Notes under the pieces: model-generated
What the model saw: only the letters and a program-made list of their open reading frames with translations
Database searches by the model: none
Told to the model about the DNA's origin: nothing
DNA from: a bacterium
Lineage (GTDB): Bacteria > Sysuimicrobiota > Sysuimicrobiia > Sysuimicrobiales > Kaftiobacteriaceae
Length of the DNA: 49,617 bases
Reading direction: 5' to 3'
Assembly (NCBI GenBank): GCA_035693805.1
Contig: DASSGA010000169.1
Location: 1 to 49,617 of the forward strand
Made by a program: the position numbers and the translations under genes
Shown here: positions 1 through 49,617 of the stretch, piece by piece
How the letters are laid out: every line of letters starts with the position of its first letter
How positions within the stretch are numbered: position 1 is the stretch's first letter

Positions 1-138
1 GAGGACTCGCCCGAGCGCCGGTGGTACGGTGGCCGGCGGTCTTGCGGAGAGCGCAAAGCCGAGCATCGTGTAGATGATGGCAGCGAGAAAAGCGGCGACG
101 ATTCCCGGCCGTCGGACGAGCAGATTGCTGCTGCTCAC
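1..138 (-). CDS. hypothetical membrane protein, N-terminal fragment running off the window
   Basis: GTG at 138-136 overlaps the thiolase stop (GTGA). The frame stays open to position 1. Translation VSSSNLLVRRPGIVAAFLAAIIYTMLGFAL has one hydrophobic helix. No family recognised. Confidence 0.25.
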   Translation of the reverse strand, partial: MSSSNLLVRRPGIVAAFLAAIIYTMLGFALSARPPATVPPALGRVL

Positions 139-1337
139 GCGTGTTCCACGACCATCGCGATCCCCTGCCCCACGCCGATGCACATCGTGGCCAGGCCGTA
201 GCGGCCCTGCCGGCGGCGCAGCTCGTGGACGAGACTGGTCAGGAGACGAGCTCCGGAGAACCCGATCGGGTGGCCCATCGCGATCGCCCCGCCGTTGGGG
301 TTGAGCTTCTCGAGCGGGATCCCGAGCTCGCGCACGCACGGGATGACCTGCGCGGCGAAGGCTTCATTCAGCTCGATGACGTCCATCTCCTCGATGCGCA
401 GACCTGTCCGCGCCAGCACCTTGCGCGTCGCGGGGATGGGGCCGAGGCCCATGTACGCGGGATCGACTCCGGCGACGGCGGAGGCGATGACCCGCGCCAT
501 CGGCCGGAGACCGAGCTCTTCCGCGGTCTCTGCGGCTGCGAGCAGCACCGCCGCCGCGCCATCGTTGATGCCCGAGGAGTTGCCGGCCGTCACCGTGCCG
601 TCCTTGCGGAACACCGGCCGGAGCTGGGCCAGCTTCTCCAGCGTCGTGTCCGGGCGCGGGTGCTCGTCCCGCTCCACGACGGCCGGATCATCCTTCGGCT
701 GTGGGATCACCACGGGGACGATCTCGTCCTTGAATCGCCCCTCGGCGATGGCCCGGGAGGCGCGCTGATGGCTCAGCAGGGCGTACTCGTCCTGCTCGTT
801 ACGCGTGACGCCGAATCGCTCGGCGACGTTCTCGGCGGTCTCGCCCATGCTATGGGGCGGATACATTTCGGCGAGGCGCGGATTGGTGAACCGCCACCCA
901 AGCGTCGTATCGTACAGGTGGATCTCGCCCCGCGCGTAGGCCGCGGCGGGCTTGGCCATGACGAACGGGGCGCGCGTCATCGATTCCACGCCGCCCGCGA
1001 TGACGATGTCGCCCTCGCCCACTTTGATCGCCTGGGCCGCGGACGCCGCCGCCTGCAGCCCGGAGCCGCACAGCCGGTTCACCGTCTGACCCGCCACCTC
1101 GGCGGGCAGTCCCGCGAGCAGCAGGGCCATGCGCGCCACGTTGCGGTTGTCTTCTCCGGCCTGGTTGGCGGCGCCGAAGATCACGTCCTCGATCTTACGC
1201 GGATCGATGCCGGTGCGGCGGATGAGCGCGCGGATGACGTGCGCGGCGAGATCATCCGGTCGCACGTCGCGGAGGATGCCGTTGTAGCGGCCGACCGGCG
1301 TGCGGACGGCGTCGATGATCACCGGCGTGCGCATCAT
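135..1337 (-). CDS. acetyl-CoA C-acetyltransferase / 3-ketoacyl-CoA thiolase
   Basis: Thiolase signatures NRLCGSGLQA (active-site Cys), NEAFAAQ, GGAIAMGHPIGFSGARL and MCIGVGQGIA. Start set at MMRTPVIIDAVRTPVG. An in-frame ATG at 1364 is an alternative. Confidence 0.9.
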   Translation of the reverse strand: MMRTPVIIDAVRTPVGRYNGILRDVRPDDLAAHVIRALIRRTGIDPRKIEDVIFGAANQAGEDNRNVARMALLLAGLPAEVAGQTVNRLCGSGLQAAASAAQAIKVGEGDIVIAGGVESMTRAPFVMAKPAAAYARGEIHLYDTTLGWRFTNPRLAEMYPPHSMGETAENVAERFGVTRNEQDEYALLSHQRASRAIAEGRFKDEIVPVVIPQPKDDPAVVERDEHPRPDTTLEKLAQLRPVFRKDGTVTAGNSSGINDGAAAVLLAAAETAEELGLRPMARVIASAVAGVDPAYMGLGPIPATRKVLARTGLRIEEMDVIELNEAFAAQVIPCVRELGIPLEKLNPNGGAIAMGHPIGFSGARLLTSLVHELRRRQGRYGLATMCIGVGQGIAMVVEHA

Positions 1338-1366
1338 GCCGGCGCGGGGATCCCCGGCGCGCATCC

Positions 1367-2143
1367 CTAGCGGCCTTCGTACTTCGGCTGGCGCTTCGCG
1401 AGGAACGCCGCCACGCCTTCACGGTGATCGGCGGTAGCGCCGGCCACGTCCTGCACCTGAGCCTCATACTCCAGCGCCTGCTCGAGGGTGGCGCCCAGCG
1501 CATACGTGATCGCCCGCTTCGTGAGGCCATAGGCTTTCGTCGGTCCCGCCGCCAGGCGACCGGCCAGCTCCATCGTCTTCGAGATGAGCTCGTCGTGCGG
1601 CACCACACGGTTCACCAGCCCGATGCGCAGCGCCTCGGACGCGTCGACCGGATCGGCCGTATACGTCATCTCGAACGCTTTGCCGAGCCCGACAAGGCGC
1701 GGCAGGAACCACGTGCTGCCGGAGTCCGGGACGAGCCCGATGCGCGAGAACAGCTCGATGAAGCTGGCCCGGTCACTGGCCACCCGGACGTCCGCGGCGA
1801 GCGCCAGGCTGCAGCCGGCGCCGGCGGCCACCCCGTTCACGGCAGCGAGCACGGGCTTCTCCATGGTGCGGATGGCGAGGATCACGGGATTGAAGGTCGC
1901 CTGGAGGTGCTCGCGGTAGGACGTGATCGCGCCCGCGCGGTCGCGTAGATCGGCTCCGGAACAGAAGCCGCGGCCGGCGCCGGTGAGGATCAGGCAGCGC
2001 ACGGCGGCGTCGCGCGCCCCCTGGCGGAGGGCATCCTGCAGTTCCTTGGCCAGCAGGTCGTTTACCGCGTTCAGGACGTCGGGACGGTTCAGGGTGATGG
2101 TCAACACGCCGTTCGCCTGCTCGAGGGCAATCGTATCAGGCAT
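1367..2143 (-). CDS. enoyl-CoA hydratase/isomerase family protein (PaaG-like)
   Basis: Crotonase fold: ITLNRPDVLNAV, LTGAGRGFCSGADL, AAVNGVAAGAGCSLALAAD. Sits 2 nt upstream of the thiolase ORF. Confidence 0.88.
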   Translation of the reverse strand: MPDTIALEQANGVLTITLNRPDVLNAVNDLLAKELQDALRQGARDAAVRCLILTGAGRGFCSGADLRDRAGAITSYREHLQATFNPVILAIRTMEKPVLAAVNGVAAGAGCSLALAADVRVASDRASFIELFSRIGLVPDSGSTWFLPRLVGLGKAFEMTYTADPVDASEALRIGLVNRVVPHDELISKTMELAGRLAAGPTKAYGLTKRAITYALGATLEQALEYEAQVQDVAGATADHREGVAAFLAKRQPKYEGR

Positions 2144-2146
2144 GGG

Positions 2147-2920
2147 TTACCGTCCTTTGAACGCCGGCTTCCGCTTCTCGAGGAAGGCCGTGATGCCTTC
2201 CGACCGATCTTCGGTGGCGAACAACAGATAGAAGCACTTGCGCTCGTAATCCAGCCCGCCCTCGAGGTGCGTGTCGAAGGCCTTGAGGACGGCCTCCTTG
2301 GCCAGGCGCACCGCCACAGCACCCTTGGCGGCGATCTCCGTTGCGAGGCGCTTCGCCTCATCGAGCACGGTCTCCGCGGGGACCACCCTGCTCACCAGGC
2401 CGCAGGCCTCCGCCTGCCGAGCGCTGATCGGCCGTCCGGTGAGGACCATTTCCATCGCCCGGGCCTTCCCGATCGCCCGCGTCAACCGCTGCGTGCCGCC
2501 CGCCCCCGGCATGATCCCGAGGTTGATCTCCGGCTGCCCGAACTGGGCGGTCTCCGCGGCGACGATCATGTCGCACAGCATCGCCAGTTCGCAGCCGCCC
2601 CCCAGCGCGAACCCGTTCACGGCGGCGATGAGCGGCGTCGTCACCTTGCGGATGCGCTCCCACTGCTGGAAGCGGTACCCGGCCAGCATCTCTGGCGCAC
2701 TCGCCCCGGCCATCTCTTTGATGTCCGCCCCCGCGGCGAAGGCCCGGCCCGCCCCGGTGAGCACGATGCACCGCACAGACCCCTCGCGCTCGAATCCTTC
2801 GAGCGCGGACACCAGTTCGTCCATCGTCGCCTGGTTCAGCGCGTTGAGCACGTCGGGCCGGTTCAAGGTGACGACCGCGATCCCGTCTTCCGTGCTGACC
2901 GTGATGTTCTGATATGCCAT
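2147..2920 (-). CDS. short-chain enoyl-CoA hydratase (crotonase)
   Basis: VTLNRPDVLNAL, LTGAGRAFAAGADIKEM, AAVNGFALGGGCELAMLCD. Start at MAYQNITV is preceded by GAGGAGGGGG. The longer ORF start at 2968 has no RBS. Confidence 0.9.
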   Translation of the reverse strand: MAYQNITVSTEDGIAVVTLNRPDVLNALNQATMDELVSALEGFEREGSVRCIVLTGAGRAFAAGADIKEMAGASAPEMLAGYRFQQWERIRKVTTPLIAAVNGFALGGGCELAMLCDMIVAAETAQFGQPEINLGIMPGAGGTQRLTRAIGKARAMEMVLTGRPISARQAEACGLVSRVVPAETVLDEAKRLATEIAAKGAVAVRLAKEAVLKAFDTHLEGGLDYERKCFYLLFATEDRSEGITAFLEKRKPAFKGR

Positions 2921-2940
2921 GGCCCCCTCCTCGCCTCGTG

Positions 2941-3891
2941 CTACAGCGGCCTCCCGCAGCGACCGCAATATGCAAAGCCCTCGGGGAGGTGCACCGCACC
3001 GCAGTGCGGGCAGGCTCGGACGGGCGCGCCCCAGGCGTGCTCGGTGCTCGTTCCCTCCGCGAGCGCGCGGCGGATCGCGGCGTAGTCCACGGCGCGTTTC
3101 TCGCGGAAGGCGTCCAGCCCTTCCTGCGTCTCCGGGGCGCCCGCGTGGAGCGTGAGCCAGTCCCGCGCGTGGCCGATGGTCAGATGCCAGCTCAAATCGC
3201 GCCAGAAGTTGATCTGCTGCTTCGTGTAGCGGGTCACTTCGGGCAGCTTGTCGGCGAGCGACCGGGCCAGGGCTTCCACGGCGGCGTCGAGCTCACGCCG
3301 GGGCACGATCCGGTTGACCAGCCCCCACGCGAGCGCCTGCGCCGCCGGGATCTCCTCACACAGGAACAGCATCTCGCGCGCCCGGCGGTCGCCGATGATG
3401 AGCGGCAGCCACTGCGTCGCCCCCGCGGCCGGGACGCTCCCCCGCGCGGGGCCGACCTGACGGATGACGATATCGTCCGCGGCCACGGCGAGGTCGCAGG
3501 CCATGTTGAACTCGTTCCCTCCGCCCACGACCATCCCGTTCAACCGCGCGATCGTCGGCTTGCCGATGTTGCGCAGCCGTTCCTGGGCCTCGATGAAGGC
3601 TCCCATCCACTTCCAGTAGTCGCGAGGCCGGCGGAGGAACTGCCCCTGCTCCTCAAGGTCGGCGCCGGTGCAGAAGGCGCGGTCTCCGGCGCCGGTGAGC
3701 ACCACGACCGCCACCGCATCATCCCACGAGGCATCCTCGAACGCCCGGCCCATCTCGTGGAGGGTCGCGAAGTTGAGAGCGTTGAGCACCTGCGCGCGGT
3801 TGATGGTGACCCGCGCCGTGGGAAGACGCTTCTCGTAGAGGATGTGCTGAAAACCGAAACTCTCGGCCGGTCGGGGGCGGGGCGCGTCCAT
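2941..3891 (-). CDS. crotonase-fold protein (MenB/BadI-like) with C-terminal CxxC-x12-CxxC zinc ribbon
   Basis: VTINRAQVLNAL, LTGAGDRAFCTGADL, ARLNGMVVGGGNEFNMACDL. The C-terminus is CPHCGAVHLPEGFAYCGRCGRPL. The start abuts the EthD stop (TAGATG). Confidence 0.8.
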   Translation of the reverse strand: MDAPRPRPAESFGFQHILYEKRLPTARVTINRAQVLNALNFATLHEMGRAFEDASWDDAVAVVVLTGAGDRAFCTGADLEEQGQFLRRPRDYWKWMGAFIEAQERLRNIGKPTIARLNGMVVGGGNEFNMACDLAVAADDIVIRQVGPARGSVPAAGATQWLPLIIGDRRAREMLFLCEEIPAAQALAWGLVNRIVPRRELDAAVEALARSLADKLPEVTRYTKQQINFWRDLSWHLTIGHARDWLTLHAGAPETQEGLDAFREKRAVDYAAIRRALAEGTSTEHAWGAPVRACPHCGAVHLPEGFAYCGRCGRPL

Positions 3892-4191
3892 CTAATCCGC
3901 CTGCGCGTAGACCATCGTCACCAGCCCCGCGGCGAACCGCTGCAGGTCCTCGCCCGCCGCCCGCCCTTCCGGCGAGCGCATCGCCGCGCGCAGGGCGTCC
4001 TGGTCGTCGAAGTACATCTCCCCGATGAGGTAGTACGGGGCCTCGCCTCCGGGTGCTCCGGTGATGCGCCAGGCTTCCACGCGCCGCAGCCCCGGCATCG
4101 TTCGGATCAGCGGCAGATGGGCCTCCGCGTAGTGACGGTCAAACGCGGCCGGATCCGGCGGACGGCGGTACAGCGCGACGAGTTTCACCAT
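3892..4191 (-). CDS. EthD-family protein
   Basis: 99 aa, MVKLVALYRRPPDPAAFDRHYAEAHLPLIRTMPGLRRVE, which matches the EthD/TIGR02118-type N-terminus as I recall it. GGAGG lies 9 nt upstream of the ATG. Confidence 0.7.
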   Translation of the reverse strand: MVKLVALYRRPPDPAAFDRHYAEAHLPLIRTMPGLRRVEAWRITGAPGGEAPYYLIGEMYFDDQDALRAAMRSPEGRAAGEDLQRFAAGLVTMVYAQAD

Positions 4192-4206
4192 GCGGGCAGC
4201 CTCCGC

Positions 4207-4761
4207 TCAGGGGGTGATCAGGACCTCGTAGCCGGCCCCCCGCAGATCTTCGGCGAGCCGCTGTGCGTTGTCGCGGTCCGCGAAGGCGCCGACCTGCACC
4301 TTGTACAGGCCGCCCGAGAGACTGATGTACGCCTCGAACCCCTTCTCTCGCAGCTCCGCCGCACGGGCTTCGGCATTCTCCCGGCGGAGAAACGCGCCGA
4401 CCTGCACACGATACAGGACGCCGGGGGGCTGCGGCGCAGCTACTGGAGCCGGTGCGGGTCCCGGCGCGGGCGTGGGCGGCGGCGCCGGAACGGGGGCGGG
4501 CGACGGACCGGGGGATGGCGCATGCTGCGGTTCCGGTGCAGGCCGGACCCCGGACTGAGGGATCGGCTGCGGACCGGGGAGCGGCGAGGATGGGGGCGAG
4601 GGCGGAGGACCGGCCTGCGGCGGTTCGGGCCGGATGGCCCGGGGAGCGGTCGTCGTCGGAGAAAGGAACGCCTGGCCCGCGACGTAACCGACAACGATCG
4701 CCACCAGGAAGAGGCCGAGGAAGACGAGACCGACGACGACGGGCCGCACCGGCATCGTCAT
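4207..4761 (-). CDS. SPOR-domain peptidoglycan-binding protein (TM anchor, Pro-rich linker)
   Basis: N-terminal TM VVVGLVFLGLFLVAIVVGYV, a P/A/S-rich linker, and a C-terminal SPOR repeat pair YRVQVGAF...AEARAAELREKGFEAY and YKVQVGAFADRDNAQRLAEDLRGAGYEV. ATGA overlap with the PilZ gene. Confidence 0.8.
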   Translation of the reverse strand: MTMPVRPVVVGLVFLGLFLVAIVVGYVAGQAFLSPTTTAPRAIRPEPPQAGPPPSPPSSPLPGPQPIPQSGVRPAPEPQHAPSPGPSPAPVPAPPPTPAPGPAPAPVAAPQPPGVLYRVQVGAFLRRENAEARAAELREKGFEAYISLSGGLYKVQVGAFADRDNAQRLAEDLRGAGYEVLITP

Positions 4762-5807
4762 CCTCCCAGCCGCTGCAGCCGTCCCAGATCCTCTGGGGTG
4801 AGGCCGGTGAAGTAGATCCCGTGGGCGACCGCGCCGGACGCCAGGATCTCGACACGCACCACCTCGGCCTCAGAGGTGAGCGGGCCATCCGCGAGCGAGA
4901 CCGTGATCCGCACGCGCTCCCAGTGCACGAGTTCCGAGGTGAGGATGACGCGCAGCCCTTCCAGGCTGACGTTCGCCGCTGACCCGGTGAGCTCTTCGCC
5001 CCCGCGCTCGATGCGCACGACGCGCACCGCCGAGTCCCGGAGCGGGATGCGCGGGCTGCGGCGGGAGGCGATGCTCACCGCGGGGGGATGCGCCACCTCC
5101 ACCCGGTTCTCCCGGATCCCCCGCACGGTGGTCTCGAAGACATACTTCGAGACGCGGCCCTGGTAGGAGATGGCGACGCGGTCTCCCGGGGAAAGCGGCA
5201 GCATCTCATGAAGGCGCGTCGGGACGCTGACGGCGATGGCCTCGGGCGCGATGGCCAGCACGGTGCTGGCAAAGATCCCGCGCCGGGGTCCGGACCGGCT
5301 CTCGACCTCGACGTTCTGGTTCACGGTGAGCGGCTCGACCAGGGTGTGCGGCGTTCCCGCGGCCGGTGCCGGGGCGGCGGGGGCGCGGGCTTCGGCGTCG
5401 AGCAGGCGCTCGCGGAAGGCGTACCGGCGGAACCGCTCGCACTCCAGGTGGTCGATGGTCTCGCAGTCGCTTACCGTCCGGGCTGGGACGTGGGGGCAGA
5501 GGTCGTCGATGGTACGGCAGTACCCTTGCTGCTCCATGAAGCGCACGAGCTCCGCTTCATCCTCGAACACCCAGGCCGGGACGCCGCCCTCGTCCGCGGG
5601 GGTCAGCAGGTCATGGCCGCGGCCGAAGTGGCGCATGATCCAGCGCAGCGAGACGTCCTCGTCGAGCGACTCGAGGTACCGCCGGATGTCCGCGTACGCG
5701 GCCCGCTCCATGCGGCGCATGCGCTCGATCGTCTGCCGGTGCGCCGACGCGCACACCGGGCAGGACTCCCGCTCGCGCCGCGCCGCATCACTCTCACCTT
5801 TGATCAT
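4758..5807 (-). CDS. PilZ-domain (c-di-GMP receptor-type) protein with Cys-rich N-terminal region
   Basis: The C-terminal PilZ motifs RRSPR (RxxxR) and NVSLEG (D/NxSxxG) lie 25 residues apart. The N-terminal 130 aa carry CPVC plus four more Cys. Confidence 0.7.
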   Translation of the reverse strand: MIKGESDAARRERESCPVCASAHRQTIERMRRMERAAYADIRRYLESLDEDVSLRWIMRHFGRGHDLLTPADEGGVPAWVFEDEAELVRFMEQQGYCRTIDDLCPHVPARTVSDCETIDHLECERFRRYAFRERLLDAEARAPAAPAPAAGTPHTLVEPLTVNQNVEVESRSGPRRGIFASTVLAIAPEAIAVSVPTRLHEMLPLSPGDRVAISYQGRVSKYVFETTVRGIRENRVEVAHPPAVSIASRRSPRIPLRDSAVRVVRIERGGEELTGSAANVSLEGLRVILTSELVHWERVRITVSLADGPLTSEAEVVRVEILASGAVAHGIYFTGLTPEDLGRLQRLGG

Positions 5808-6798
5808 CTCTCACCCTCTTAGGCCAGCCCACCGTGAAAACCTGCCCGCCCAACAAGATGAGCGCGCCGGCGCCGGCCACGAGATAGTAGGACAGCAGGC
5901 GATCGAGGAGCACGGCTCCCGCCACCGCAGCACCCGCGGCCGGGACCCGCAGGACCAGGGAGGCGACGCCAGCCATCGACAGCTCGGTGATCCCGATCCC
6001 GCCGGGGACCAACGCCACCACACCCACGAGGTTGGCGACGCTGACGGTCAGCATCCCACCCGCGAAACCGAGGGGCAGGCCCATCGCGGCGAACACCGAC
6101 GCCAGCCGGCCGGCCTCGCATAACGCCGCGACGACGGACAGCCCAAGCAGCGGCCAGAGGTTGGTCCGCGTGCGCCACAGTGAGAGGCTATCGGTGAACG
6201 CCTCCGTGACGCGCGCCGAGCCGCTCCGCAGCTCCTCCGACAGCGGCAACCGCCGGATCACCCGCGCCGCGAGAGCCCGCAGCATCCGCGGCGACGCGAG
6301 CCCCGCCGCCCCGGCGACGAGCAGGACTCCGGCAGCCGCCAGCACGGGATGCAACTGCGCACCGCGCGCCACCCGCACCACGAGCAGCGAGGCACCGAAG
6401 AGGACCACCAGCGCCGCGCCGTCGAGGAACCGCTCGATGAGCGCTGCAGCGGTCGATGGCGCCAGCGGCACGCCGAACCGCTGCTTCAGCAGCAGCGGTT
6501 TGGCCAGATCAACGGTGCGCCCCGGGCTGAAGCTCGCCCCGGCGACTCCGGCGAGGATGGCCGCGCCGGCCGAACGCAGATCCAGCCGGTGCCCGGTGAG
6601 CCGAATGACCATCCACCGCCAGCGCAGGGCTTTCACCAGCACGTTCGCCGTCAGGAAGAGCAGCGCCGCGCCGAGCCAGAGCGGATCCGTCTCGCGCAGC
6701 GACGCCCGCACACCAGCCAGATCAAGGCGGGCGAGCATGACGCCGAGCAACACGCCCCCGGCGAGAAGGAAGAGCCAGCGGATGGCGCGGGTCATCAC
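5794..6798 (-). CDS. flippase-like / lysyl-phosphatidylglycerol-synthase TM-region family membrane protein
   Basis: Polytopic. The N-terminus RAIRWLFLLAGGVLLGVMLARLDLAGVRASL...LVKALRWRWM is typical of the UPF0104/TIGR00374 family as I recall it. 14-nt overlap with the PilZ gene. Confidence 0.65.
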   Translation of the reverse strand: MMTRAIRWLFLLAGGVLLGVMLARLDLAGVRASLRETDPLWLGAALLFLTANVLVKALRWRWMVIRLTGHRLDLRSAGAAILAGVAGASFSPGRTVDLAKPLLLKQRFGVPLAPSTAAALIERFLDGAALVVLFGASLLVVRVARGAQLHPVLAAAGVLLVAGAAGLASPRMLRALAARVIRRLPLSEELRSGSARVTEAFTDSLSLWRTRTNLWPLLGLSVVAALCEAGRLASVFAAMGLPLGFAGGMLTVSVANLVGVVALVPGGIGITELSMAGVASLVLRVPAAGAAVAGAVLLDRLLSYYLVAGAGALILLGGQVFTVGWPKRVRDDQR

Positions 6799-6807
6799 CG
6801 GATGCGG

Positions 6808-7356
6808 TCAGGGGGCGTAGAAGGCGCGCACGGTAAGATCGGCGAGGACGCCGTTCTGCACGCCGGTCACGGCGAGCCTGTCCACCACGAGCGCCCGCGG
6901 CATCTGGTCCAGGGCACTGACGAACGCACGCAGCCGCAGGTAATCGCCGCTGACCTGGATCTGCAGCGGCACCGCCGCCATGCCGGCCGGAAGCGCGTCG
7001 TTGCCGGCCGCCACCGGGACCTGCGTGAAGGAGATCTGCCGGAGCTGCACGTTGCTCAACAGGAGCGCACGGCCGAGCGAATCCACGAACGCCGGCAGCG
7101 CGGGATCGCGCGGGAGCTTGGTCTCAAGCACCCGCGCCGCAGCAGCGACCCGGCGGTGACGCTCCTCGATCTGCGTGCGCTGGTCGACGAGCGAGACGAG
7201 ACGGGCCAGCTCGATCTGCTTGCGCTGCGCCTCCAGCCGGGAGAGCTGGACCTGCTGCAGCGCGGGAAGGATGACGAGCAACAAGACGGCGATGGCCGCG
7301 AAGGCCGTCGCGGCCACGCCGACTACGGTCCGCTCCCGGCGCTTCAAACCGGCCAT
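6808..7356 (-). CDS. pilO: type IV pilus assembly protein PilO
   Basis: Single TM, then a coiled coil, then a ferredoxin-like C-terminal region (VPLQIQVSGDYLRLRAFVSALDQMPRALVVDRL). Directly follows pilM-pilN. Start trimmed to MAGLKRRE. Confidence 0.75.
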   Translation of the reverse strand: MAGLKRRERTVVGVAATAFAAIAVLLLVILPALQQVQLSRLEAQRKQIELARLVSLVDQRTQIEERHRRVAAAARVLETKLPRDPALPAFVDSLGRALLLSNVQLRQISFTQVPVAAGNDALPAGMAAVPLQIQVSGDYLRLRAFVSALDQMPRALVVDRLAVTGVQNGVLADLTVRAFYAP

Positions 7357-7363
7357 GGTATCC

Positions 7364-7900
7364 TCACCGCAGCCTCGCCGCAAGCTGGAACTGCGTGACG
7401 AGACGATTCGCGGCGACGACCTGCTGGATCGACCGCATCTCCACGCCGCTGAGGACCCCGGATCGCGCCAGCGACGTCGCAAAGAGCGCTACCGCGGAGA
7501 GATCGGTCGTGCTCCCGGTCAGGGTGACCGTCCCACCTTCGACGACCACCGACTGCAGCCACGCGTTCGTCGGAATGAGCCGGCCGATATCGTCCATCAA
7601 GACGGAGAGCGTCCCGATGCGGCCGACGACCGCCTGGATCCGCTCCCTTCGCGCCTCGAGGTCCTCCGTCTCGGCCTGCAGCTGAGCGAGACGCACCGCC
7701 GCAGGCCGCAGGGGGACGAGGAGGCGTTCGGTCTCGCTCGCCTGGTGACGGGACTGCGCGGCCTGCTGGGCGAGCAGCACGTAGATGACCGCGATGGCGA
7801 TCCCCGTGACGACCGGCACGCCGAGGAGGACCCGCCGGCGTGCGGCGCGTTCGCGGCGCTGGAGGACGGCCTGCGGCAGCAGCGTCAGCTCGATCTTCAT
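7364..7900 (-). CDS. pilN: type IV pilus assembly protein PilN
   Basis: MKIELTLLPQAVLQRRERAARRR followed by a TM, the classic PilN N-terminus. Abuts the pilM stop. Confidence 0.82.
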   Translation of the reverse strand: MKIELTLLPQAVLQRRERAARRRVLLGVPVVTGIAIAVIYVLLAQQAAQSRHQASETERLLVPLRPAAVRLAQLQAETEDLEARRERIQAVVGRIGTLSVLMDDIGRLIPTNAWLQSVVVEGGTVTLTGSTTDLSAVALFATSLARSGVLSGVEMRSIQQVVAANRLVTQFQLAARLR

Positions 7901-8911
7901 CTAGGCGAACTCCCTCAAGGCGAGACCCACCGCCGTGACCAGCTGAGGGGCGATCCGGTCTACCGCGTCCGCGTCGAGGCGGCGACCCAGGAGGATGCCG
8001 TCCAGGGGGGAGCCCACGGCCACGGGGATCTCCATCTCGAGGGCGAGGTGCCGATCGACCGACCCCGCGCGCGCCCCGCCGCCGCAGAGCAGGATCCGGT
8101 CGATCTGATGCCCCCCGTATTGCGCGCGGTAGAAGTCGAACGAGCGGCGCAGCTGCGCGGTGAGCGCGTCCAGCACGTCGCCGAAGGCGGCGGCCGGCAC
8201 GGCGGCTTCCCCGCCCCCGGAGGCCACCCGTACGCCCTGCAGCAGCGTCCCAACGCCTTCCGCAATCGTCCGCGTGAACTGCGGCACGCCTCCGCGCACG
8301 ATTGCGACCTCCGTGGTCGACGCGCCCAGATTCACCATCGCCACCGTCCCCGGCATACCCCGCAGGCTGAGCGCACGGACCATCGCCAGCGCAGACAGTT
8401 CGACCGCCACCGCCTGCAGCCCCGCTCCCTCCAGCATCTCGATGCAGGTCAGGGCCGTCGCCTCCGGTGCAGCGGCCAGGAGCACCTCGAGCTGGCGCGA
8501 GCCGTCCTCGTTGACCTCGCCGACCACCTGCGCGTCGAGGACCGCTTCCTCCACCGGGAACGGCAGATGACGCTCCGCCTCCCAGCGGATCGCCTGCTTC
8601 ACCTCGTCCTCGGGGATCGGAGGCAGGCGGAGGATCCGCGCGAGCACGTTGGGACCCGTGACGGAGGCGACGGCCCGGCGGCGGCGGATCCCGGAGGTGC
8701 GCAGCAGCGAGGCGAGCGCGCCGGCGGTGGTCTGGCGATCGAGGATGATCCCGTTCGCCACCGCCCCGGAGGGCGTCGCGGCGATCCCATACCGGACGAG
8801 CTCGATCCCGCGTCCCGACCGGCGCACTTCGGCCACCTTGATCGCGCTCGTGCCGACGTCGACCCCGAGGGCGACCGCCCCGATCTGGAAGATATCTCCC
8901 AGTGAAGGCAT
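7901..8911 (-). CDS. pilM: type IV pilus assembly protein PilM (actin-like ATPase fold)
   Basis: LGVDVGTSAIKVAEV, VNLGASTTEVAIV and LLCGGGARAGSVD are actin/FtsA-like phosphate motifs. Gene order is pilMNO. Confidence 0.9.
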   Translation of the reverse strand: MPSLGDIFQIGAVALGVDVGTSAIKVAEVRRSGRGIELVRYGIAATPSGAVANGIILDRQTTAGALASLLRTSGIRRRRAVASVTGPNVLARILRLPPIPEDEVKQAIRWEAERHLPFPVEEAVLDAQVVGEVNEDGSRQLEVLLAAAPEATALTCIEMLEGAGLQAVAVELSALAMVRALSLRGMPGTVAMVNLGASTTEVAIVRGGVPQFTRTIAEGVGTLLQGVRVASGGGEAAVPAAAFGDVLDALTAQLRRSFDFYRAQYGGHQIDRILLCGGGARAGSVDRHLALEMEIPVAVGSPLDGILLGRRLDADAVDRIAPQLVTAVGLALREFA

Positions 8912-8954
8912 GATCGGTCTCTTCTATTCGAGTCCGCGCCCGAAAGTTCCCCGT

Positions 8955-11117
8955 CTAGTCCTTCGAGGACCAGGAGACCCTCAGGAGGACGTTGCCGGTC
9001 GCGCCGGGCGCGAACGCCCCCGGAAGCACCTCCGTGGCGGCGGCATCATACCGGACGGTCACGGTGCCCAGGTTCGACGCGCCGTCGAGGAGCCGGATCG
9101 TCCCGTTGGACATGAGCAGTCCATCCAGGGTCACGCTGACGAGGTTCGCGCCGTGCTGCACGTCGATCCCCCACCCGCCCGATCCCTGGAGATCATCGGC
9201 GCACGGCGAGGGCGGGACACACCCACCCGCGGGATTATCGATCCCCGCGAACGCGTAGAGGATCCCGGTCACGCCGAAGGCCCGGGCGGCGAGCGCGGCC
9301 CCGGAGGAGATGAGCCGCATCGCGCCTCCGGCGACGAGGGCGGGATCCCCGGTGAGACTCTCCTGCCGGTAGTCCGATGTCCTCGCGGAGAGGCTCTCGA
9401 CGTGGATGTCACCAACGATGGCGGCTCCTGCCCGGCGGAAGGTGCCGATCATCCCCGTGACCTGCGTGGGTGTGCTGGCAGCGTAGACGACGACGGAGTT
9501 GCTGTCGGTCGCCGGCCGAGAGCGCACGCACAATGTCTCTCGCACGGACGGGGCGAGACCGAGACAATCGACCGTGACCCGGCGGGGGACCAGGGCGAGG
9601 ATATGGGCCGCGCCAACCGCAGCACGGCTGGCGCGCGACGTCCTGACTCCTGTGGCTCCCGCCGTCGCCTGGAGTTGCTCCACGCCTTCGGACGCGGTCC
9701 GCGTGCCCTGTGGACCTCCCCCGGATGAGGCCTCGTAGCGTTCGACGAGGCCGGCGGTCTGGGGAGTCCAGTTCGCCCCGATCGCGGTGGCGAACGAGGC
9801 GACCAGCATCGTCCCATTGAGGCTGGTCGTCACCGCCGGGGTCGAGTGGTCGGTTCCGCTCGGTGTCGGCTGCCCCAGCGAGACGTCGATCGGATCCGCA
9901 GTGTCCACGTTCCAGTAGGCCTGGATGCCGCCGGAGGCCTTCTGCGACGAGGTGAACGTCCACGTGTAGTTGGCCGGTTCGGCCGCAGTCGCCACTTTGT
10001 AATACACCGCAAGCCGCAGCGTGGTCCCGTTGTCGATGGGATTCACCCCACCCGGAACCAGCGTCCACCCGGCCGGTGCCGTGATCCCCGTCCCCGATCC
10101 GCCGCGCACCGCGATCGCGGCGATCATCACGTCGTTCAGGACGATACCGGCCGGCCGGTTGATCTGCAGCGTGGTGCCGCCCCCTCCATTGTCTCCCCCG
10201 CGGGACCCCCGGTGGGTGATCGTCTGGGTGGCGAGGGCATACTGCGTGCGCTCACCCGCGTTGAACTCGACGTAGAAGACCGCGCCGGAGATGATCCCGC
10301 CGATGGCACCCCCGCGGTCGTGGACGTACCGGTCCCAGCAGCGCTGGGTCTCCGTCGGCCCGAAGCCCCACCCCGCCGCCATGCAGCGGCTCGCGGCGTC
10401 GCCCCCGCGGAAGTAGAGGTTCAATCCGTCGATCGGATCCGTCGTACCGCGCGCGCGATTCCGGTAACTGCCCGGGTCGGCGCTGTCCATGTCCAGCCTG
10501 GGGAAGCGGAGGATGCCGAACGCCGGATCGCACGGCCAGGGCCACGCGGCACACGCGATGCCGGCGATCGCCCCGTTCGCGGTGACTGCGCCGGCGACCG
10601 TCGCGCCGGATGGGTTGATGGTGATCGCCGTGCCGGCGCCGAGCCGGTTGTTGGCGTGTACGGCGGCGGCGTCATCGGCAGGGAACGTGTTCTCGACGCT
10701 GAGCCCGACCTGCGGCCCGCCGAGGGTGACCGTCGTGTTGCCGAGGATGCCGTTCAGGGCGAAATGCGGAACGACCTTCACCGCCGCGTTGAGCACCTGC
10801 CGCGCGGCGCTCCGCGTGCCGACGGACTCGATGGCGCGGACCGCCCCCGAGGGCGTGACGGTCACCTGATACTGCCCGTCCCCCAGGGCATCGGTGACGC
10901 CGGCCCACCCGGCATTCAGACCGAGCTCGTACAGGGCGCGGGCGATGCCGCCGTCGGCGATGTAGTGGGCGGCGAGCGCGTCACCCTGGCTGTACGCGAT
11001 CGCGATCTCGGTGAGGGCGAGATCGACCATTGCGACGCCCATGACCGTGAGGACCACCACGAGCACCAGCACGGTGAGCAGGGCGGCTCCATCTTCCCGG
11101 CGCAGATGCGCTCGCAT
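8955..11117 (-). CDS. PilX-N-domain large pilus-associated protein (putative tip/adhesin subunit)
   Basis: N-terminus MRAHLRREDGAALLTVLVLVVVLTVMGVAMVDLALTEIAIA is PilX-like with no Glu at +5. It is followed by about 650 aa of Gly/Thr/Ala-rich, beta-type sequence. Confidence 0.65.
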   Translation of the reverse strand: MRAHLRREDGAALLTVLVLVVVLTVMGVAMVDLALTEIAIAYSQGDALAAHYIADGGIARALYELGLNAGWAGVTDALGDGQYQVTVTPSGAVRAIESVGTRSAARQVLNAAVKVVPHFALNGILGNTTVTLGGPQVGLSVENTFPADDAAAVHANNRLGAGTAITINPSGATVAGAVTANGAIAGIACAAWPWPCDPAFGILRFPRLDMDSADPGSYRNRARGTTDPIDGLNLYFRGGDAASRCMAAGWGFGPTETQRCWDRYVHDRGGAIGGIISGAVFYVEFNAGERTQYALATQTITHRGSRGGDNGGGGTTLQINRPAGIVLNDVMIAAIAVRGGSGTGITAPAGWTLVPGGVNPIDNGTTLRLAVYYKVATAAEPANYTWTFTSSQKASGGIQAYWNVDTADPIDVSLGQPTPSGTDHSTPAVTTSLNGTMLVASFATAIGANWTPQTAGLVERYEASSGGGPQGTRTASEGVEQLQATAGATGVRTSRASRAAVGAAHILALVPRRVTVDCLGLAPSVRETLCVRSRPATDSNSVVVYAASTPTQVTGMIGTFRRAGAAIVGDIHVESLSARTSDYRQESLTGDPALVAGGAMRLISSGAALAARAFGVTGILYAFAGIDNPAGGCVPPSPCADDLQGSGGWGIDVQHGANLVSVTLDGLLMSNGTIRLLDGASNLGTVTVRYDAAATEVLPGAFAPGATGNVLLRVSWSSKD

Positions 11118-11119
11118 CG

Positions 11120-12244
11120 TCAGTACCTCGGTCCGGCTTTCGCCGTCACGATGACCTCCTGGACCTGGCCGCCGATGACCTCATTGGCGCGAAACGCGCG
11201 GGCGCTGAGATCGACGGCATTCACGCGGACGGCCTCTCCGAGCGGGTAGGTCCGGACCACGCCGCGATCCAGTGTGAGGCAGCTCCCCGCGATCGCGATG
11301 ACGACGCGCCGGTCGGGCAGGTCGGCAGCGGCGGGGCCGTGGACCTCGCGTCCGATCTGGACCCGGTCTCCGGAAGCAAACCCCGACACGCTCGCCAGGC
11401 ACACCTGGCGGTCGCCCCGCACCAGAGGCGCAGTGAGCGTGCTTGTCGCCGCCGCAAAGAGCGTGCGTCCGGCCGGTGCGGCCAGGAGATCCGCGAGTGG
11501 AATGCGGTTCGCGGGCACGGTGCACTGCGCCGTGCAGCGTGTCAGCTGCGCGCCGGGATCAAGGCAGGTCCCCTCGCATTGGAACATCACGCTCAGCGGC
11601 TGCACGGCCTCCGCGTTCGGGTGGGTCTGCGTGAGGGGAGCGGCCACCGTCACGACGGCTCCGGTCACGACGATCACGCGCAGCGGACCTTCGTCGCCGA
11701 GCGAGGCGAGATCACCGGCCCGGAGGACGGACCCGTCCACCACGGTGAAGCTGGCCAGCCCGGCCGCGGCCGGGCCGTTGAGCGTCGTCCGGGCGCGTAG
11801 GACGAGCTCGCCCCGGCGATGCGGGCGCGCGAGGTTGGACGACAGGGTGACCGTCGTGCCCGAGATGCCGGCGACGGTCGCCCGCTCGAGCCGGTTGAGG
11901 CTCTGGATGGCGAGCGGCATCCCGGAGGCGAGGACGGAGGCATCCTCGACCTCGAGGGTATTCGATCCCGCCGCGGCATCCCGGACGAGGATCGTGGCTT
12001 TCGCCAGGCCGAGCTCCCGCCCACCGCCCCCGATGACGAAGTCCCTGGCCTGCCGCACCTCGTTCGAGATGCGGGTGAGCGCCACCCGGGGCTGCTGCTG
12101 CACGTCCAGCTGGCCTTCCAGCGCGCCCCAGCCGCGGACGGCCACCCCGATGAGCTCGTAGAAGGTGAACACGACGAGGCTCATCAGCACGATGGCGATG
12201 AGCATCTCGACGAACGTGAGCCCGTCTTCGCGTCCGCGCAGCAT
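11120..12244 (-). CDS. minor prepilin (PilW-like) with three internal ~55-aa repeats
   Basis: Leader MLRGREDG then LTFVEMLIAIVLMSLVV, with Gly at -1 and Glu at +5. The ATG lies 5 nt after the stop of the preceding pilin gene. Confidence 0.7.
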   Translation of the reverse strand: MLRGREDGLTFVEMLIAIVLMSLVVFTFYELIGVAVRGWGALEGQLDVQQQPRVALTRISNEVRQARDFVIGGGGRELGLAKATILVRDAAAGSNTLEVEDASVLASGMPLAIQSLNRLERATVAGISGTTVTLSSNLARPHRRGELVLRARTTLNGPAAAGLASFTVVDGSVLRAGDLASLGDEGPLRVIVVTGAVVTVAAPLTQTHPNAEAVQPLSVMFQCEGTCLDPGAQLTRCTAQCTVPANRIPLADLLAAPAGRTLFAAATSTLTAPLVRGDRQVCLASVSGFASGDRVQIGREVHGPAAADLPDRRVVIAIAGSCLTLDRGVVRTYPLGEAVRVNAVDLSARAFRANEVIGGQVQEVIVTAKAGPRY

Positions 12245-12249
12245 CAGAA

Positions 12250-12645
12250 TCAGAAGTCCCCGACCAGCGTGGTCAGCGTGACCGTGCGCGGTGCAGCGCC
12301 CTCGAGCCACGTGACCGTCACGTCGACCTGTGTCAGCCCGGCGCCAGATGGGGCTGGTTTCGTCACCACCGTCGTGCGCGTGTATCGCCCCGCCGGATCA
12401 ACCGTCCCAAGCTCGGTGAGTGTCTCGGTCGTCGTCCCGCTGGTGAGGCTCGCGTAGCTCCGGCCGCGGAGCCATTCCAGACGCTGCTGGGCGAGCAGCG
12501 TTCCCGTGGTCACGCCGCGCCCCACGAGACCCTGTGAAGAGGCGGTGAAGTAGAAGGCAGTCAGCACGAAGACGACCATGCCGAAGACGGCGGTGGCCAC
12601 GACGACCTCGATGAGGGTGAGCCCCTTCGCTCCGCTCACGGACAT
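12250..12645 (-). CDS. minor prepilin (PilV-like)
   Basis: MSVSGAKG then LTLIEVVVATAVFGMVVFVL (G-1/E+5). GGAGG lies 7 nt upstream. 131 aa. Confidence 0.75.
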   Translation of the reverse strand: MSVSGAKGLTLIEVVVATAVFGMVVFVLTAFYFTASSQGLVGRGVTTGTLLAQQRLEWLRGRSYASLTSGTTTETLTELGTVDPAGRYTRTTVVTKPAPSGAGLTQVDVTVTWLEGAAPRTVTLTTLVGDF

Positions 12646-13091
12646 CCGGCGGCCTCCGAGAGCTGGGCGCGCCCCGTCCCGGCGCTGACGTCCAGCCGGA
12701 TCCACTGCGTGCCCTCGGTCAGGCAAAACTCCCCCGGTGCAAGGGGAGCACCGGAGGACCTGAATTCCAGCGGCGTCGCGGCGTACGACCCCGTGACCGC
12801 GACCGCGACCGGAACGACCGCATGCTTCAGCCCGCTGCCGTCCAGCTTCTCGATGCTGTACCGGGACGGCGGACCGGCGGTGTATACCAGCCGGACCTGC
12901 TCGTCGAGGGTGACCGCCTGCTGCTGCGCAAGGCGGACGTCGGAGAGGAGCTGCCGGGACGCATGGCGGAGGTCACGCACCTTCTGATATCGCTCCAGGG
13001 CCGGCATGACCAGCGCGATGATGATCGCGCCCACGGCGATGGCCATGAGCAGCTCCAACACCCCGAACCCGCGGGCGTCGATCCGGCTCAC
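12636..13091 (-). CDS. minor prepilin (GspH/FimT-like)
   Basis: The GTG start overlaps the upstream stop (GTGA). VSRIDARG then FGVLELLMAIAVGAIIIALVMP (G-1/E+5). RQLLSDVRLAQQQAV is typical of GspH/FimT. Confidence 0.7.
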   Translation of the reverse strand: MSRIDARGFGVLELLMAIAVGAIIIALVMPALERYQKVRDLRHASRQLLSDVRLAQQQAVTLDEQVRLVYTAGPPSRYSIEKLDGSGLKHAVVPVAVAVTGSYAATPLEFRSSGAPLAPGEFCLTEGTQWIRLDVSAGTGRAQLSEAAGCP

Positions 13092-14404
13092 GGCACGCCC
13101 CGGGACGGACGGCCGAGGCCGATCATCGCGCCGAGCACACTCCAGAAGACCGGCGCCACACTGACCACGCTGAAGCCGAACTGGAGGGCCACGAGGTAGC
13201 CCGCGAGCCCGCAGACGCCGGCGATCGCCCAGGGGACCCGCTCCCCCCCCGAACGGACGACCCGAGCCGCAGACCGGAACGCTGCGGTGATGATGCCCCA
13301 ATACGCCAGCAACCCGACGACGCCGAACGACATGAGCATGTCCAGTGTGTCGTTGTGGGCCTTGTCGATGATCCTGGGCGTCCGGCCCCACAGCTGCCGG
13401 CGGCGCTCGCCCCATTCCTGCGAGAGCACGGCGGCGAACGTGTCCGGCCCATAGCCGAAGACGGGCCGGCGGATCACTAACCGCGCGCTCTGCCCCCAGA
13501 GATAGAGGCGGTCGGCGACTCTGTTGCTGTCGATCCGGGTCACCGTGCCGGCCTCGGCCAGGAACGACGAGCCATCGCGCGGGGCCAGTGGACCCCCGGG
13601 CAGCCCGAAGACCACCGTCATCCCGAGGGCGAGCCCGAGCACCACCGCACCGCGGCCCACCGGCGATCCGGGCAGCCGCCGGGACACGAGCACCGTCATG
13701 AGTCCTGCGGCCACCAGCATCCCTCCCCACGCAGCCCGGCTGAACGAGCAGAGCGCGGCGAGGGTGATGACGAGGCTCATGAAGCCCGCCGCCGCAGTCG
13801 CGGTGCGATTCCGGGCCACCAGACACGCCGCGACGGCGAACGGAAGCACGAGGACCATCAAGGCGCCGAAGTAGTTGGGATGGCCCGTCGTGGCGAACGC
13901 CGCCACCCAATCGGCGCGCAGCGGATCGCGGATGATGATCTCGGCGCCGAAGTACTGGGCGATTCCATAGACCGCCATCGCACCGCCGCTCCCGAGGAGG
14001 GCGCCGGCCCACAGGCGGAGCCTGCGGCGCACCAGCTCGGATGAGGCGACGCAGACCACGAGGTAGGCCAGGAACACGAGGAGTCCCTCGTGGCGCCAGG
14101 AGGATCCCCACAAAGCCAGGCGAGGATCGATGGAGAGGACGGTCGACGCGGCCGCCGCAGCGCCGAACGCGAGCACGGGTCCGGCGTCGCGGACGAGCGC
14201 CGACCGAACGTCGTGCTGCCCGGCCAGGCCGAGGGCCGCCACCGCCGCGAGCCCAAGGAGGGTCCGGGCCTTCAGCCCGTAGTACGTGTCGTCCAGGTTG
14301 GACAGGTCGACCAGCAGCGGGACGACGGCCACGACCAGGAGGATCCCCCAGGTCATCGCCAGCGTCGCTGAAGACGATGCGCTCCGGTGTGCAATCGTAG
14401 CCAT
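13088..14404 (-). CDS. O-antigen ligase (Wzy_C) family membrane protein, candidate pilin O-oligosaccharyltransferase
   Basis: About 11 TM segments. Contains the ligase-type loop GHPNYFGALMVLVLPFAVA ... SFSRAAWGGMLVAAGL. It is the first gene after pilA. Confidence 0.75.
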   Translation of the reverse strand: MATIAHRSASSSATLAMTWGILLVVAVVPLLVDLSNLDDTYYGLKARTLLGLAAVAALGLAGQHDVRSALVRDAGPVLAFGAAAAASTVLSIDPRLALWGSSWRHEGLLVFLAYLVVCVASSELVRRRLRLWAGALLGSGGAMAVYGIAQYFGAEIIIRDPLRADWVAAFATTGHPNYFGALMVLVLPFAVAACLVARNRTATAAAGFMSLVITLAALCSFSRAAWGGMLVAAGLMTVLVSRRLPGSPVGRGAVVLGLALGMTVVFGLPGGPLAPRDGSSFLAEAGTVTRIDSNRVADRLYLWGQSARLVIRRPVFGYGPDTFAAVLSQEWGERRRQLWGRTPRIIDKAHNDTLDMLMSFGVVGLLAYWGIITAAFRSAARVVRSGGERVPWAIAGVCGLAGYLVALQFGFSVVSVAPVFWSVLGAMIGLGRPSRGVP

Positions 14405-14471
14405 CGGACCCCGCCTCGTGACAGCCCCCCGGGAGGCCGCGCGGGCACCCCCCGGGTGACGCCATGTCCCG

Positions 14472-14969
14472 TTACGGGGTGATCAGGTCGCCGACGAGTC
14501 CCCGCACGCTCGACCCCGCGCCGACCACGAGGTAGTAGGTCTTCCCGTTCATGTCACCGCCGGCCACACCGGGGATGCCGAGGCGGCTCCACTCGGTCGC
14601 CCCGGGGGTCCCGCTCGTGCAGGTCCCGGCGGCCCCGACGAGCGCGGCGTCAGGGGTGGCCGCGCTGAGGCAGACCATGGTGTACCCCGCCCAGTTCCAC
14701 ACGTTGCCGGCGGGCGGCAGCGACCATCCGATCTCACCATTCGTGTCGCACTTGGTCGTATTGAAGTTCTTCTCGACCAGGCACGAGAACTCGAGCGCCT
14801 TCCACTCGCTGGCGATCTGCCTGACTTCGGCGCTGAATGCGCGCTGGCGCGCGCCGAGGAAGCTCGGCAGCGCGATCGCGATCAGCAACCCGATGATCGC
14901 GATGACCACCGCGATCTCGATCAGGGTGAACCCCCGGACCCCCCTGACCACCTTCCGGATCCCCTCCAT
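14472..14969 (-). CDS. pilA: type IV major pilin
   Basis: MEGIRKVVRGVRG then FTLIEIAVVIAIIGLLIAIALPSF, the canonical class III signal with Glu at +5. GGGGGA SD. 165 aa with paired Cys in the C-terminal half. Confidence 0.85.
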   Translation of the reverse strand: MEGIRKVVRGVRGFTLIEIAVVIAIIGLLIAIALPSFLGARQRAFSAEVRQIASEWKALEFSCLVEKNFNTTKCDTNGEIGWSLPPAGNVWNWAGYTMVCLSAATPDAALVGAAGTCTSGTPGATEWSRLGIPGVAGGDMNGKTYYLVVGAGSSVRGLVGDLITP

Positions 14970-15022
14970 CACCGGTTCCCCCTTTGGCACCTGAGTGCCG
15001 CGAGACTCCACCTGCCGCCCCC

Positions 15023-15051
15023 ATCGTGCCAGAGTGGTATCAGGCGAACAA
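15023..15051 (-). promoter_or_regulatory. candidate pilA promoter (TTGTTC-17-CACGAT)
   Basis: Minus strand reads CCCATTGTTCGCCTGATACCACTCTGGCACGATGG. The -35 context CCATTGT resembles the pilB and pilC promoters. It overlaps a sigma54-like TGGCACG-N7-GC. Confidence 0.3.
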
Positions 15052-15084
15052 TGGGAAGGTCGGGCCGGGCGTGGGACAAAAGGC

Positions 15085-16299
15085 CTACCGCTGGATGTTG
15101 CCGATGAGGCTCCAGATGGGCAGCAGGACGGCGAGGGCCACGATCAGGACGACTCCACCGACGGCAGAAATCAAGATGGGCTCGACCACGGAGGCGAAGC
15201 GCTTGACGGTGTTGTCCACCTCGCGCTCGTAGTAGTCGGCAACCTTGTTCAAGACCTCCTCCATCGCGCCCGACTCTTCCCCCACGCGCACCATCTGCAC
15301 GACCATGGCCGGGATCAGCGGGCTCCGGTCGAGGGCTTCCGCCATGGACATACCCACGCGCATCCGTTCCCGGGCAGCCTGCACCGCGGCGCCGACGACC
15401 CGGTTGCCCAGGGCATCGGCCACGGCGGCGAGCCCTTCGAGGAGGGGCACGCCGCTGCGGATGACCACCGCCATCGAGCGGCCGAACCGGGAGAAGGCCA
15501 GGCGCAGGACGATCGGGCCGAGGATCGGCGCCCGCAGGAAGAACGCGTCCATGAGGTACTGCCCGCGCTCGGTGCGGCGGGCCAGCGCTCCCCCGATAGC
15601 GGCCGCCCCGAGCGCGGCAAGGATGAGCCACCAGCCGCCGCGGAGGATCTGGCTTGCGCGCAGCATCACCACAGTGACGGCCGGCAGCGCGATGCGGAAC
15701 GAGGCGAAGACGCGCACGAACATGGGCAGGATGAAGGCCACCGCGATGACGGCGACCGTCATCGTGAATCCCAGCACGATCAGCGGGTACGTGGCCGCAG
15801 TGCGGACCTTCTGGACCAGGTCCAGCTCGCGCTCCAAGAAATCGGCGAGGTAGTTGAGGGCGGTGTCGAGGACGCCGCTGACTTCCCCCGCGCGCACGGT
15901 GTTCACGTAGAACGGGAAGAAGGCCTCGGGATGGCGCTCGATCTCGCCGGAGAGGCTGCCGCCCCGCTCGATGCCCAGACGCACGGTCTTGATGATGCCG
16001 CGCAGGCGGCGGCTGGCGGACTGGCCCTCGAGGACCTGCAGGGCGCCGACGATCGGCAGCCCCGCCGAGATCATCGTGGCCAGCTGCCGCGTGAAGAGGA
16101 CAATGTCGCGCCGGCTCACCCGCATATACCGGCCGACCTGGTGCGCGGCGCTCTCCAGGACCTCCTGCTCGTTGAGGGCAGAGACCAGGAAACCGCGGGC
16201 CTGCAGCGACGCGGCGGCCAGCCGGGCGCTGTCCGCGTCCAGCACGCCGCTCTCGAGATGACCGGCCTGATCCCACGCCCGGTAGGCGAATCGCGCCAT
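15085..16299 (-). CDS. pilC: type IV pilus platform protein PilC (GspF family)
   Basis: 404 aa with two GspF repeats (LFTRQLATMISAGLPI... and RFGRSMAVVIRSGVPLLEGL). GGGAGA SD. The listed 1228-aa ORF is read-through of the same frame upstream. Confidence 0.92.
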   Translation of the reverse strand: MARFAYRAWDQAGHLESGVLDADSARLAAASLQARGFLVSALNEQEVLESAAHQVGRYMRVSRRDIVLFTRQLATMISAGLPIVGALQVLEGQSASRRLRGIIKTVRLGIERGGSLSGEIERHPEAFFPFYVNTVRAGEVSGVLDTALNYLADFLERELDLVQKVRTAATYPLIVLGFTMTVAVIAVAFILPMFVRVFASFRIALPAVTVVMLRASQILRGGWWLILAALGAAAIGGALARRTERGQYLMDAFFLRAPILGPIVLRLAFSRFGRSMAVVIRSGVPLLEGLAAVADALGNRVVGAAVQAARERMRVGMSMAEALDRSPLIPAMVVQMVRVGEESGAMEEVLNKVADYYEREVDNTVKRFASVVEPILISAVGGVVLIVALAVLLPIWSLIGNIQR

Positions 16300-16330
16300 C
16301 GTCTCCCTACCCCCGATGTGGGGCACCGCT

Positions 16331-16377
16331 ATTGTAGGAACATGCGCGGAGCGGCCACAATCGGCCGTTCGGCCTAC
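16331..16377 (-). promoter_or_regulatory. candidate pilC promoter (TTGTGG-18-TACAAT) plus conserved upstream block
   Basis: Minus strand reads GTAGGCCGAACGGCCGATTGTGGCCGCTCCGCGCATGTTCCTACAAT. The 33-nt block 16345..16377 matches 21259..21291 at 29/33 positions. Confidence 0.45.
16332..16361 (+). promoter_or_regulatory. candidate kinase-operon promoter (TTGTAG-18-CACAAT), face to face with the pilC promoter
   Basis: The same 30 bp read on the plus strand give a second -35/-10 pair. This follows from the imperfect palindrome ATTGTAGG-N16-CCACAAT. Confidence 0.35.
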
Positions 16378-16419
16378 CGCGCAGAGGGGTTCTCTACCGC
16401 GGCGAGAAAGGGGCACGGC

Positions 16420-18501
16420 GTGGCAGTCCTTCCCACCTTCACTCAGGCCGTCGTTTCGCTGCGCTGGCTCGCACTCGCGGCCCTCATCGCTCTGGAAACC
16501 CTCCTCCCCAGCCGGGGGAACACCTCCGCGCTCATCGGTCTGTACGCGGTGATCTTCGCCTACACCCTGGCGCTGACGCTCTTCGCCTGGCGCTTCCCGG
16601 ACAGAAGCGCAACCGCCGCCCGTTTGGGCATCCCCCTGGACACATTGGCGATCGCCGCGGGGATGCTGGTCACCGGCCACGGGCGCGAGTACCTGCTGCT
16701 GGCATTCCCGGTTACGGCCGTGGCGGGACTCCTGCTCGGGTACACGGGGGCGGCGCTGGTCTCCGCGGCGATGACGATCGTGCAGTTCCCGATGATCCGG
16801 GTGTCGCTGTTTGCCCCGGGGAGCTACATCCTGTGGTCGTTCACCGCGCTGGCCGTCCTCGGCACTGGCACGGCTGCGGCCGCAGGCGCGGAGCACCTGG
16901 CGCGGGGTCAGCGATTCCACCGGATGCTGCTGGAGCTGCGCCGGGCCGTGGCCGCAGCGCCGAACGTGGCCGCCTCCGCCAAGGCGGCGCTCGCGATCGT
17001 CACCGCGCACTTCCACGCGAACAGCGGCTCGCTCATGCTCTTCGATGCGCAGGCCGGCTGCCTGGAGATCCTCGCCGCGCAGGCGCTCGCGGAGCCTTAT
17101 CATGAGGTCCGCCCGCGGTTGGGCGAGGGGATCGCGGGATGGGTGGCGCAGCAGGGAGAAGCGGTGCTGCTCACCCCGGATGCCCCGGTCCCATTCCGCC
17201 TCACGCGCTCGGAGATCGGCTCCTCGATCTGCGCGCCGCTGCGGACCGCCCAAGGGCCGCTGGGCGTGCTCAACTTGAACCGCCACCGGCCGGCGGCGTG
17301 GTTCACCCGGGACGACCTCGAGACCGCCGAGCTCACCGCGCAGCAGATCGCGGGCATCCTCCTGCAGGCGCAGCACGAACGTGTCTACGCGGCGGCCCTC
17401 TCCGAGGTCGCGGAAGGGTTCAGCGAGGTCAGCCGGGCCCTGGCCCGCGACCCGGCGGTCCTGTGGCCGGCGCTCCTCGACATCGCGCGGTCCTTGACCT
17501 CGGCCCACTTCGCGGTGCTGGCGCTCGAGCGCGAGGACACCGGCACGGTCGACATCGTCGCCACGCGGGGCATCGACGGACGGACCTCCCTGGAGTTCGC
17601 GCCCACGCTGCTCGCGGCCAGCACGCAGGGCGAGATCCGCGTGGCGCAGGGCGGGCCGCCGCGCAACGGCGTGCCCACTGCGGTGGCGTGCGTGCCACTC
17701 CGGGCCGAATCCCAGACCCTGGGGGCGATCGGGCTCGGTCTGGGCGACAGCCGCACCCCCCCGCGACTCCTGCACGCGGTCGCGTCGCACGTCGCCGCGG
17801 CCGTGCACACCGCGCGGTCCGCCCACCGCGTCGCGGACATCGGCGTCTCCGAGGAGCGCCGGCGTATCGCGCGCGAGATGCACGACGGACTGGCGCAGAC
17901 CCTGGCCGACGCGATGCTGCAGACGGACCTCTCGACGATGGCTGCGCAGGCGCACCCCGAGCGGCTGGTCTCCGATCTCACCGAACTGCGCGCGGTGCTC
18001 GAGCGGGCGATGCGGGAGTTGCGGGAGTTCATGAGCGAGCTGCGCCGGCAGGACCAGGCCGAGGCCACGCTCTTCGGGGCCCTCGACCTGATGGGCCGCG
18101 ACTTCGGGCGACGCTACCAGATCCCGACCTCGGTGGCGGCGAGCGGCGAGGAGGCGCACCTCCCCTCCGCGATCCGGCACGCGGTGCTGGCCATCGTCCG
18201 CCAGGCGCTGACGAACGTGCGCGGCCACGCCCGCGCCACGGCCGTCGCGATCCGCGCCGAGGTCAGCGAGCAGTTGTGCGTCGTGAGCGTCAAGGACAAC
18301 GGCGCCGGATTCGACCTCGCCGCTTACCGCGCGAAGCCTCCCGCGGCGCACCACCTCGGCATCACGTCGATGGAGGAGCGGGCGGCCCTGGTGGGGGGGC
18401 GCCTGGACATGGAGAGCCGCCCGGGCGAGGGCACCACGGTGACCGTGCGCATCCCATTGGGGAGGGAGCATGACGAAGATACGCGTGCTGCTGGCGGATG
18501 A
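16420..18501 (+). CDS. membrane sensor histidine kinase, GAF-GAF-HisKA_3-HATPase (NarL-partner class)
   Basis: About 5 N-terminal TM segments, two GAF-like regions, H-box EERRRIAREMHDGLAQTL, and an ATPase domain VKDNGAGFD...GGRLDMESRPGEGTTVTV. Start set at a GTG with AAAGGGG SD. The in-frame ATG at 16342 is an alternative but lies inside the pilC promoter. Confidence 0.85.
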   Translation: MAVLPTFTQAVVSLRWLALAALIALETLLPSRGNTSALIGLYAVIFAYTLALTLFAWRFPDRSATAARLGIPLDTLAIAAGMLVTGHGREYLLLAFPVTAVAGLLLGYTGAALVSAAMTIVQFPMIRVSLFAPGSYILWSFTALAVLGTGTAAAAGAEHLARGQRFHRMLLELRRAVAAAPNVAASAKAALAIVTAHFHANSGSLMLFDAQAGCLEILAAQALAEPYHEVRPRLGEGIAGWVAQQGEAVLLTPDAPVPFRLTRSEIGSSICAPLRTAQGPLGVLNLNRHRPAAWFTRDDLETAELTAQQIAGILLQAQHERVYAAALSEVAEGFSEVSRALARDPAVLWPALLDIARSLTSAHFAVLALEREDTGTVDIVATRGIDGRTSLEFAPTLLAASTQGEIRVAQGGPPRNGVPTAVACVPLRAESQTLGAIGLGLGDSRTPPRLLHAVASHVAAAVHTARSAHRVADIGVSEERRRIAREMHDGLAQTLADAMLQTDLSTMAAQAHPERLVSDLTELRAVLERAMRELREFMSELRRQDQAEATLFGALDLMGRDFGRRYQIPTSVAASGEEAHLPSAIRHAVLAIVRQALTNVRGHARATAVAIRAEVSEQLCVVSVKDNGAGFDLAAYRAKPPAAHHLGITSMEERAALVGGRLDMESRPGEGTTVTVRIPLGREHDEDTRAAGG

Positions 18502-19132
18502 CCACGACCTCTTCCGGCAGGGCGTCCGCCGCCTGCTGGAGGGCGCGCCGGATCTGGAGGTCGTCGGCGAGGCGCGGACCGGACAGGACACCGTCCGGCT
18601 GGTCGAGGAGCTCGCCCCCGACATCGTGCTGCTGGACATCTCGATGCCGGCGCTCTCGGGGATCGACGCGGCCCGGCTGATCAAGACGTCGAGCCCGCGC
18701 ACCGGCATCATCATCCTGACCGTGCACGCCGACGAGGAGTTCCTCTTCGAGGCGATCAAGGCCGGGGCCATGGGGTACCTGCTGAAGGACGCCTCCGCGG
18801 ACGAGGTCGTCCGGGCGATCCATGTGATCTACGGCGGCGAGGGCCTCCTCGCTCCGAGCATGGCGGCAAAGGTGATGCGGGAGTTCGCGCGGACCCGCGA
18901 GGTCACAGACCTCGCCCGCGTGCTGACGCCGCTCACGCACCGCGAGGTGGAGATCCTCCAGCACGTGGCGGCGGGGCTGGCCAACAAGGAGATCGCCCAC
19001 AAGCTCTCGATCAGCGAGCGCACGGTGAAGAACCACCTCAGCAACATCATGGAGAAACTTCATGTGAACAGCCGGACCCAGGCCGCCGTCTACGCGCTGC
19101 GGTCCGGTCTGGTGCCCCCCGCCGCAGGATAG
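18470..19132 (+). CDS. NarL/LuxR-family response regulator (REC + HTH)
   Basis: IRVLLADDHDLFR, DIVLLDISMP, and a LuxR HTH LTHREVEILQHVAAGLANKEIAHKLSISERTVKNHLSNIMEKL. Overlaps the kinase by 32 nt. GGGAGGGAG SD. Confidence 0.92.
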   Translation: MTKIRVLLADDHDLFRQGVRRLLEGAPDLEVVGEARTGQDTVRLVEELAPDIVLLDISMPALSGIDAARLIKTSSPRTGIIILTVHADEEFLFEAIKAGAMGYLLKDASADEVVRAIHVIYGGEGLLAPSMAAKVMREFARTREVTDLARVLTPLTHREVEILQHVAAGLANKEIAHKLSISERTVKNHLSNIMEKLHVNSRTQAAVYALRSGLVPPAAG

Positions 19133-19167
19133 GCCGGGGACCGGGGGCGCATGGTACCAGGGGCCTA

Positions 19168-19197
19168 TTGTCCCTTCGGGAAGCGGGCCGCTAGACT
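19168..19197 (+). promoter_or_regulatory. candidate promoter TTGTCC-18-TAGACT for the orphan REC gene
   Basis: The -10 ends 6 nt before the GTG start at 19204, so the predicted transcript is leaderless. Confidence 0.35.
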
Positions 19198-19203
19198 GGC
19201 GGT

Positions 19204-19581
19204 GTGACCCCGATCCGCGTCCTCCTCGTGGACGACAACGCCGGATACCGGCAGCGCCTCGCCCGCATCCTGGCGCTGCAGCAGGATCTCCAGGTGGTCG
19301 GCGAAGCCGCCGACGGGCATGAGGCGATCGCCCGGGCCCGGGACCTGCAGCCGGACGTCATCCTGATGGACTTCCGCATGGAGGGCCTCGATGGGTTCAC
19401 CGCGGCGCGCGCCATCGCGAAGGAGCTCCCCGCCATCAAGGTCTTCATGCTGACGGCATTCCCGGGGGCGCTCGACCAGGAGAAGGTGCAACGCGGAGGG
19501 ATCCAGGGACTGCTGATCAAGGATCAACCCGCCGCCGAGATCGTCGCGGCGATCAGAGCGTCGGTTCTTCCACGCGCGTAA
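19204..19581 (+). CDS. stand-alone receiver-domain response regulator
   Basis: IRVLLVDDNAGYR, DVILMDFRMEGLDG, KVFMLTAF. 125 aa with no output domain. GTG start. Confidence 0.85.
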   Translation: MTPIRVLLVDDNAGYRQRLARILALQQDLQVVGEAADGHEAIARARDLQPDVILMDFRMEGLDGFTAARAIAKELPAIKVFMLTAFPGALDQEKVQRGGIQGLLIKDQPAAEIVAAIRASVLPRA

Positions 19582-21235
19582 CGCGCAGCACTTCCTCCAC
19601 CGTCGTCATCCCGCGCAGCGCCTTCAGCAGGCCATCGGCGCGCATCGAGATCATGCCGTCGGCCCGGGCCGCCTCCGCGATGTCGGCGGCGGAGGCCCGG
19701 CCCAGGATGAGGTTCCGCACCGCATCGGTGGTCACCAGGATCTCAAAGATCGCCGTCCGTCCGCGGTACCCCGTGTGCCGGCACTGCGGGCAGCCCACCG
19801 CCTGATGGAAGGCGCGGTCGACGAGGCTCTCCGGGACGGAGGACTGCAGCCAGAGGATGATCTCGGGCGGCGCCTCGACGGGGCGCTTGCAGTGCGGACA
19901 GAGGACGCGCACCAGGCGCTGGGAGGCCACGCCGATCACCGCCGAGGCGGTAAGGAACGTTTCGATCCCCATGTCCACCAAACGGGACATCGCGCTCGAG
20001 CTGTCATTGGTGTGGATGGTGGTCAGCACGAGGTGGCCGGTGAGCGAGGCGTGGATGGCGATCCCCGCGGTCTCCACGTCTCGAATCTCACCCACCATGA
20101 TGATGTCGGGATCCTGACGCACGATGGAGCGCAATCCGGTGGCGAACGTGAGACCGGCCCGGGGGTTCACCTGGATGTGGCTCACGCCGGGCAGCTGGTA
20201 CTCCACGGGATCTTCGATCGTGATGATGTTCTTGTCCGCCGCGTTGAGCAGGGCGAGCGTGCTGACCAGGGTGGTGGTCTTCCCGCTGCCTGTGGGCCCG
20301 CTGACGAGGACGATGCCGTACGGCTGGCGGATGAGGCCCTCGAAGCGCCGCTGCGCCGACTCGTCCATGCCGAGCTCGGGGAGCGTGAGCAGCCCCCGCG
20401 CCTTGTCGAGCAGGCGCAGCGCTACCCGTTCGCCGAGCACGGTGGGGATCGTCGCGACCCGGATGTCGATGGCCCGGCCATCCAGATTCACCTCGAACGC
20501 GCCATCCTGCGGCAGCCGCCGCTCGGCGATGTTCAGCCGCGCGAGCACCTTGATGCGCGAGATGAGCGCGGGGTGCACGTTCTGGGGCACCTGCATCACC
20601 GTCTGCAGCACACCGTCGATCCGGTAGCGCACACGGATCTCGCCTTCTTCAGGCTCGATGTGCACGTCGCTGGCCCGGTCCTTCAGCGCCTGCTCCAGAA
20701 GCAGGTTGACGAGGCGCACGACGGGCGCGTCGTCGCCTTCCTCCGCCGCCGCAGCATCGGTCAGCTCCTCGACATCGGCGAGAACCGCCTGCGCCGCCGC
20801 ACCCATCCCGTAGGCACGTTCGATCGCGGAGGCGATGTCCGATTCCAGCGCGACCACGGGCTTGACGGACCGGCGGGCGGCGATCGCCACGTCGTCGATG
20901 GCGAAGACGTCGAGCGGATCCGCGATGGCGACGACCAGGCTGTCACCGTCCGCGGACACGGGAACGACACGCCGCTTGCGGGCCAGCCCTTCGGGCACGA
21001 GACGGATCACGGCGGGGTCGATGCGCTGGCTGGCCAGCGTGACGAACCGCAGGCCGAGCTGATCGGCCAGGGCCTGGGCGATCTGCCGCTCGGTGGCCGC
21101 CCGCATCTCTACCAGGACGCGACCCAGGCGTTCACGCGTCTTCCGCTGCCGGGTCAACGCCTCCTGCAGCTGCTCAGGCGTGACCACGCCGCTCTCGACC
21201 AGGATGTCGCCGATGCGCTTGCGTGGATTCCTCAC
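19553..21235 (-). CDS. pilB: type IV pilus extension ATPase PilB (GspE family)
   Basis: N-terminal GspE_N domain (RIGDILVESGVVTPEQLQEAL), Walker A SGPTGSGKTTT, and a tetracysteine CPHC...CPQC. GTG start. Confidence 0.92.
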   Translation of the reverse strand: MRNPRKRIGDILVESGVVTPEQLQEALTRQRKTRERLGRVLVEMRAATERQIAQALADQLGLRFVTLASQRIDPAVIRLVPEGLARKRRVVPVSADGDSLVVAIADPLDVFAIDDVAIAARRSVKPVVALESDIASAIERAYGMGAAAQAVLADVEELTDAAAAEEGDDAPVVRLVNLLLEQALKDRASDVHIEPEEGEIRVRYRIDGVLQTVMQVPQNVHPALISRIKVLARLNIAERRLPQDGAFEVNLDGRAIDIRVATIPTVLGERVALRLLDKARGLLTLPELGMDESAQRRFEGLIRQPYGIVLVSGPTGSGKTTTLVSTLALLNAADKNIITIEDPVEYQLPGVSHIQVNPRAGLTFATGLRSIVRQDPDIIMVGEIRDVETAGIAIHASLTGHLVLTTIHTNDSSSAMSRLVDMGIETFLTASAVIGVASQRLVRVLCPHCKRPVEAPPEIILWLQSSVPESLVDRAFHQAVGCPQCRHTGYRGRTAIFEILVTTDAVRNLILGRASAADIAEAARADGMISMRADGLLKALRGMTTVEEVLRVTRVEEPTL

Positions 21236-21244
21236 ATCACGCCC

Positions 21245-21291
21245 ATCTTAGGCACCCCCGCGGGGCAGCCACAATGGGCGGTTCGGCCTAC
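21245..21291 (-). promoter_or_regulatory. candidate pilB promoter (TTGTGG-18-TAAGAT) plus conserved upstream block
   Basis: Minus strand reads GTAGGCCGAACCGCCCATTGTGGCTGCCCCGCGGGGGTGCCTAAGAT. The -10 ends 9 nt before the GTG start, so there is little or no leader. Confidence 0.45.
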
Positions 21292-22379
21292 ACCTCCGCC
21301 TGGGTCAGGACGGCGGCCAGGACCCGGACATGGACGGCCGGAAACGCCGGACCCTCTCCCGCAAGCAGAGCGGTGACCAGCCCGCCGAGCCCGGCGGGAC
21401 GCAGGCCCCCGACGCGGCCGCAGGTCATGGCCTCGGTGTAGTCCGCGAGCGCAACCAGTTGGGAGACGGGGGCGGCGGTGGAGGGGCCTTCCACGATGAC
21501 GCGATGGTGCTCCATGGCTGCGATCATGGGCAGGCTGCGCCGCCCATCCAGGCGGCGGAGGAGGAGGCCCGCTTCGACGGCGTGCCGGGGAAGCGCGATT
21601 CGTACGGTGCGCGTGCGCTCGGCCAGGCGGTCCTGCCAGGGCAGCCGCGCCATCCCGATGTCGTGGAGGAAGGCGGCGACGCCGAGTTCGATCCGCTCCG
21701 GCCGGGCGAGACCGAGCCCGCGCGCGAGCTGCATCGCGAGGAAGGCGACGTTCACCGCGTGCGGCGGGTCGAGCTCATCGTGTCCCCGCAGCACGACCTG
21801 CGTCCACAGCGCGCGCGCATCCCCGCCGGAAGGGTCCAGGGTCTCCACCACGAGCTGCACCCGGCCCACGTCGAGCCGGTCCCCCCGTTCCACCGAGGCC
21901 GACAGTGCCGCGGCCGCGGAGAGGGCGGCGAGGTATTCGTCGGTCTCCGCGGGCAGCGCCCGCGTCTGCTCCGGGCCTTCGACCTCGATCCCGACCACGC
22001 CCGCCCTGCGCAGCGCGTCGGAGGTCCCACCGGAGGCGATGACCTCTTCCGGCTCGCGCGAGAGCAGTCGGATCGCCTCACGCAGGGCCCGCGGGTCCGC
22101 CTGCGCGGTAATGGTCAGGTGGGCCACACCCCGTGAGGTGAGATGATCGCGCAGCGGAAGGGCGTGCCGGTCGTCCGCGGGAAGCAGGGCCCCTTGCACG
22201 ATCAGCCAGTCCGCGGAGACGTCCCAGCGCACCGCGGGAGCTTGCGCGAGCGCGCTGTGCACCGCCGATTCGAAGGCGCGGATGCTCTCTTCAGCCGCAG
22301 GATGCTGCGGGCCGTAGTGACGGATCTGCCGGAGGGCGGCGTAGAGCGTGCGGGTCAGAGCCCCGGGAAGGGTTGTCAT
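21288..22379 (-). CDS. HD-domain phosphohydrolase (degenerate HD-GYP-like) with uncharacterised N-terminal module
   Basis: HAVNV...FLHDIGM...HAVEAG...AAMEHHRV...LADYTEAM with no GYP motif. Start MTTLPGAL overlaps the upstream stop (ATGA). The listed 510-aa ORF is an Arg/Gly-rich extension. Confidence 0.7.
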   Translation of the reverse strand: MTTLPGALTRTLYAALRQIRHYGPQHPAAEESIRAFESAVHSALAQAPAVRWDVSADWLIVQGALLPADDRHALPLRDHLTSRGVAHLTITAQADPRALREAIRLLSREPEEVIASGGTSDALRRAGVVGIEVEGPEQTRALPAETDEYLAALSAAAALSASVERGDRLDVGRVQLVVETLDPSGGDARALWTQVVLRGHDELDPPHAVNVAFLAMQLARGLGLARPERIELGVAAFLHDIGMARLPWQDRLAERTRTVRIALPRHAVEAGLLLRRLDGRRSLPMIAAMEHHRVIVEGPSTAAPVSQLVALADYTEAMTCGRVGGLRPAGLGGLVTALLAGEGPAFPAVHVRVLAAVLTQAEV

Positions 22380-24211
22380 GCCGGGCCCTCCTGCAATCGC
22401 GCCAGCGCGGCGGCGGCCTCCTGCCGCAGCTCCCCGCCCGCCCGTGACGCCACCTTGCGCAGCGCGTCCCCGCTCTCCGGGGCGCGCAGCCGGCCGAGCG
22501 CGCGGATCACCTCCCGCTTGAGGTCGAGCTGTTCGGAGATGGGGCTGCCCTCGAGGACGGCGATAAGGATCCCCGCGGCTTCCGGCCGCCCCAGCACGCC
22601 GAGCCAGTGCGCCGCGGCGGCCTGCGTCTCCCCATCGGGACGGAGCAGTACCTCCGCGAGCGCCTCCATGGCATCGGACGTACCGAGCTGGGAGGCGACC
22701 TGCATTGCCTCGCGCCGCACGTGCCCCCCAGGATGGCTCATCGCCGCGCGCAGCACCGGCATCATCTCTGGCCCACCGATCCGGCCCAGCACGGTCACGG
22801 CGTTCCGGGCGACATGCCACCGCGGATCGAGCGCGTGCGGAACGAGGAGATCCCCCCGGCCGGCGGCGAGATGCGCCAGCAGGTCGACGGCCCTGCCGCG
22901 CACCTGCAGGCGGTCGTCGTCGCCGGCGAGCTCGAGCAGGACGCGCACGGTCTCTTGGGGAGCCACTTGCATCGCCTGCACGAACGGATGGGCGGGACCA
23001 GGCGGGCGGGTCAGAGTCCGTTCGAACAGCTCCCCCGCGCCGAGGGAGAGCATGCGCTGCACCATCGCCCGCACGGCATCGGCTCGGGCGTCGGTGAGAG
23101 CGACGGCCGCACCGGTCAGGCCGTTCATCGCCGCAAGCAGCCCCGGCAGATCACCCTCCTGCACCATCACGACGACCGCGGCCTCGAGCTGGGCCAGGGC
23201 ACCCGCCAGCTCACCGGCACCGATCACCGGCAGCAACTCTCCCAACCGCCGCACCGCCTGCGCACGAAGCCGCCGCTCGTCCCATGCCGCGACGGCTGCC
23301 ATGGCCTCCTGCAGGTCTGCCGGCGATGGAGGCTCGACCACGGGCAGCGGCGTGGAAGGCGCCGTGCGATGGAAGGTCCGGAGGACCTCGGCCACGCGCC
23401 GGCCTTGTGCCTGCGCGGTCCCTCCGGCCTGCGACACGAGGCTCGCCGCCAGGACGGGCGGCCACTGCGAGGCGAGCGAAGCGGCCCACGGCTCATCCAC
23501 GGAGCGGACGATCATCGCGCACACCGCGGCCTGCCACGGGACGCGCAGCCCGGCAAGGCTCTGGCCGATCGCCTTCCATGCGTCGAGCTGTGCCTGGCGG
23601 GGCCGCGTCACGATGCGGCGATCGAAGGTCCTGAAGAGCTCGCGCATCGCCGCTTCGTCGCCGCCCGTCTGCCGCAGATAGGCGGTGATGCGGTCTGCGG
23701 CACCGGCGCCCACCGCCTCGAGCAGGGGCTCGAGCAGGTCCGCCCCGCGCGGGGGTGCGCCCCCGATGATCTCGATGAGCACGCTCCGTACGCCCCCGGC
23801 CCCGAGGAGGGCCCCCAACCCCCCGGCTCGCTGGATCTGGACCGGGGGGAGGTGGAGCGCGCTGACGAACTCGCCGAGCTCAGCGAGCGACACGCCGCGG
23901 AGGAACTGGACCGTGGGCGCGGCGCGGGCACGCAGGGCGCGGGCGAGATCGCCGACGACGTCGTCCACGTACGGCTCCGTGCGGAAATCGAAGACGAGTC
24001 CCTGCCCCGTCGCCGTGACGGCGAGCGAGCCATGGCCGGCTGTGTAGGCATCGATCGCGGCGCGGGCCGCCTGAAGCGCCTCGGCCGTTCGGGCGTGGTG
24101 CAGCGGGTACAGCCGGAGCGTCCGAAACGCGGAGGCGACCCCGCGCACGGCACGCCGGGCCGCCTCGAATCGGGCTACCTCCGCGCGTTCGGCCTCCCGA
24201 TCGCCACTCAT
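22376..24211 (-). CDS. uncharacterised all-helical protein with C-terminal HEAT-like repeats
   Basis: HEAT-type repeats (PRWHVARNAVTVLGRIGGPEMMPVLRAAMSHPGGHVRREAMQVASQLG...). Start chosen at MSGDREAE, 28 nt after the valS stop. The RBS is weak, so the start is uncertain. Confidence 0.62.
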   Translation of the reverse strand: MSGDREAERAEVARFEAARRAVRGVASAFRTLRLYPLHHARTAEALQAARAAIDAYTAGHGSLAVTATGQGLVFDFRTEPYVDDVVGDLARALRARAAPTVQFLRGVSLAELGEFVSALHLPPVQIQRAGGLGALLGAGGVRSVLIEIIGGAPPRGADLLEPLLEAVGAGAADRITAYLRQTGGDEAAMRELFRTFDRRIVTRPRQAQLDAWKAIGQSLAGLRVPWQAAVCAMIVRSVDEPWAASLASQWPPVLAASLVSQAGGTAQAQGRRVAEVLRTFHRTAPSTPLPVVEPPSPADLQEAMAAVAAWDERRLRAQAVRRLGELLPVIGAGELAGALAQLEAAVVVMVQEGDLPGLLAAMNGLTGAAVALTDARADAVRAMVQRMLSLGAGELFERTLTRPPGPAHPFVQAMQVAPQETVRVLLELAGDDDRLQVRGRAVDLLAHLAAGRGDLLVPHALDPRWHVARNAVTVLGRIGGPEMMPVLRAAMSHPGGHVRREAMQVASQLGTSDAMEALAEVLLRPDGETQAAAAHWLGVLGRPEAAGILIAVLEGSPISEQLDLKREVIRALGRLRAPESGDALRKVASRAGGELRQEAAAALARLQEGPA

Positions 24212-24239
24212 CCGCCAGCCGCCCGCTGGACTGGATTCG

Positions 24240-26930
24240 CTATCGGGCCGGCCCATCCCCCAGGGCCGCAGCGATCTCGTGCAGACGCTGCCTCCGGGCG
24301 CGCAGATCCTCAGCCCGTCCCTGCTCCCGTTCCACGACGTCCGCCGGCGCCCGCTGCACGAAGTCCGGGTTGTCGAGCCGGCGCTGCAGCGAGAGGAGCT
24401 CGGCATCGAGGTCGCGCAGGGCGCGGGCGAGCCGGTCCCGCTCTTTCGCGGGATCGACCAATCCGCCGAGCGGGATCGAGACCTCCACCCCGGACAGGAC
24501 GGCCGTCACGCTCTCCCGGGGCCGCGGCAAGGAGAGCGGCTCGATCGAGACCGGATCCGTCCGGGCCAGCGCGGCGAGATGCCGGCCGACGGGCGCCAGC
24601 AGGCGCCCCGAGGCCTCGTCTGCACGCACATGGACGCTGATGCGCTGTGATGGTGGGAGACCGAGCTCCGAACGGAGGCTGCGCAGGGCACGGACCACCG
24701 ACATCAGGGTGTCCATCATGCGATCGTGATCCGCGTCTACAGCATCCGGATCCGGCGCCGGCCATGGCGCGATCATGAGGCTGTCGCCATGGTGCGGAAG
24801 CTGCTGCCAGATCTCTTCCGTCAGGAAGGGCATGATCGGGTGCAGCAGCGCCATCGTGTCTGACAGTACGGACCACAGGGTGTGTTGGATGGCCGCGCGG
24901 CGGGCCGATCCCGAGGGCGCATCCTGGAGATCCACCTTCGCCATCTCCAGGTACCAGTCGCAGTACTCCGCCCAGATGAACTCGTACAGCGCCCGCGCCG
25001 CCTTGTCGAACTCGAACGCCTCGAGATGGGCCGTCACCGCCCGGCTCAGCTGAGCATGCCGGCTGCGGATCCAGCGGTCGGCGGGCCCCAGGTCCCCTGC
25101 GGCCGGAGCGCGGCGGTGGTCGAAACCCTCGAGGTTCATCAGCACGAAGCGCGTCGCGTTCCAGATCTTCGTGTTGAAGTTCCGCACATCCGCGATCATC
25201 TTCTCGTTGAAGCGCAGGTCTTGCTGCGCCTGCGAGCAGCGCGAGATGAGGGCGAAGCGCACCGCGTCGGCGCCGTACCCGCGCCCGTCGACCATCTCCA
25301 GCGGGTCGATCCCCGTCCCCAGCGACCTGCTCATGCGGCGTCCCTCGAGCGTCATCACGGTCGGCGCCACGTACACATCGGTGAACGGGACGTCGCCCAT
25401 GAAGTGCAGACCCATCATGATCATTCGGGCGACCCAGAGGAACAGGATCTCGTTCGCCGTGACGAGCACGTCGCCCGGGTAGAAGTACCGCAGGTCGGGC
25501 GTCTCCATCGGCCAGCCGAGCGTGGCAAAGGGCCAGATCCCCGAGCTGAACCAGGTGTCCAGCACGTCCGGGTCCTGCTTCACGGGCCCGCCGCCGCACT
25601 TCGGGCACCGCTCCAGCGGCGTTTTCGCGGCCGTGCGTTCCCCGCAGACGTCGCACTGCCACACGGGGATGCGGTGGCCCCACCAGAGCTGGCGCGAGAT
25701 GGTCCAGGGACGGATGTGGTCGAGGAACTGCAGCACGATCTTCGCCCAGCGCTCGTGGTGGAAGCGCACGCGGCCGCTCCGGATCGCCTCGGCCGCCCGC
25801 GCGGCCATCGACGTCATGTCGGCAAACCACTGGTCGCTGATGTAAGGCTCGATCACCGCATGGCAGCGGTCGCACGTCCCCACGTTCGTGCGGTAGGGTT
25901 CCACCCGCTCCAGCAGGCCCAGCGCCTGCAGATCCGCACCGACCGCCTTGCGCGCCTCGAAGCGGTCCTGACCGGCGTACTTCCCCGTGTCCGCGGTCAT
26001 CCGGCCCCTCGGGTCCAGGATGACCAGCGTCGGGAGTTTGTGATCGGTCCCGATCTCGTTGTCCATGGGGTCGTGCCCGGGCGTGATCTTAAGCGCGCCG
26101 GTGCCGAACTCGCGATCCACGCGCGTATCGGCGATCACGGGCACGCGCCGGTTCACGATGGGCACCACGACCTCCGTGCCGATCAGCGCGGCATAGCGCG
26201 GGTCCGCGGGATGCACGGCCACCGCCACGTCCGCCAGGATCGTCTCCGGCCGCTGCGTAGCGATGGTGATGCCCGGGCCGCCGCCTGCGCCGGGGTAGCG
26301 CACGTGCCAGAGCTGCGTGTCGACCTCAACGTGCTCCACCTCGAGATCCGAGATGGCGCTCTGGTCCCGCGGGCACCAGTTCACCATGCGCTTGCCGCGG
26401 TAGATGAGACCTTGATTGAACAGCCGCACGAACGCCTCGAGCACCGCGTCGTAATACGGCGGGTCCAGCGTGAAGATATAGCGGTCCCAGTCGCAGGAGA
26501 AGCCCATGCGCTTCAGCTGCTCGACGATGATGTTGCCGTACGTCTCTTTCCACTGCCAGACACGCTGCACGAAGCGCTCGCGTCCGAGCGCCTCGAGCGT
26601 CAGGCCTTCTCGGGCGATCTCCCGCTCCACGACGTTCTGCGTCGCGATGCCGGCGTGGTCCGTGCCCGGCTGCCACAGGGCGTTCCGCCCCTGCATCCGC
26701 CGCCAGCGGATGAGGACGTCCTGGATGGAGAAGGTAGAGGCGGTGCCGATGTGCGACTCGCCCGTCACGTTCGGCAGCGGCAGCATGATCACGAACGGAC
26801 CCCGGCTCGAGCCCCTCGTCCGGGACGGATCGACCAGGGCGCGGAAGTACCCGGCTCGCATCCACTCCGTGTAGCGCGGCATCTCGACCGCGCGGGGATC
26901 GTAGGTCGTCCGCAGTGTCCTGGTCGCCAT
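24240..26930 (-). CDS. valS: valine--tRNA ligase
   Basis: 896 aa with PNVTGESHIGTA (HIGH region), RMSRSLG (KMSKS region) and a C-terminal coiled coil. GGAGGGTGA SD. Preceded by a T-box leader. Confidence 0.95.
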   Translation of the reverse strand: MATRTLRTTYDPRAVEMPRYTEWMRAGYFRALVDPSRTRGSSRGPFVIMLPLPNVTGESHIGTASTFSIQDVLIRWRRMQGRNALWQPGTDHAGIATQNVVEREIAREGLTLEALGRERFVQRVWQWKETYGNIIVEQLKRMGFSCDWDRYIFTLDPPYYDAVLEAFVRLFNQGLIYRGKRMVNWCPRDQSAISDLEVEHVEVDTQLWHVRYPGAGGGPGITIATQRPETILADVAVAVHPADPRYAALIGTEVVVPIVNRRVPVIADTRVDREFGTGALKITPGHDPMDNEIGTDHKLPTLVILDPRGRMTADTGKYAGQDRFEARKAVGADLQALGLLERVEPYRTNVGTCDRCHAVIEPYISDQWFADMTSMAARAAEAIRSGRVRFHHERWAKIVLQFLDHIRPWTISRQLWWGHRIPVWQCDVCGERTAAKTPLERCPKCGGGPVKQDPDVLDTWFSSGIWPFATLGWPMETPDLRYFYPGDVLVTANEILFLWVARMIMMGLHFMGDVPFTDVYVAPTVMTLEGRRMSRSLGTGIDPLEMVDGRGYGADAVRFALISRCSQAQQDLRFNEKMIADVRNFNTKIWNATRFVLMNLEGFDHRRAPAAGDLGPADRWIRSRHAQLSRAVTAHLEAFEFDKAARALYEFIWAEYCDWYLEMAKVDLQDAPSGSARRAAIQHTLWSVLSDTMALLHPIMPFLTEEIWQQLPHHGDSLMIAPWPAPDPDAVDADHDRMMDTLMSVVRALRSLRSELGLPPSQRISVHVRADEASGRLLAPVGRHLAALARTDPVSIEPLSLPRPRESVTAVLSGVEVSIPLGGLVDPAKERDRLARALRDLDAELLSLQRRLDNPDFVQRAPADVVEREQGRAEDLRARRQRLHEIAAALGDGPAR

Positions 26931-26956
26931 GAGCCTCACCCTCCGCAACACCAGAC

Positions 26957-26993
26957 GGAAATAGATAACGCCCCGTCCACAGGACGGAGCGTT
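26957..26993 (-). terminator. T-box leader intrinsic terminator
   Basis: Minus strand AACGCTCCGTCC-TGTG-GACGGGGCGTT, a 12-bp stem with one G-U, followed by ATCTATTTCC. Lies immediately 3' of the T-box sequence. Confidence 0.7.
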
Positions 26994-27207
26994 GGCAGCT
27001 CCGCGGTACCACCCGCGTTTCGCCCCGGTGGGGCGACCCTCGTTTGCGCTGTCCCGGGCGCATCCCGCGCGACCCTGTCCCAGACAGCCGGTCAGGACTC
27101 GGGCCACAGCTCGGGGGCGACGTTCGCCCGCGTCCACCCGGGAGGCTCGCACCCTTCGCCTCCCTCGCTTGGAGCGCCCGCGGGGTACTCCTCCCCGTCT
27201 TCGCCTT
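26994..27207 (-). promoter_or_regulatory. T-box riboswitch leader, probable Val specifier GUC
   Basis: Conserved T-box AAACGCGGGUGGUACCGCGG (27001..27020). Stem-I-like AGGAGUA and GGUGCGA motifs. GCGAAC-GUC-G at 27119..27121. Confidence 0.85.
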
Positions 27208-27213
27208 GCCGCC

Positions 27214-27241
27214 ATTATAGCAGCCGCGGAGGTCAAGTAAA
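27214..27241 (-). promoter_or_regulatory. valS promoter, TTTACT-16-TGC-TATAAT (extended -10)
   Basis: Minus strand reads GCTTTACTTGACCTCCGCGGCTGCTATAATGG. Confidence 0.6.
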
Positions 27242-27272
27242 GCGCGGGAACGGGCAGGATATCCGATGACCG

Positions 27273-27962
27273 ATGAGCACCGATGTCGACTCTCTGATCG
27301 CGGCGATGCTGGAGGCCCAGTGGCCCCAGCCGGTCGACCTCGCCCGTCTCCGTGCCGTGGCCGGCGAGGCGGTCGTGCGCCTCGTCGACCGGCTGGAGCA
27401 TGAGCCGGGGGCGCTGCGGCGCCGCCGCATCTGTGAGCTGCTCGCGGACGTCGTCGCCGGGGATCCGGGGCGTCTCGCGCCATACCTCCGCACCCCCTCG
27501 TGGTACCTGGCCCGCAACCTGGTCTACGTCCTGGGCGAGATACGCAGCCCGGGGGCCGTCCCGCACCTGGCGGCGCTGGCGCGCCACCCGGAGTATCGCG
27601 TGCGGCGCGAAGTGATCGACGCCCTGCAGAAGCTTGGGGGCGGCGCGGCGCGGGCGGCGCTGGCCGTCTTCTTCGAGGATCCGGACGCGCGGATCCGCCG
27701 CCACTGCATCGACGGCATGGGCGCCGTCTACGATCCGCACGTGGCTGGGTGGCTGCTCACGATCGTCCGGTCGCGCGATTTCACCCCCGAAGGCACCTCG
27801 CTGAAGGAAGCGGCGGTGGCCGCCCTGGCCCGGATGCGGGCCGACGAAGCGCGGCCGGTGCTGGAACGGGTGGCGCGCCGGCGGTGGGTGTTCGGGCGCG
27901 GGCGGAAGCTCTTGCAGGACGCGGCGCGCGGCGCGCTCGCGCAGGCCTACTCTTCCAGGTAG
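27273..27962 (+). CDS. HEAT-repeat protein, paralog of the C-terminal third of the 611-aa protein
   Basis: PSWYLARNLVYVLGEIRSPGAVPHLAALARHPEYRVRREVIDALQKLG is collinear with residues of the ORF at 22376..24211. 229 aa. Confidence 0.7.
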   Translation: MSTDVDSLIAAMLEAQWPQPVDLARLRAVAGEAVVRLVDRLEHEPGALRRRRICELLADVVAGDPGRLAPYLRTPSWYLARNLVYVLGEIRSPGAVPHLAALARHPEYRVRREVIDALQKLGGGAARAALAVFFEDPDARIRRHCIDGMGAVYDPHVAGWLLTIVRSRDFTPEGTSLKEAAVAALARMRADEARPVLERVARRRWVFGRGRKLLQDAARGALAQAYSSR

Positions 27963-29785
27963 ATCACTCGGCGCAGCTCTTCCATGCCTGTCGTCCCGTC
28001 GAGCACGCGGGCCGTGGCCGCGCCGCTGATCGCATTCATGCCGCTACTGATCGCGGCCTCGCGCAGCGCCGTGGCGGGCTTGCGCGCCAGCACGAGCTCA
28101 CGGATCACCTCGTTCATCCTGAAGATCTCCATCACCGACAGCCGTCCCTTGTACCCTGTCTGCTCGCATTCCCGGCAGCCCACAGGCCGGTACAGCGTCG
28201 GCCGGCTGTCGGCGGGCAGGCCGAGCTCGGTGACGATGTCCCGAGATGCCTCGTAGGGCAGCCGGCAGCCCTGGCAGAGGCGGCGCATCAGGCGCTGGCC
28301 GATCGTGGCGATGAGCGAGCTCGTGATGAAGTACGGCTCGATGCCCATGTCCACCAACCGGACGACCGAGCCCGAGGCGTCGTTCGTGTGCAGGGTACTG
28401 AAGACGAGGTGGCCGGTCAGCGCGGCATGGACGGCGATCTTCGCCGTCTCCGCGTCGCGGATCTCCCCCACCATGATGATGTTCGGATCCTGCCGCAGCA
28501 TGCTGCGCAGGCCGGTGGCGAACGTCATGCCGGCGCGCGGCCGGACCGGAATCTGCGAGATGCCTTCGATGTAGTACTCCACCGGGTCCTCGATGGTCAT
28601 GATGTTGCGGCTGGGATCATTCACGCGCTGCAGGCAGGAGTACAGCGTGGTCGTCTTGCCGCTGCCTGTCGGCCCCGTGACGAGGATCATCCCGTGGGGC
28701 TTGCGGATGATCGTGTCGATGATCAGCTCCTGGTCCGGCGGGATACCCAGGCGGTCCAGTCCGACCAGGACGTTCGACTTGTCGAGCAGCCGCATCACGA
28801 CGCGTTCGCCGAAGGCCGTGGCCGTGATGCCGACGCGCACGTCGTACTCGCGATCGCGCAGGCGCATGCTGATCCGGCCGTCCTGCGGCTTGACGTGTTC
28901 GGCGATGTCGAGCGCGGCCAGGATCTTGATGCGGCTGACCACCGCGGCATACATCAGCCTCGGGATCAATGCTTTGTCGTAGAGCAGCCCGTCGATGCGG
29001 TAGCGCACGCGGGCCTGCTGGGCGTGGGGCTCGAGGTGGATGTCCGTGGCCCGCCCGGTGATCGCTCCCTGCAAGATGGAGTCGACCATCTGGATGACCG
29101 GCGGGGCGGCCTCGTTGCCGAGGACCAGGACCTCTCCGGCGCCGTTCTCCCCGGGGCTCTCGCTGAACTCGATCGCGTCCTGCAGCGCAGCGGCGTGATT
29201 GACCTTGCCGCCGACGTCGTCGTAGAGCTGGGCCATCGCCCACTCCAGATCCGTCTCGGTCGTGAAGACCGGCAGCACGCGGAGCCCCGTCGCCCGGGAG
29301 ATCTCATCGATGGCGAGGATGTCGGAAGGATCGGCCATCGCCACGATCAGCTCGCGGTCCTCCTGGCGGATGGGCAGGGCCATGAGGCGGCGGACGAAGG
29401 GCTCGGGAAGGATCTTGGCGATGTGGACGTCGATGGGTTCGGCGGTCAGGCTGACGTACTCGTAGCCCTGCTGCAGGGCGAGCCACCGGCCGGCCTCGCC
29501 CTTGGCGAGCAGCCCGCGCTCGATGAAGATCTGGGCCAGCCGCTTGCCGGTCCGCTTCTGCTCCTCGAGGGCCTCCGACAGCTGAGCCTCGGTGATCACC
29601 CCGGAGTCCAGGAGCAGCTCCCCCAGACGTTTGTTCGACTTAGCGGTAAACGCCCGGGCGGTGGCCATCGGCACAGGGGAATCAGAGGCAACTGGCGTGC
29701 CACGGTCGGGAGAACGAGGAAAGACGGCGGAGGGGTCTTCCTCCGCCGTCATCTCCACGGGGGGGCTCTGGTCGTCTTTGCGCAT
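27947..29785 (-). CDS. second GspE/PilB-family secretion ATPase
   Basis: GspE_N (RLGELLLDSGVITEAQLSEAL), Walker A TGPTGSGKTTT, tetracysteine CQGC...CREC. GGAGGGG SD before MRKDDQ. Shorter starts at MTAEED or MATARAF are possible. Confidence 0.9.
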   Translation of the reverse strand: MRKDDQSPPVEMTAEEDPSAVFPRSPDRGTPVASDSPVPMATARAFTAKSNKRLGELLLDSGVITEAQLSEALEEQKRTGKRLAQIFIERGLLAKGEAGRWLALQQGYEYVSLTAEPIDVHIAKILPEPFVRRLMALPIRQEDRELIVAMADPSDILAIDEISRATGLRVLPVFTTETDLEWAMAQLYDDVGGKVNHAAALQDAIEFSESPGENGAGEVLVLGNEAAPPVIQMVDSILQGAITGRATDIHLEPHAQQARVRYRIDGLLYDKALIPRLMYAAVVSRIKILAALDIAEHVKPQDGRISMRLRDREYDVRVGITATAFGERVVMRLLDKSNVLVGLDRLGIPPDQELIIDTIIRKPHGMILVTGPTGSGKTTTLYSCLQRVNDPSRNIMTIEDPVEYYIEGISQIPVRPRAGMTFATGLRSMLRQDPNIIMVGEIRDAETAKIAVHAALTGHLVFSTLHTNDASGSVVRLVDMGIEPYFITSSLIATIGQRLMRRLCQGCRLPYEASRDIVTELGLPADSRPTLYRPVGCRECEQTGYKGRLSVMEIFRMNEVIRELVLARKPATALREAAISSGMNAISGAATARVLDGTTGMEELRRVIYLEE

Positions 29786-29829
29786 CTGCGGCGCCCCTCC
29801 GGCGCGCCTGCCTTCCGCGCGTCCGACGG

Positions 29830-32244
29830 CTATGACAACATCTGCTGGCTCGGCTGCTGGCCGGGCCGGATCGAGCTCGGCCCCACCGCCGGCGGGACGA
29901 CCCGCTGCGTGACGGCCGGCGCCGGGACCAGGGCTTCCGCGAGCACCTGGTCCATGTGCTCGACGAACACGAAGTGCAGCTTCTTGCGCACGTGCGCCGG
30001 GATCTCGATGAGATCCTTCTCGTTCTCCTTCGGCAGGAGCACGGTGCGGATCCCCGCCCGGTGGGCGGCCAGGACCTTCTCCTTGACGCCGCCGATGCCC
30101 AGGACCTTGCCGCGGAGGGTGATCTCTCCGGTCATCGCGACCTCGCGCCGGACCGGTCGCCCGGTGACCACGGACGCGAGCGCTGTTGCCAGAGTAATGC
30201 CCGCGGACGGACCGTCCTTAGGCACCGCGCCGGCCGGGATGTGGATGTGCACGTCGTACTTCTGGTAGAACTCCTCGTCGATGCCCAGGCGCCGCGCGCG
30301 GGAGCGGACGTAGGAGACCGCGGCCTGGCCGGACTCCTTGAGCACATCCCCGAGCTGGCCGGTGAGGGTCAGCTTTCCCTCCCCGCGCATCAGGGTGGCT
30401 TCCACCGAGACGATGTCTCCGCCCATCTCGGTGTAGATGAGCCCGGTGGCCGTGCCCACTTCGTCTACCTGCTCCGCCAGCCCGTACCGGAACTTCACCG
30501 GCCCCAGGAACTTGTGCAGGTTCTGGTTGGTCACCCGCACCGTCGTGGCCTTGCCGGTGGCGACCTCGGTCGCCACCTTGCGGAAGATCCCGGCGATCTC
30601 GCGCTCCAGGTTGCGCACGCCGGCCTCCCGGGTGTACTCGCGGACGACCTTCTTCAGCGCGTCCTCGGTGAACGCCACCTGCTCCGGCTTCAGGCCGTTC
30701 TGCGTCAGCTGCTTCGGGATGAGGAACTGCTCGGCGATCTTGATCTTCTCTTCCTCGATGTACCCCGGGAACCGGATGACCTCCAGGCGGTCCCGCAGCG
30801 CCGGCGGGACGGTATCGAGGATGTTGCCGGTGCAGATGAACATCACCTCGGACAGATCCATCGGCAGCTCGAGGTAGTGGTCGCTGAACGCGCTGTTCTG
30901 CTCCGGATCGAGCGCCTCCAGCAGCGCCGAGCTGGGATCGCCGCGCCAGTCCATGCCGAGCTTGTCGATCTCGTCCAGCATGAAGACCGGGTTGCGGGTC
31001 GCGGCCGTCTTCATGCCCTGCACGATGCGGCCGGGCAGCGCGCCCACGTACGTGCGGCGGTGCCCGCGGATCTCGGCCTCGTCCCGCACGCCGCCCAGGC
31101 TGATCCGCACGAACTTGCGGCCCAAGGCGCGCGCGATGGACTTGCCCATCGAGGTCTTGCCGACCCCGGGCGGCCCGATGAAGCAGAGGATCGGCCCCTT
31201 GCTCTGCGGCGCGAGCTTGCGCACGGCCAGGTACTCGATCACGCGCTCCTTGGGCTTGTCCAGGCCGTAATGGTCCTGGTCCAGGATCCGCCGGGCCTCG
31301 GCGATGTCCAGCCGGTCCTCCGTCCGCACGGTCCACGGCACGGCCAGGATCCAGTCGAGATACGTGCGCACCACGACCGCCTCGGCCACCATCGGCGGCA
31401 TCTTCTCCAGCCGGGTGAGCTCCTCGAGCGCCTTCTCCTTGACGTGGTCGGGGAGGTTCGCGGCCTCGATCTTCTTCTTATACTCGGCCACCTCGCTCTG
31501 GCGCTCGTCGCTCTCGCCGAGCTCCTGCTGGATGGCCTTCATCTGTTCCTTCAGGAAATACTCGCGCTGGGACTTCTCCATCTGCTTCCGCACGCGGTTC
31601 TGGATCTTGCGCTCCAGTTCGAGGATGTTCACCTCGCGGGTGAGGATCTGGCTCAGCAGGTCCAGCCGGTCCTTGGGGGCGATCTCCAGCAGCTGCTGGC
31701 GCTCCTCGATCTTGAGCGGCAGGTGCTGCGCGATCAGGTCGGCGAGCTTGCCCGGCTCCTCCGCCTGGATCACGACGGCGTACTGTTCGGGCGCGATACT
31801 GCGGCTGTACCGGGCGAAGCGTTCGAACTGGGAGAGCACACCCCGCATCAGCGCCTCGACCTCGAGGGGCTTCTCCCCCGGATCCGGCTGCTGGCGCACC
31901 CGGACCTCGAAATAGGGCTCGTCGCGCTCGACGTGCTCGATCGCCCCCCGCACCAGCCCTTCCACGATGACCTGCAGCACGCCGTCGGGCTGCTTGCCGA
32001 CCTGCAGGATGCGGCAGATCGTCCCCACCGTGTAGATGTCCGCCGGGCGGGGCTCTTCCAGGTCGTCCTGCTTCTGGGCGGCGAGCACGATGATGCGGTC
32101 CCCGGCCAGCGCCGTCTCGAGCGCGCGGAGCGACTTCTGGCGCCCGACCCCGAGGGGCGCGATCTGGTGGGGCATGACCACCGTGCCCTTCAGCGGGAGC
32201 AGCGGCAGCACGTCCTTGATCGTCACGTCACTCTGTTCCGCCAA
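29830..32244 (-). CDS. lon: ATP-dependent Lon protease (LonA)
   Basis: [15 protein letters not shown]-domain, [17 protein letters not shown]. Start set at a TTG preceded by AAGGAGGG with 6-nt spacing. The ATG at 32301 (ORF track) has no RBS. Confidence 0.93.
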
Positions 32245-32303
32245 CGGATACCCTCCTTGGGAACGACGAAGGGGGACGCGATGATCCCCCCTCCAGTCCA
32301 TGC

Positions 32304-32323
32304 CCGGTTCGGATCCGAACCGG
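32304..32323 (-). promoter_or_regulatory. perfect 20-bp palindrome CCGGTTCGGATCCGAACCGG in the lon leader
   Basis: Self-complementary. Lies between the extended -10 element and the lon SD. Confidence 0.5.
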
Positions 32324-32342
32324 ATATGTCAGTGCATCTATT

Positions 32343-32351
32343 ATTGTAGCA
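32343..32351 (-). promoter_or_regulatory. candidate extended -10 element TGCTACAAT upstream of lon
   Basis: Minus strand reads GGGATGCTACAATAATAG. There is no convincing -35. Confidence 0.4.
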
Positions 32352-32368
32352 TCCCGGGACAAGGGGCC

Positions 32369-33646
32369 CTAGGCTGGCTTCTCCTTGGCCATCTTCTTGA
32401 GATCTGCGCCGGTGAGCAGCACCGGGTCGCGCTTGCGCTGCACCGAGTCGTCCGTCACCACGCAGCGCTTCACATCCGGCCGGGACGGGATCTCGTACAT
32501 GATGTTCAGCATGATGTCTTCGATGATCGTACGCAGTCCCCGCGCTCCGGTATGCCGGCCCATCGCCTCGCGGGCGATCGCGCGCAGCGCGTCGTCCGTG
32601 AAGACCAGCTCGACGCCGTCCATCTCGAGGATCTTCTGGTACTGCCGCACGAGCGCGTTCTTCGGCTCGACCAGGATGCGCACAAGGTCGGCCTCATCGA
32701 GGGGTTCGAGCGGGACGACCACCGGCAGGCGGCCGATGAACTCCGGGATGAGCCCGTAGCGCAGGAGGTCCTGCGGCATGACGTGCGAGAGCGTCTCGGA
32801 GAGCGAGGCCTTGCTCTTCGGCATCACCTGCGCGCCGAACCCGATCGCGGTCTGCCGGATGCGGCCCTCGATGAGGCGGTCGAGGCCCTCGAAGGAGCCG
32901 CCGCAGATGAACAGGATGTTCGTCGTGTCGATCTGGATGAACTCCTGATGCGGGTGCTTTCGCCCGCCCTGCGGCGGAACGTTGGCCGTGGTCCCTTCCA
33001 GGATCTTCAGGAGCGCCTGCTGGACGCCCTCGCCCGAGACGTCGCGCGTGATGGAGGGGTTCTCGGACTTGCGCGCGATCTTGTCCGTCTCGTCGATGTA
33101 GATGATCCCCCGCTCGGCCTTCTTCACGTCGAAGTCGGCGGCCTGGATCAGACGCAGGAGGATGTTCTCCACGTCCTCGCCCACGTAGCCGGCCTCGGTG
33201 AGCGAGGTCGCGTCCGCGATGGCGAACGGGACGTCCAGGATCTTGGCCAGGGTCTGGGCGAGCAAGGTCTTGCCGCAGCCGGTGGGGCCGATGAGCAGGA
33301 TGTTGGACTTCTGCAGCTCGACGTCGCTCGCGCGGCGGCCGCCGATGCGCTTGAAGTGGTTGTAAACGGCCACGGAAAGGGCCTTCTTCGCCCGGTCCTG
33401 CCCCACGACGTACTGGCAGAGCGTGTCGTAGATCTCGCGGGGCTTCGGGGTGCTGCGCGGCCCGGCGGCCTCGCCCTCCCCGTAGAGCTCCTCCTCGATG
33501 ATCTCGTTGCACAGCTCGATGCACTCGTCGCAGATGTACACGCCGGGGCCGGCCACCAGCTTGCGCACCTGTTCCTGGGACTTGCCGCAAAACGAGCACT
33601 TCAGCTTCTCGCCGTCCCCGAACCGGAACGTCCGCTCCCGCGTCAT
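32369..33646 (-). CDS. clpX: ATP-dependent Clp protease ATP-binding subunit ClpX
   Basis: Zinc finger [26 protein letters not shown], Walker A GPTGCGKT, and IGFG-like loop AIGFGAQ. Confidence 0.97.
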
Positions 33647-33655
33647 GACGCCCCC

Positions 33656-34267
33656 TCAGCGATCCTTCGTGCCCGCCACGACCTTCGCGCGTGGCTGGAT
33701 GACTTCGTCGATCAGCCCGTAGTCCTTGGCCGTCTTGGGATCCATCCAGTAGTCGCGGTCGGTGTCGCGCTCGATCCGCTCGATCGGCTGGCCGGTGTGC
33801 TTGGCCAGGATCTCATTGGTCTGCTGGCGCATCCGCAGGAACTGCTTGGCCTGGATATCGATGTCCGCGGTCGTGCCCTGCGCGCCGCCCCAGGGCTGGT
33901 GGATGAGGATCTGCGAGTACGGGAGCGAGGAGCGCTTCCCCTTGGCCCCGCCGGCCAGGATGACCGCCGCGCCGGAGGCGGCCAATCCGACACAGATCGT
34001 GGCCACGTCGGGCCGTACGTACTGCATCGTGTCGTAGATGGCCAGCGCGGGCGTGAGGCTGCCGCCGGGGCTGTTCACGTAGATGTTGATGTCCTTCTCG
34101 GGGTCTTCGCCTTCCAGGAACAGCAACTGCGCGATGATCAGGTTGGCCATGTCGTCGTCGATCGGCCCCCCGACGAAGACGATGCGGTCTTTGAGGAGCC
34201 GCGAGTAGATGTCGTAGGCGCGCTCCCCGCGCGCCGTCTGCTCCACGACCATGGGGACCAGTGTCAT
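33656..34267 (-). CDS. clpP: ATP-dependent Clp protease proteolytic subunit ClpP
   Basis: [32 protein letters not shown]-type motif VNSPGGS, and GLAASGAA catalytic Ser region. ATGA overlap with tig. Confidence 0.97.
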
Positions 34268-35517
34268 GTGCGTTCACCTCGAGCGAGTGTGACCAGATGC
34301 GCCAGCGCGTTCTGGCGCCGGAGGGTCCCGGTCAGGCTGTCATAACGTCCCGTCTGCACCAGCCATTCCCGGACGCGTGCAGGCTCCTGCTGCAATCGTC
34401 GCGCCACGTTCTCGACCTCGCGATCGATCTCCTCCTGGGACGGGGCAAGCGACTCCGCGCGCGCCACCTCCTCGACGGCCAGCTGTGCGCGCAGCCGCCG
34501 CTCGGCGGACGGCCGGAACTCCCGGCGCAGCGCGGCCTCGTCCTTCTGCGTCGCCTCGTAGTAGCGCTGGAGGGTGAGGCCCCGCCGTTGCAGCGTGTCG
34601 GCCAGATCGGCGACCATGTGCTCCACCTCGTGCTCGAGCATGCTCTCGGGGAGCTCGATCTCGGTGCGCTCGAGCAGGGCCTCCAGAACCTTCTGCTCAT
34701 GGTCCGCGCGGGCGGTGTCCACGGCCTCGCGCTCGAGACGCGAGCGGAGCGACTCCCGCAGCGCCGCGACCGTCTCCACACCCCCGGCGGTCCGGGCGAA
34801 CTCGTCCGTGACGTCGGGCAGCTCCCGGCGCTTGACGTCGGCGATCTCCAGGGTCACGGTCTGGCCTCCCACGGACGCCTCGCGCCGCGCTCCCGCGGTC
34901 GCCCCTTCCACCGCGGCCTCGACCTCGGCGGGCTGTGTTCCGCCGCCGACCTCGACCAGGTACTCTTTACCCCGGGCGAAACGCTCCACCGGCCCGCTGA
35001 GCTCCGCGACCTTCACCAGCACGAAGTCCCCCCGCCCCGCCGGCGCCCCCGGCGCCGGGACAAGGTGCCCGTGCCGCGCGCGCAGGTCCTCGACCGCTGC
35101 GTCGACGTCGGCGTCCGTGACCACAGGGTCCTCGTAGGGGATGCGGATGGCCCGGTAGTCGCCGAGGCGCACCTCGGGCATGAGATCCACCGTGGCGACG
35201 AACCGCAGCGGCTTGCCTTCTTCGACCTGGTCGACCCGGATGTCCGGGCGGGTGATCGGCGTCACGCCGGCCTGGTCCACGGCGCGCGCGTAGGCGTCGG
35301 GCACGAGCGCCTTGACGGCTTCCTCGAGGACGGCGTCCCGGCCGACGTAGCGCTCCAGCATCGTGCGCGGCGCCTTGCCGCGGCGAAAGCCGGGGATGTC
35401 GACCCGCTGGTTCAGGCGGCGCAGGGCCGCCTCCACCCCCTGCGAAAGCGTCTCGACCGGGATCTCCACCTCGAGCACGGCCCGGCTGCCGGGCTCACGC
35501 TTCACATCAACCTTCAT
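34264..35517 (-). CDS. tig: trigger factor
   Basis: Ribosome-binding signature GFRRGKAP. 417 aa. GAGGTGA SD. Confidence 0.95.
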
Positions 35518-35549
35518 CGTTCACCTCGCCTGTTCACTTCGCCGGATGC

Positions 35550-35635
35550 TGGTGCGGGCGGAGGGAGTTGAACCCCCACGGGTTACCCCACGGGATCCTA
35601 AATCCCGCGCGTCTGCCGGGTTCCGCCACGCCCGC
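35550..35635 (-). tRNA. tRNA-Leu (anticodon UAG), CCA encoded
   Basis: Acceptor GCGGGCG/CGCCCGC, anticodon arm CGGGA-UUUAGGA-UCCCG, long variable arm, T-loop TTCAACT. Confidence 0.9.
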
Positions 35636-35682
35636 ACGCTCCCATAATAGTCGTTCAGGCCTACCCGGAGGTAGACCTGGAT

Positions 35683-35758
35683 TGGGGGGCCGTCAGGGAC
35701 TCGAACCCTGAACCAGCGGATTAAGAGTCCGCTGCTCTACCAGTTGAGCTAACGGCCC
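35683..35758 (-). tRNA. tRNA-Lys (anticodon CUU), CCA encoded
   Basis: GGGCCGTTAGCTCAACTGGTAGAGCAGCGGACTCTTAATCCGCTGGTTCAGGGTTCGAGTCCCTGACGGCCCCCCA folds as a cloverleaf. Confidence 0.9.
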
Positions 35759-35771
35759 ACACCCCACCAGC

Positions 35772-35799
35772 ATTATAGCCGCTGGGTCCGGAGTGTCCA
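35772..35799 (-). promoter_or_regulatory. promoter TGGACA-16-TATAAT for the tRNA-Lys/tRNA-Leu (and possibly tig) unit
   Basis: Minus strand reads CTGGACACTCCGGACCCAGCGGCTATAATGC. The -10 ends 13 nt before the tRNA-Lys 5' end. Confidence 0.55.
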
Positions 35800-35806
35800 G
35801 ACCGTC

Positions 35807-35869
35807 TTAGCGCATGCGGAGCACGAGGGCAATAAGCAGCACGAGCAGGACGAGTGTCCAGGGATCCAT
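35807..35869 (-). CDS. 20-codon hydrophobic micro-ORF (MDPWTLVLLVLLIALVLRMR)
   Basis: Strong SD GGAAGGAGGTG 5 nt before the ATG. Lies 24 nt downstream of the pilT stop. Too short for the ORF track. Confidence 0.35.
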   Translation of the reverse strand: MDPWTLVLLVLLIALVLRMR

Positions 35870-35893
35870 CGCGCACCTCCTTCCGCGTCGGGA

Positions 35894-37012
35894 TCAGGCG
35901 GGCACGGGCCGGCCGAGCAACTGCGCAAGCTCGCGTTCGTTTGGGGTGTGGGCTGCCGCATCATCGTAGGTGATGATCCGCTGGTCGACCAGGGCGCGCA
36001 GCGACTGGTTCAGCGTCTGCATCCCGTCGCGGCTCCCGGAGAGGATCAGCGTCGGGATCTGGTGTGTCTTTCCCTCGCGGATGAGGTTGCGGACCGCCCC
36101 GGTGGCGATCATCACCTCGATCGCCGCCACCCGCCCCTTGCCGTCCGCGCGGGGCGCGAGCGTCTGGGACAGCACGCCCTCGAGCACAGCGGCGAGCTGG
36201 GTGCGGATCTGAGCCTGCTGGTGCGAGGGGAAGACGTCGATGATGCGGTCCACCGTGGCCGGCGCGCTCTGCGTGTGCAGGGTGGCGAAGACGAGGTGGC
36301 CGGTCTCGGCGGCGGTGACCGCGGTGGAAATCGTCTCCTGATCGCGCATCTCCCCGATGAGGATGACGTCCGGATCCTGGCGCAGCACGTGCCGCAGTGC
36401 GTCTGCGAAGGACAGGGTGTCCATGCCCACCTCGCGCTGGTTGATCACGCTCTGCTGGTCCCGGTGCAGGTATTCGATCGGATCCTCGATCGTGACGATG
36501 TGCTCGGAGCGCGTCTGGTTGATGTGATGGATCATCGCGGCCAGCGTGGTGGACTTGCCGCTGCCGGTGGGACCTGTGACGAGCACGAGGCCGCGCGGCA
36601 GGGCGCAGAGGCGCTTCACCACCGCCGGCAGGCCCAGCGTGTCGAGATCGGGCACGCCCATCGGGATCGCCCGGATCGCCCCCCCGATACTGCCACGCTG
36701 CTGGTACACGTTCACCCGGAAGCGCGAGACCCGCGGGACGCTGTAGGCGAAGTCCAGCTCCAGGCGCTCGCGGAACGTCGCGCGCTGCTCCTCGGTCATG
36801 ATACTCTCGATCAAGGCCCGGGCCGCGGCCGTGTCCAGCACGGGCAGGTCCTCGAGGCGCGCGAGGCGTCCGTTGATCCGTACGATTGGGTGGTTCCCCA
36901 CCTTGATGTGCAGGTCCGAGGCCCCGCGCTGGTGCGCCAGTGTGAGCAACCGCACCATCTCCAGCTCCAGCGGAAGGGGCTTCGCGCCGTCGGCAGGATT
37001 GTCCATGATCAC
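35894..37012 (-). CDS. pilT: twitching-motility retraction ATPase PilT
   Basis: ASDLHIKVGNHPIVRINGRL, Walker A TGPTGSGKSTT, and AHLVFATLHT-type motif GHLVFATLHTQSA. GTG at 37012 or ATG at 37006. Confidence 0.93.
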   Translation of the reverse strand: MIMDNPADGAKPLPLELEMVRLLTLAHQRGASDLHIKVGNHPIVRINGRLARLEDLPVLDTAAARALIESIMTEEQRATFRERLELDFAYSVPRVSRFRVNVYQQRGSIGGAIRAIPMGVPDLDTLGLPAVVKRLCALPRGLVLVTGPTGSGKSTTLAAMIHHINQTRSEHIVTIEDPIEYLHRDQQSVINQREVGMDTLSFADALRHVLRQDPDVILIGEMRDQETISTAVTAAETGHLVFATLHTQSAPATVDRIIDVFPSHQQAQIRTQLAAVLEGVLSQTLAPRADGKGRVAAIEVMIATGAVRNLIREGKTHQIPTLILSGSRDGMQTLNQSLRALVDQRIITYDDAAAHTPNERELAQLLGRPVPA

Positions 37013-37459
37013 CTAGATTCCTTGCCCGCCGCCGCGCCGCCCCACTCCCACCCGGTCCCGTACGAGGCGGATCACCTCGTCCGTGAATTCGGTGGTCGAG
37101 GCATCCCCACCACGATCCACGGTGCGCACCCCGCGGCTCACGGCGTGGAAGGTCGCCTCGTAGATGGCGCGGGAGGCGCGCTGCGAGGCCGGGTCGTCCA
37201 CGTAGGCGAGCATCGCCGCACCGGCCAGGATCATCGCCATCGGGTTGGCGATGTTCCCGGCCCGCCAGCCGCGGCGCAGTGCCGTGCGGGGCTTCCGCGA
37301 GCACGGTGCGGACGCGCATCGCGTCCGTGCGGGCAGCGATAGGTCGAACGCCACGAACTCGAGCGGCGCGCCCGTCACGCCCGGCTGGAGCACGCGGAGC
37401 GCCTCCGCCAGGAGTTCCTGCCCCGTTTCGTCGCCTTCAAGGATCACGACGGTGGCCAT
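37013..37459 (-). pseudogene. isocitrate/isopropylmalate dehydrogenase family remnant with large internal deletion
   Basis: The N-terminal ~40 aa (MATVVILEGDETGQELLAEALRVL...PLEFVAFD) and C-terminal ~80 aa (AGNIANPMAMILAGAAMLAY...VRTVDRGGDASTTEFTDEVI) of the family are joined in frame. About 200 central residues are missing. Confidence 0.6.
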
Positions 37460-38010
37460 ATCAGTTCCGCCTCCACGCACAGCGTGAGGAGCGCGCGGCC
37501 CTGTCCGAGGCGCCCCGCCCAGCTCGACCGATGCCGCACCGCGACGGTCTCCCGCCGCACGATCCGCAGGCCGGCCGCGGCGTACGACGGGACCAGGTCG
37601 GCTGCCTCACCGTACAGGACCGAGACGTTGACCAGCACGCGCAGTCGGCCGCCCGGCCGCAGCAAGCCCGCGATCCGGGCCAGTGTGGCTGGATCACCGC
37701 CGGTCACCGCCCGCAGCAGGCCTCCCCAAGGATACTGCACGTAAACCTCAGCGGCCATGCCGCGCAGCGATCCGGGGAGCGCTTCCGCCCGCCCACGGAC
37801 GAAGATGAGATTCGGGGCGCCACCCCGCGCGGAGGTGGGGCGGGCCCGCCGCGCGACATGTCGCGCGGCGTCAAGATTGGCGTCGATGCCGATGCAGACC
37901 CACTCCGGCCTCGCCCGCGCCAAGCGGAACAGCCACCGCCCGTCTCCCGTCCCCACGTCGATAACCACGTGCCGGCCGGCGAGTCCGCCGGCATCGCTGC
38001 ATACCTCCAT
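37444..38010 (-). CDS. SAM-dependent methyltransferase resembling the KamB/NpmA 16S rRNA m1A1408 family
   Basis: VIDVGTGDGRWLFRLA, IGIDAN, GGAPNLIFVRGRAEALP, YPWGGLLRAV, RPGGRLRVLVNV and SSWAGRLGQGR are collinear with KamB/NpmA as I recall them. AGGAGGTG SD. Confidence 0.55.
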   Translation of the reverse strand: MEVCSDAGGLAGRHVVIDVGTGDGRWLFRLARARPEWVCIGIDANLDAARHVARRARPTSARGGAPNLIFVRGRAEALPGSLRGMAAEVYVQYPWGGLLRAVTGGDPATLARIAGLLRPGGRLRVLVNVSVLYGEAADLVPSYAAAGLRIVRRETVAVRHRSSWAGRLGQGRALLTLCVEAELIWPPS

Positions 38011-38012
38011 CT

Positions 38013-38056
38013 CCGCACCTCCTGCCGTGGTGGTGTGAACCGGCAGGACGGTGCGG
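38013..38056 (-). promoter_or_regulatory. 15-bp GC-rich hairpin sequestering the methyltransferase SD
   Basis: mRNA reads CCGCACCGUCCUGCCG-GUUCACACCACCA-CGGCAGGAGGUGCGG-AG-AUG. The SD AGGAGGUG is entirely in the 3' arm. One bulged C. Confidence 0.55.
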
Positions 38057-38150
38057 AGGCCCGCGCGGGCAGATGAATGCCCGGGCCGACGTGCCAGGAC
38101 GTGCGCAGGCGAAACAGAGTCGGGACCCCCGCGAGCGGCGGGAGCCGGAG

Positions 38151-38180
38151 GATCTAGCTGGTGATTGTGCTAGCGGTCAA
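38151..38180 (-). promoter_or_regulatory. candidate promoter TTGACC-18-TAGATC for the methyltransferase unit
   Basis: Minus strand reads CGTTGACCGCTAGCACAATCACCAGCTAGATCC. It would give a leader of about 130 nt. Confidence 0.3.
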
Positions 38181-38227
38181 CGTCAACCGGGGTGCATCGC
38201 GCCTCCAGTATAGGAAAAGCCCTCCTG

Positions 38228-38236
38228 TGCTACAAT
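38228..38236 (+). promoter_or_regulatory. extended -10 element TGCTACAAT upstream of tRNA-Arg
   Basis: Ends 11 nt before the mature tRNA 5' end. Confidence 0.45.
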
Positions 38237-38247
38237 GGGGCGGGCGC

Positions 38248-38323
38248 GCGCCCGTAGCTTAACGGACAAAGCCACGGCCTTCGAAGCCGTTGAGTGGGGG
38301 TTCGACTCCCTCCGGGCGCGCCA
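38248..38323 (+). tRNA. tRNA-Arg (anticodon UCG), CCA encoded
   Basis: Acceptor GCGCCCG/CGGGCGC, D arm GCTT-AACGGACA-AAGC, anticodon arm ACGGC-CUUCGAA-GCCGU, T-loop TTCGACT. Confidence 0.9.
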
Positions 38324-38330
38324 GTGAGTA

Positions 38331-40838
38331 TCAGACCTCGCGGACGTTGGACAGGACCGGCTCTCCCAGCACGCGCCGTCGCAGGCGGACCTCGGTGCCC
38401 TCCTGCTCATGGGAGACCGCGACCTCGTCCACCATCCCCTCCATCAGCCGGAACCCGCGCCCACGGTCCGTCCCCCGGGTGGGCCGCCACTGGCCGAAAT
38501 CCCGGACGGTGATCGTCACCTCATCGGCCGCACGGGAGACGTCCAGCTGGAGCTGGCCCCCTGAGGGGCCGTAGGCATGCTCGACTGCGTTGCTGATCGC
38601 TTCGCCGGTCGCCACCAGCAGGGGGAACGCCGCCTCCGGCGCGATCCCCTGCTCGGCGAACCACCTGCGCATCGCCTGGCGAATCACCGCGGCGGAGGAG
38701 GGCTCGGCCGACACGCGCAGGGTCATCCGGTCGCCCTGAGGCACCACGTGCAGAGCGAGCACGGCCACGTCGTCGTGACGCGCGGACGCGGGCAAAACCT
38801 TTTGCAGCAGCTCGTCGAGCAGCACCTCGGGACCTCGGGCATGCGCCCCGAGGGCGACCTCGCGCAGTCGCAGGAGCGCCTCCTCCAGGGGCACGTCGGG
38901 ATGGTCAACCAGGCCGTCGGTGTAGATAAGGAGTGTCGAGCCGGGCCGGAGACGCGCTTGCCCCTCGCTGAACGCCGCGTTCCGGTTCACGCCCAGGGGC
39001 AGCGCATGGCCATCTTCGAGGGACGTCGCCGTCCCGTCCGGAGTGATGATGACCGGGGGCAGGTGCCCGGCCCGGATGTAACGGGCCGTGAGCGTGCTCA
39101 AGTCGAGCAGGACGTACGCGAGGGTGACGAGGTTGGGCGCCCCAAGCCGCTCGCTGAGGAGATTCAGTCGCTCTGCAACCGCCTGCGGGCGGGCATCCTC
39201 CAGGGCATACGCGCGGAGCGCGTTCCGAAGCTGCCCCATGATCGCAGCGGCGGGGACGCCGCGGCCGACGACGTCACCCATGACCAGAGCGAGGTTCCCG
39301 TCGCCGAGCTCGAACACATCGTACCAGTCCCCACCCACTTCCCCCGTCCCCGAGGCCAGGTACCGTACGGCCAGGCTGATGCCGGGGATGTCCGGCATGT
39401 GTGCTGGGAGCAGGCTGCGCTGCAGGGTCGCGGCCGTGCTCCGCTCCCGTTCGTAGAGCAGCGCGTTCTCCAGGGCCACGCCGGCCTGGCGGGCGAGCGA
39501 CTCCACCTGCGTCTGCACGTGGTCGTCGAAGCGGCCGGGCTCGGGGTGCCCCAGCAGGATGGCGCCGAGCGATTGCGCGCTGCGCGAGACGACCGGCACG
39601 GCCAAGTAGGAGACAACCGGCACGTGGCCCTCCGGAAGCCCCCGGAAGAGCGGATGCGTGCGGATGTCGTCGCTCCGGACCGTTCCCTGCGCCCGAAACG
39701 TCGGGGCAAACAGCGGGGTGAGGTGCAGGCGGTCGAGGTGCTGGAATGCCTCGCGGGGATACCCGGACACCTCCCACTGCTGGTACTCGGTGGGGTCCGG
39801 CTCGCCGCGCCCGCGGAAGAAGCCGGCAAAGGCCACCCCGCCCCCGGCGAGACGGGCGGCGGTTTCGGCGATCGCCTGCATCACCTCTTCGATGCGTCCC
39901 GCGCCGTGGATGTCGGTGGCCACCTTGACCAGCGCGGAGAGCGATTCCGCGCGCCGCTCCTGCGCTTCGAACTGCCGCACGTGCTCGATCGCCAGGGCGA
40001 TGCGATCCGCCACGAGTCGCAGCAGTTGGGCGTCGTCGGCCGTGAAGATCCTGCGCTGCAGCGTGCCGACATGCAGCACGCCGACGACTCTCCCCTCTAC
40101 GATCATCGGCACGCCGAGGAGCGAGCGGACGCCCTTCTCCCGAAGGATGGGATTGAGTACGTGGTCCGGCCGGACGTCATCCAGGATCACGGGCCGGGCT
40201 TCGGCGGCGATCCGTCCGGCGAATCCGCCCCCGAAGGGGATGCGCGCCCCGCGCTCCACCTCTTGCTCCAGCCCGACCGCGGCCCGCACCAGCAGCGTGT
40301 CTTCCGTCTCCGTGCCTCGGGCCTCCTCGCGAAGGAGCACCGCGGCAGTATCCGCGGCAAGGATCCGGCGCGCATTCGTCAGCAGATCCGTGAGCAGCCC
40401 ATCCAGCTGCTGCGACGCCAGGGGCGCCTCGCCCACAGCCGTCACAGCACGCAGGCGCTTCGCCATCTCTTCGGCCCGTCCTCGGGCGGCGGTCTGTGCT
40501 TGCCTGGCCGCCCGCAGCCGGCCCGCCATCAGGGCAGTCAGGAACAGCACGGCCGCAAACATGACGACGACCAGCGGGGCCGCGCTGACGCTGGGCAAGG
40601 AGGTGGGCGGAACGACGACGTAGAGCCCGACTGCCAGCGAGAAGGCGACCGCGAGCAGCCCCGACGCCAGGCCGCCGGCGTAGCCGGCGACCGCCGTGGA
40701 GAAGACAAAGATGAAGAGTGGAACGCCCGTGTTGCCGGGGAGCCTCGTCACGACCCCCAACGCGACCAGGGCCGCCGCGAGCGTCACGGCCGCGGCCAGG
40801 CCGAATGGGAGCAGGAACGCGCGAGACCAGACCGGCAC
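38331..40838 (-). CDS. multidomain signalling protein: DUF4118-like membrane module, two GAF, PP2C/SpoIIE phosphatase, RsbW-like HATPase
   Basis: SpoIIE core GGDWYDVF...LVMGDVVGRGVPAAA...TDGLVD. C-terminal anti-sigma-kinase-like EAISNAVEHAY...ITVRDFGQW...GRGFRLM. GTG start. Confidence 0.85.
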   Translation of the reverse strand: MPVWSRAFLLPFGLAAAVTLAAALVALGVVTRLPGNTGVPLFIFVFSTAVAGYAGGLASGLLAVAFSLAVGLYVVVPPTSLPSVSAAPLVVVMFAAVLFLTALMAGRLRAARQAQTAARGRAEEMAKRLRAVTAVGEAPLASQQLDGLLTDLLTNARRILAADTAAVLLREEARGTETEDTLLVRAAVGLEQEVERGARIPFGGGFAGRIAAEARPVILDDVRPDHVLNPILREKGVRSLLGVPMIVEGRVVGVLHVGTLQRRIFTADDAQLLRLVADRIALAIEHVRQFEAQERRAESLSALVKVATDIHGAGRIEEVMQAIAETAARLAGGGVAFAGFFRGRGEPDPTEYQQWEVSGYPREAFQHLDRLHLTPLFAPTFRAQGTVRSDDIRTHPLFRGLPEGHVPVVSYLAVPVVSRSAQSLGAILLGHPEPGRFDDHVQTQVESLARQAGVALENALLYERERSTAATLQRSLLPAHMPDIPGISLAVRYLASGTGEVGGDWYDVFELGDGNLALVMGDVVGRGVPAAAIMGQLRNALRAYALEDARPQAVAERLNLLSERLGAPNLVTLAYVLLDLSTLTARYIRAGHLPPVIITPDGTATSLEDGHALPLGVNRNAAFSEGQARLRPGSTLLIYTDGLVDHPDVPLEEALLRLREVALGAHARGPEVLLDELLQKVLPASARHDDVAVLALHVVPQGDRMTLRVSAEPSSAAVIRQAMRRWFAEQGIAPEAAFPLLVATGEAISNAVEHAYGPSGGQLQLDVSRAADEVTITVRDFGQWRPTRGTDRGRGFRLMEGMVDEVAVSHEQEGTEVRLRRRVLGEPVLSNVREV

Positions 40839-40980
40839 GGAATCGTCCGTCCTCGTTGCGACGTGGGAAAAGCGCCGTGCTCTTCAGCGGGCCAGGCGAT
40901 CGGTCCTGTCCGGCGGACCCGCACAAAGGGTTTTCCCCTGATAGGAGGGTTCACGCGCCCTACCGAAGCACACCGTCGCG

Positions 40981-41550
40981 ATGCAGGCGCTGCGGACGAG
41001 GATCCTGGCCGAAGGACGGAACCTGGGACGAGGGATCCTCAAAGTGGACAGCTTCCTGAACCACCAGGTCGACCCGGGGCTGATCGACGCCTGTGGCCGG
41101 GAGCTCGCCCGGCGGCTGGCTCACACCGAACCCACCAAGGTCCTCACCGCCGAGATCTCGGGGATCGCGCCGGCCGTCGCCGCGGCGTTCCACCTCGGCG
41201 TGCCCGTCGTCTACGCGAGACGCACGCGGCCCGTGACGATGCCGGACGACGTGTTGCTCACGGTCGCGCCCTCGCACACGCGCGGGCTGCCGGTGGAGCT
41301 CATCATCTCGCCTGAGTTCCTGGCGCGGGGGGAGCGTGTCGTCGTCATCGACGACTTCCTGGCCACAGGGCAGACCATCCTCGGGCTGGCGCGGCTCACA
41401 GACACTGCCGGGGCGGTGCTGGTGGGCGTGGGGGCCGTCGTGGAAAAGCGCTTCGAGGGTGGACGAGACGCGCTCGCGCCCCTGGGTGTGCCGGTCGAAT
41501 CGCTGGCGATCGTCACCGACATGAGCAACGGGAAGATCGTCCTAGCGTGA
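40981..41550 (+). CDS. xpt: xanthine phosphoribosyltransferase
   Basis: LKVDSFLNHQVDP and PRPP loop VVVIDDFLATGQT. 189 aa. Confidence 0.9.
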   Translation: MQALRTRILAEGRNLGRGILKVDSFLNHQVDPGLIDACGRELARRLAHTEPTKVLTAEISGIAPAVAAAFHLGVPVVYARRTRPVTMPDDVLLTVAPSHTRGLPVELIISPEFLARGERVVVIDDFLATGQTILGLARLTDTAGAVLVGVGAVVEKRFEGGRDALAPLGVPVESLAIVTDMSNGKIVLA

Positions 41551-41694
41551 GCGCTTCTGACGCCTGACCCGCTTCTTCCCGCCGGCGACCAGCCGTCCGA
41601 GGAGGCGCACCGACCGGCCGCTGACCTGCATCCCGTAGCGCGCCTTGCGCCGCTTCCGCTCGCGCTCTGCCGCGTGATGGTCTGATTCGGTCAT
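41542..41694 (-). CDS. 50-aa highly basic hypothetical protein
   Basis: ATGA overlap with the tlpA stop. Sequence [50 protein letters not shown]. The 3' end overlaps xpt by 9 nt. Confidence 0.35.
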   Translation of the reverse strand: MTESDHHAAERERKRRKARYGMQVSGRSVRLLGRLVAGGKKRVRRQKRSR

Positions 41695-42272
41695 CGGCCC
41701 CCGATGAGGCCCTCCACGGCTTCCTCCCACAGACGCCACTCGATCGCCGCGCCGGGGAATTTGCGCACGACGCGCCCCTCGCGATCGATGAAGAACGTCT
41801 CGGGGACGCCGGTGATCCCGTACGCGCGTGAGACCGTCCCGTCTCGGTCGCGTACCTCGGGGTAGGTGGCTTTCGTCTCGGCGATGAACCGCCGCGCCTC
41901 GGATTCGAGGTCCTGGATGTTCACCCCGACGACGACGACGCCCCGGTCCCGATAGTCCCGCCAGACCCGTTCCAGCAGGGGGGCCTCGTCCTTGCACGGG
42001 ATGCACCAGGACGCCCAGAAGTTCATCACGACAAACTTGCCCCGCAGCTCGGCAAGGGTCAGGGTGCCGCCGTCGAAGCGCGGCAGCGTGAAGGCGGGAG
42101 CGCGCGGCCGCCCCCCGCGCGCCAGCGTGGCGGTGAGGGACTCCGGCTGCTGCTTGCGGATCGCGGCGTACCCGATGACGAGCAGCAGGGCGACGATCGG
42201 GACGAGCCACAGCAGCGCGCCGAGCGCGGCGCGGCGTATGCCGGTCTCCGGTGGGGGAGCCCCGGCCGCCAT
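41691..42272 (-). CDS. TlpA/ResA-like membrane-anchored thiol:disulfide oxidoreductase
   Basis: N-terminal TM and thioredoxin motif [12 protein letters not shown]. The ATG overlaps the copZ stop (ATGA). Confidence 0.85.
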
Positions 42273-42475
42273 CAGGCGGCCGGATACCCGACCGCGGCCA
42301 GGGCGCTGCGGATCTTGGTCTCGTCGACCCTCGCCGGATCGAACTCGACCGTGATCTGCTTGCTGACATCGCTCGCCTCGACCGTCTGCACGCCGGGGAG
42401 CTTCCGCACTGCATTGGTCACGGTATTGACGCACCCGCTGCAGTGGATCCTCGGGACCTTCAACGTTGCCCGCAT
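42272..42475 (-). CDS. copZ: HMA-domain copper chaperone
   Basis: 67 aa, [19 protein letters not shown] (CxxC). AGGGAGGGA SD. Confidence 0.85.
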
Positions 42476-42492
42476 GACGATTCCCTCCCTCG

Positions 42493-44937
42493 CTAGAGTG
42501 TGGCCGGCGTGAACCATCGCAGCCGGAGGCTGTTCGTGACGACGCTCACCGAGCTGAAAGCCATGGCGAGCGCCGCCAGCATCGGGTTGAGCAGGATGCC
42601 GAAAAACGGGTACAGCGCGCCCGCGGCCAGCGGGATGAGCACCACGTTGTAGACGAACGCCCAGAACAGGTTCTGCTTGATCGTGCGCATGGTCGAGCGG
42701 CTGAGCCGGATCGCCGTCAGGATCCCGCGCAGATCCTCACCGATGAGCACGATGTCGGCGGACTCGATCGCCACGTCGGTCCCGGCGCCGATCGCGATCC
42801 CGAGGTCCGCTTGGGCCAGCGCGGGCGCGTCGTTGATTCCGTCGCCGACCATCGCCACAGCGCGGCCCGCAGCCTGCAGCTTCTTGACCTCGTCCGTCTT
42901 ACGCTCGGGGAGCACCTCGGCCAGGAAGTGCTCGATGCCGACCTGGGCCGCGATGGCCCCGGCGGTCACGCGATTGTCGCCGGTGAGCATGACGACGTCC
43001 AGTCCCATCTTGCGCAGGCCTTCCACCACCTCGCGGGAGCGGGGCTTCAGCGTGTCCGCCACGGAGATGATCCCCGCCGGCTTCCCATCGACCGCCACGT
43101 ACATCGGCGTCTTGCCCTCCCGCGCGAGCTGGAGCCCGGCAGCCTCCCCCCCATCGAGCGCGACGTGATGCTCCGACAGGAGCAGCGGATTGCCGACCAG
43201 GACCCGGCGGCCATCCACCTCGGCCTGGATGCCGCGGCCCGGCACGGCCTCGAAGCGCTCGGGGCGGGCGAGGGCCAGCCCTTGCTCCTCCGCGCGGCGC
43301 ACGATCGCCTCACCGAGGGGATGCTCCGACCCCCACTCCGCAGACGCCGCCAGGCGGAGCAGATCGGCTTCGGAGAACCCGTTCAGCGTGCGCACGTCGG
43401 TTACCGACGGCTGGCCCTTCGTGAGGGTGCCGGTCTTGTCCAGCACGATGGTGTTCGTCCGGTGCGCGGTCTCGAGGGCCTCGCCGCTCTTGATGAGCAC
43501 ACCGGCTTCGGCGCCGCGACCCGTCCCGACCATGATCGCGGTCGGCGTGGCCAGCCCGAGCGCGCACGGACAGGCGATGATGAGCACGGCCACGAACGTC
43601 ACCAGCGCGTACGTCAGCGACGGCTGCGGGCCGAAGAGCAGCCACACGAGGAACGTCGCCGCCGCGAGCCCCATCACCACCGGCACGAAGTAGCTCGCCA
43701 CGCGGTCGGCCAGGCGCTGGATGGGCGCCTTGCTCCCCTGCGCTTCCTGCACCAGACGGATGATCTGGGCAAGCATCGTGTCCTTGCCGACCTTCGTCGC
43801 GGTGAAGGTGAACGCCCCGGTCTTGTTGATCGTGGCGCCGATGACCGTATCGCCCGGGCCCTTCTCCACCGGCAGCGACTCGCCGGTGAGCATCGACTCG
43901 TCGAGCGCGGAGCGCCCGTCGTCAATTACGCCGTCCACCGGCACCTTCTCTCCAGGGCGGACGACGACCCGGTCGCCGGCGACGACCTCTTCCACGGGCA
44001 CGTCGACTTCACGCCCGTCCCGCAGGACGCGTGCGCGGGGCGCCTGCAGGCTGATCAGCTTGCGGATGGCCTCGGAGGTCTGCCCCTTGGCCCGCGCCTC
44101 GAGAAAACGCCCCAGGAGGATGAGGACGATGATGATCGCCCCGGTTTCGTAGTAGACCTGCGGCTCCAGACCGCCGGCGCGGAACCACTGCGGGAAGAAC
44201 GTCCCGGCGACGCTGTACAGGTAGGCCGCACTCGTCCCCACGGCGATGAGTGTGTTCATGTCGGTGGACCGGTGGCGCGCCTGCGCCCAGGCCCCGCGGT
44301 AGAACTGCCACCCGACCCAGAACTGCACCGGCGTGGCGAGGAGCAGCTGGACGTACCAATTCATGAGGAACTCCGGCGTCCACACCTGCAGGCCCATGTG
44401 CGCCAGGCTGCCCCAGAGCACGGGCAGGCTCAGCAGCGTCCCCACGGTAAGCTTGCGTCGGAGCGTCCTGAGCTCGCGCGCGCGGGCCTCGCGCTCGTAG
44501 TCCTCGGCCTCCGCGCCCTCGACATCGAGCACCTCGTACCCGGCCTCGCGGACGGCCCGCTTCAACTCTGCGAGTGGCGTGGTGGCGAGGATCTCTACGG
44601 TGGCCCGTTCCGCGGCCAGGTTGACGGCGGCGGAGAGCACACCGTCGACGGCGCGCAGGGCATGCTCGACCTTCTCCACGCACGAGGCGCAGGACATGCC
44701 ACGCACGGAGAGCTGCGCTTTGCGCACCGGGACGTCGTAGCCAAGCGAGCGGACGACCTGCACGAAGCGCGCCGTCGTGACGCGCTCCGGATCGTAGGCG
44801 ACGGCGGCGCGCTGGGCCGCGAAGTTCACGGCGACGTGCTGCACGCCCGCAGTCTCCTTCAGGCCGGTCTCGACCTTCAGGACGCAGCTCGCGCAGCTCA
44901 TCCCCTCCACGGGCAACTCCAGACGCTTCACGGCCAT
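42493..44937 (-). CDS. copA: copper-translocating P1B-type ATPase
   Basis: Two N-terminal HMA domains (GMSCASC twice), CPC in [17 protein letters not shown] and GDGINDAP. Confidence 0.95.
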
Positions 44938-44950
44938 GGCCGTCTCCTCC

Positions 44951-45268
44951 CTACAGCTTGCCGGACATCTCGAACACCTCGAGCAGTTCGTTGATCGTGC
45001 GCCTGCGCTCGGCCGGATCCGCGGCCGAGATCGCCGCCGCGGCGCAGTGCTCGAGGTGGTCCTCCAGCAGCATCGCGTTGATCTTGTCGATGGCGCGCTG
45101 GATGGCGAGCGTCTGCTTGATAAGGTCGATGCAGTACGCATCCTCCTCGACCATACGCTCCACCCCGCGGACGTGTCCCGCGACGCTGCGCAGGCGCGAG
45201 GCCACCTTGGCGCGGACTTCCCGGCTGCCGTGCTGGGCCTTCGTCGCGTGGACGCTGTGGGTGCTCAT
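44951..45268 (-). CDS. csoR: CsoR-family copper-sensing repressor
   Basis: [39 protein letters not shown]...HLEHC, with the C-H-C ligand pattern. GGAGGAAG SD. Confidence 0.9.
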
Positions 45269-45295
45269 CGCGGTCTTCCTCCGTCGGTGCATACC

Positions 45296-45314
45296 CCCTC
45301 CCCCCTGGGGAGGG
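45296..45314. promoter_or_regulatory. candidate CsoR operator CCCTCCCC-N3-GGGGAGGG
   Basis: Perfect 8-bp G/C-tract inverted repeat 28 nt upstream of csoR, between TTGGCC and TATGCA hexamers. Resembles known CsoR operators. Confidence 0.55.
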
Positions 45315-45386
45315 CCAAGGCCATGCTACCACGGAGGTCAGTCGAGCGCAAGACTTCCGGGATCCCCCGATGCGTCAGAAAAGCGA

Positions 45387-45442
45387 TCAGCGGCTGCCGC
45401 CGAGTGACTCCCTAGGAATCTCTCGGCTGCCACAGCCGCTGA
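45387..45442. repeat. 56-nt compound inverted repeat in the csoR/protease intergenic region
   Basis: TCAGCGGCTG...CAGCCGCTGA (10 bp, perfect), an inner GCCGAG/CTCGGC pair, and an apical CCTAGG palindrome. Confidence 0.6.
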
Positions 45443-45615
45443 CGGTCCCGTTCTAGAAGAGGCCCTACCCTTGCGCCAGGCTGCGGTGCGCGGCGATCTT
45501 CTGCTGCACCCCGGCGTCGCAGGACCCTCGTCGAAACGGGTTTTGAGCGTAGCATGGGTGATCCCGGTTGTCAAGGCGCGTCTAACGCGCGGCGGCGAAC
45601 GGGCATAGCCCGAGT

Positions 45616-46287
45616 GTGCGCCGCCATCTGGCCCGCGTGGCTGCCGTGCTGTGCCTCCTGGTCTTCGCCTGGCCCTCTCCGGCCGCTCCGGCCACGGCCC
45701 AGAACCTCGATCCCGTCCGCCAGATCCTCCAGGAGGTCGCCGTCCGCATCGCCGTCGAGGGAGACGAGCACCGCGGCGTGTGCACCGGATGGATCGGGTG
45801 GAGCGAGGAGACCCGCAGCGCGGCCTACACCGCCGCGCACTGCTACCGGGAAGGCGCGCGCTACCGGATCACGCTGGGCACCGGCGAGTCCTTCTACGCC
45901 ACGCACATCACGCGGTGGGACGGACTGGATCTCATGGCGCTGTGGCTCCCGCGCGGGCGGCTGCCATCGCTGCGCGGCTGGAAGCGTATGCCCGCGGGTC
46001 CCTTCCACATCCTGTACGTCCTGAGCGACCGGGGCAGTCCGCTGCGCTTCGTGGATGTCCCTATCCCCCGCGTGTACTGGGAGATCCGCTTCGAGAACAA
46101 TGCGTCGGCGATCGCCCTGCCGCTCCACAGCGTACCGGGGACGAGCGGGGCGCCGGTCGTGGACGTGGCGGATGGGTTGCTGATCGGTATGGTCGTGGGA
46201 TACGTCACGGAGCACCCCGAGGTAGCCGCCGTCGTGCCCGCGCAGACGATCTATGACGCGCTGGCGAATCCGGCAGGATCCCGCTAG
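45616..46287 (+). CDS. secreted trypsin-like (S1 family) serine peptidase
   Basis: Signal peptide LARVAAVLCLLVFAWPSPAAPATA, TAAHC (His), DLMAL (Asp) and GTSGAP (Ser). GTG start. Confidence 0.75.
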   Translation: MRRHLARVAAVLCLLVFAWPSPAAPATAQNLDPVRQILQEVAVRIAVEGDEHRGVCTGWIGWSEETRSAAYTAAHCYREGARYRITLGTGESFYATHITRWDGLDLMALWLPRGRLPSLRGWKRMPAGPFHILYVLSDRGSPLRFVDVPIPRVYWEIRFENNASAIALPLHSVPGTSGAPVVDVADGLLIGMVVGYVTEHPEVAAVVPAQTIYDALANPAGSR

Positions 46288-47003
46288 CCCGGCCGGCCGA
46301 AGCGGTACCGCAGCGGGCCACGGTAGGCCGGCAGCCGGAGCCGGGCCGACTCCTGGATCTCCACCATCAACCCGACCGACCGCAGCCCCTCGACGAACCC
46401 CCCCCGCAGGTTGAGGGCGCCCTTCATCACCGCCGGGTCACCGATGGCCTGGATCTCGTAGGGAGGGTCCAGCCGGAAGATGCCGGCGACCACGCTGTCC
46501 TCGACCTGGCGGAACCCGGTCGTCGCGAGAACCCGCACCCCGGTCACGGCGAGCGCTTCCGCGCCGTTCGACCATAGCTCATTCACCAGTCCGGCCAGGT
46601 CTCCGGCCTGGACCGAGGGGGCCACGACGGCGCCGGGGATCGGGCGCTCGCTGACGCGGACGATAACCCCGGGCCCTTCGACCGGGGTCAGACCCAGCAC
46701 CATCCGGTAGGAGTCCACCTCACGCGCCAGCGTTTCCGCCGAGCTCCGTCCCTGCGCCGCGGCGCTCTCATACTCGCCCATCTTGGCCCGGAGGTCCGCG
46801 ATCTCCGCCTGGAGGGCGTTGAGCGCATCCTCCTGCTGCCGGACCAGGACGGCGAGCTCGCGGACGCGGAGGGTGGGGAGCTGTACCTCCCGGCGGATCG
46901 TCCGCCCGGCCCGGAGCTGAAGGACGACCAGGAAGCCAACCAGCACCAGGAAGGCCGCGAGAGTCACCTGCCAGGAGGCGATCTGGGGCCGCCGCATCAG
47001 CAT
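46284..47003 (-). CDS. DUF881-family membrane-anchored protein
   Basis: N-terminal TM, a coiled coil, then GPGVIVRV...DLAGLVNELWSNGAEALAV...PPYEIQAIGDP, which is typical of DUF881. Confidence 0.8.
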   Translation of the reverse strand: MLMRRPQIASWQVTLAAFLVLVGFLVVLQLRAGRTIRREVQLPTLRVRELAVLVRQQEDALNALQAEIADLRAKMGEYESAAAQGRSSAETLAREVDSYRMVLGLTPVEGPGVIVRVSERPIPGAVVAPSVQAGDLAGLVNELWSNGAEALAVTGVRVLATTGFRQVEDSVVAGIFRLDPPYEIQAIGDPAVMKGALNLRGGFVEGLRSVGLMVEIQESARLRLPAYRGPLRYRFGRPG

Positions 47004-47040
47004 GATGGCCCCAGTATACCGCCCGGGACTGTCCGGGGGC

Positions 47041-47070
47041 TTGATTTAGGCGCCGGGGATGGCACAATAT
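47041..47070 (+). promoter_or_regulatory. candidate groEL promoter (TTGATT, -10 CACAAT/CAATAT)
   Basis: TTGATTTAGGCGCCGGGGATGGCACAATAT lies immediately upstream of CIRCE. Confidence 0.45.
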
Positions 47071-47077
47071 GGGATGG

Positions 47078-47104
47078 TTAGCAGTGAACCCCCGAGAGTG
47101 CTAA
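47078..47104. promoter_or_regulatory. CIRCE element (HrcA operator)
   Basis: TTAGCAGTG-N9-GAGTGCTAA compared with the consensus TTAGCACTC-N9-GAGTGCTAA. Lies 34 nt before the groEL ATG. Confidence 0.9.
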
Positions 47105-48763
<1,659 letters not shown>

Positions 48764-48786
48764 ATCCCCGAGCGAAACACGCGTAT

Positions 48787-48821
48787 CCGCGGGCCGTCGC
48801 CGTCAGGGTGGCGGCCCGCGG
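48787..48821. terminator. GC-rich hairpin between convergent groEL and DUF1059 genes
   Basis: CCGCGGGCCGTCGCC-GTCAG-GGTGGCGGCCCGCGG, a stem of about 15 bp with two wobble pairs. No clear U-tract. Confidence 0.45.
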
Positions 48822-48823
48822 CG

Positions 48824-48979
48824 CTAGTGGTGGGCCTCGTGAGCCAGCTTGAGCACGTCCTCCCGGGAGATCTCCTTGCCGTGGACCTTCTGCATGTGTT
48901 CCTGGGCCTTGCGGACCATCTCGTCATCGGAGTTGGCGTCGATGACGTGCCCGCACGTACAGTGCATGTGTTTGTGCAT
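48824..48979 (-). CDS. small His/Cys-rich protein, DUF1059-like
   Basis: MHKHMHCTCGHVIDANSDDEMVRKAQEHMQKVHGKEISREDVLKLAHEAHH. GGAGG SD. Confidence 0.5.
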   Translation of the reverse strand: MHKHMHCTCGHVIDANSDDEMVRKAQEHMQKVHGKEISREDVLKLAHEAHH

Positions 48980-49084
48980 CGCCCGACCTCCGTCAGGACC
49001 GTCTGATCGTCCGGAACGCGACCGTTCCCCCACCTATTCCTGGTAGGAGAGGCGCCCGGGTGACGTGGAAGCACTTCCGACACC

Positions 49085-49617
49085 GTGCCGGAGCAGCTTC
49101 ACATCCCCCGCGCCAAGATCACGCCGCCGCGTCTGGCCGTCCCGCTCCTGCCGCGCCCGCGCCTGCACGACGCGGTGCGCTCCGGCGCGGAGCGCCGGCT
49201 CGTGGTGCTCTCCGCGGAAGCGGGCTACGGGAAGACCGCGCTGCTCCTGTCCGTCCTCCCGGCGCTGGACCTGCCCACGGCGTGGGTCACCCTCGATCCC
49301 GCCGACGCCGATCTGAATCTCTTCGCGGCCGCGGTCGCCGCCTCGGTCGCCCGCGTGGCCCCGGACGTGCCGGCGCTGGTGGACCGGCTGCTCACGACGG
49401 GCCCGAACCCATCCGACGTCCGCGCCCTACTGCTCAGGCTGTTCGACGACGCCCCGCCGCTCGTTGTCATCCTCGACGACTTCCACACCGTGGAGCACAA
49501 CCCCGAGGTGCTGGATCTCGTCGACGCGCTGCTTGCCCACCTCCCCGCCCACCTGCACATCATCCTCGCCACCCGGACGTGGCCGCGCCTCGGGTCGCTT
49601 CCGCGCCTGCTCGTGCA
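49085..49617 (+). CDS. MalT/LuxR-type large ATP-binding regulator, N-terminal fragment running off the window
   Basis: The frame is open from 49064 to the window end. PRAKITPPRLAVPLLPRPRL, Walker A SAEAGYGKTALL and Walker B VVILDDFH. The GTG start is provisional. Confidence 0.55.
   Translation, partial: MPEQLHIPRAKITPPRLAVPLLPRPRLHDAVRSGAERRLVVLSAEAGYGKTALLLSVLPALDLPTAWVTLDPADADLNLFAAAVAASVARVAPDVPALVDRLLTTGPNPSDVRALLLRLFDDAPPLVVILDDFHTVEHNPEVLDLVDALLAHLPAHLHIILATRTWPRLGSLPRLLV

What the first reader, a model, noticed from the sequence alone, without database searches (positions are those of the whole stretch)
21288..24211. Translationally coupled HEAT-repeat protein and degenerate HD phosphohydrolase sharing an N-terminal module, wedged between valS and pilB
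Two minus-strand ORFs overlap by ATGA (22376-22379). They fill the space between valS (28-nt gap) and pilB (52-nt gap).

The 611-aa product is all-helical and ends in HEAT-like repeats. The 363-aa product ends in an HD core (HAVNV, LHDIGM, HAVEAG, MEHHRV, LADYTEAM). That core keeps the H-HD-H-HH-D pattern but has no GYP motif.

By eye, their first ~130 residues are collinear:
- ALRQIRHYGPQHPAAEESIRAFESAV vs AFRTLRLYPLHHARTAEALQAARAAI
- GGTSDALRRAGVVGIEVE vs GGLGALLGAGGVRSVLIE

This looks like one shared module fused to two different outputs. I know of no characterised system with this layout. Its position suggests a nucleotide-signal or partner-switch module acting on the PilB extension ATPase.
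Basis: partly seen in the sequence, partly recalled or inferred. Interest (0 to 1): 0.72.

Follow-up and report, generated by a model that had tools for sequence, protein, structure and literature searches.

The report
Paired HEAT and HD proteins beside PilB
Two overlapping genes next to a pilus motor gene start with the same unannotated 135-residue domain; they are a local, trimmed-down version of a two-gene HEAT-repeat plus HD-GYP (cyclic-di-GMP phosphodiesterase) cassette that is conserved across many bacterial phyla and appears to be undescribed.

Summary
ORFs 22376-24211(-) (611 aa) and 21288-22379(-) (363 aa) overlap by ATGA. They lie 28 nt after valS and 52 nt before a PilB-type ATPase.

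**Shared module.** BLASTP sees no N-terminal similarity. Family profiles align over 131 gapless columns (hhalign 97.4%, E 1e-11; controls about 1%).
- The module has no Pfam, NCBIfam or PDB-sequence match.
- It folds with pLDDT 96 and has no Foldseek neighbour in the PDB (best E 0.29).
- It hits 5,642 of 1.84 billion cluster representatives.

**It is a conserved cassette.** In 79 species genomes, named for about a dozen phylum-level groups, the order [module-HEAT] then [module-HD] is almost universal. Only one locus with enough upstream sequence lacks the partner. Most HD partners there are true HD-GYP enzymes.

**Other architectures.** The module occurs in tandem in about 1,400-aa GGDEF-AAA_16-...-HEAT proteins. 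It also forms about 300-aa module-module proteins that sit directly upstream of pilB in 7 of 7 loci.

**Window clade.** It lost the GYP loop and the HDxGK lysine but kept every metal ligand. It is the only clade with the cassette beside pilB.

**Reading (inferred).** The modules pair the two proteins into a c-di-GMP-signalling complex, recruited here to PilB. Pairing, catalysis and the effect on PilB are untested.

The parts
22376..24211 (-). Partner A gene: 611-aa module / helical middle / HEAT-repeat protein
   Evidence: ORF and translation. Start supported by homologues P0019-P0024. HEAT_2 E 9.6e-18.
23759..24172 (-). Shared N-module, copy in partner A (aa 14-151)
   Evidence: hhalign 97.4%, E 1e-11 against the HD-family module. 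Local hmmsearch hit at 23765-24166.
22952..23758 (-). Clade-specific middle region of partner A (aa 152-420); aa up to about 325 are kept in the fusion proteins P0026-P0029
   Evidence: Alignment. phmmer hits only in window-clade loci. No Pfam match.
22388..22951 (-). HEAT repeats of partner A (aa 421-608)
   Evidence: Pfam HEAT_2. alphaRep/HEAT chains in the PDB at E down to 1e-17.
22376..22379 (-). ATGA stop/start overlap, with AGGAGG 8 nt upstream of the ATG
   Evidence: Sequence read. 32 of 67 cassettes in other genomes have an NTGA junction.
21288..22379 (-). Partner B gene: 363-aa module / HD phosphohydrolase (HD-GYP-derived, GYP-less)
   Evidence: AF2 pLDDT 88.7. Best Foldseek hits are HD-GYP structures 4mcw, 9rbz and 4r8z.
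21966..22379 (-). Shared N-module, copy in partner B (aa 1-138)
   Evidence: AF2 of the module alone gives pLDDT 96.2, pTM 0.89. No PDB fold neighbour.
21345..21821 (-). HD catalytic domain (aa 187-345). Ligands H207, H239 D240, H266, H291 H292, D313. HDIGM replaces HDxGK, and the loop after HH is 7 residues shorter than in the HD-GYP P0017 and lacks GYP.
   Evidence: Invariant columns and alignment. Motif census.
19553..21235 (-). PilB-type assembly ATPase immediately downstream (52-nt gap)
   Evidence: T2SSE E 1e-136 and MshEN E 1e-23. TIGR02538/TIGR02533 hits just below their equivalog cut-offs.
21059..21217 (-). MshEN-type c-di-GMP-binding motif region of PilB (aa 7-59)
   Evidence: NF053729 scores 73.1 bits against a cut-off of 38. 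Half-site 1 fits the published relaxed pattern; half-site 2 has Arg in place of the turn Gly (motif from PMC5013675).
24240..26930 (-). valS immediately upstream (28-nt gap). No terminator-like site in either short gap between valS and pilB.
   Evidence: The order valS-HEAT-HD-pilB is kept in L001-L003 and L008-L014.

Best explanation
**What it is.** The two genes encode the two subunits of a widespread, so far unannotated, two-protein cassette of cyclic-di-GMP signalling.
- Each subunit begins with a paralogous alpha/beta domain of about 135 residues.
- Partner A continues into a helical region and HEAT repeats, which are a protein-binding scaffold.
- Partner B continues into an HD-GYP-type metal-dependent phosphohydrolase.

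**How it most likely works (inferred).** The two N-modules pair with each other. This makes a heteromer in which the HEAT scaffold positions or gates the HD enzyme. Translational coupling helps to make the two subunits in matched amounts.

**What is special here.**
- In the window's lineage the cassette sits in a type IV pilus locus, directly upstream of a PilB ATPase whose N-terminus carries an MshEN c-di-GMP-binding motif.
- The HD domain has lost the GYP loop and the HDxGK lysine but keeps every metal ligand.
- I therefore read it as a PilB-directed regulatory complex. Its nucleotide chemistry is altered or reduced compared with a canonical c-di-GMP phosphodiesterase.
- The module pair, not the enzyme, looks like the part that matters for PilB.

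**Shown versus inferred.**
- Shown: module homology, cassette conservation, the fusions, the GYP loss, and the pilB adjacency.
- Inferred: physical pairing, the effect on PilB, and the catalytic status.
For: **Module homology.** hhalign gives 97.4%, E 1e-11, over 131 gapless columns.

**Cassette conservation (79 GTDB species loci).**
- 67 loci have an upstream same-strand module gene and 1 has a fusion.
- 7 loci lack enough upstream sequence to judge.
- Only L045 has more than 6 kb upstream and no partner.
- The median distance from the upstream stop to the start of the HD-side module is 75 nt.

**Link to c-di-GMP.**
- 70 of 87 HD partners carry HDxGK and HH...GYP, and sampled ones match Pfam HD_5.
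- The module also lies inside GGDEF-AAA_16-module-module-HEAT proteins of about 1,400 aa.

**Fusions that put two modules in one chain.**
- P0026-P0029 and L013 join the N-half of partner A to the whole of partner B.
- P0032-P0037 are complete module-module proteins of about 300 aa.

**PilB link.**
- Gene order valS-HEAT-HD-pilB is kept down to 42% identity (L001-L003, L008-L014).
- Module-module genes abut or overlap a pilB orthologue in 7 of 7 loci; the orthologue compared (L090) is 57% identical to the window's PilB.
- PilB matches NF053729 above its cut-off.

**HD domain.**
- Metal ligands are invariant.
- The closest solved structures are HD-GYP domains at probability 1.0.
Against: - No direct evidence that the two modules touch. 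I could not run a multimer prediction, and the structure tool returns no inter-domain contacts.
- Module HMMs built from partner A and partner B copies do not separate cleanly. Only 10 of 27 two-module proteins score as 'A then B'.
- None of the 72 more distant species loci (L015-L086) has pilB within about 7 kb. PilB is therefore not the general target of the cassette.
- L004, a relative with true HD-GYP partners, has two cassettes in the same pilus locus but no pilB beside them.
- The second MshEN half-site of the adjacent PilB departs at the conserved glycine, so c-di-GMP binding by this PilB is not assured.
- Invariant metal ligands argue that the HD domain is still an enzyme, which sits awkwardly with the idea that it is dispensable.
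Confidence: 0.55

Rival explanations
1. **Parallel sensors, no complex.** The N-module is a ligand-binding or homodimerising sensor domain, used like PAS or GAF. The two proteins respond separately to the same signal. They are neighbours only because the sensor was duplicated and the genes are co-regulated.
For: - The module is an autonomous, confidently folded alpha/beta domain placed N-terminal to output domains, as sensor domains usually are.
- Only Y22 and G117 are nearly invariant across the family, which could mark a small ligand site.
- Partner A and partner B copies are not sharply distinct.
Against: - Two independent sensors would not need to stay adjacent, in fixed order and often overlapping, across about a dozen phylum-level groups.
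- Repeated fusion of two modules in one chain, and stand-alone module-module proteins with no output domain at all, are better explained by a paired unit.
Confidence: 0.2
2. **Active local phosphodiesterase.** Partner B is still a working cyclic-dinucleotide (or linear pGpG) phosphodiesterase. Its job is to drain the messenger pool around the MshEN domain of PilB. The HEAT partner only tethers or regulates it. Loss of GYP changes substrate preference rather than abolishing activity.
For: - All seven metal ligands, plus E290, R198, H200 and D201, are invariant in 17 members down to 27% identity.
- The fold is closest to the active HD-GYP enzymes PmGH and PA4781, and to the GYP-less c-di-AMP phosphodiesterase PgpH.
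- PilB carries the c-di-GMP-binding motif.
Against: - The GYP region and the HDxGK lysine are conserved in most other cassettes and are missing precisely in the pilB-linked clade.
- Bd1817, which lacks only the GYP tyrosine, is described as unconventional (PMC3188283).
- Sister lineages drop the HD domain entirely yet keep the module pair next to pilB.
Confidence: 0.3
3. **No functional tie to PilB.** The valS-cassette-pilB order is inherited synteny in one clade and says nothing about function. The cassette acts on some other, unknown target, as it must in the many genomes where no pilus gene is nearby.
For: - pilB is within 7 kb only in L001-L003, L008-L014 and the window.
- valS, which has no obvious functional link, is just as tightly conserved on the other side.
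- L004 keeps the cassettes but not the adjacent pilB.
- All-against-all clustering of flanking ORFs found no third gene common to all phyla.
Against: - The reduced module-module genes keep the immediate, often overlapping, junction with pilB in 7 of 7 loci, while valS is no longer adjacent where the upstream genes were read (L088, L090, L091).
- Even L004 places its cassettes inside the pilus regulatory cluster (REC, RR, GAF kinase, pilC).
Confidence: 0.2

Closest known systems
HD-GYP cyclic-di-GMP phosphodiesterases with N-terminal input domains (RpfG type; structures PmGH 4MCW, PA4781 4R8Z, DvhD 9RBZ)
   Same: - The C-terminal domain has the same fold; these are the top Foldseek hits at probability 1.0.
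- It has the same H...HD...H...HH...D ligand set.
- Most orthologous cassettes elsewhere carry true HDxGK / HH...GYP enzymes.
   Different: - The window protein lacks the GYP loop and the lysine, and scores below the HD_5 gathering cut-off (15.1 against 27.2 bits).
- Its input domain is not REC, PAS or GAF. It is an unannotated module shared with a separately encoded HEAT-repeat partner.
- No solved HD-GYP protein has this N-domain.
Bd1817, the 'unconventional' HD-GYP of Bdellovibrio (PDB 3TM8; PMC3188283)
   Same: - An HD-GYP-family protein with a non-consensus GYP region and an intact binuclear metal site.
- It carries an uncharacterised N-terminal domain.
- There is a weak sequence match over the first HD helices.
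   Different: - Bd1817 keeps the extended loop (G-P, missing only the Tyr). The window family has shortened the loop.
- Its N-terminal domain (aa 1-78 plus linker helices) is not matched by the module profiles.
- No HEAT partner is described for it.
FimX-PilZ-PilB complex of Xanthomonas (PMC8389850)
   Same: Accessory proteins derived from c-di-GMP-metabolising families that act on the pilus extension ATPase PilB.
   Different: - Entirely different proteins: a degenerate GGDEF-EAL protein plus a PilZ adaptor.
- The interaction there is demonstrated experimentally; here it is inferred only from gene order.
- The comparison rests on the abstract listed and on general knowledge.
MshE / PilB / PilF ATPases with MshEN c-di-GMP receptor domains (PMC5013675, PMC11731258, PMC6957770)
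   Same: The adjacent PilB has the MshEN domain and matches the NCBIfam c-di-GMP motif model above its cut-off.
   Different: Those systems sense c-di-GMP directly, with no dedicated neighbouring HD/HEAT pair. In the window's PilB only half-site 1 fits the published pattern.

Membership tests
HD superfamily (Pfam PF01966) | Profile match above the gathering score | tested here: met
   40.4 bits against a cut-off of 22, E 4.1e-10, residues 207-318.
HD-GYP subfamily | HD-GYP-type fold: closest solved structures are HD-GYP domains | tested here: met
   Foldseek top hits are 4mcw, 9rbz and 4r8z at probability 1.0. E-values are modest (0.004-0.03), and the best TM-score, normalised to the target, is 0.58.
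HD-GYP subfamily | Metal ligands H...HD...H...HH...D | tested here: met
   H207, H239, D240, H266, H291, H292 and D313 are invariant in 17 sequences.
HD-GYP subfamily | Extended HHExxDGxGYP signature | tested here: not met
   The sequence reads EHHRVIVEG-PSTAAP, with no G[YFW]P and a loop 7 residues shorter than in the HD-GYP P0017. All 11 window-clade sequences lack it, while 70 of 87 HD ORFs overall have it. The consensus is taken from PMC3188283.
HD-GYP subfamily | HDxGK lysine | tested here: not met
   The window clade has HDIGM or HDxGL, whereas most other cassettes have HDxGK.
HD-GYP subfamily | Pfam HD_5 (PF13487) above the gathering score | tested here: not met
   15.1 bits against 27.2. 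Cassette relatives P0049 and P0062 pass.
HD-GYP subfamily | Hydrolysis of c-di-GMP | not testable with these tools
   Needs an enzyme assay.
HEAT-repeat proteins (Pfam PF13646 HEAT_2) | Profile match above the gathering score | tested here: met
   64.7 bits against 27.7, in two stretches. alphaRep chains in the PDB match at E 1e-17.
[module-HEAT] + [module-HD-GYP] cassette (defined here) | Both proteins start with the shared module; genes adjacent on the same strand with the HEAT gene first | tested here: met
   The same arrangement occurs in 67 of 79 species loci, plus 1 fusion.
MshEN-type PilB (the neighbouring gene) | T2SSE ATPase plus MshEN domain plus c-di-GMP motif model | tested here: met
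   PF00437 E 1e-136 and PF05157 E 1e-23. NF053729 scores 73.1 bits against 38.
MshEN-type PilB (the neighbouring gene) | Two tandem 24-residue half-sites fitting the published pattern | tested here: inconclusive
   Half-site 1 (RIGDILVESGVVTPEQLQEALTRQ) fits the relaxed pattern. Half-site 2 has Arg where Gly/Ala/Ser is expected.
Partner-switching modules (STAS antagonist / anti-sigma kinase / PP2C) | Presence of STAS, HATPase-type kinase or PP2C domains in the pair | tested here: not met
   No such Pfam hits at E up to 1 in either protein.
Known anti-phage defence systems (PADLOC) | Significant match to a defence-system model | tested here: not met
   Only weak generic HD matches to Cas3 HD (E at best 4e-5, about 20 bits) and one weak HEAT match.

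The most novel reading that the evidence does not exclude
The roughly 135-residue module may be a new signalling domain of the cyclic-di-GMP network that works as an obligate pair. The pair is a heterodimer when split between the HEAT and HD-GYP proteins, and a pseudo-dimer when tandem in one chain. The paired unit itself would be the functional core: a receptor or adaptor that binds PilB, or the messenger. That would explain three things. It is attached to both the degrading (HD-GYP) and the synthesising (GGDEF) enzymes. It survives next to pilB after both output domains are lost. It has no relative among solved structures.
Probability: 0.3. Interest if true: 0.8.

Novelty: new variant of a known kind. 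Interest (0 to 1): 0.62.

Why it matters
**Inputs and partners of HD-GYP enzymes.** HD-GYP phosphodiesterases are the less understood of the two classes of c-di-GMP-degrading enzymes, and what controls them is largely unknown outside a few REC- or PAS-linked examples. This finding points to three things:
- a large subfamily with a fixed, separately encoded HEAT-repeat partner;
- an unannotated shared domain that probably joins the two proteins;
- the same domain pair inside giant GGDEF-STAND-HEAT proteins.

If the modules do pair, this would be a general way of assembling c-di-GMP enzymes onto scaffolds.

**A natural dissection series.** The window's lineage offers a stepwise reduction: full cassette, then GYP-less HD, then fused protein, then bare module pair. 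All of these except the full-cassette relative (L004, which still lies inside the pilus cluster) sit beside PilB. This makes it directly testable which part acts on the pilus motor.

**A practical target.** The domain is a good candidate for a new family entry and for structure determination. The AF2 model is very confident and has no neighbour in the PDB.

Tried and rejected
- **Pairwise BLASTP** of the two proteins found no N-terminal similarity. Profiles were needed.
- **Naming the module.** Pfam at E up to 10, NCBIfam, and PDB sequence profiles built from 11 and from 57 sequences gave nothing credible. The only hit below E 0.1, to the designed protein Octarellin, reflects a beta-alpha repeat pattern.
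- **Foldseek of the module against the PDB.** Best E 0.29, TM at most 0.29. The PelD, phytochrome-GAF and Tlp3 hits at the top are not significant, so I do not call the fold GAF-like.
- **Genome scan with the broad module alignment.** I used the HD-family alignment instead.
- **Partner A versus partner B module HMMs.** Built from 55 cassettes outside the window clade, to ask whether tandem modules are ordered 'A then B'. Only 10 of 27 were. It is clear for P0033-P0037 but inconclusive for the GGDEF proteins.
- **Search for a third universally linked gene.** All-against-all BLAST clustering of flanking ORFs found only promiscuous REC/kinase clusters and clade-specific neighbours.
- **Promoter, terminator and Rfam scans of 19-28 kb.** No promoter-like site, no terminator-like site in either short gap between valS and pilB, and no RNA family.
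- **Anti-phage defence reading.** Rejected.
- **Classical partner switch.** Rejected, because the required domains are absent.
- **Literature.** Searches for HD-GYP together with HEAT found nothing relevant.


Full report
**1. What is in the sequence**

The window has about 70% G+C. Its closest public relative is the MAG 'Armatimonadetes bacterium RBG_19FT_COMBO_69_19'. That genome's HD protein is 95% identical (P0001), and its contig has the same gene order (L008).

Reading the minus strand from high to low coordinates, the genes are:
- clpX (32369-33646) and lon (29830-32301);
- a first PilB-like ATPase (27947-29785);
- a small HEAT_2 protein on the plus strand (27273-27962);
- valS (24240-26930);
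- the 611-aa HEAT protein (22376-24211);
- the 363-aa HD protein (21288-22379);
- a second PilB-like ATPase (19553-21235);
- on the plus strand, a GAF-HisKA_3 kinase, a REC-GerE regulator and a single REC protein.

- 28 nt lie between the valS stop and the ATG at 24211.
- An ATGA overlap at 22376-22379 has an AGGAGG 8 nt upstream of the ATG.
- 52 nt lie between the HD stop and the GTG of pilB.
- No terminator-like or promoter-like site falls in either short gap between valS and pilB.

Homologue N-termini support both start codons.

**2. The shared N-terminal module is real**

BLASTP of the two proteins finds no N-terminal match. I built family alignments from the few close homologues found: 18 for the HD protein and 13 for the HEAT protein.

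The profiles of the first roughly 140-165 residues align with 97.4% probability and E about 1e-11. The alignment runs over 131 columns without a gap, pairing HD residues 8-138 with HEAT residues 21-151. The same profiles compared with the middle region of the HEAT protein give about 1%.

In the combined alignment Y22, H26 and G117 are invariant, and R20, L80, L106, G118 and G127 are nearly so.

**3. The module is widespread and unannotated**

- A profile of the combined alignment was searched against 1.84 billion cluster representatives. It found 5,642 proteins at E up to 1e-3 and 1,292 at E up to 1e-10.
- Module sequences have no consistent Pfam hit at E up to 10, and the full-length proteins show no NCBIfam match over the module region.
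- PDB sequence profiles find no credible relative.
- AlphaFold2 on a 57-sequence alignment of the module alone gives pLDDT 96.2 and pTM 0.89. The model is alpha/beta: two long helices, a small sheet of four strands, and short helices.
- Foldseek against the PDB finds nothing better than E 0.29 and TM 0.29.

By these tests the domain has no described family and no solved structural relative.

**4. Architectures that carry the module**

- (a) Module, variable helical region, HEAT repeats; 550-830 aa.
- (b) Module, bona fide HD-GYP (Pfam HD_5; HDxGK ... HH...GYP); 450-490 aa.
- (c) Module, GYP-less HD; about 370 aa. This is the window's family.
- (d) GGDEF, AAA_16, module, module, ..., HEAT; about 1,400 aa.
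- (e) Fusions of the N-half of the HEAT protein to the whole HD protein (P0026-P0029, 719-732 aa; also L013).
- (f) Proteins of about 300 aa that are only module-module (P0032-P0037).

**5. The pair is a conserved cassette**

A scan of one genome per GTDB species with the HD-family alignment returned 79 loci. Their record titles name Armatimonadota, 'ANGP1', Gemmatimonadota, Nitrospirota, Acidobacteriota, Zixiibacteriota, Ignavibacteria, Planctomycetota, Hydrogenedentota, Latescibacterota, Eisenbacteria, Rokubacteria, Actinobacteria/Coriobacteriia, Chitinivibrionia, Thermodesulfobacteriota and Trichlorobacter lovleyi.

I searched six-frame ORFs of these loci with local HMMs. The results were:
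- 67 loci have a same-strand, module-bearing gene directly upstream of the module-HD gene.
- 1 locus has the fusion.
- 7 loci have too little upstream sequence to judge.
- In 3 loci the HD hit and its module fell in different ORF segments.
- Only L045 has more than 6 kb upstream and no partner.

The upstream stop lies a median of 75 nt before the start of the HD-side module hit, so intergenic gaps are close to zero. 32 of 67 junctions read NTGA. Called-gene tables for L004, L005 and L006 show the same HEAT_2-then-HD_5 order, with a 4-nt overlap or a short gap of 25-34 nt.

70 of 87 HD ORFs carry HH...G[YFW]P, and most of them also have HDxGK. Clustering of the flanking ORFs revealed no third gene shared across phyla.

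**6. What is special in the window's clade**

All 11 window-clade sequences (the window, L001-L003 and L008-L014) lack GYP and have HDxGM or HDxGL. The seven metal ligands are invariant.

The AF2 model of the full protein has pLDDT 88.7. Its closest solved structures are the HD-GYP domains PmGH (4MCW), DvhD (9RBZ) and PA4781 (4R8Z), followed by the GYP-less PgpH. The loop after HH is 7 residues shorter than in the HD-GYP relative P0017. According to the Bd1817 paper, the GYP region is a 20-residue insertion that replaces a short loop of generic HD proteins (PMC3188283).

The same 11 loci are the only ones with pilB within about 7 kb. Gene-order tables show valS-HEAT-HD-pilB followed by REC, REC-GerE, a GAF kinase, pilC and pilins.

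L004 is a relative whose partners are true HD-GYP enzymes. It has valS, two tandem cassettes and then the same regulators and pilC, but no pilB at that spot.

**7. The module pair tracks pilB**

P0032, P0035 and P0037 are complete module-module proteins with stop codons inside their contigs. In L088 to L094 each is followed at once by a PilB orthologue, often with overlap. The downstream genes give phmmer E-values near 1e-200 against the window's PilB, and the L090 copy is 57% identical to it. That is 7 of 7 loci, although L089 shows only the PilB N-terminus.

The loci can be arranged as a reduction series:
- full cassette with HD-GYP;
- GYP-less HD (the window);
- fused protein without HEAT repeats;
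- bare module pair.

The constant neighbour of pilB across this series is the pair of modules.

**8. PilB as a possible target**

The adjacent PilB has T2SSE and MshEN domains. It matches the NCBIfam 'cyclic di-GMP-binding, MshE-related' model at 73.1 bits against a cut-off of 38.

Against the published 24-residue motif (PMC5013675):
- the first half-site, RIGDILVESGVVTPEQLQEALTRQ, fits the relaxed pattern;
- the second half-site has Arg at the turn glycine.

The other PilB copy in the window has a strict first half-site. c-di-GMP binding to PilB-type ATPases is established in other organisms (PMC5013675, PMC6957770, PMC11731258; listed).

**9. Mechanism**

Shown:
- The N-modules of the two proteins are paralogous.
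- The gene order is fixed and coupled across many phyla.
- Two modules have been fused into one chain repeatedly.
- The module is attached to both c-di-GMP-degrading and c-di-GMP-making domains.
- The clade has lost GYP while retaining the metal ligands.
- The module pair stays adjacent to an MshEN-type PilB.

Inferred:
- The two modules bind each other, so that the HEAT scaffold and the HD enzyme form one complex.
- In this lineage the complex acts on PilB, or alongside it.

I put about 0.8 on 'the two proteins work together as a cassette of c-di-GMP signalling'. I put about 0.55 on pairing through the modules, and about 0.4 on a direct functional link to PilB.

Whether the HD domain is active is open. 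Intact ligands argue yes. Loss of the GYP loop and the lysine, and later loss of the whole domain in sister lineages, argue that its chemistry is no longer central.

**10. Comparison and novelty**

The HD domain is a derived member of the HD-GYP lineage that fails the signature tests for that subfamily. The HEAT region is ordinary. PilB is an ordinary MshEN-type ATPase.

What I could not find described, in Pfam, NCBIfam, the PDB or the held literature, is threefold:
- the shared domain;
- the obligate HEAT partner of a large set of HD-GYP proteins;
- the module-module proteins next to pilB.

I class the finding as a new variant of a known kind: c-di-GMP turnover enzymes with accessory or input modules.

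The literature library is limited to open-access papers, and InterPro and CDD could not be consulted. A prior description elsewhere cannot be excluded.

Noticed in passing
window 27273-27962 (+): A 229-aa stand-alone HEAT_2 protein, 35% identical over 191 aa (E 1e-21) to the HEAT region of the 611-aa protein. It is a module-less paralogue. It converges on, and overlaps by 16 nt, the 3' end of the other PilB-like gene. It is conserved in L002 and L008.
   Followed up: partly
window 27947-29785 (-): A second PilB/GspE-type ATPase (T2SSE plus MshEN) whose first MshEN half-site fits the strict pattern (RLGELLLDSGVITEAQLSEALEEQ). It is preceded by lon and clpX. The locus therefore has two extension-type ATPases flanking valS and the pair.
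   Followed up: partly
window 26967-26993 (-): A 12-bp GC-rich hairpin followed by a T-rich tail, 37 nt upstream of the valS start (26930). It looks like a leader attenuator, but no Rfam family (for example T-box) reaches its gathering score.
   Followed up: partly
window 35894-37012 (-): A 372-aa ORF with a PilB-like ATPase core (phmmer hit at 36233-36946). It is probably a PilT-type retraction ATPase. It was not examined further.
   Followed up: no
L001 1-2656; also L010 and L011 (upstream of valS, opposite strand): ANGP1-type genomes carry a second, divergently oriented cassette next to the GYP-less one: a 680-aa HEAT protein plus a 464-aa HD_5 protein overlapping by 4 nt. The canonical and the reduced cassette therefore coexist at one locus.
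   Followed up: partly
L004 271-7410; L053 4713-12199: Two complete cassettes in tandem in single genomes, one an unclassified MAG (GCA_016210785.1) and one a Nitrospirota MAG. This indicates recent duplication of the whole two-gene unit.
   Followed up: no
P0051, P0061, P0093 and others; L087 2623-6867: Proteins of about 1,400 aa with the order GGDEF, AAA_16 (STAND-like ATPase), module, module, HEAT. In L087 the gene overlaps a downstream 923-aa ORF by 4 nt. Their taxonomy and partners were not determined.
   Followed up: partly
L090 915-8080; L091: In the loci with module-module proteins, pilB is followed by a Wzy_C (O-antigen-ligase-like) gene and pilC. In L090 a prepilin peptidase gene and a 277-aa secreted-looking protein with no Pfam match lie upstream.
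   Followed up: no
L005 2677-3621 (-): In one distant cassette locus the nearest neighbour is a PilZ-REC protein, which is another c-di-GMP receptor type.
   Followed up: no

What the first reader, a model, noticed from the sequence alone, without database searches (positions are those of the whole stretch)
38008..38180. SD of the rRNA-methyltransferase-like gene is locked in a 15-bp hairpin ending 2 nt before the AUG
The mRNA-sense sequence is CCGCACCGUCCUGCCG-GUUCACACCACCA-CGGCAGGAGGUGCGG-AG-AUG (38056..38008). It pairs the whole AGGAGGUG SD in a GC-rich stem with one bulged C.

A second hairpin, GGCCCGGGCA-UUCAUC-UGCCCGCGCGGGCC, lies just upstream. A possible promoter (TTGACC-18-TAGATC, 38180..38151) would give a leader of about 130 nt.

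SD sequestration is the logic of inducible erm and other resistance methyltransferases. I could not find a convincing leader peptide, so the trigger would have to be different: an RNA thermometer, a ligand, or a trans factor.
Basis: partly seen in the sequence, partly recalled or inferred. Interest (0 to 1): 0.62.

Follow-up and report, generated by a model that had tools for sequence, protein, structure and literature searches.

The report
Locked start site with stop-gated mini-gene
The ribosome-binding site of an aminoglycoside-resistance-type rRNA methyltransferase gene is buried in a very stable, evolutionarily conserved RNA hairpin, and it sits behind a conserved five-codon mini-gene ending in two stop codons, which may switch the gene on only when ribosomes misread stop codons, as aminoglycosides make them do.

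Summary
The hairpin is real. It has 17 base pairs and one bulged G (38058..38011), ends directly at the AUG and buries the whole AGGAGGUG. It ranks 4th of 736 SD-led ORFs in this genome for the cost of opening the SD.

It is conserved. A covariance model finds it once per genome, always directly before a Kam/NpmA-family 16S rRNA m1A1408 methyltransferase gene. This holds in 19 genomes of the phylum and in 34 loci overall, with compensatory and G·U changes on the sense strand.

Each of 34 loci carries a (near-)leaderless mini-ORF behind a TTGACN-17-TATACT promoter:
- Its form is M-x-(R)-P-F-G-UGA-NNN-UGA/UAG; in the window it is MHPG*, 38197..38183.
- Stops in the other two frames follow it.

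Thermometer, known riboswitch, terminator and erm-type relay were tested and not supported.

Best model, inferred (about 0.4): ribosomes that read through the tandem stops run down the leader and melt the lock.
- The mini-ORF frame is stop-free to the hairpin in 34/34 loci.
- It is in frame with the methyltransferase in 11/17 clusters.

This would make a miscoding sensor. The window's own copy looks derived: shortened mini-ORF, out of frame, N-terminally shortened enzyme. No transcript data could be obtained.

The parts
38207..38212 (-). -10-like hexamer TATACT. The likely promoter of the whole leader, 9 nt before the mini-ORF AUG.
   Evidence: A TATACT-like hexamer lies 6-10 nt before the mini-ORF start in about 30 of 34 loci, often with TTGACN 17 nt upstream. 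Coordinates verified. No transcript data.
38183..38197 (-). Mini-ORF ATG CAC CCC GGT TGA (MHPG-stop). The window's shortened version of the conserved M-x-R-P-F-G-UGA leader ORF.
   Evidence: The ORF is present in all 34 loci examined. Indels are multiples of 3. Synonymous variation is seen: CGC/CGT/CGA/AGG, CCC/CCG/CCT/CCA, TTT/TTC, GGT/GGC. The first stop is always TGA.
38177..38179 (-). Second in-frame stop (TGA), one codon after the first.
   Evidence: TGA-NNN-TGA in 28 loci and TGA-NNN-TAG in 6. The middle codon is variable.
38170..38172 (-). TAG closing the +1 frame, 4 nt after the tandem stops.
   Evidence: an early +1-frame stop (TAG or TAA) is present in most loci.
38154..38156 (-). 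TAG closing the +2 frame. Together with 38169..38173 it can form a weak CUAGC/GCUAG hairpin.
   Evidence: One search shows an early +2-frame stop (TAG, TAA or TGA) in 32 of 34 loci.
38124..38146 (-). H1: GC-rich hairpin GGCUCCCGC-CGCUC-GCGGGGGUC, followed by a G-poor C/U-rich stretch.
   Evidence: A similar hairpin plus pyrimidine tract occurs in most but not all homologous leaders. No canonical terminator is found.
38058..38087 (-).
   Evidence: Predicted. A GC-rich hairpin occupies this position in most homologues, but its sequence is not conserved.
38041..38058 (-). 5' arm of the lock hairpin H3 (anti-SD, CUCCGCACC-G-UCCUGCCG).
   Evidence: Conserved as CCUCC..GCCUYCCUGC in homologues.
38028..38040 (-). 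Loop of H3 (GUUCACACCACCA).
   Evidence: Loops are variable in length, with a recurrent RACCAG(A/G).
38011..38027 (-). 3' arm of H3, containing the Shine-Dalgarno AGGAGGUG (38023..38016).
   Evidence: GGAGGUG is invariant in the alignment.
37444..38010 (-). Kam/NpmA-family 16S rRNA (adenine1408-N1) methyltransferase gene, 188 aa. It lacks 16 N-terminal residues present in most relatives.
   Evidence: PF24675 E 1.9e-45, 155 bits against a cut-off of 60. PDB 4rwz E 4e-27. Alignment. dN/dS 0.24-0.40 against close relatives.

Best explanation
The hairpin is a conserved cis-acting translational lock on the start site of a Kam/NpmA-type 16S rRNA m1A1408 methyltransferase gene. It is the downstream half of a two-part leader.

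**Upstream half**
- The transcript probably starts 0-3 nt before a five-codon mini-ORF (consensus M-R-P-F-G).
- The mini-ORF ends in UGA-NNN-UGA/UAG.
- Stops in the other two frames follow at once.

**Default state**
- Ribosomes translate the mini-ORF and are all released.
- The methyltransferase SD and AUG stay buried in a stem of about -25 to -40 kcal/mol, so essentially no enzyme is made.

**Proposed induced state (inferred)**
- When ribosomes misread stop codons, as aminoglycoside-bound ribosomes do, some read through both stops.
- They continue in the mini-ORF frame, which is kept free of stops, and unwind the hairpin as they pass.
- In the in-frame leaders, which are the majority, these ribosomes run straight into the methyltransferase frame.
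- In the others, including this window, they only expose the SD/AUG for fresh initiation.
- Methylated ribosomes no longer bind the drug, so readthrough falls and the gene shuts itself off.

**What is shown and what is inferred**
- Shown: the hairpin, its conservation and its gene specificity; the mini-ORF with its codon-level conservation; the tandem and all-frame stops; the open frame.
- Inferred: the transcription start, translation of the mini-ORF, readthrough as the trigger, and aminoglycosides as the signal.

The window's own copy is a derived variant: MHPG mini-ORF, 2-nt frame offset, N-terminally shortened enzyme.
For: **The lock**
- 17 bp, -35.7 kcal/mol.
- Rank 4 of 736 in the genome for SD opening cost.
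- Homologous leaders cost 8-16 kcal/mol against a background median of 4.3.
- Local folds are -24 to -42 kcal/mol in all 34 loci, and the start codon is kept as ATG, GTG or TTG.

**Gene specificity**
- Model R1 over all 94 genomes of the phylum gives at most one strong hit per genome.
- All 19 hits above 36 bits lie directly before a Kam methyltransferase gene or its remnant.
- Eleven further loci from public assemblies also carry it.

**RNA-level selection**
- Inner helix 91% paired.
- 7 pairs show changes on both sides; 0 of 500 shuffles reach this.
- G·U pairs are common on the sense strand.

**The mini-ORF**
- Present in 34/34 loci.
- Length varies only in multiples of 3, with third-position and Arg CGN/AGG variation.
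- FG-TGA is invariant apart from the window and L011.
- The second stop is TGA or TAG.
- The pattern is found 16 times in the phylum against 1 for the reversed control. Twelve hits are at methyltransferase loci.
- Promoter geometry is TTGACN-17-TATACT-6/9 nt-AUG.

**Readthrough logic**
- The mini-ORF frame is stop-free to the end of the 5' arm in 34/34 loci.
- The methyltransferase is in frame in 23/34 loci and 11/17 clusters, P = 0.008.
- The other frames are closed within 1-20 nt.
- In other clades of the same family, at least 26 of 79 distinct loci carry in-frame stops inside the N-terminus, including stop-X-stop, for example TGA CGT TAG. This agrees with earlier finding e1-1368445.

**Literature**
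- Aminoglycosides cause miscoding and lower RF2 release efficiency about 30-fold (PMC8266624).
- Kam/Arm methyltransferases carry fitness costs and change nonsense readthrough (PMC12406665).
Against: - There is no transcript, ribosome or reporter data of any kind.
- The open mini-ORF frame is only weakly significant once the conserved early stops are set aside (P about 0.09). The leaders are related, so counts are not independent.
- 11 of 34 loci, including the window, are out of frame, so a fusion product cannot be the general mechanism.
- The leader interior shows no coding periodicity.
- Two stops in series make readthrough rare even with drug.
- An elongating ribosome exposes the SD only briefly, and the hairpin can re-form.
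- The invariant Phe-Gly before the stop is not explained by a pure readthrough model and would fit an arrest peptide equally well.
- The window's mini-ORF has lost the Phe codon.
Confidence: 0.4

Rival explanations
1. Stalling sensor. The mini-ORF is an arrest-type leader peptide (RPFG-UGA). A drug-bound or otherwise impaired ribosome dwells on the 5'-terminal mini-ORF or its stop codon. This raises expression indirectly: it protects the 5' end from decay, blocks Rho loading on the C/U-rich tract, or causes a refolding not captured here. The hairpin then only sets a low translation rate.
For: - Phe-Gly-UGA is invariant and the mini-ORF sits at the extreme 5' end.
- G-poor pyrimidine tracts follow H1 in most leaders.
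- Aminoglycosides slow translocation more than 800-fold and RF2 release about 30-fold (PMC8266624).
- Precedents exist: the armZ leader peptide PA5471.1 responds to aminoglycosides (PMC13041342). Erm mRNA stabilisation is discussed in PMC5118997 (listed).
Against: - Masking the mini-ORF plus 12-18 nt leaves the predicted SD opening cost unchanged in 19 of 19 leaders.
- The anti-SD arm has no consistent alternative partner.
- No canonical terminator is present.
- The model does not explain the second stop, the all-frame stops, the open frame or the excess of in-frame loci.
- A stem of about -25 to -40 kcal/mol would still block initiation.
Confidence: 0.2
2. Constitutive throttle. The hairpin simply keeps translation of a costly, catalytic enzyme very low at all times. 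The mini-ORF with its stop cluster only keeps 5'-loaded ribosomes out of the structured leader, or stabilises the mRNA. There is no inducing signal.
For: - Kam/Arm methyltransferases carry fitness costs (PMC12406665).
- The enzyme acts catalytically, so little is needed.
- No switch structure could be found.
- The gene decays often in the phylum, which suggests weak or intermittent selection.
Against: - A very strong SD combined with a stem of about -25 to -40 kcal/mol is an odd way to obtain a low constitutive level. A weak SD would do.
- The codon-level conservation of the mini-ORF, the tandem stops and the preserved frame point to a ribosome-read signal.
Confidence: 0.15
3. Trans-acting opener or binder. 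Three variants are possible:
- The hairpin is recognised by the methyltransferase itself (autoregulation, as reported for Sgm and ErmC).
- It is opened by a small RNA that pairs with the 5' arm (as DsrA does at rpoS).
- It is opened by RNase III or a helicase.
For: - Loop nucleotides are semi-conserved as RACCAG.
- Translational autoregulation of the 16S methyltransferase Sgm is on record: Kojic et al. 1996, cited in PMC6804068.
- The window loop contains UCACACCA, which by my recollection matches 16S positions 1406-1413 around the target A1408.
Against: - The 16S-like loop is not kept even in a 94%-identical relative (L041).
- No complement longer than 14 nt to the 5' arm plus loop exists elsewhere in the 94%-complete genome.
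- From my own knowledge of the NpmA-30S structure, Kam enzymes recognise the assembled 30S surface, not a hairpin.
- This model does not explain the mini-ORF.
Confidence: 0.12
4. One reading: an RNA thermometer or a small-molecule riboswitch, with the hairpin itself as sensor.
For: The SD is sequestered and no adjacent leader peptide is present.
Against: - The stem is predicted at -23.9 kcal/mol at 60 C and -9.4 at 90 C.
- There is no match to any of 4227 Rfam families.
- Sequences outside the stem are not conserved, and whole sections are missing in short leaders.
Confidence: 0.03

Closest known systems
erm/cat-type translational attenuation (ermC, ermB, cat86, cmlA leaders)
   Same: An rRNA-methyltransferase resistance gene has its SD and start buried in a hairpin, preceded on the same mRNA by a short leader ORF read by the ribosome.
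   Different: - Here the leader ORF is only 4-7 codons, (near-)leaderless, and its stop lies 83-243 nt upstream of the methyltransferase start.
- It ends in tandem stops plus stops in the other frames.
- No 1:2 / 2:3 / 3:4 relay of alternative pairings could be found.
- The drug class would be aminoglycosides, and the signal proposed is stop-codon misreading rather than a nascent-peptide arrest.
Stop-codon-gated Kam/NpmA homologues
   Same: The enzyme family is the same. So is the gate syntax (one stop, or a stop, one codon and a second stop) near the 5' end of the reading frame. I re-observed it in at least 26 of 79 loci.
   Different: - In those clades the stops interrupt the enzyme's own N-terminus, and no SD hairpin was seen here.
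- In this phylum the gate closes a separate mini-ORF, the enzyme keeps its own SD and start codon, and that start is locked in a hairpin.
armZ (PA5471) leader peptide PA5471.1 of Pseudomonas aeruginosa
   Same: A short leader peptide lets ribosome-targeting drugs, including aminoglycosides, induce an aminoglycoside-resistance function (PMC13041342).
   Different: That system is transcription attenuation through a terminator/antiterminator, with stalling inside a 13-codon ORF. It controls an anti-repressor of an efflux pump, not an rRNA methyltransferase.
tnaC and speFL (ribosome arrest at a stop codon) and prfB autoregulation at UGA
   Same: The event at a leader-ORF stop codon, often UGA read by RF2, is the sensed step.
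   Different: Those systems sense tryptophan, ornithine or RF2 level, and act through Rho or frameshifting. None uses tandem stops or an SD-lock hairpin of this kind. This comparison rests on my own knowledge.
Translational autoregulation of 16S rRNA methyltransferases Sgm/KgmB and of ErmC
   Same: Resistance rRNA methyltransferases are controlled at the level of translation through their own 5' leader (Kojic et al. 1996, cited in PMC6804068).
   Different: There the protein binds its mRNA at a short rRNA-like motif. Here nothing points to protein binding, and a ribosome-read mini-ORF is conserved instead.
rpoS leader / DsrA and other SD-sequestering leaders; ROSE and fourU thermometers
   Same: The SD is paired with an upstream anti-SD arm.
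   Different: The stem here is far too stable for a thermometer, and no partner RNA was found.

Membership tests
Kam/NpmA family of 16S rRNA (adenine1408-N1) methyltransferases (Pfam PF24675) | Match to the family profile above the curated cut-off. | tested here: met
   155.2 bits against a cut-off of 60, E 1.9e-45. 148.9 bits in the genome search. Best PDB relatives are 4rwz, 5bw5 and 7ehf, all A1408 methyltransferases.
Kam/NpmA family of 16S rRNA (adenine1408-N1) methyltransferases (Pfam PF24675) | SAM-binding motif and the two conserved Trp residues that hold the flipped adenine. Their role is recalled from the NpmA and KamB structures. | tested here: met
   DVGTGDG, W95 and W164 are invariant in alignment A1. 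The equivalence to NpmA W107/W197 is from memory and was not tested.
Kam/NpmA family of 16S rRNA (adenine1408-N1) methyltransferases (Pfam PF24675) | N-terminal beta-hairpin extension (VVRGRxV...). | tested here: not met
   A 16-residue gap relative to 9 relatives. The short form is shared by L041, L042 and probably G003. The NCBIfam model of WarA, which a 2024 paper title reports to confer broad-spectrum aminoglycoside resistance (reference cited in PMC12406665), also begins at the SAM motif. Loss of this part therefore need not abolish activity.
Kam/NpmA family of 16S rRNA (adenine1408-N1) methyltransferases (Pfam PF24675) | Methylation of A1408 and aminoglycoside resistance. | not testable with these tools
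   This needs expression in a laboratory strain, MIC measurement and primer extension or mass spectrometry of 16S rRNA.
erm-type translational attenuator | Leader ORF on the same transcript upstream of the resistance gene. | tested here: met
   A conserved mini-ORF is present in 34/34 loci. The shared transcript is inferred from promoter geometry only.
erm-type translational attenuator | SD and start of the resistance gene sequestered in a hairpin. | tested here: met
erm-type translational attenuator | Alternative pairing by which a ribosome stalled on the leader ORF frees the SD. | tested here: not met
   Masking the mini-ORF region leaves the SD opening cost unchanged in 19 leaders. There is no consistent alternative partner of the anti-SD arm. 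These are thermodynamic predictions only.
erm-type translational attenuator | Drug-dependent ribosome arrest on the leader peptide. | not testable with these tools
   This needs toeprinting or ribosome profiling.
RNA thermometer (ROSE, fourU and similar) | The SD-containing stem melts within the physiological temperature range. | tested here: not met
   Predicted -35.7 kcal/mol at 37 C, -23.9 at 60 C and -9.4 at 90 C.
Known riboswitch or cis-regulatory RNA family (Rfam 15) | Match to a curated covariance model. | tested here: not met
   Only the neighbouring tRNA matched in 37400..38800 at E up to 1.
Intrinsic transcription terminator | GC-rich stem followed by a U run. | tested here: not met
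   No terminator-like site in 37400..38800. H3 is followed by AUGGAGG.

The most novel reading that the evidence does not exclude
A soil-bacterial phylum has built a sensor for the mode of action of aminoglycosides.

**How it would work**
- A leaderless five-codon ORF is closed by two stops, with stops in the other two frames as well.
- Ribosomes pass this gate only when decoding fidelity collapses.
- The passing ribosome melts a hairpin of about -25 to -40 kcal/mol that otherwise locks the start site of an m1A1408 methyltransferase.
- The enzyme's product, drug-proof ribosomes, restores fidelity and closes the gate again.

Together with the stop-interrupted relatives in other phyla, this would make stop-codon readthrough a general natural induction signal for a resistance family. 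No published case was found in the library searched.
Probability: 0.35. Interest if true: 0.88.

Novelty: new variant of a known kind. Interest (0 to 1): 0.74.

Why it matters
- **No known induction mechanism.** I know of no described induction mechanism for 16S rRNA methyltransferases that protect against aminoglycosides, and none turned up in the papers searched. They are usually treated as constitutive. A conserved two-part leader in front of an environmental branch of the family shows that their expression is tightly controlled in nature.
- **A sensing principle.** If the readthrough model holds, the drug is sensed through the error it causes, with built-in negative feedback. That principle could also apply to other genes with conserved early stops.
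- **Annotation practice.** Such genes are easily mis-scored in resistome surveys. They may be called silent because the start is locked, or pseudogenes because of stops.
- **Practical by-products.** The hairpin plus mini-ORF gives a compact natural part for reporters of translational fidelity. The covariance model R1 and the mini-ORF pattern allow the module to be found in new assemblies.

Tried and rejected
1. **Known RNA family.** The Rfam E-value scan of 37400..38800 found only the tRNA.
2. **Terminator or sigma-70 scan.** Nothing in 37400..38800. The scan also missed the TATACT promoter, because it requires A2/T6 plus 9 of 12 matches.
3. **RNA thermometer.** The stem survives to 90 C in prediction.
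4. **erm-type relay.** Constrained folds with a ribosome on the mini-ORF stop or on the second stop show no change in SD accessibility. Folding without the 3' arm shows no conserved alternative partner of the anti-SD arm.
5. **DNA palindrome or operator instead of RNA.** Frequent G·U pairs would be A·C mismatches on the other strand. For the GGTTGACGTTGACC box, the TGA-to-TAG change and indels in multiples of 3 fit stop codons better than an operator.
6. **16S target-site mimic in the loop (UCACACCA).** It is not conserved in L041 or other homologues. The MAG holds no 16S gene to compare with.
7. **Trans RNA.** No complement longer than 14 nt exists in the genome.
8. **Leader as hidden coding sequence.** There is no codon periodicity once the stop cluster and hairpin are excluded.
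9. **Selenocysteine or recoded UGA.** The second stop is UAG in one clade, and other clades use UAA. UGA ends ordinary genes here, including this one.
10. **A regulon sharing the mini-ORF.** The pattern search over 94 genomes found it only at methyltransferase loci, plus 4 chance hits inside other genes. A look-alike in contig C186 of this genome is chance.
The spacing is not conserved.
13. **Chloroflexota and Dehalococcoidia homologues.** They lack the hairpin.
Full report
**The observation**

Read on the minus strand, 38058..38008 is CUCCGCACC-G-UCCUGCCG / GUUCACACCACCA / CGGCAGGA-GGUGCGGAG / AUG. RNAfold pairs the two arms into a 17-bp stem with one bulged G. The stem contains the whole AGGAGGUG and ends at the base before the AUG.

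- The hairpin alone is -35.7 kcal/mol at 37 C.
- The 181-nt leader folds to -92.4 kcal/mol, z = -4.5, and no shuffle folds as well.

As a genome-wide yardstick I took 736 ORFs of the same 2.38-Mb MAG that have a GGAGG at SD distance and coding-type GC3. For each I computed the free-energy cost of keeping the SD unpaired in -70..+20.

- The median is 4.3 and the 99th percentile 13.0 kcal/mol.
- This gene costs 15.3 kcal/mol and ranks 4th.

There are two small corrections: the bulge is G, not C, and the stem reaches the AUG.

**The gene**

ORF 38010..37444 (188 aa) is a member of the NpmA/Kam family of 16S rRNA (adenine1408-N1) methyltransferases.

- PF24675 scores 155 bits against a cut-off of 60.
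- NCBIfam KamB, WarA and NpmB models match below their exact-protein cut-offs.
- The nearest solved structures are A1408 methyltransferases: 4rwz, 5bw5 and 7ehf.

The protein lacks 16 N-terminal residues (the VVRGRxV hairpin) that nine relatives possess.

- The short form is shared by metagenome relatives of 94% and 90% identity. The length of a masked stretch suggests that a genome of the same genus shares it too.
- dN/dS is 0.24-0.40, so the protein is still under constraint.

The divergent neighbour upstream is tRNA-Arg(TCG) on the plus strand. Relatives in public records are titled Armatimonadota or Armatimonadetes bacterium, or "Bacillati bacterium ANGP1". The GTDB phylum holds 94 species genomes in the held genome set.

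**Conservation of the hairpin**

Homologous methyltransferase genes in other genera of the phylum each fold the SD into an equivalent hairpin. The consensus is CCUCC..GCCUYCCUGC - loop - GCAGGGAGGUGGAG..AUG, and the outer stems differ in sequence. Their SD opening costs are 8-16 kcal/mol, mostly in the top 1-3% of the background.

I built a covariance model from 19 sequences (R1) and searched all 94 genomes of the phylum.

- It found at most one strong hit per genome.
- All 19 hits above 36 bits lie directly before a Kam methyltransferase gene or a decayed copy of one.
- Weaker hits are unrelated.

On the model-based alignment of 28 distinct sequences:

- the inner helix is 91% paired;
- seven pairs show changes on both sides;
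- no shuffle reaches the observed values;
- slid controls drop to about 50% paired.

Two positions are mostly G·U or U·G. These would be mismatches on the opposite strand, so selection acts on the sense RNA.

Eleven further loci, reached through one protein search and twelve contig look-ups, carry the hairpin as well. Kam homologues from Chloroflexota and Dehalococcoidia do not.

I aligned the regions further upstream. They show a block that is better conserved than anything between it and the hairpin. The elements, in order, are:

- TTGACN;
- 17 nt;
- TATACT;
- 6-10 nt;
- ATG;
- one to four variable codons;
- (CGN/AGG) CCN TTY GGY;
- TGA NNN TGA/TAG.

This is a mini-ORF with consensus MRPFG. 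Other versions are MKPFG, MHSFG, MNRFG, MSAFG, MQFFG, MLPFG, MHFFG, VTHPFG, MLPQPFG and MPPRPFG.

The evidence that it is read as codons:

- Its length changes only in multiples of three.
- Variation sits at third positions. Arg is written as CGC, CGT, CGA or AGG.
- The first stop is always TGA.
- A second in-frame stop follows after exactly one variable codon. It is TGA in 28 loci and TAG in 6.

The mini-ORF is present in all 34 loci examined.

The 24-nt pattern occurs 16 times in the 94 genomes, against once for its reversed control. Twelve hits are at methyltransferase loci, including one pseudogene. The other four are chance hits inside unrelated genes.

The distance from the -10 hexamer to the AUG is 9 nt in 20 cases, 6 nt in 6 and 10 nt in 4. 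This implies a leaderless or nearly leaderless mini-ORF.

In the window the parts are as follows:

| Part | Coordinates |
|---|---|
| TATACT | 38212..38207 |
| ATG CAC CCC GGT TGA (MHPG-stop) | 38197..38183 |
| second TGA | 38179..38177 |

In homologues the distance between these two boxes ranges from 0 to 18 nt, so they are not a conserved promoter.

**How the two halves might be coupled**

I first tested the erm-type idea.

- Constraining the mini-ORF plus 12 or 18 nt as ribosome-covered does not change the predicted cost of opening the SD in any of 19 leaders.
- When the 3' arm is withheld, the anti-SD arm finds no consistent alternative partner.
- There is no canonical terminator.
- The stem does not melt at any plausible temperature.
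- No Rfam family matches.
- No complementary RNA is found elsewhere in the genome.

What does stand out is the arrangement of reading frames.

- Directly after the tandem stops, the +1 and +2 frames are closed by TAG or TAA, within 1-20 nt in most loci.
- The mini-ORF frame then stays free of stops up to the end of the hairpin's 5' arm in 34 of 34 loci (17 of 17 clusters at 70% leader identity).
- In two loci, its only stop lies 5 or 8 nt before the methyltransferase start.
- The methyltransferase start is in frame with the mini-ORF in 23 of 34 loci and 11 of 17 clusters (binomial P = 0.008 against one third).
- This holds although the distance from the first stop to the start takes at least ten different values, all multiples of three in those loci.

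The interior of the leader shows no coding periodicity, so it is not a normally translated extension.

A search of the scan's earlier notes returned an agent's report on another genome (e1-1368445). It states that many Kam homologues carry a conserved in-frame stop ("one TAA, or TGA plus a second stop"), and it proposes aminoglycoside-induced readthrough as the inducer.

I treated this as a lead and checked it on my own loci. Of 79 distinct metagenome Kam loci outside this clade, at least 26 have in-frame stops between the N-terminal hairpin and the SAM motif. The forms are:

- ..VDVG-stop;
- ..GFT-stop-G-stop;
- ..NP-stop-R-stop, written TGA CGT TAG;
- ..RR-stop-S-stop.

The stop / one codon / stop syntax is the same as at the end of the mini-ORF here.

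**Proposed mechanism**

My best reading is that the hairpin is the lock and the mini-ORF stop cluster is the gate.

- In the default state, ribosomes that start at the 5' end are all released, whatever frame they are in, and the methyltransferase start stays closed.
- When stop codons are misread, some ribosomes pass both stops and translate the stop-free leader.
- These ribosomes unwind the hairpin. They then either continue into the enzyme's frame (the majority of leaders) or leave its SD and AUG exposed for initiation (the rest, including this window).

Three points from the literature fit this reading:

- Aminoglycosides cause miscoding and lower RF2-dependent release about 30-fold (PMC8266624).
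- Methylation of A1408 blocks drug action and alters nonsense readthrough (PMC12406665).
- These enzymes are costly (same paper).

Together these would give a self-limiting loop.

I put this at about 0.4, for four reasons:

- The frame statistics are modest and phylogenetically entangled.
- A third of the loci are out of frame.
- The invariant Phe-Gly before the stop would suit an arrest peptide as well.

The main rivals are:

- a stalling sensor acting through mRNA stability or Rho (0.2);
- a purely constitutive throttle (0.15);
- a trans-acting protein, RNA or nuclease (0.12).

The general claim is much safer, at roughly 0.85-0.9. It is that the hairpin is a conserved, gene-specific translational lock, and that it belongs to one module with a ribosome-read mini-ORF.

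**The window's own copy**

Its nearest leader relative (L168, same 70% cluster) has MRPFG and a 177-nt in-frame distance. The window differs in three ways:

- it has lost the Phe codon (MHPG);
- it has a 175-nt distance and so is out of frame;
- its enzyme lacks the N-terminal hairpin.

Decayed copies of the gene are common in the phylum. They show internal deletions, truncations, a fusion to the remnant of a neighbouring dehydrogenase gene, or a lost 3' arm. The module seems to be under intermittent selection. This copy may be on the way out, although its hairpin is the most stable of all and its coding sequence is still constrained.

**Comparison with what is known**

The module works like the leader-ORF plus SD-hairpin attenuators of erm and cat genes. 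It fails one of their defining features, the alternative-pairing relay.

It differs from them in the size and position of the leader ORF, the stop cluster and the drug class. It shares a drug class with the armZ leader peptide of Pseudomonas (PMC13041342), which acts on transcription.

Translational autoregulation is on record for the 16S methyltransferase Sgm (Kojic et al. 1996, cited in PMC6804068).

Searches of the held literature found no description of a leader ORF, an SD-lock hairpin or readthrough gating for Kam/NpmA-type genes. That is absence from that library, not proof of novelty.

I class the finding as a new variant of a known kind. If readthrough sensing is confirmed, the sensing principle itself would be new.

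Noticed in passing
window 37013..37480 (-): The ORF just downstream of the methyltransferase joins only the N- and C-terminal ends of an isocitrate/isopropylmalate dehydrogenase (Pfam Iso_dh positions 287-348 only). In a genome of the same genus (L008) the methyltransferase ORF runs into the dehydrogenase C-terminal remnant. In L042 almost the whole remnant is gone.
   Followed up: partly
window 38228..38323 (+) and 38207..38236 (-): tRNA-Arg(TCG) (38248..38323) is divergent from the methyltransferase leader. Its TGCTACAAT extended -10 overlaps, on the other strand, the TTGTAG that sits at -35 distance from the leader's TATACT. The two promoters would therefore share DNA. The same tRNA neighbour is seen in G003 and in L074.
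   Followed up: partly
loci L019, L074, L136, L137, L151 (relatives): The methyltransferase gene is often decayed in this phylum, through internal deletions, truncation or a lost 3' arm of the hairpin. The mini-ORF and promoter are still recognisable in these copies. Only about a quarter of the 94 genomes carry the module.
   Followed up: partly
loci L037, L058-L120 (metagenome Kam homologues of other clades): At least 26 of 79 distinct loci have conserved in-frame stops inside the N-terminal region. Forms seen are VDVG-TAA/TGA/TAG, GFT-TAG-GGY-TGA, NP-TGA-CGT-TAG and RR-TGA-TCC-TAA. The codon before the first stop is usually GGC or GGT, as in the mini-ORF here.
   Followed up: partly
genome contig C222:7925..10282 (+), outside the window: A candidate 785-aa ORF in the same genome has its SD in a perfect 15-bp hairpin, GGCGGUCCUCCCGUC-ACAGUGAC-GGCGGGAGGACCGCC. 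The opening cost is 16.8 kcal/mol, rank 2 of 736. Neither the start call nor the gene's identity was checked.
   Followed up: no
L006 (G003:C94), two runs of N: The closest genome relative has runs of 93 and 57 N inside the hairpin/start region and the gene. The 93-N run has exactly the length of the window's equivalent stretch, so it looks like masking rather than an assembly gap. The 3' half of that hairpin could not be read.
   Followed up: no
window 38331..40838 (-): The 835-aa protein upstream, beyond the tRNA, combines DUF4118, two GAF domains, a SpoIIE/PP2C phosphatase and an HATPase_c_2 anti-sigma-kinase domain in one chain. No link to the methyltransferase module was seen.
   Followed up: no
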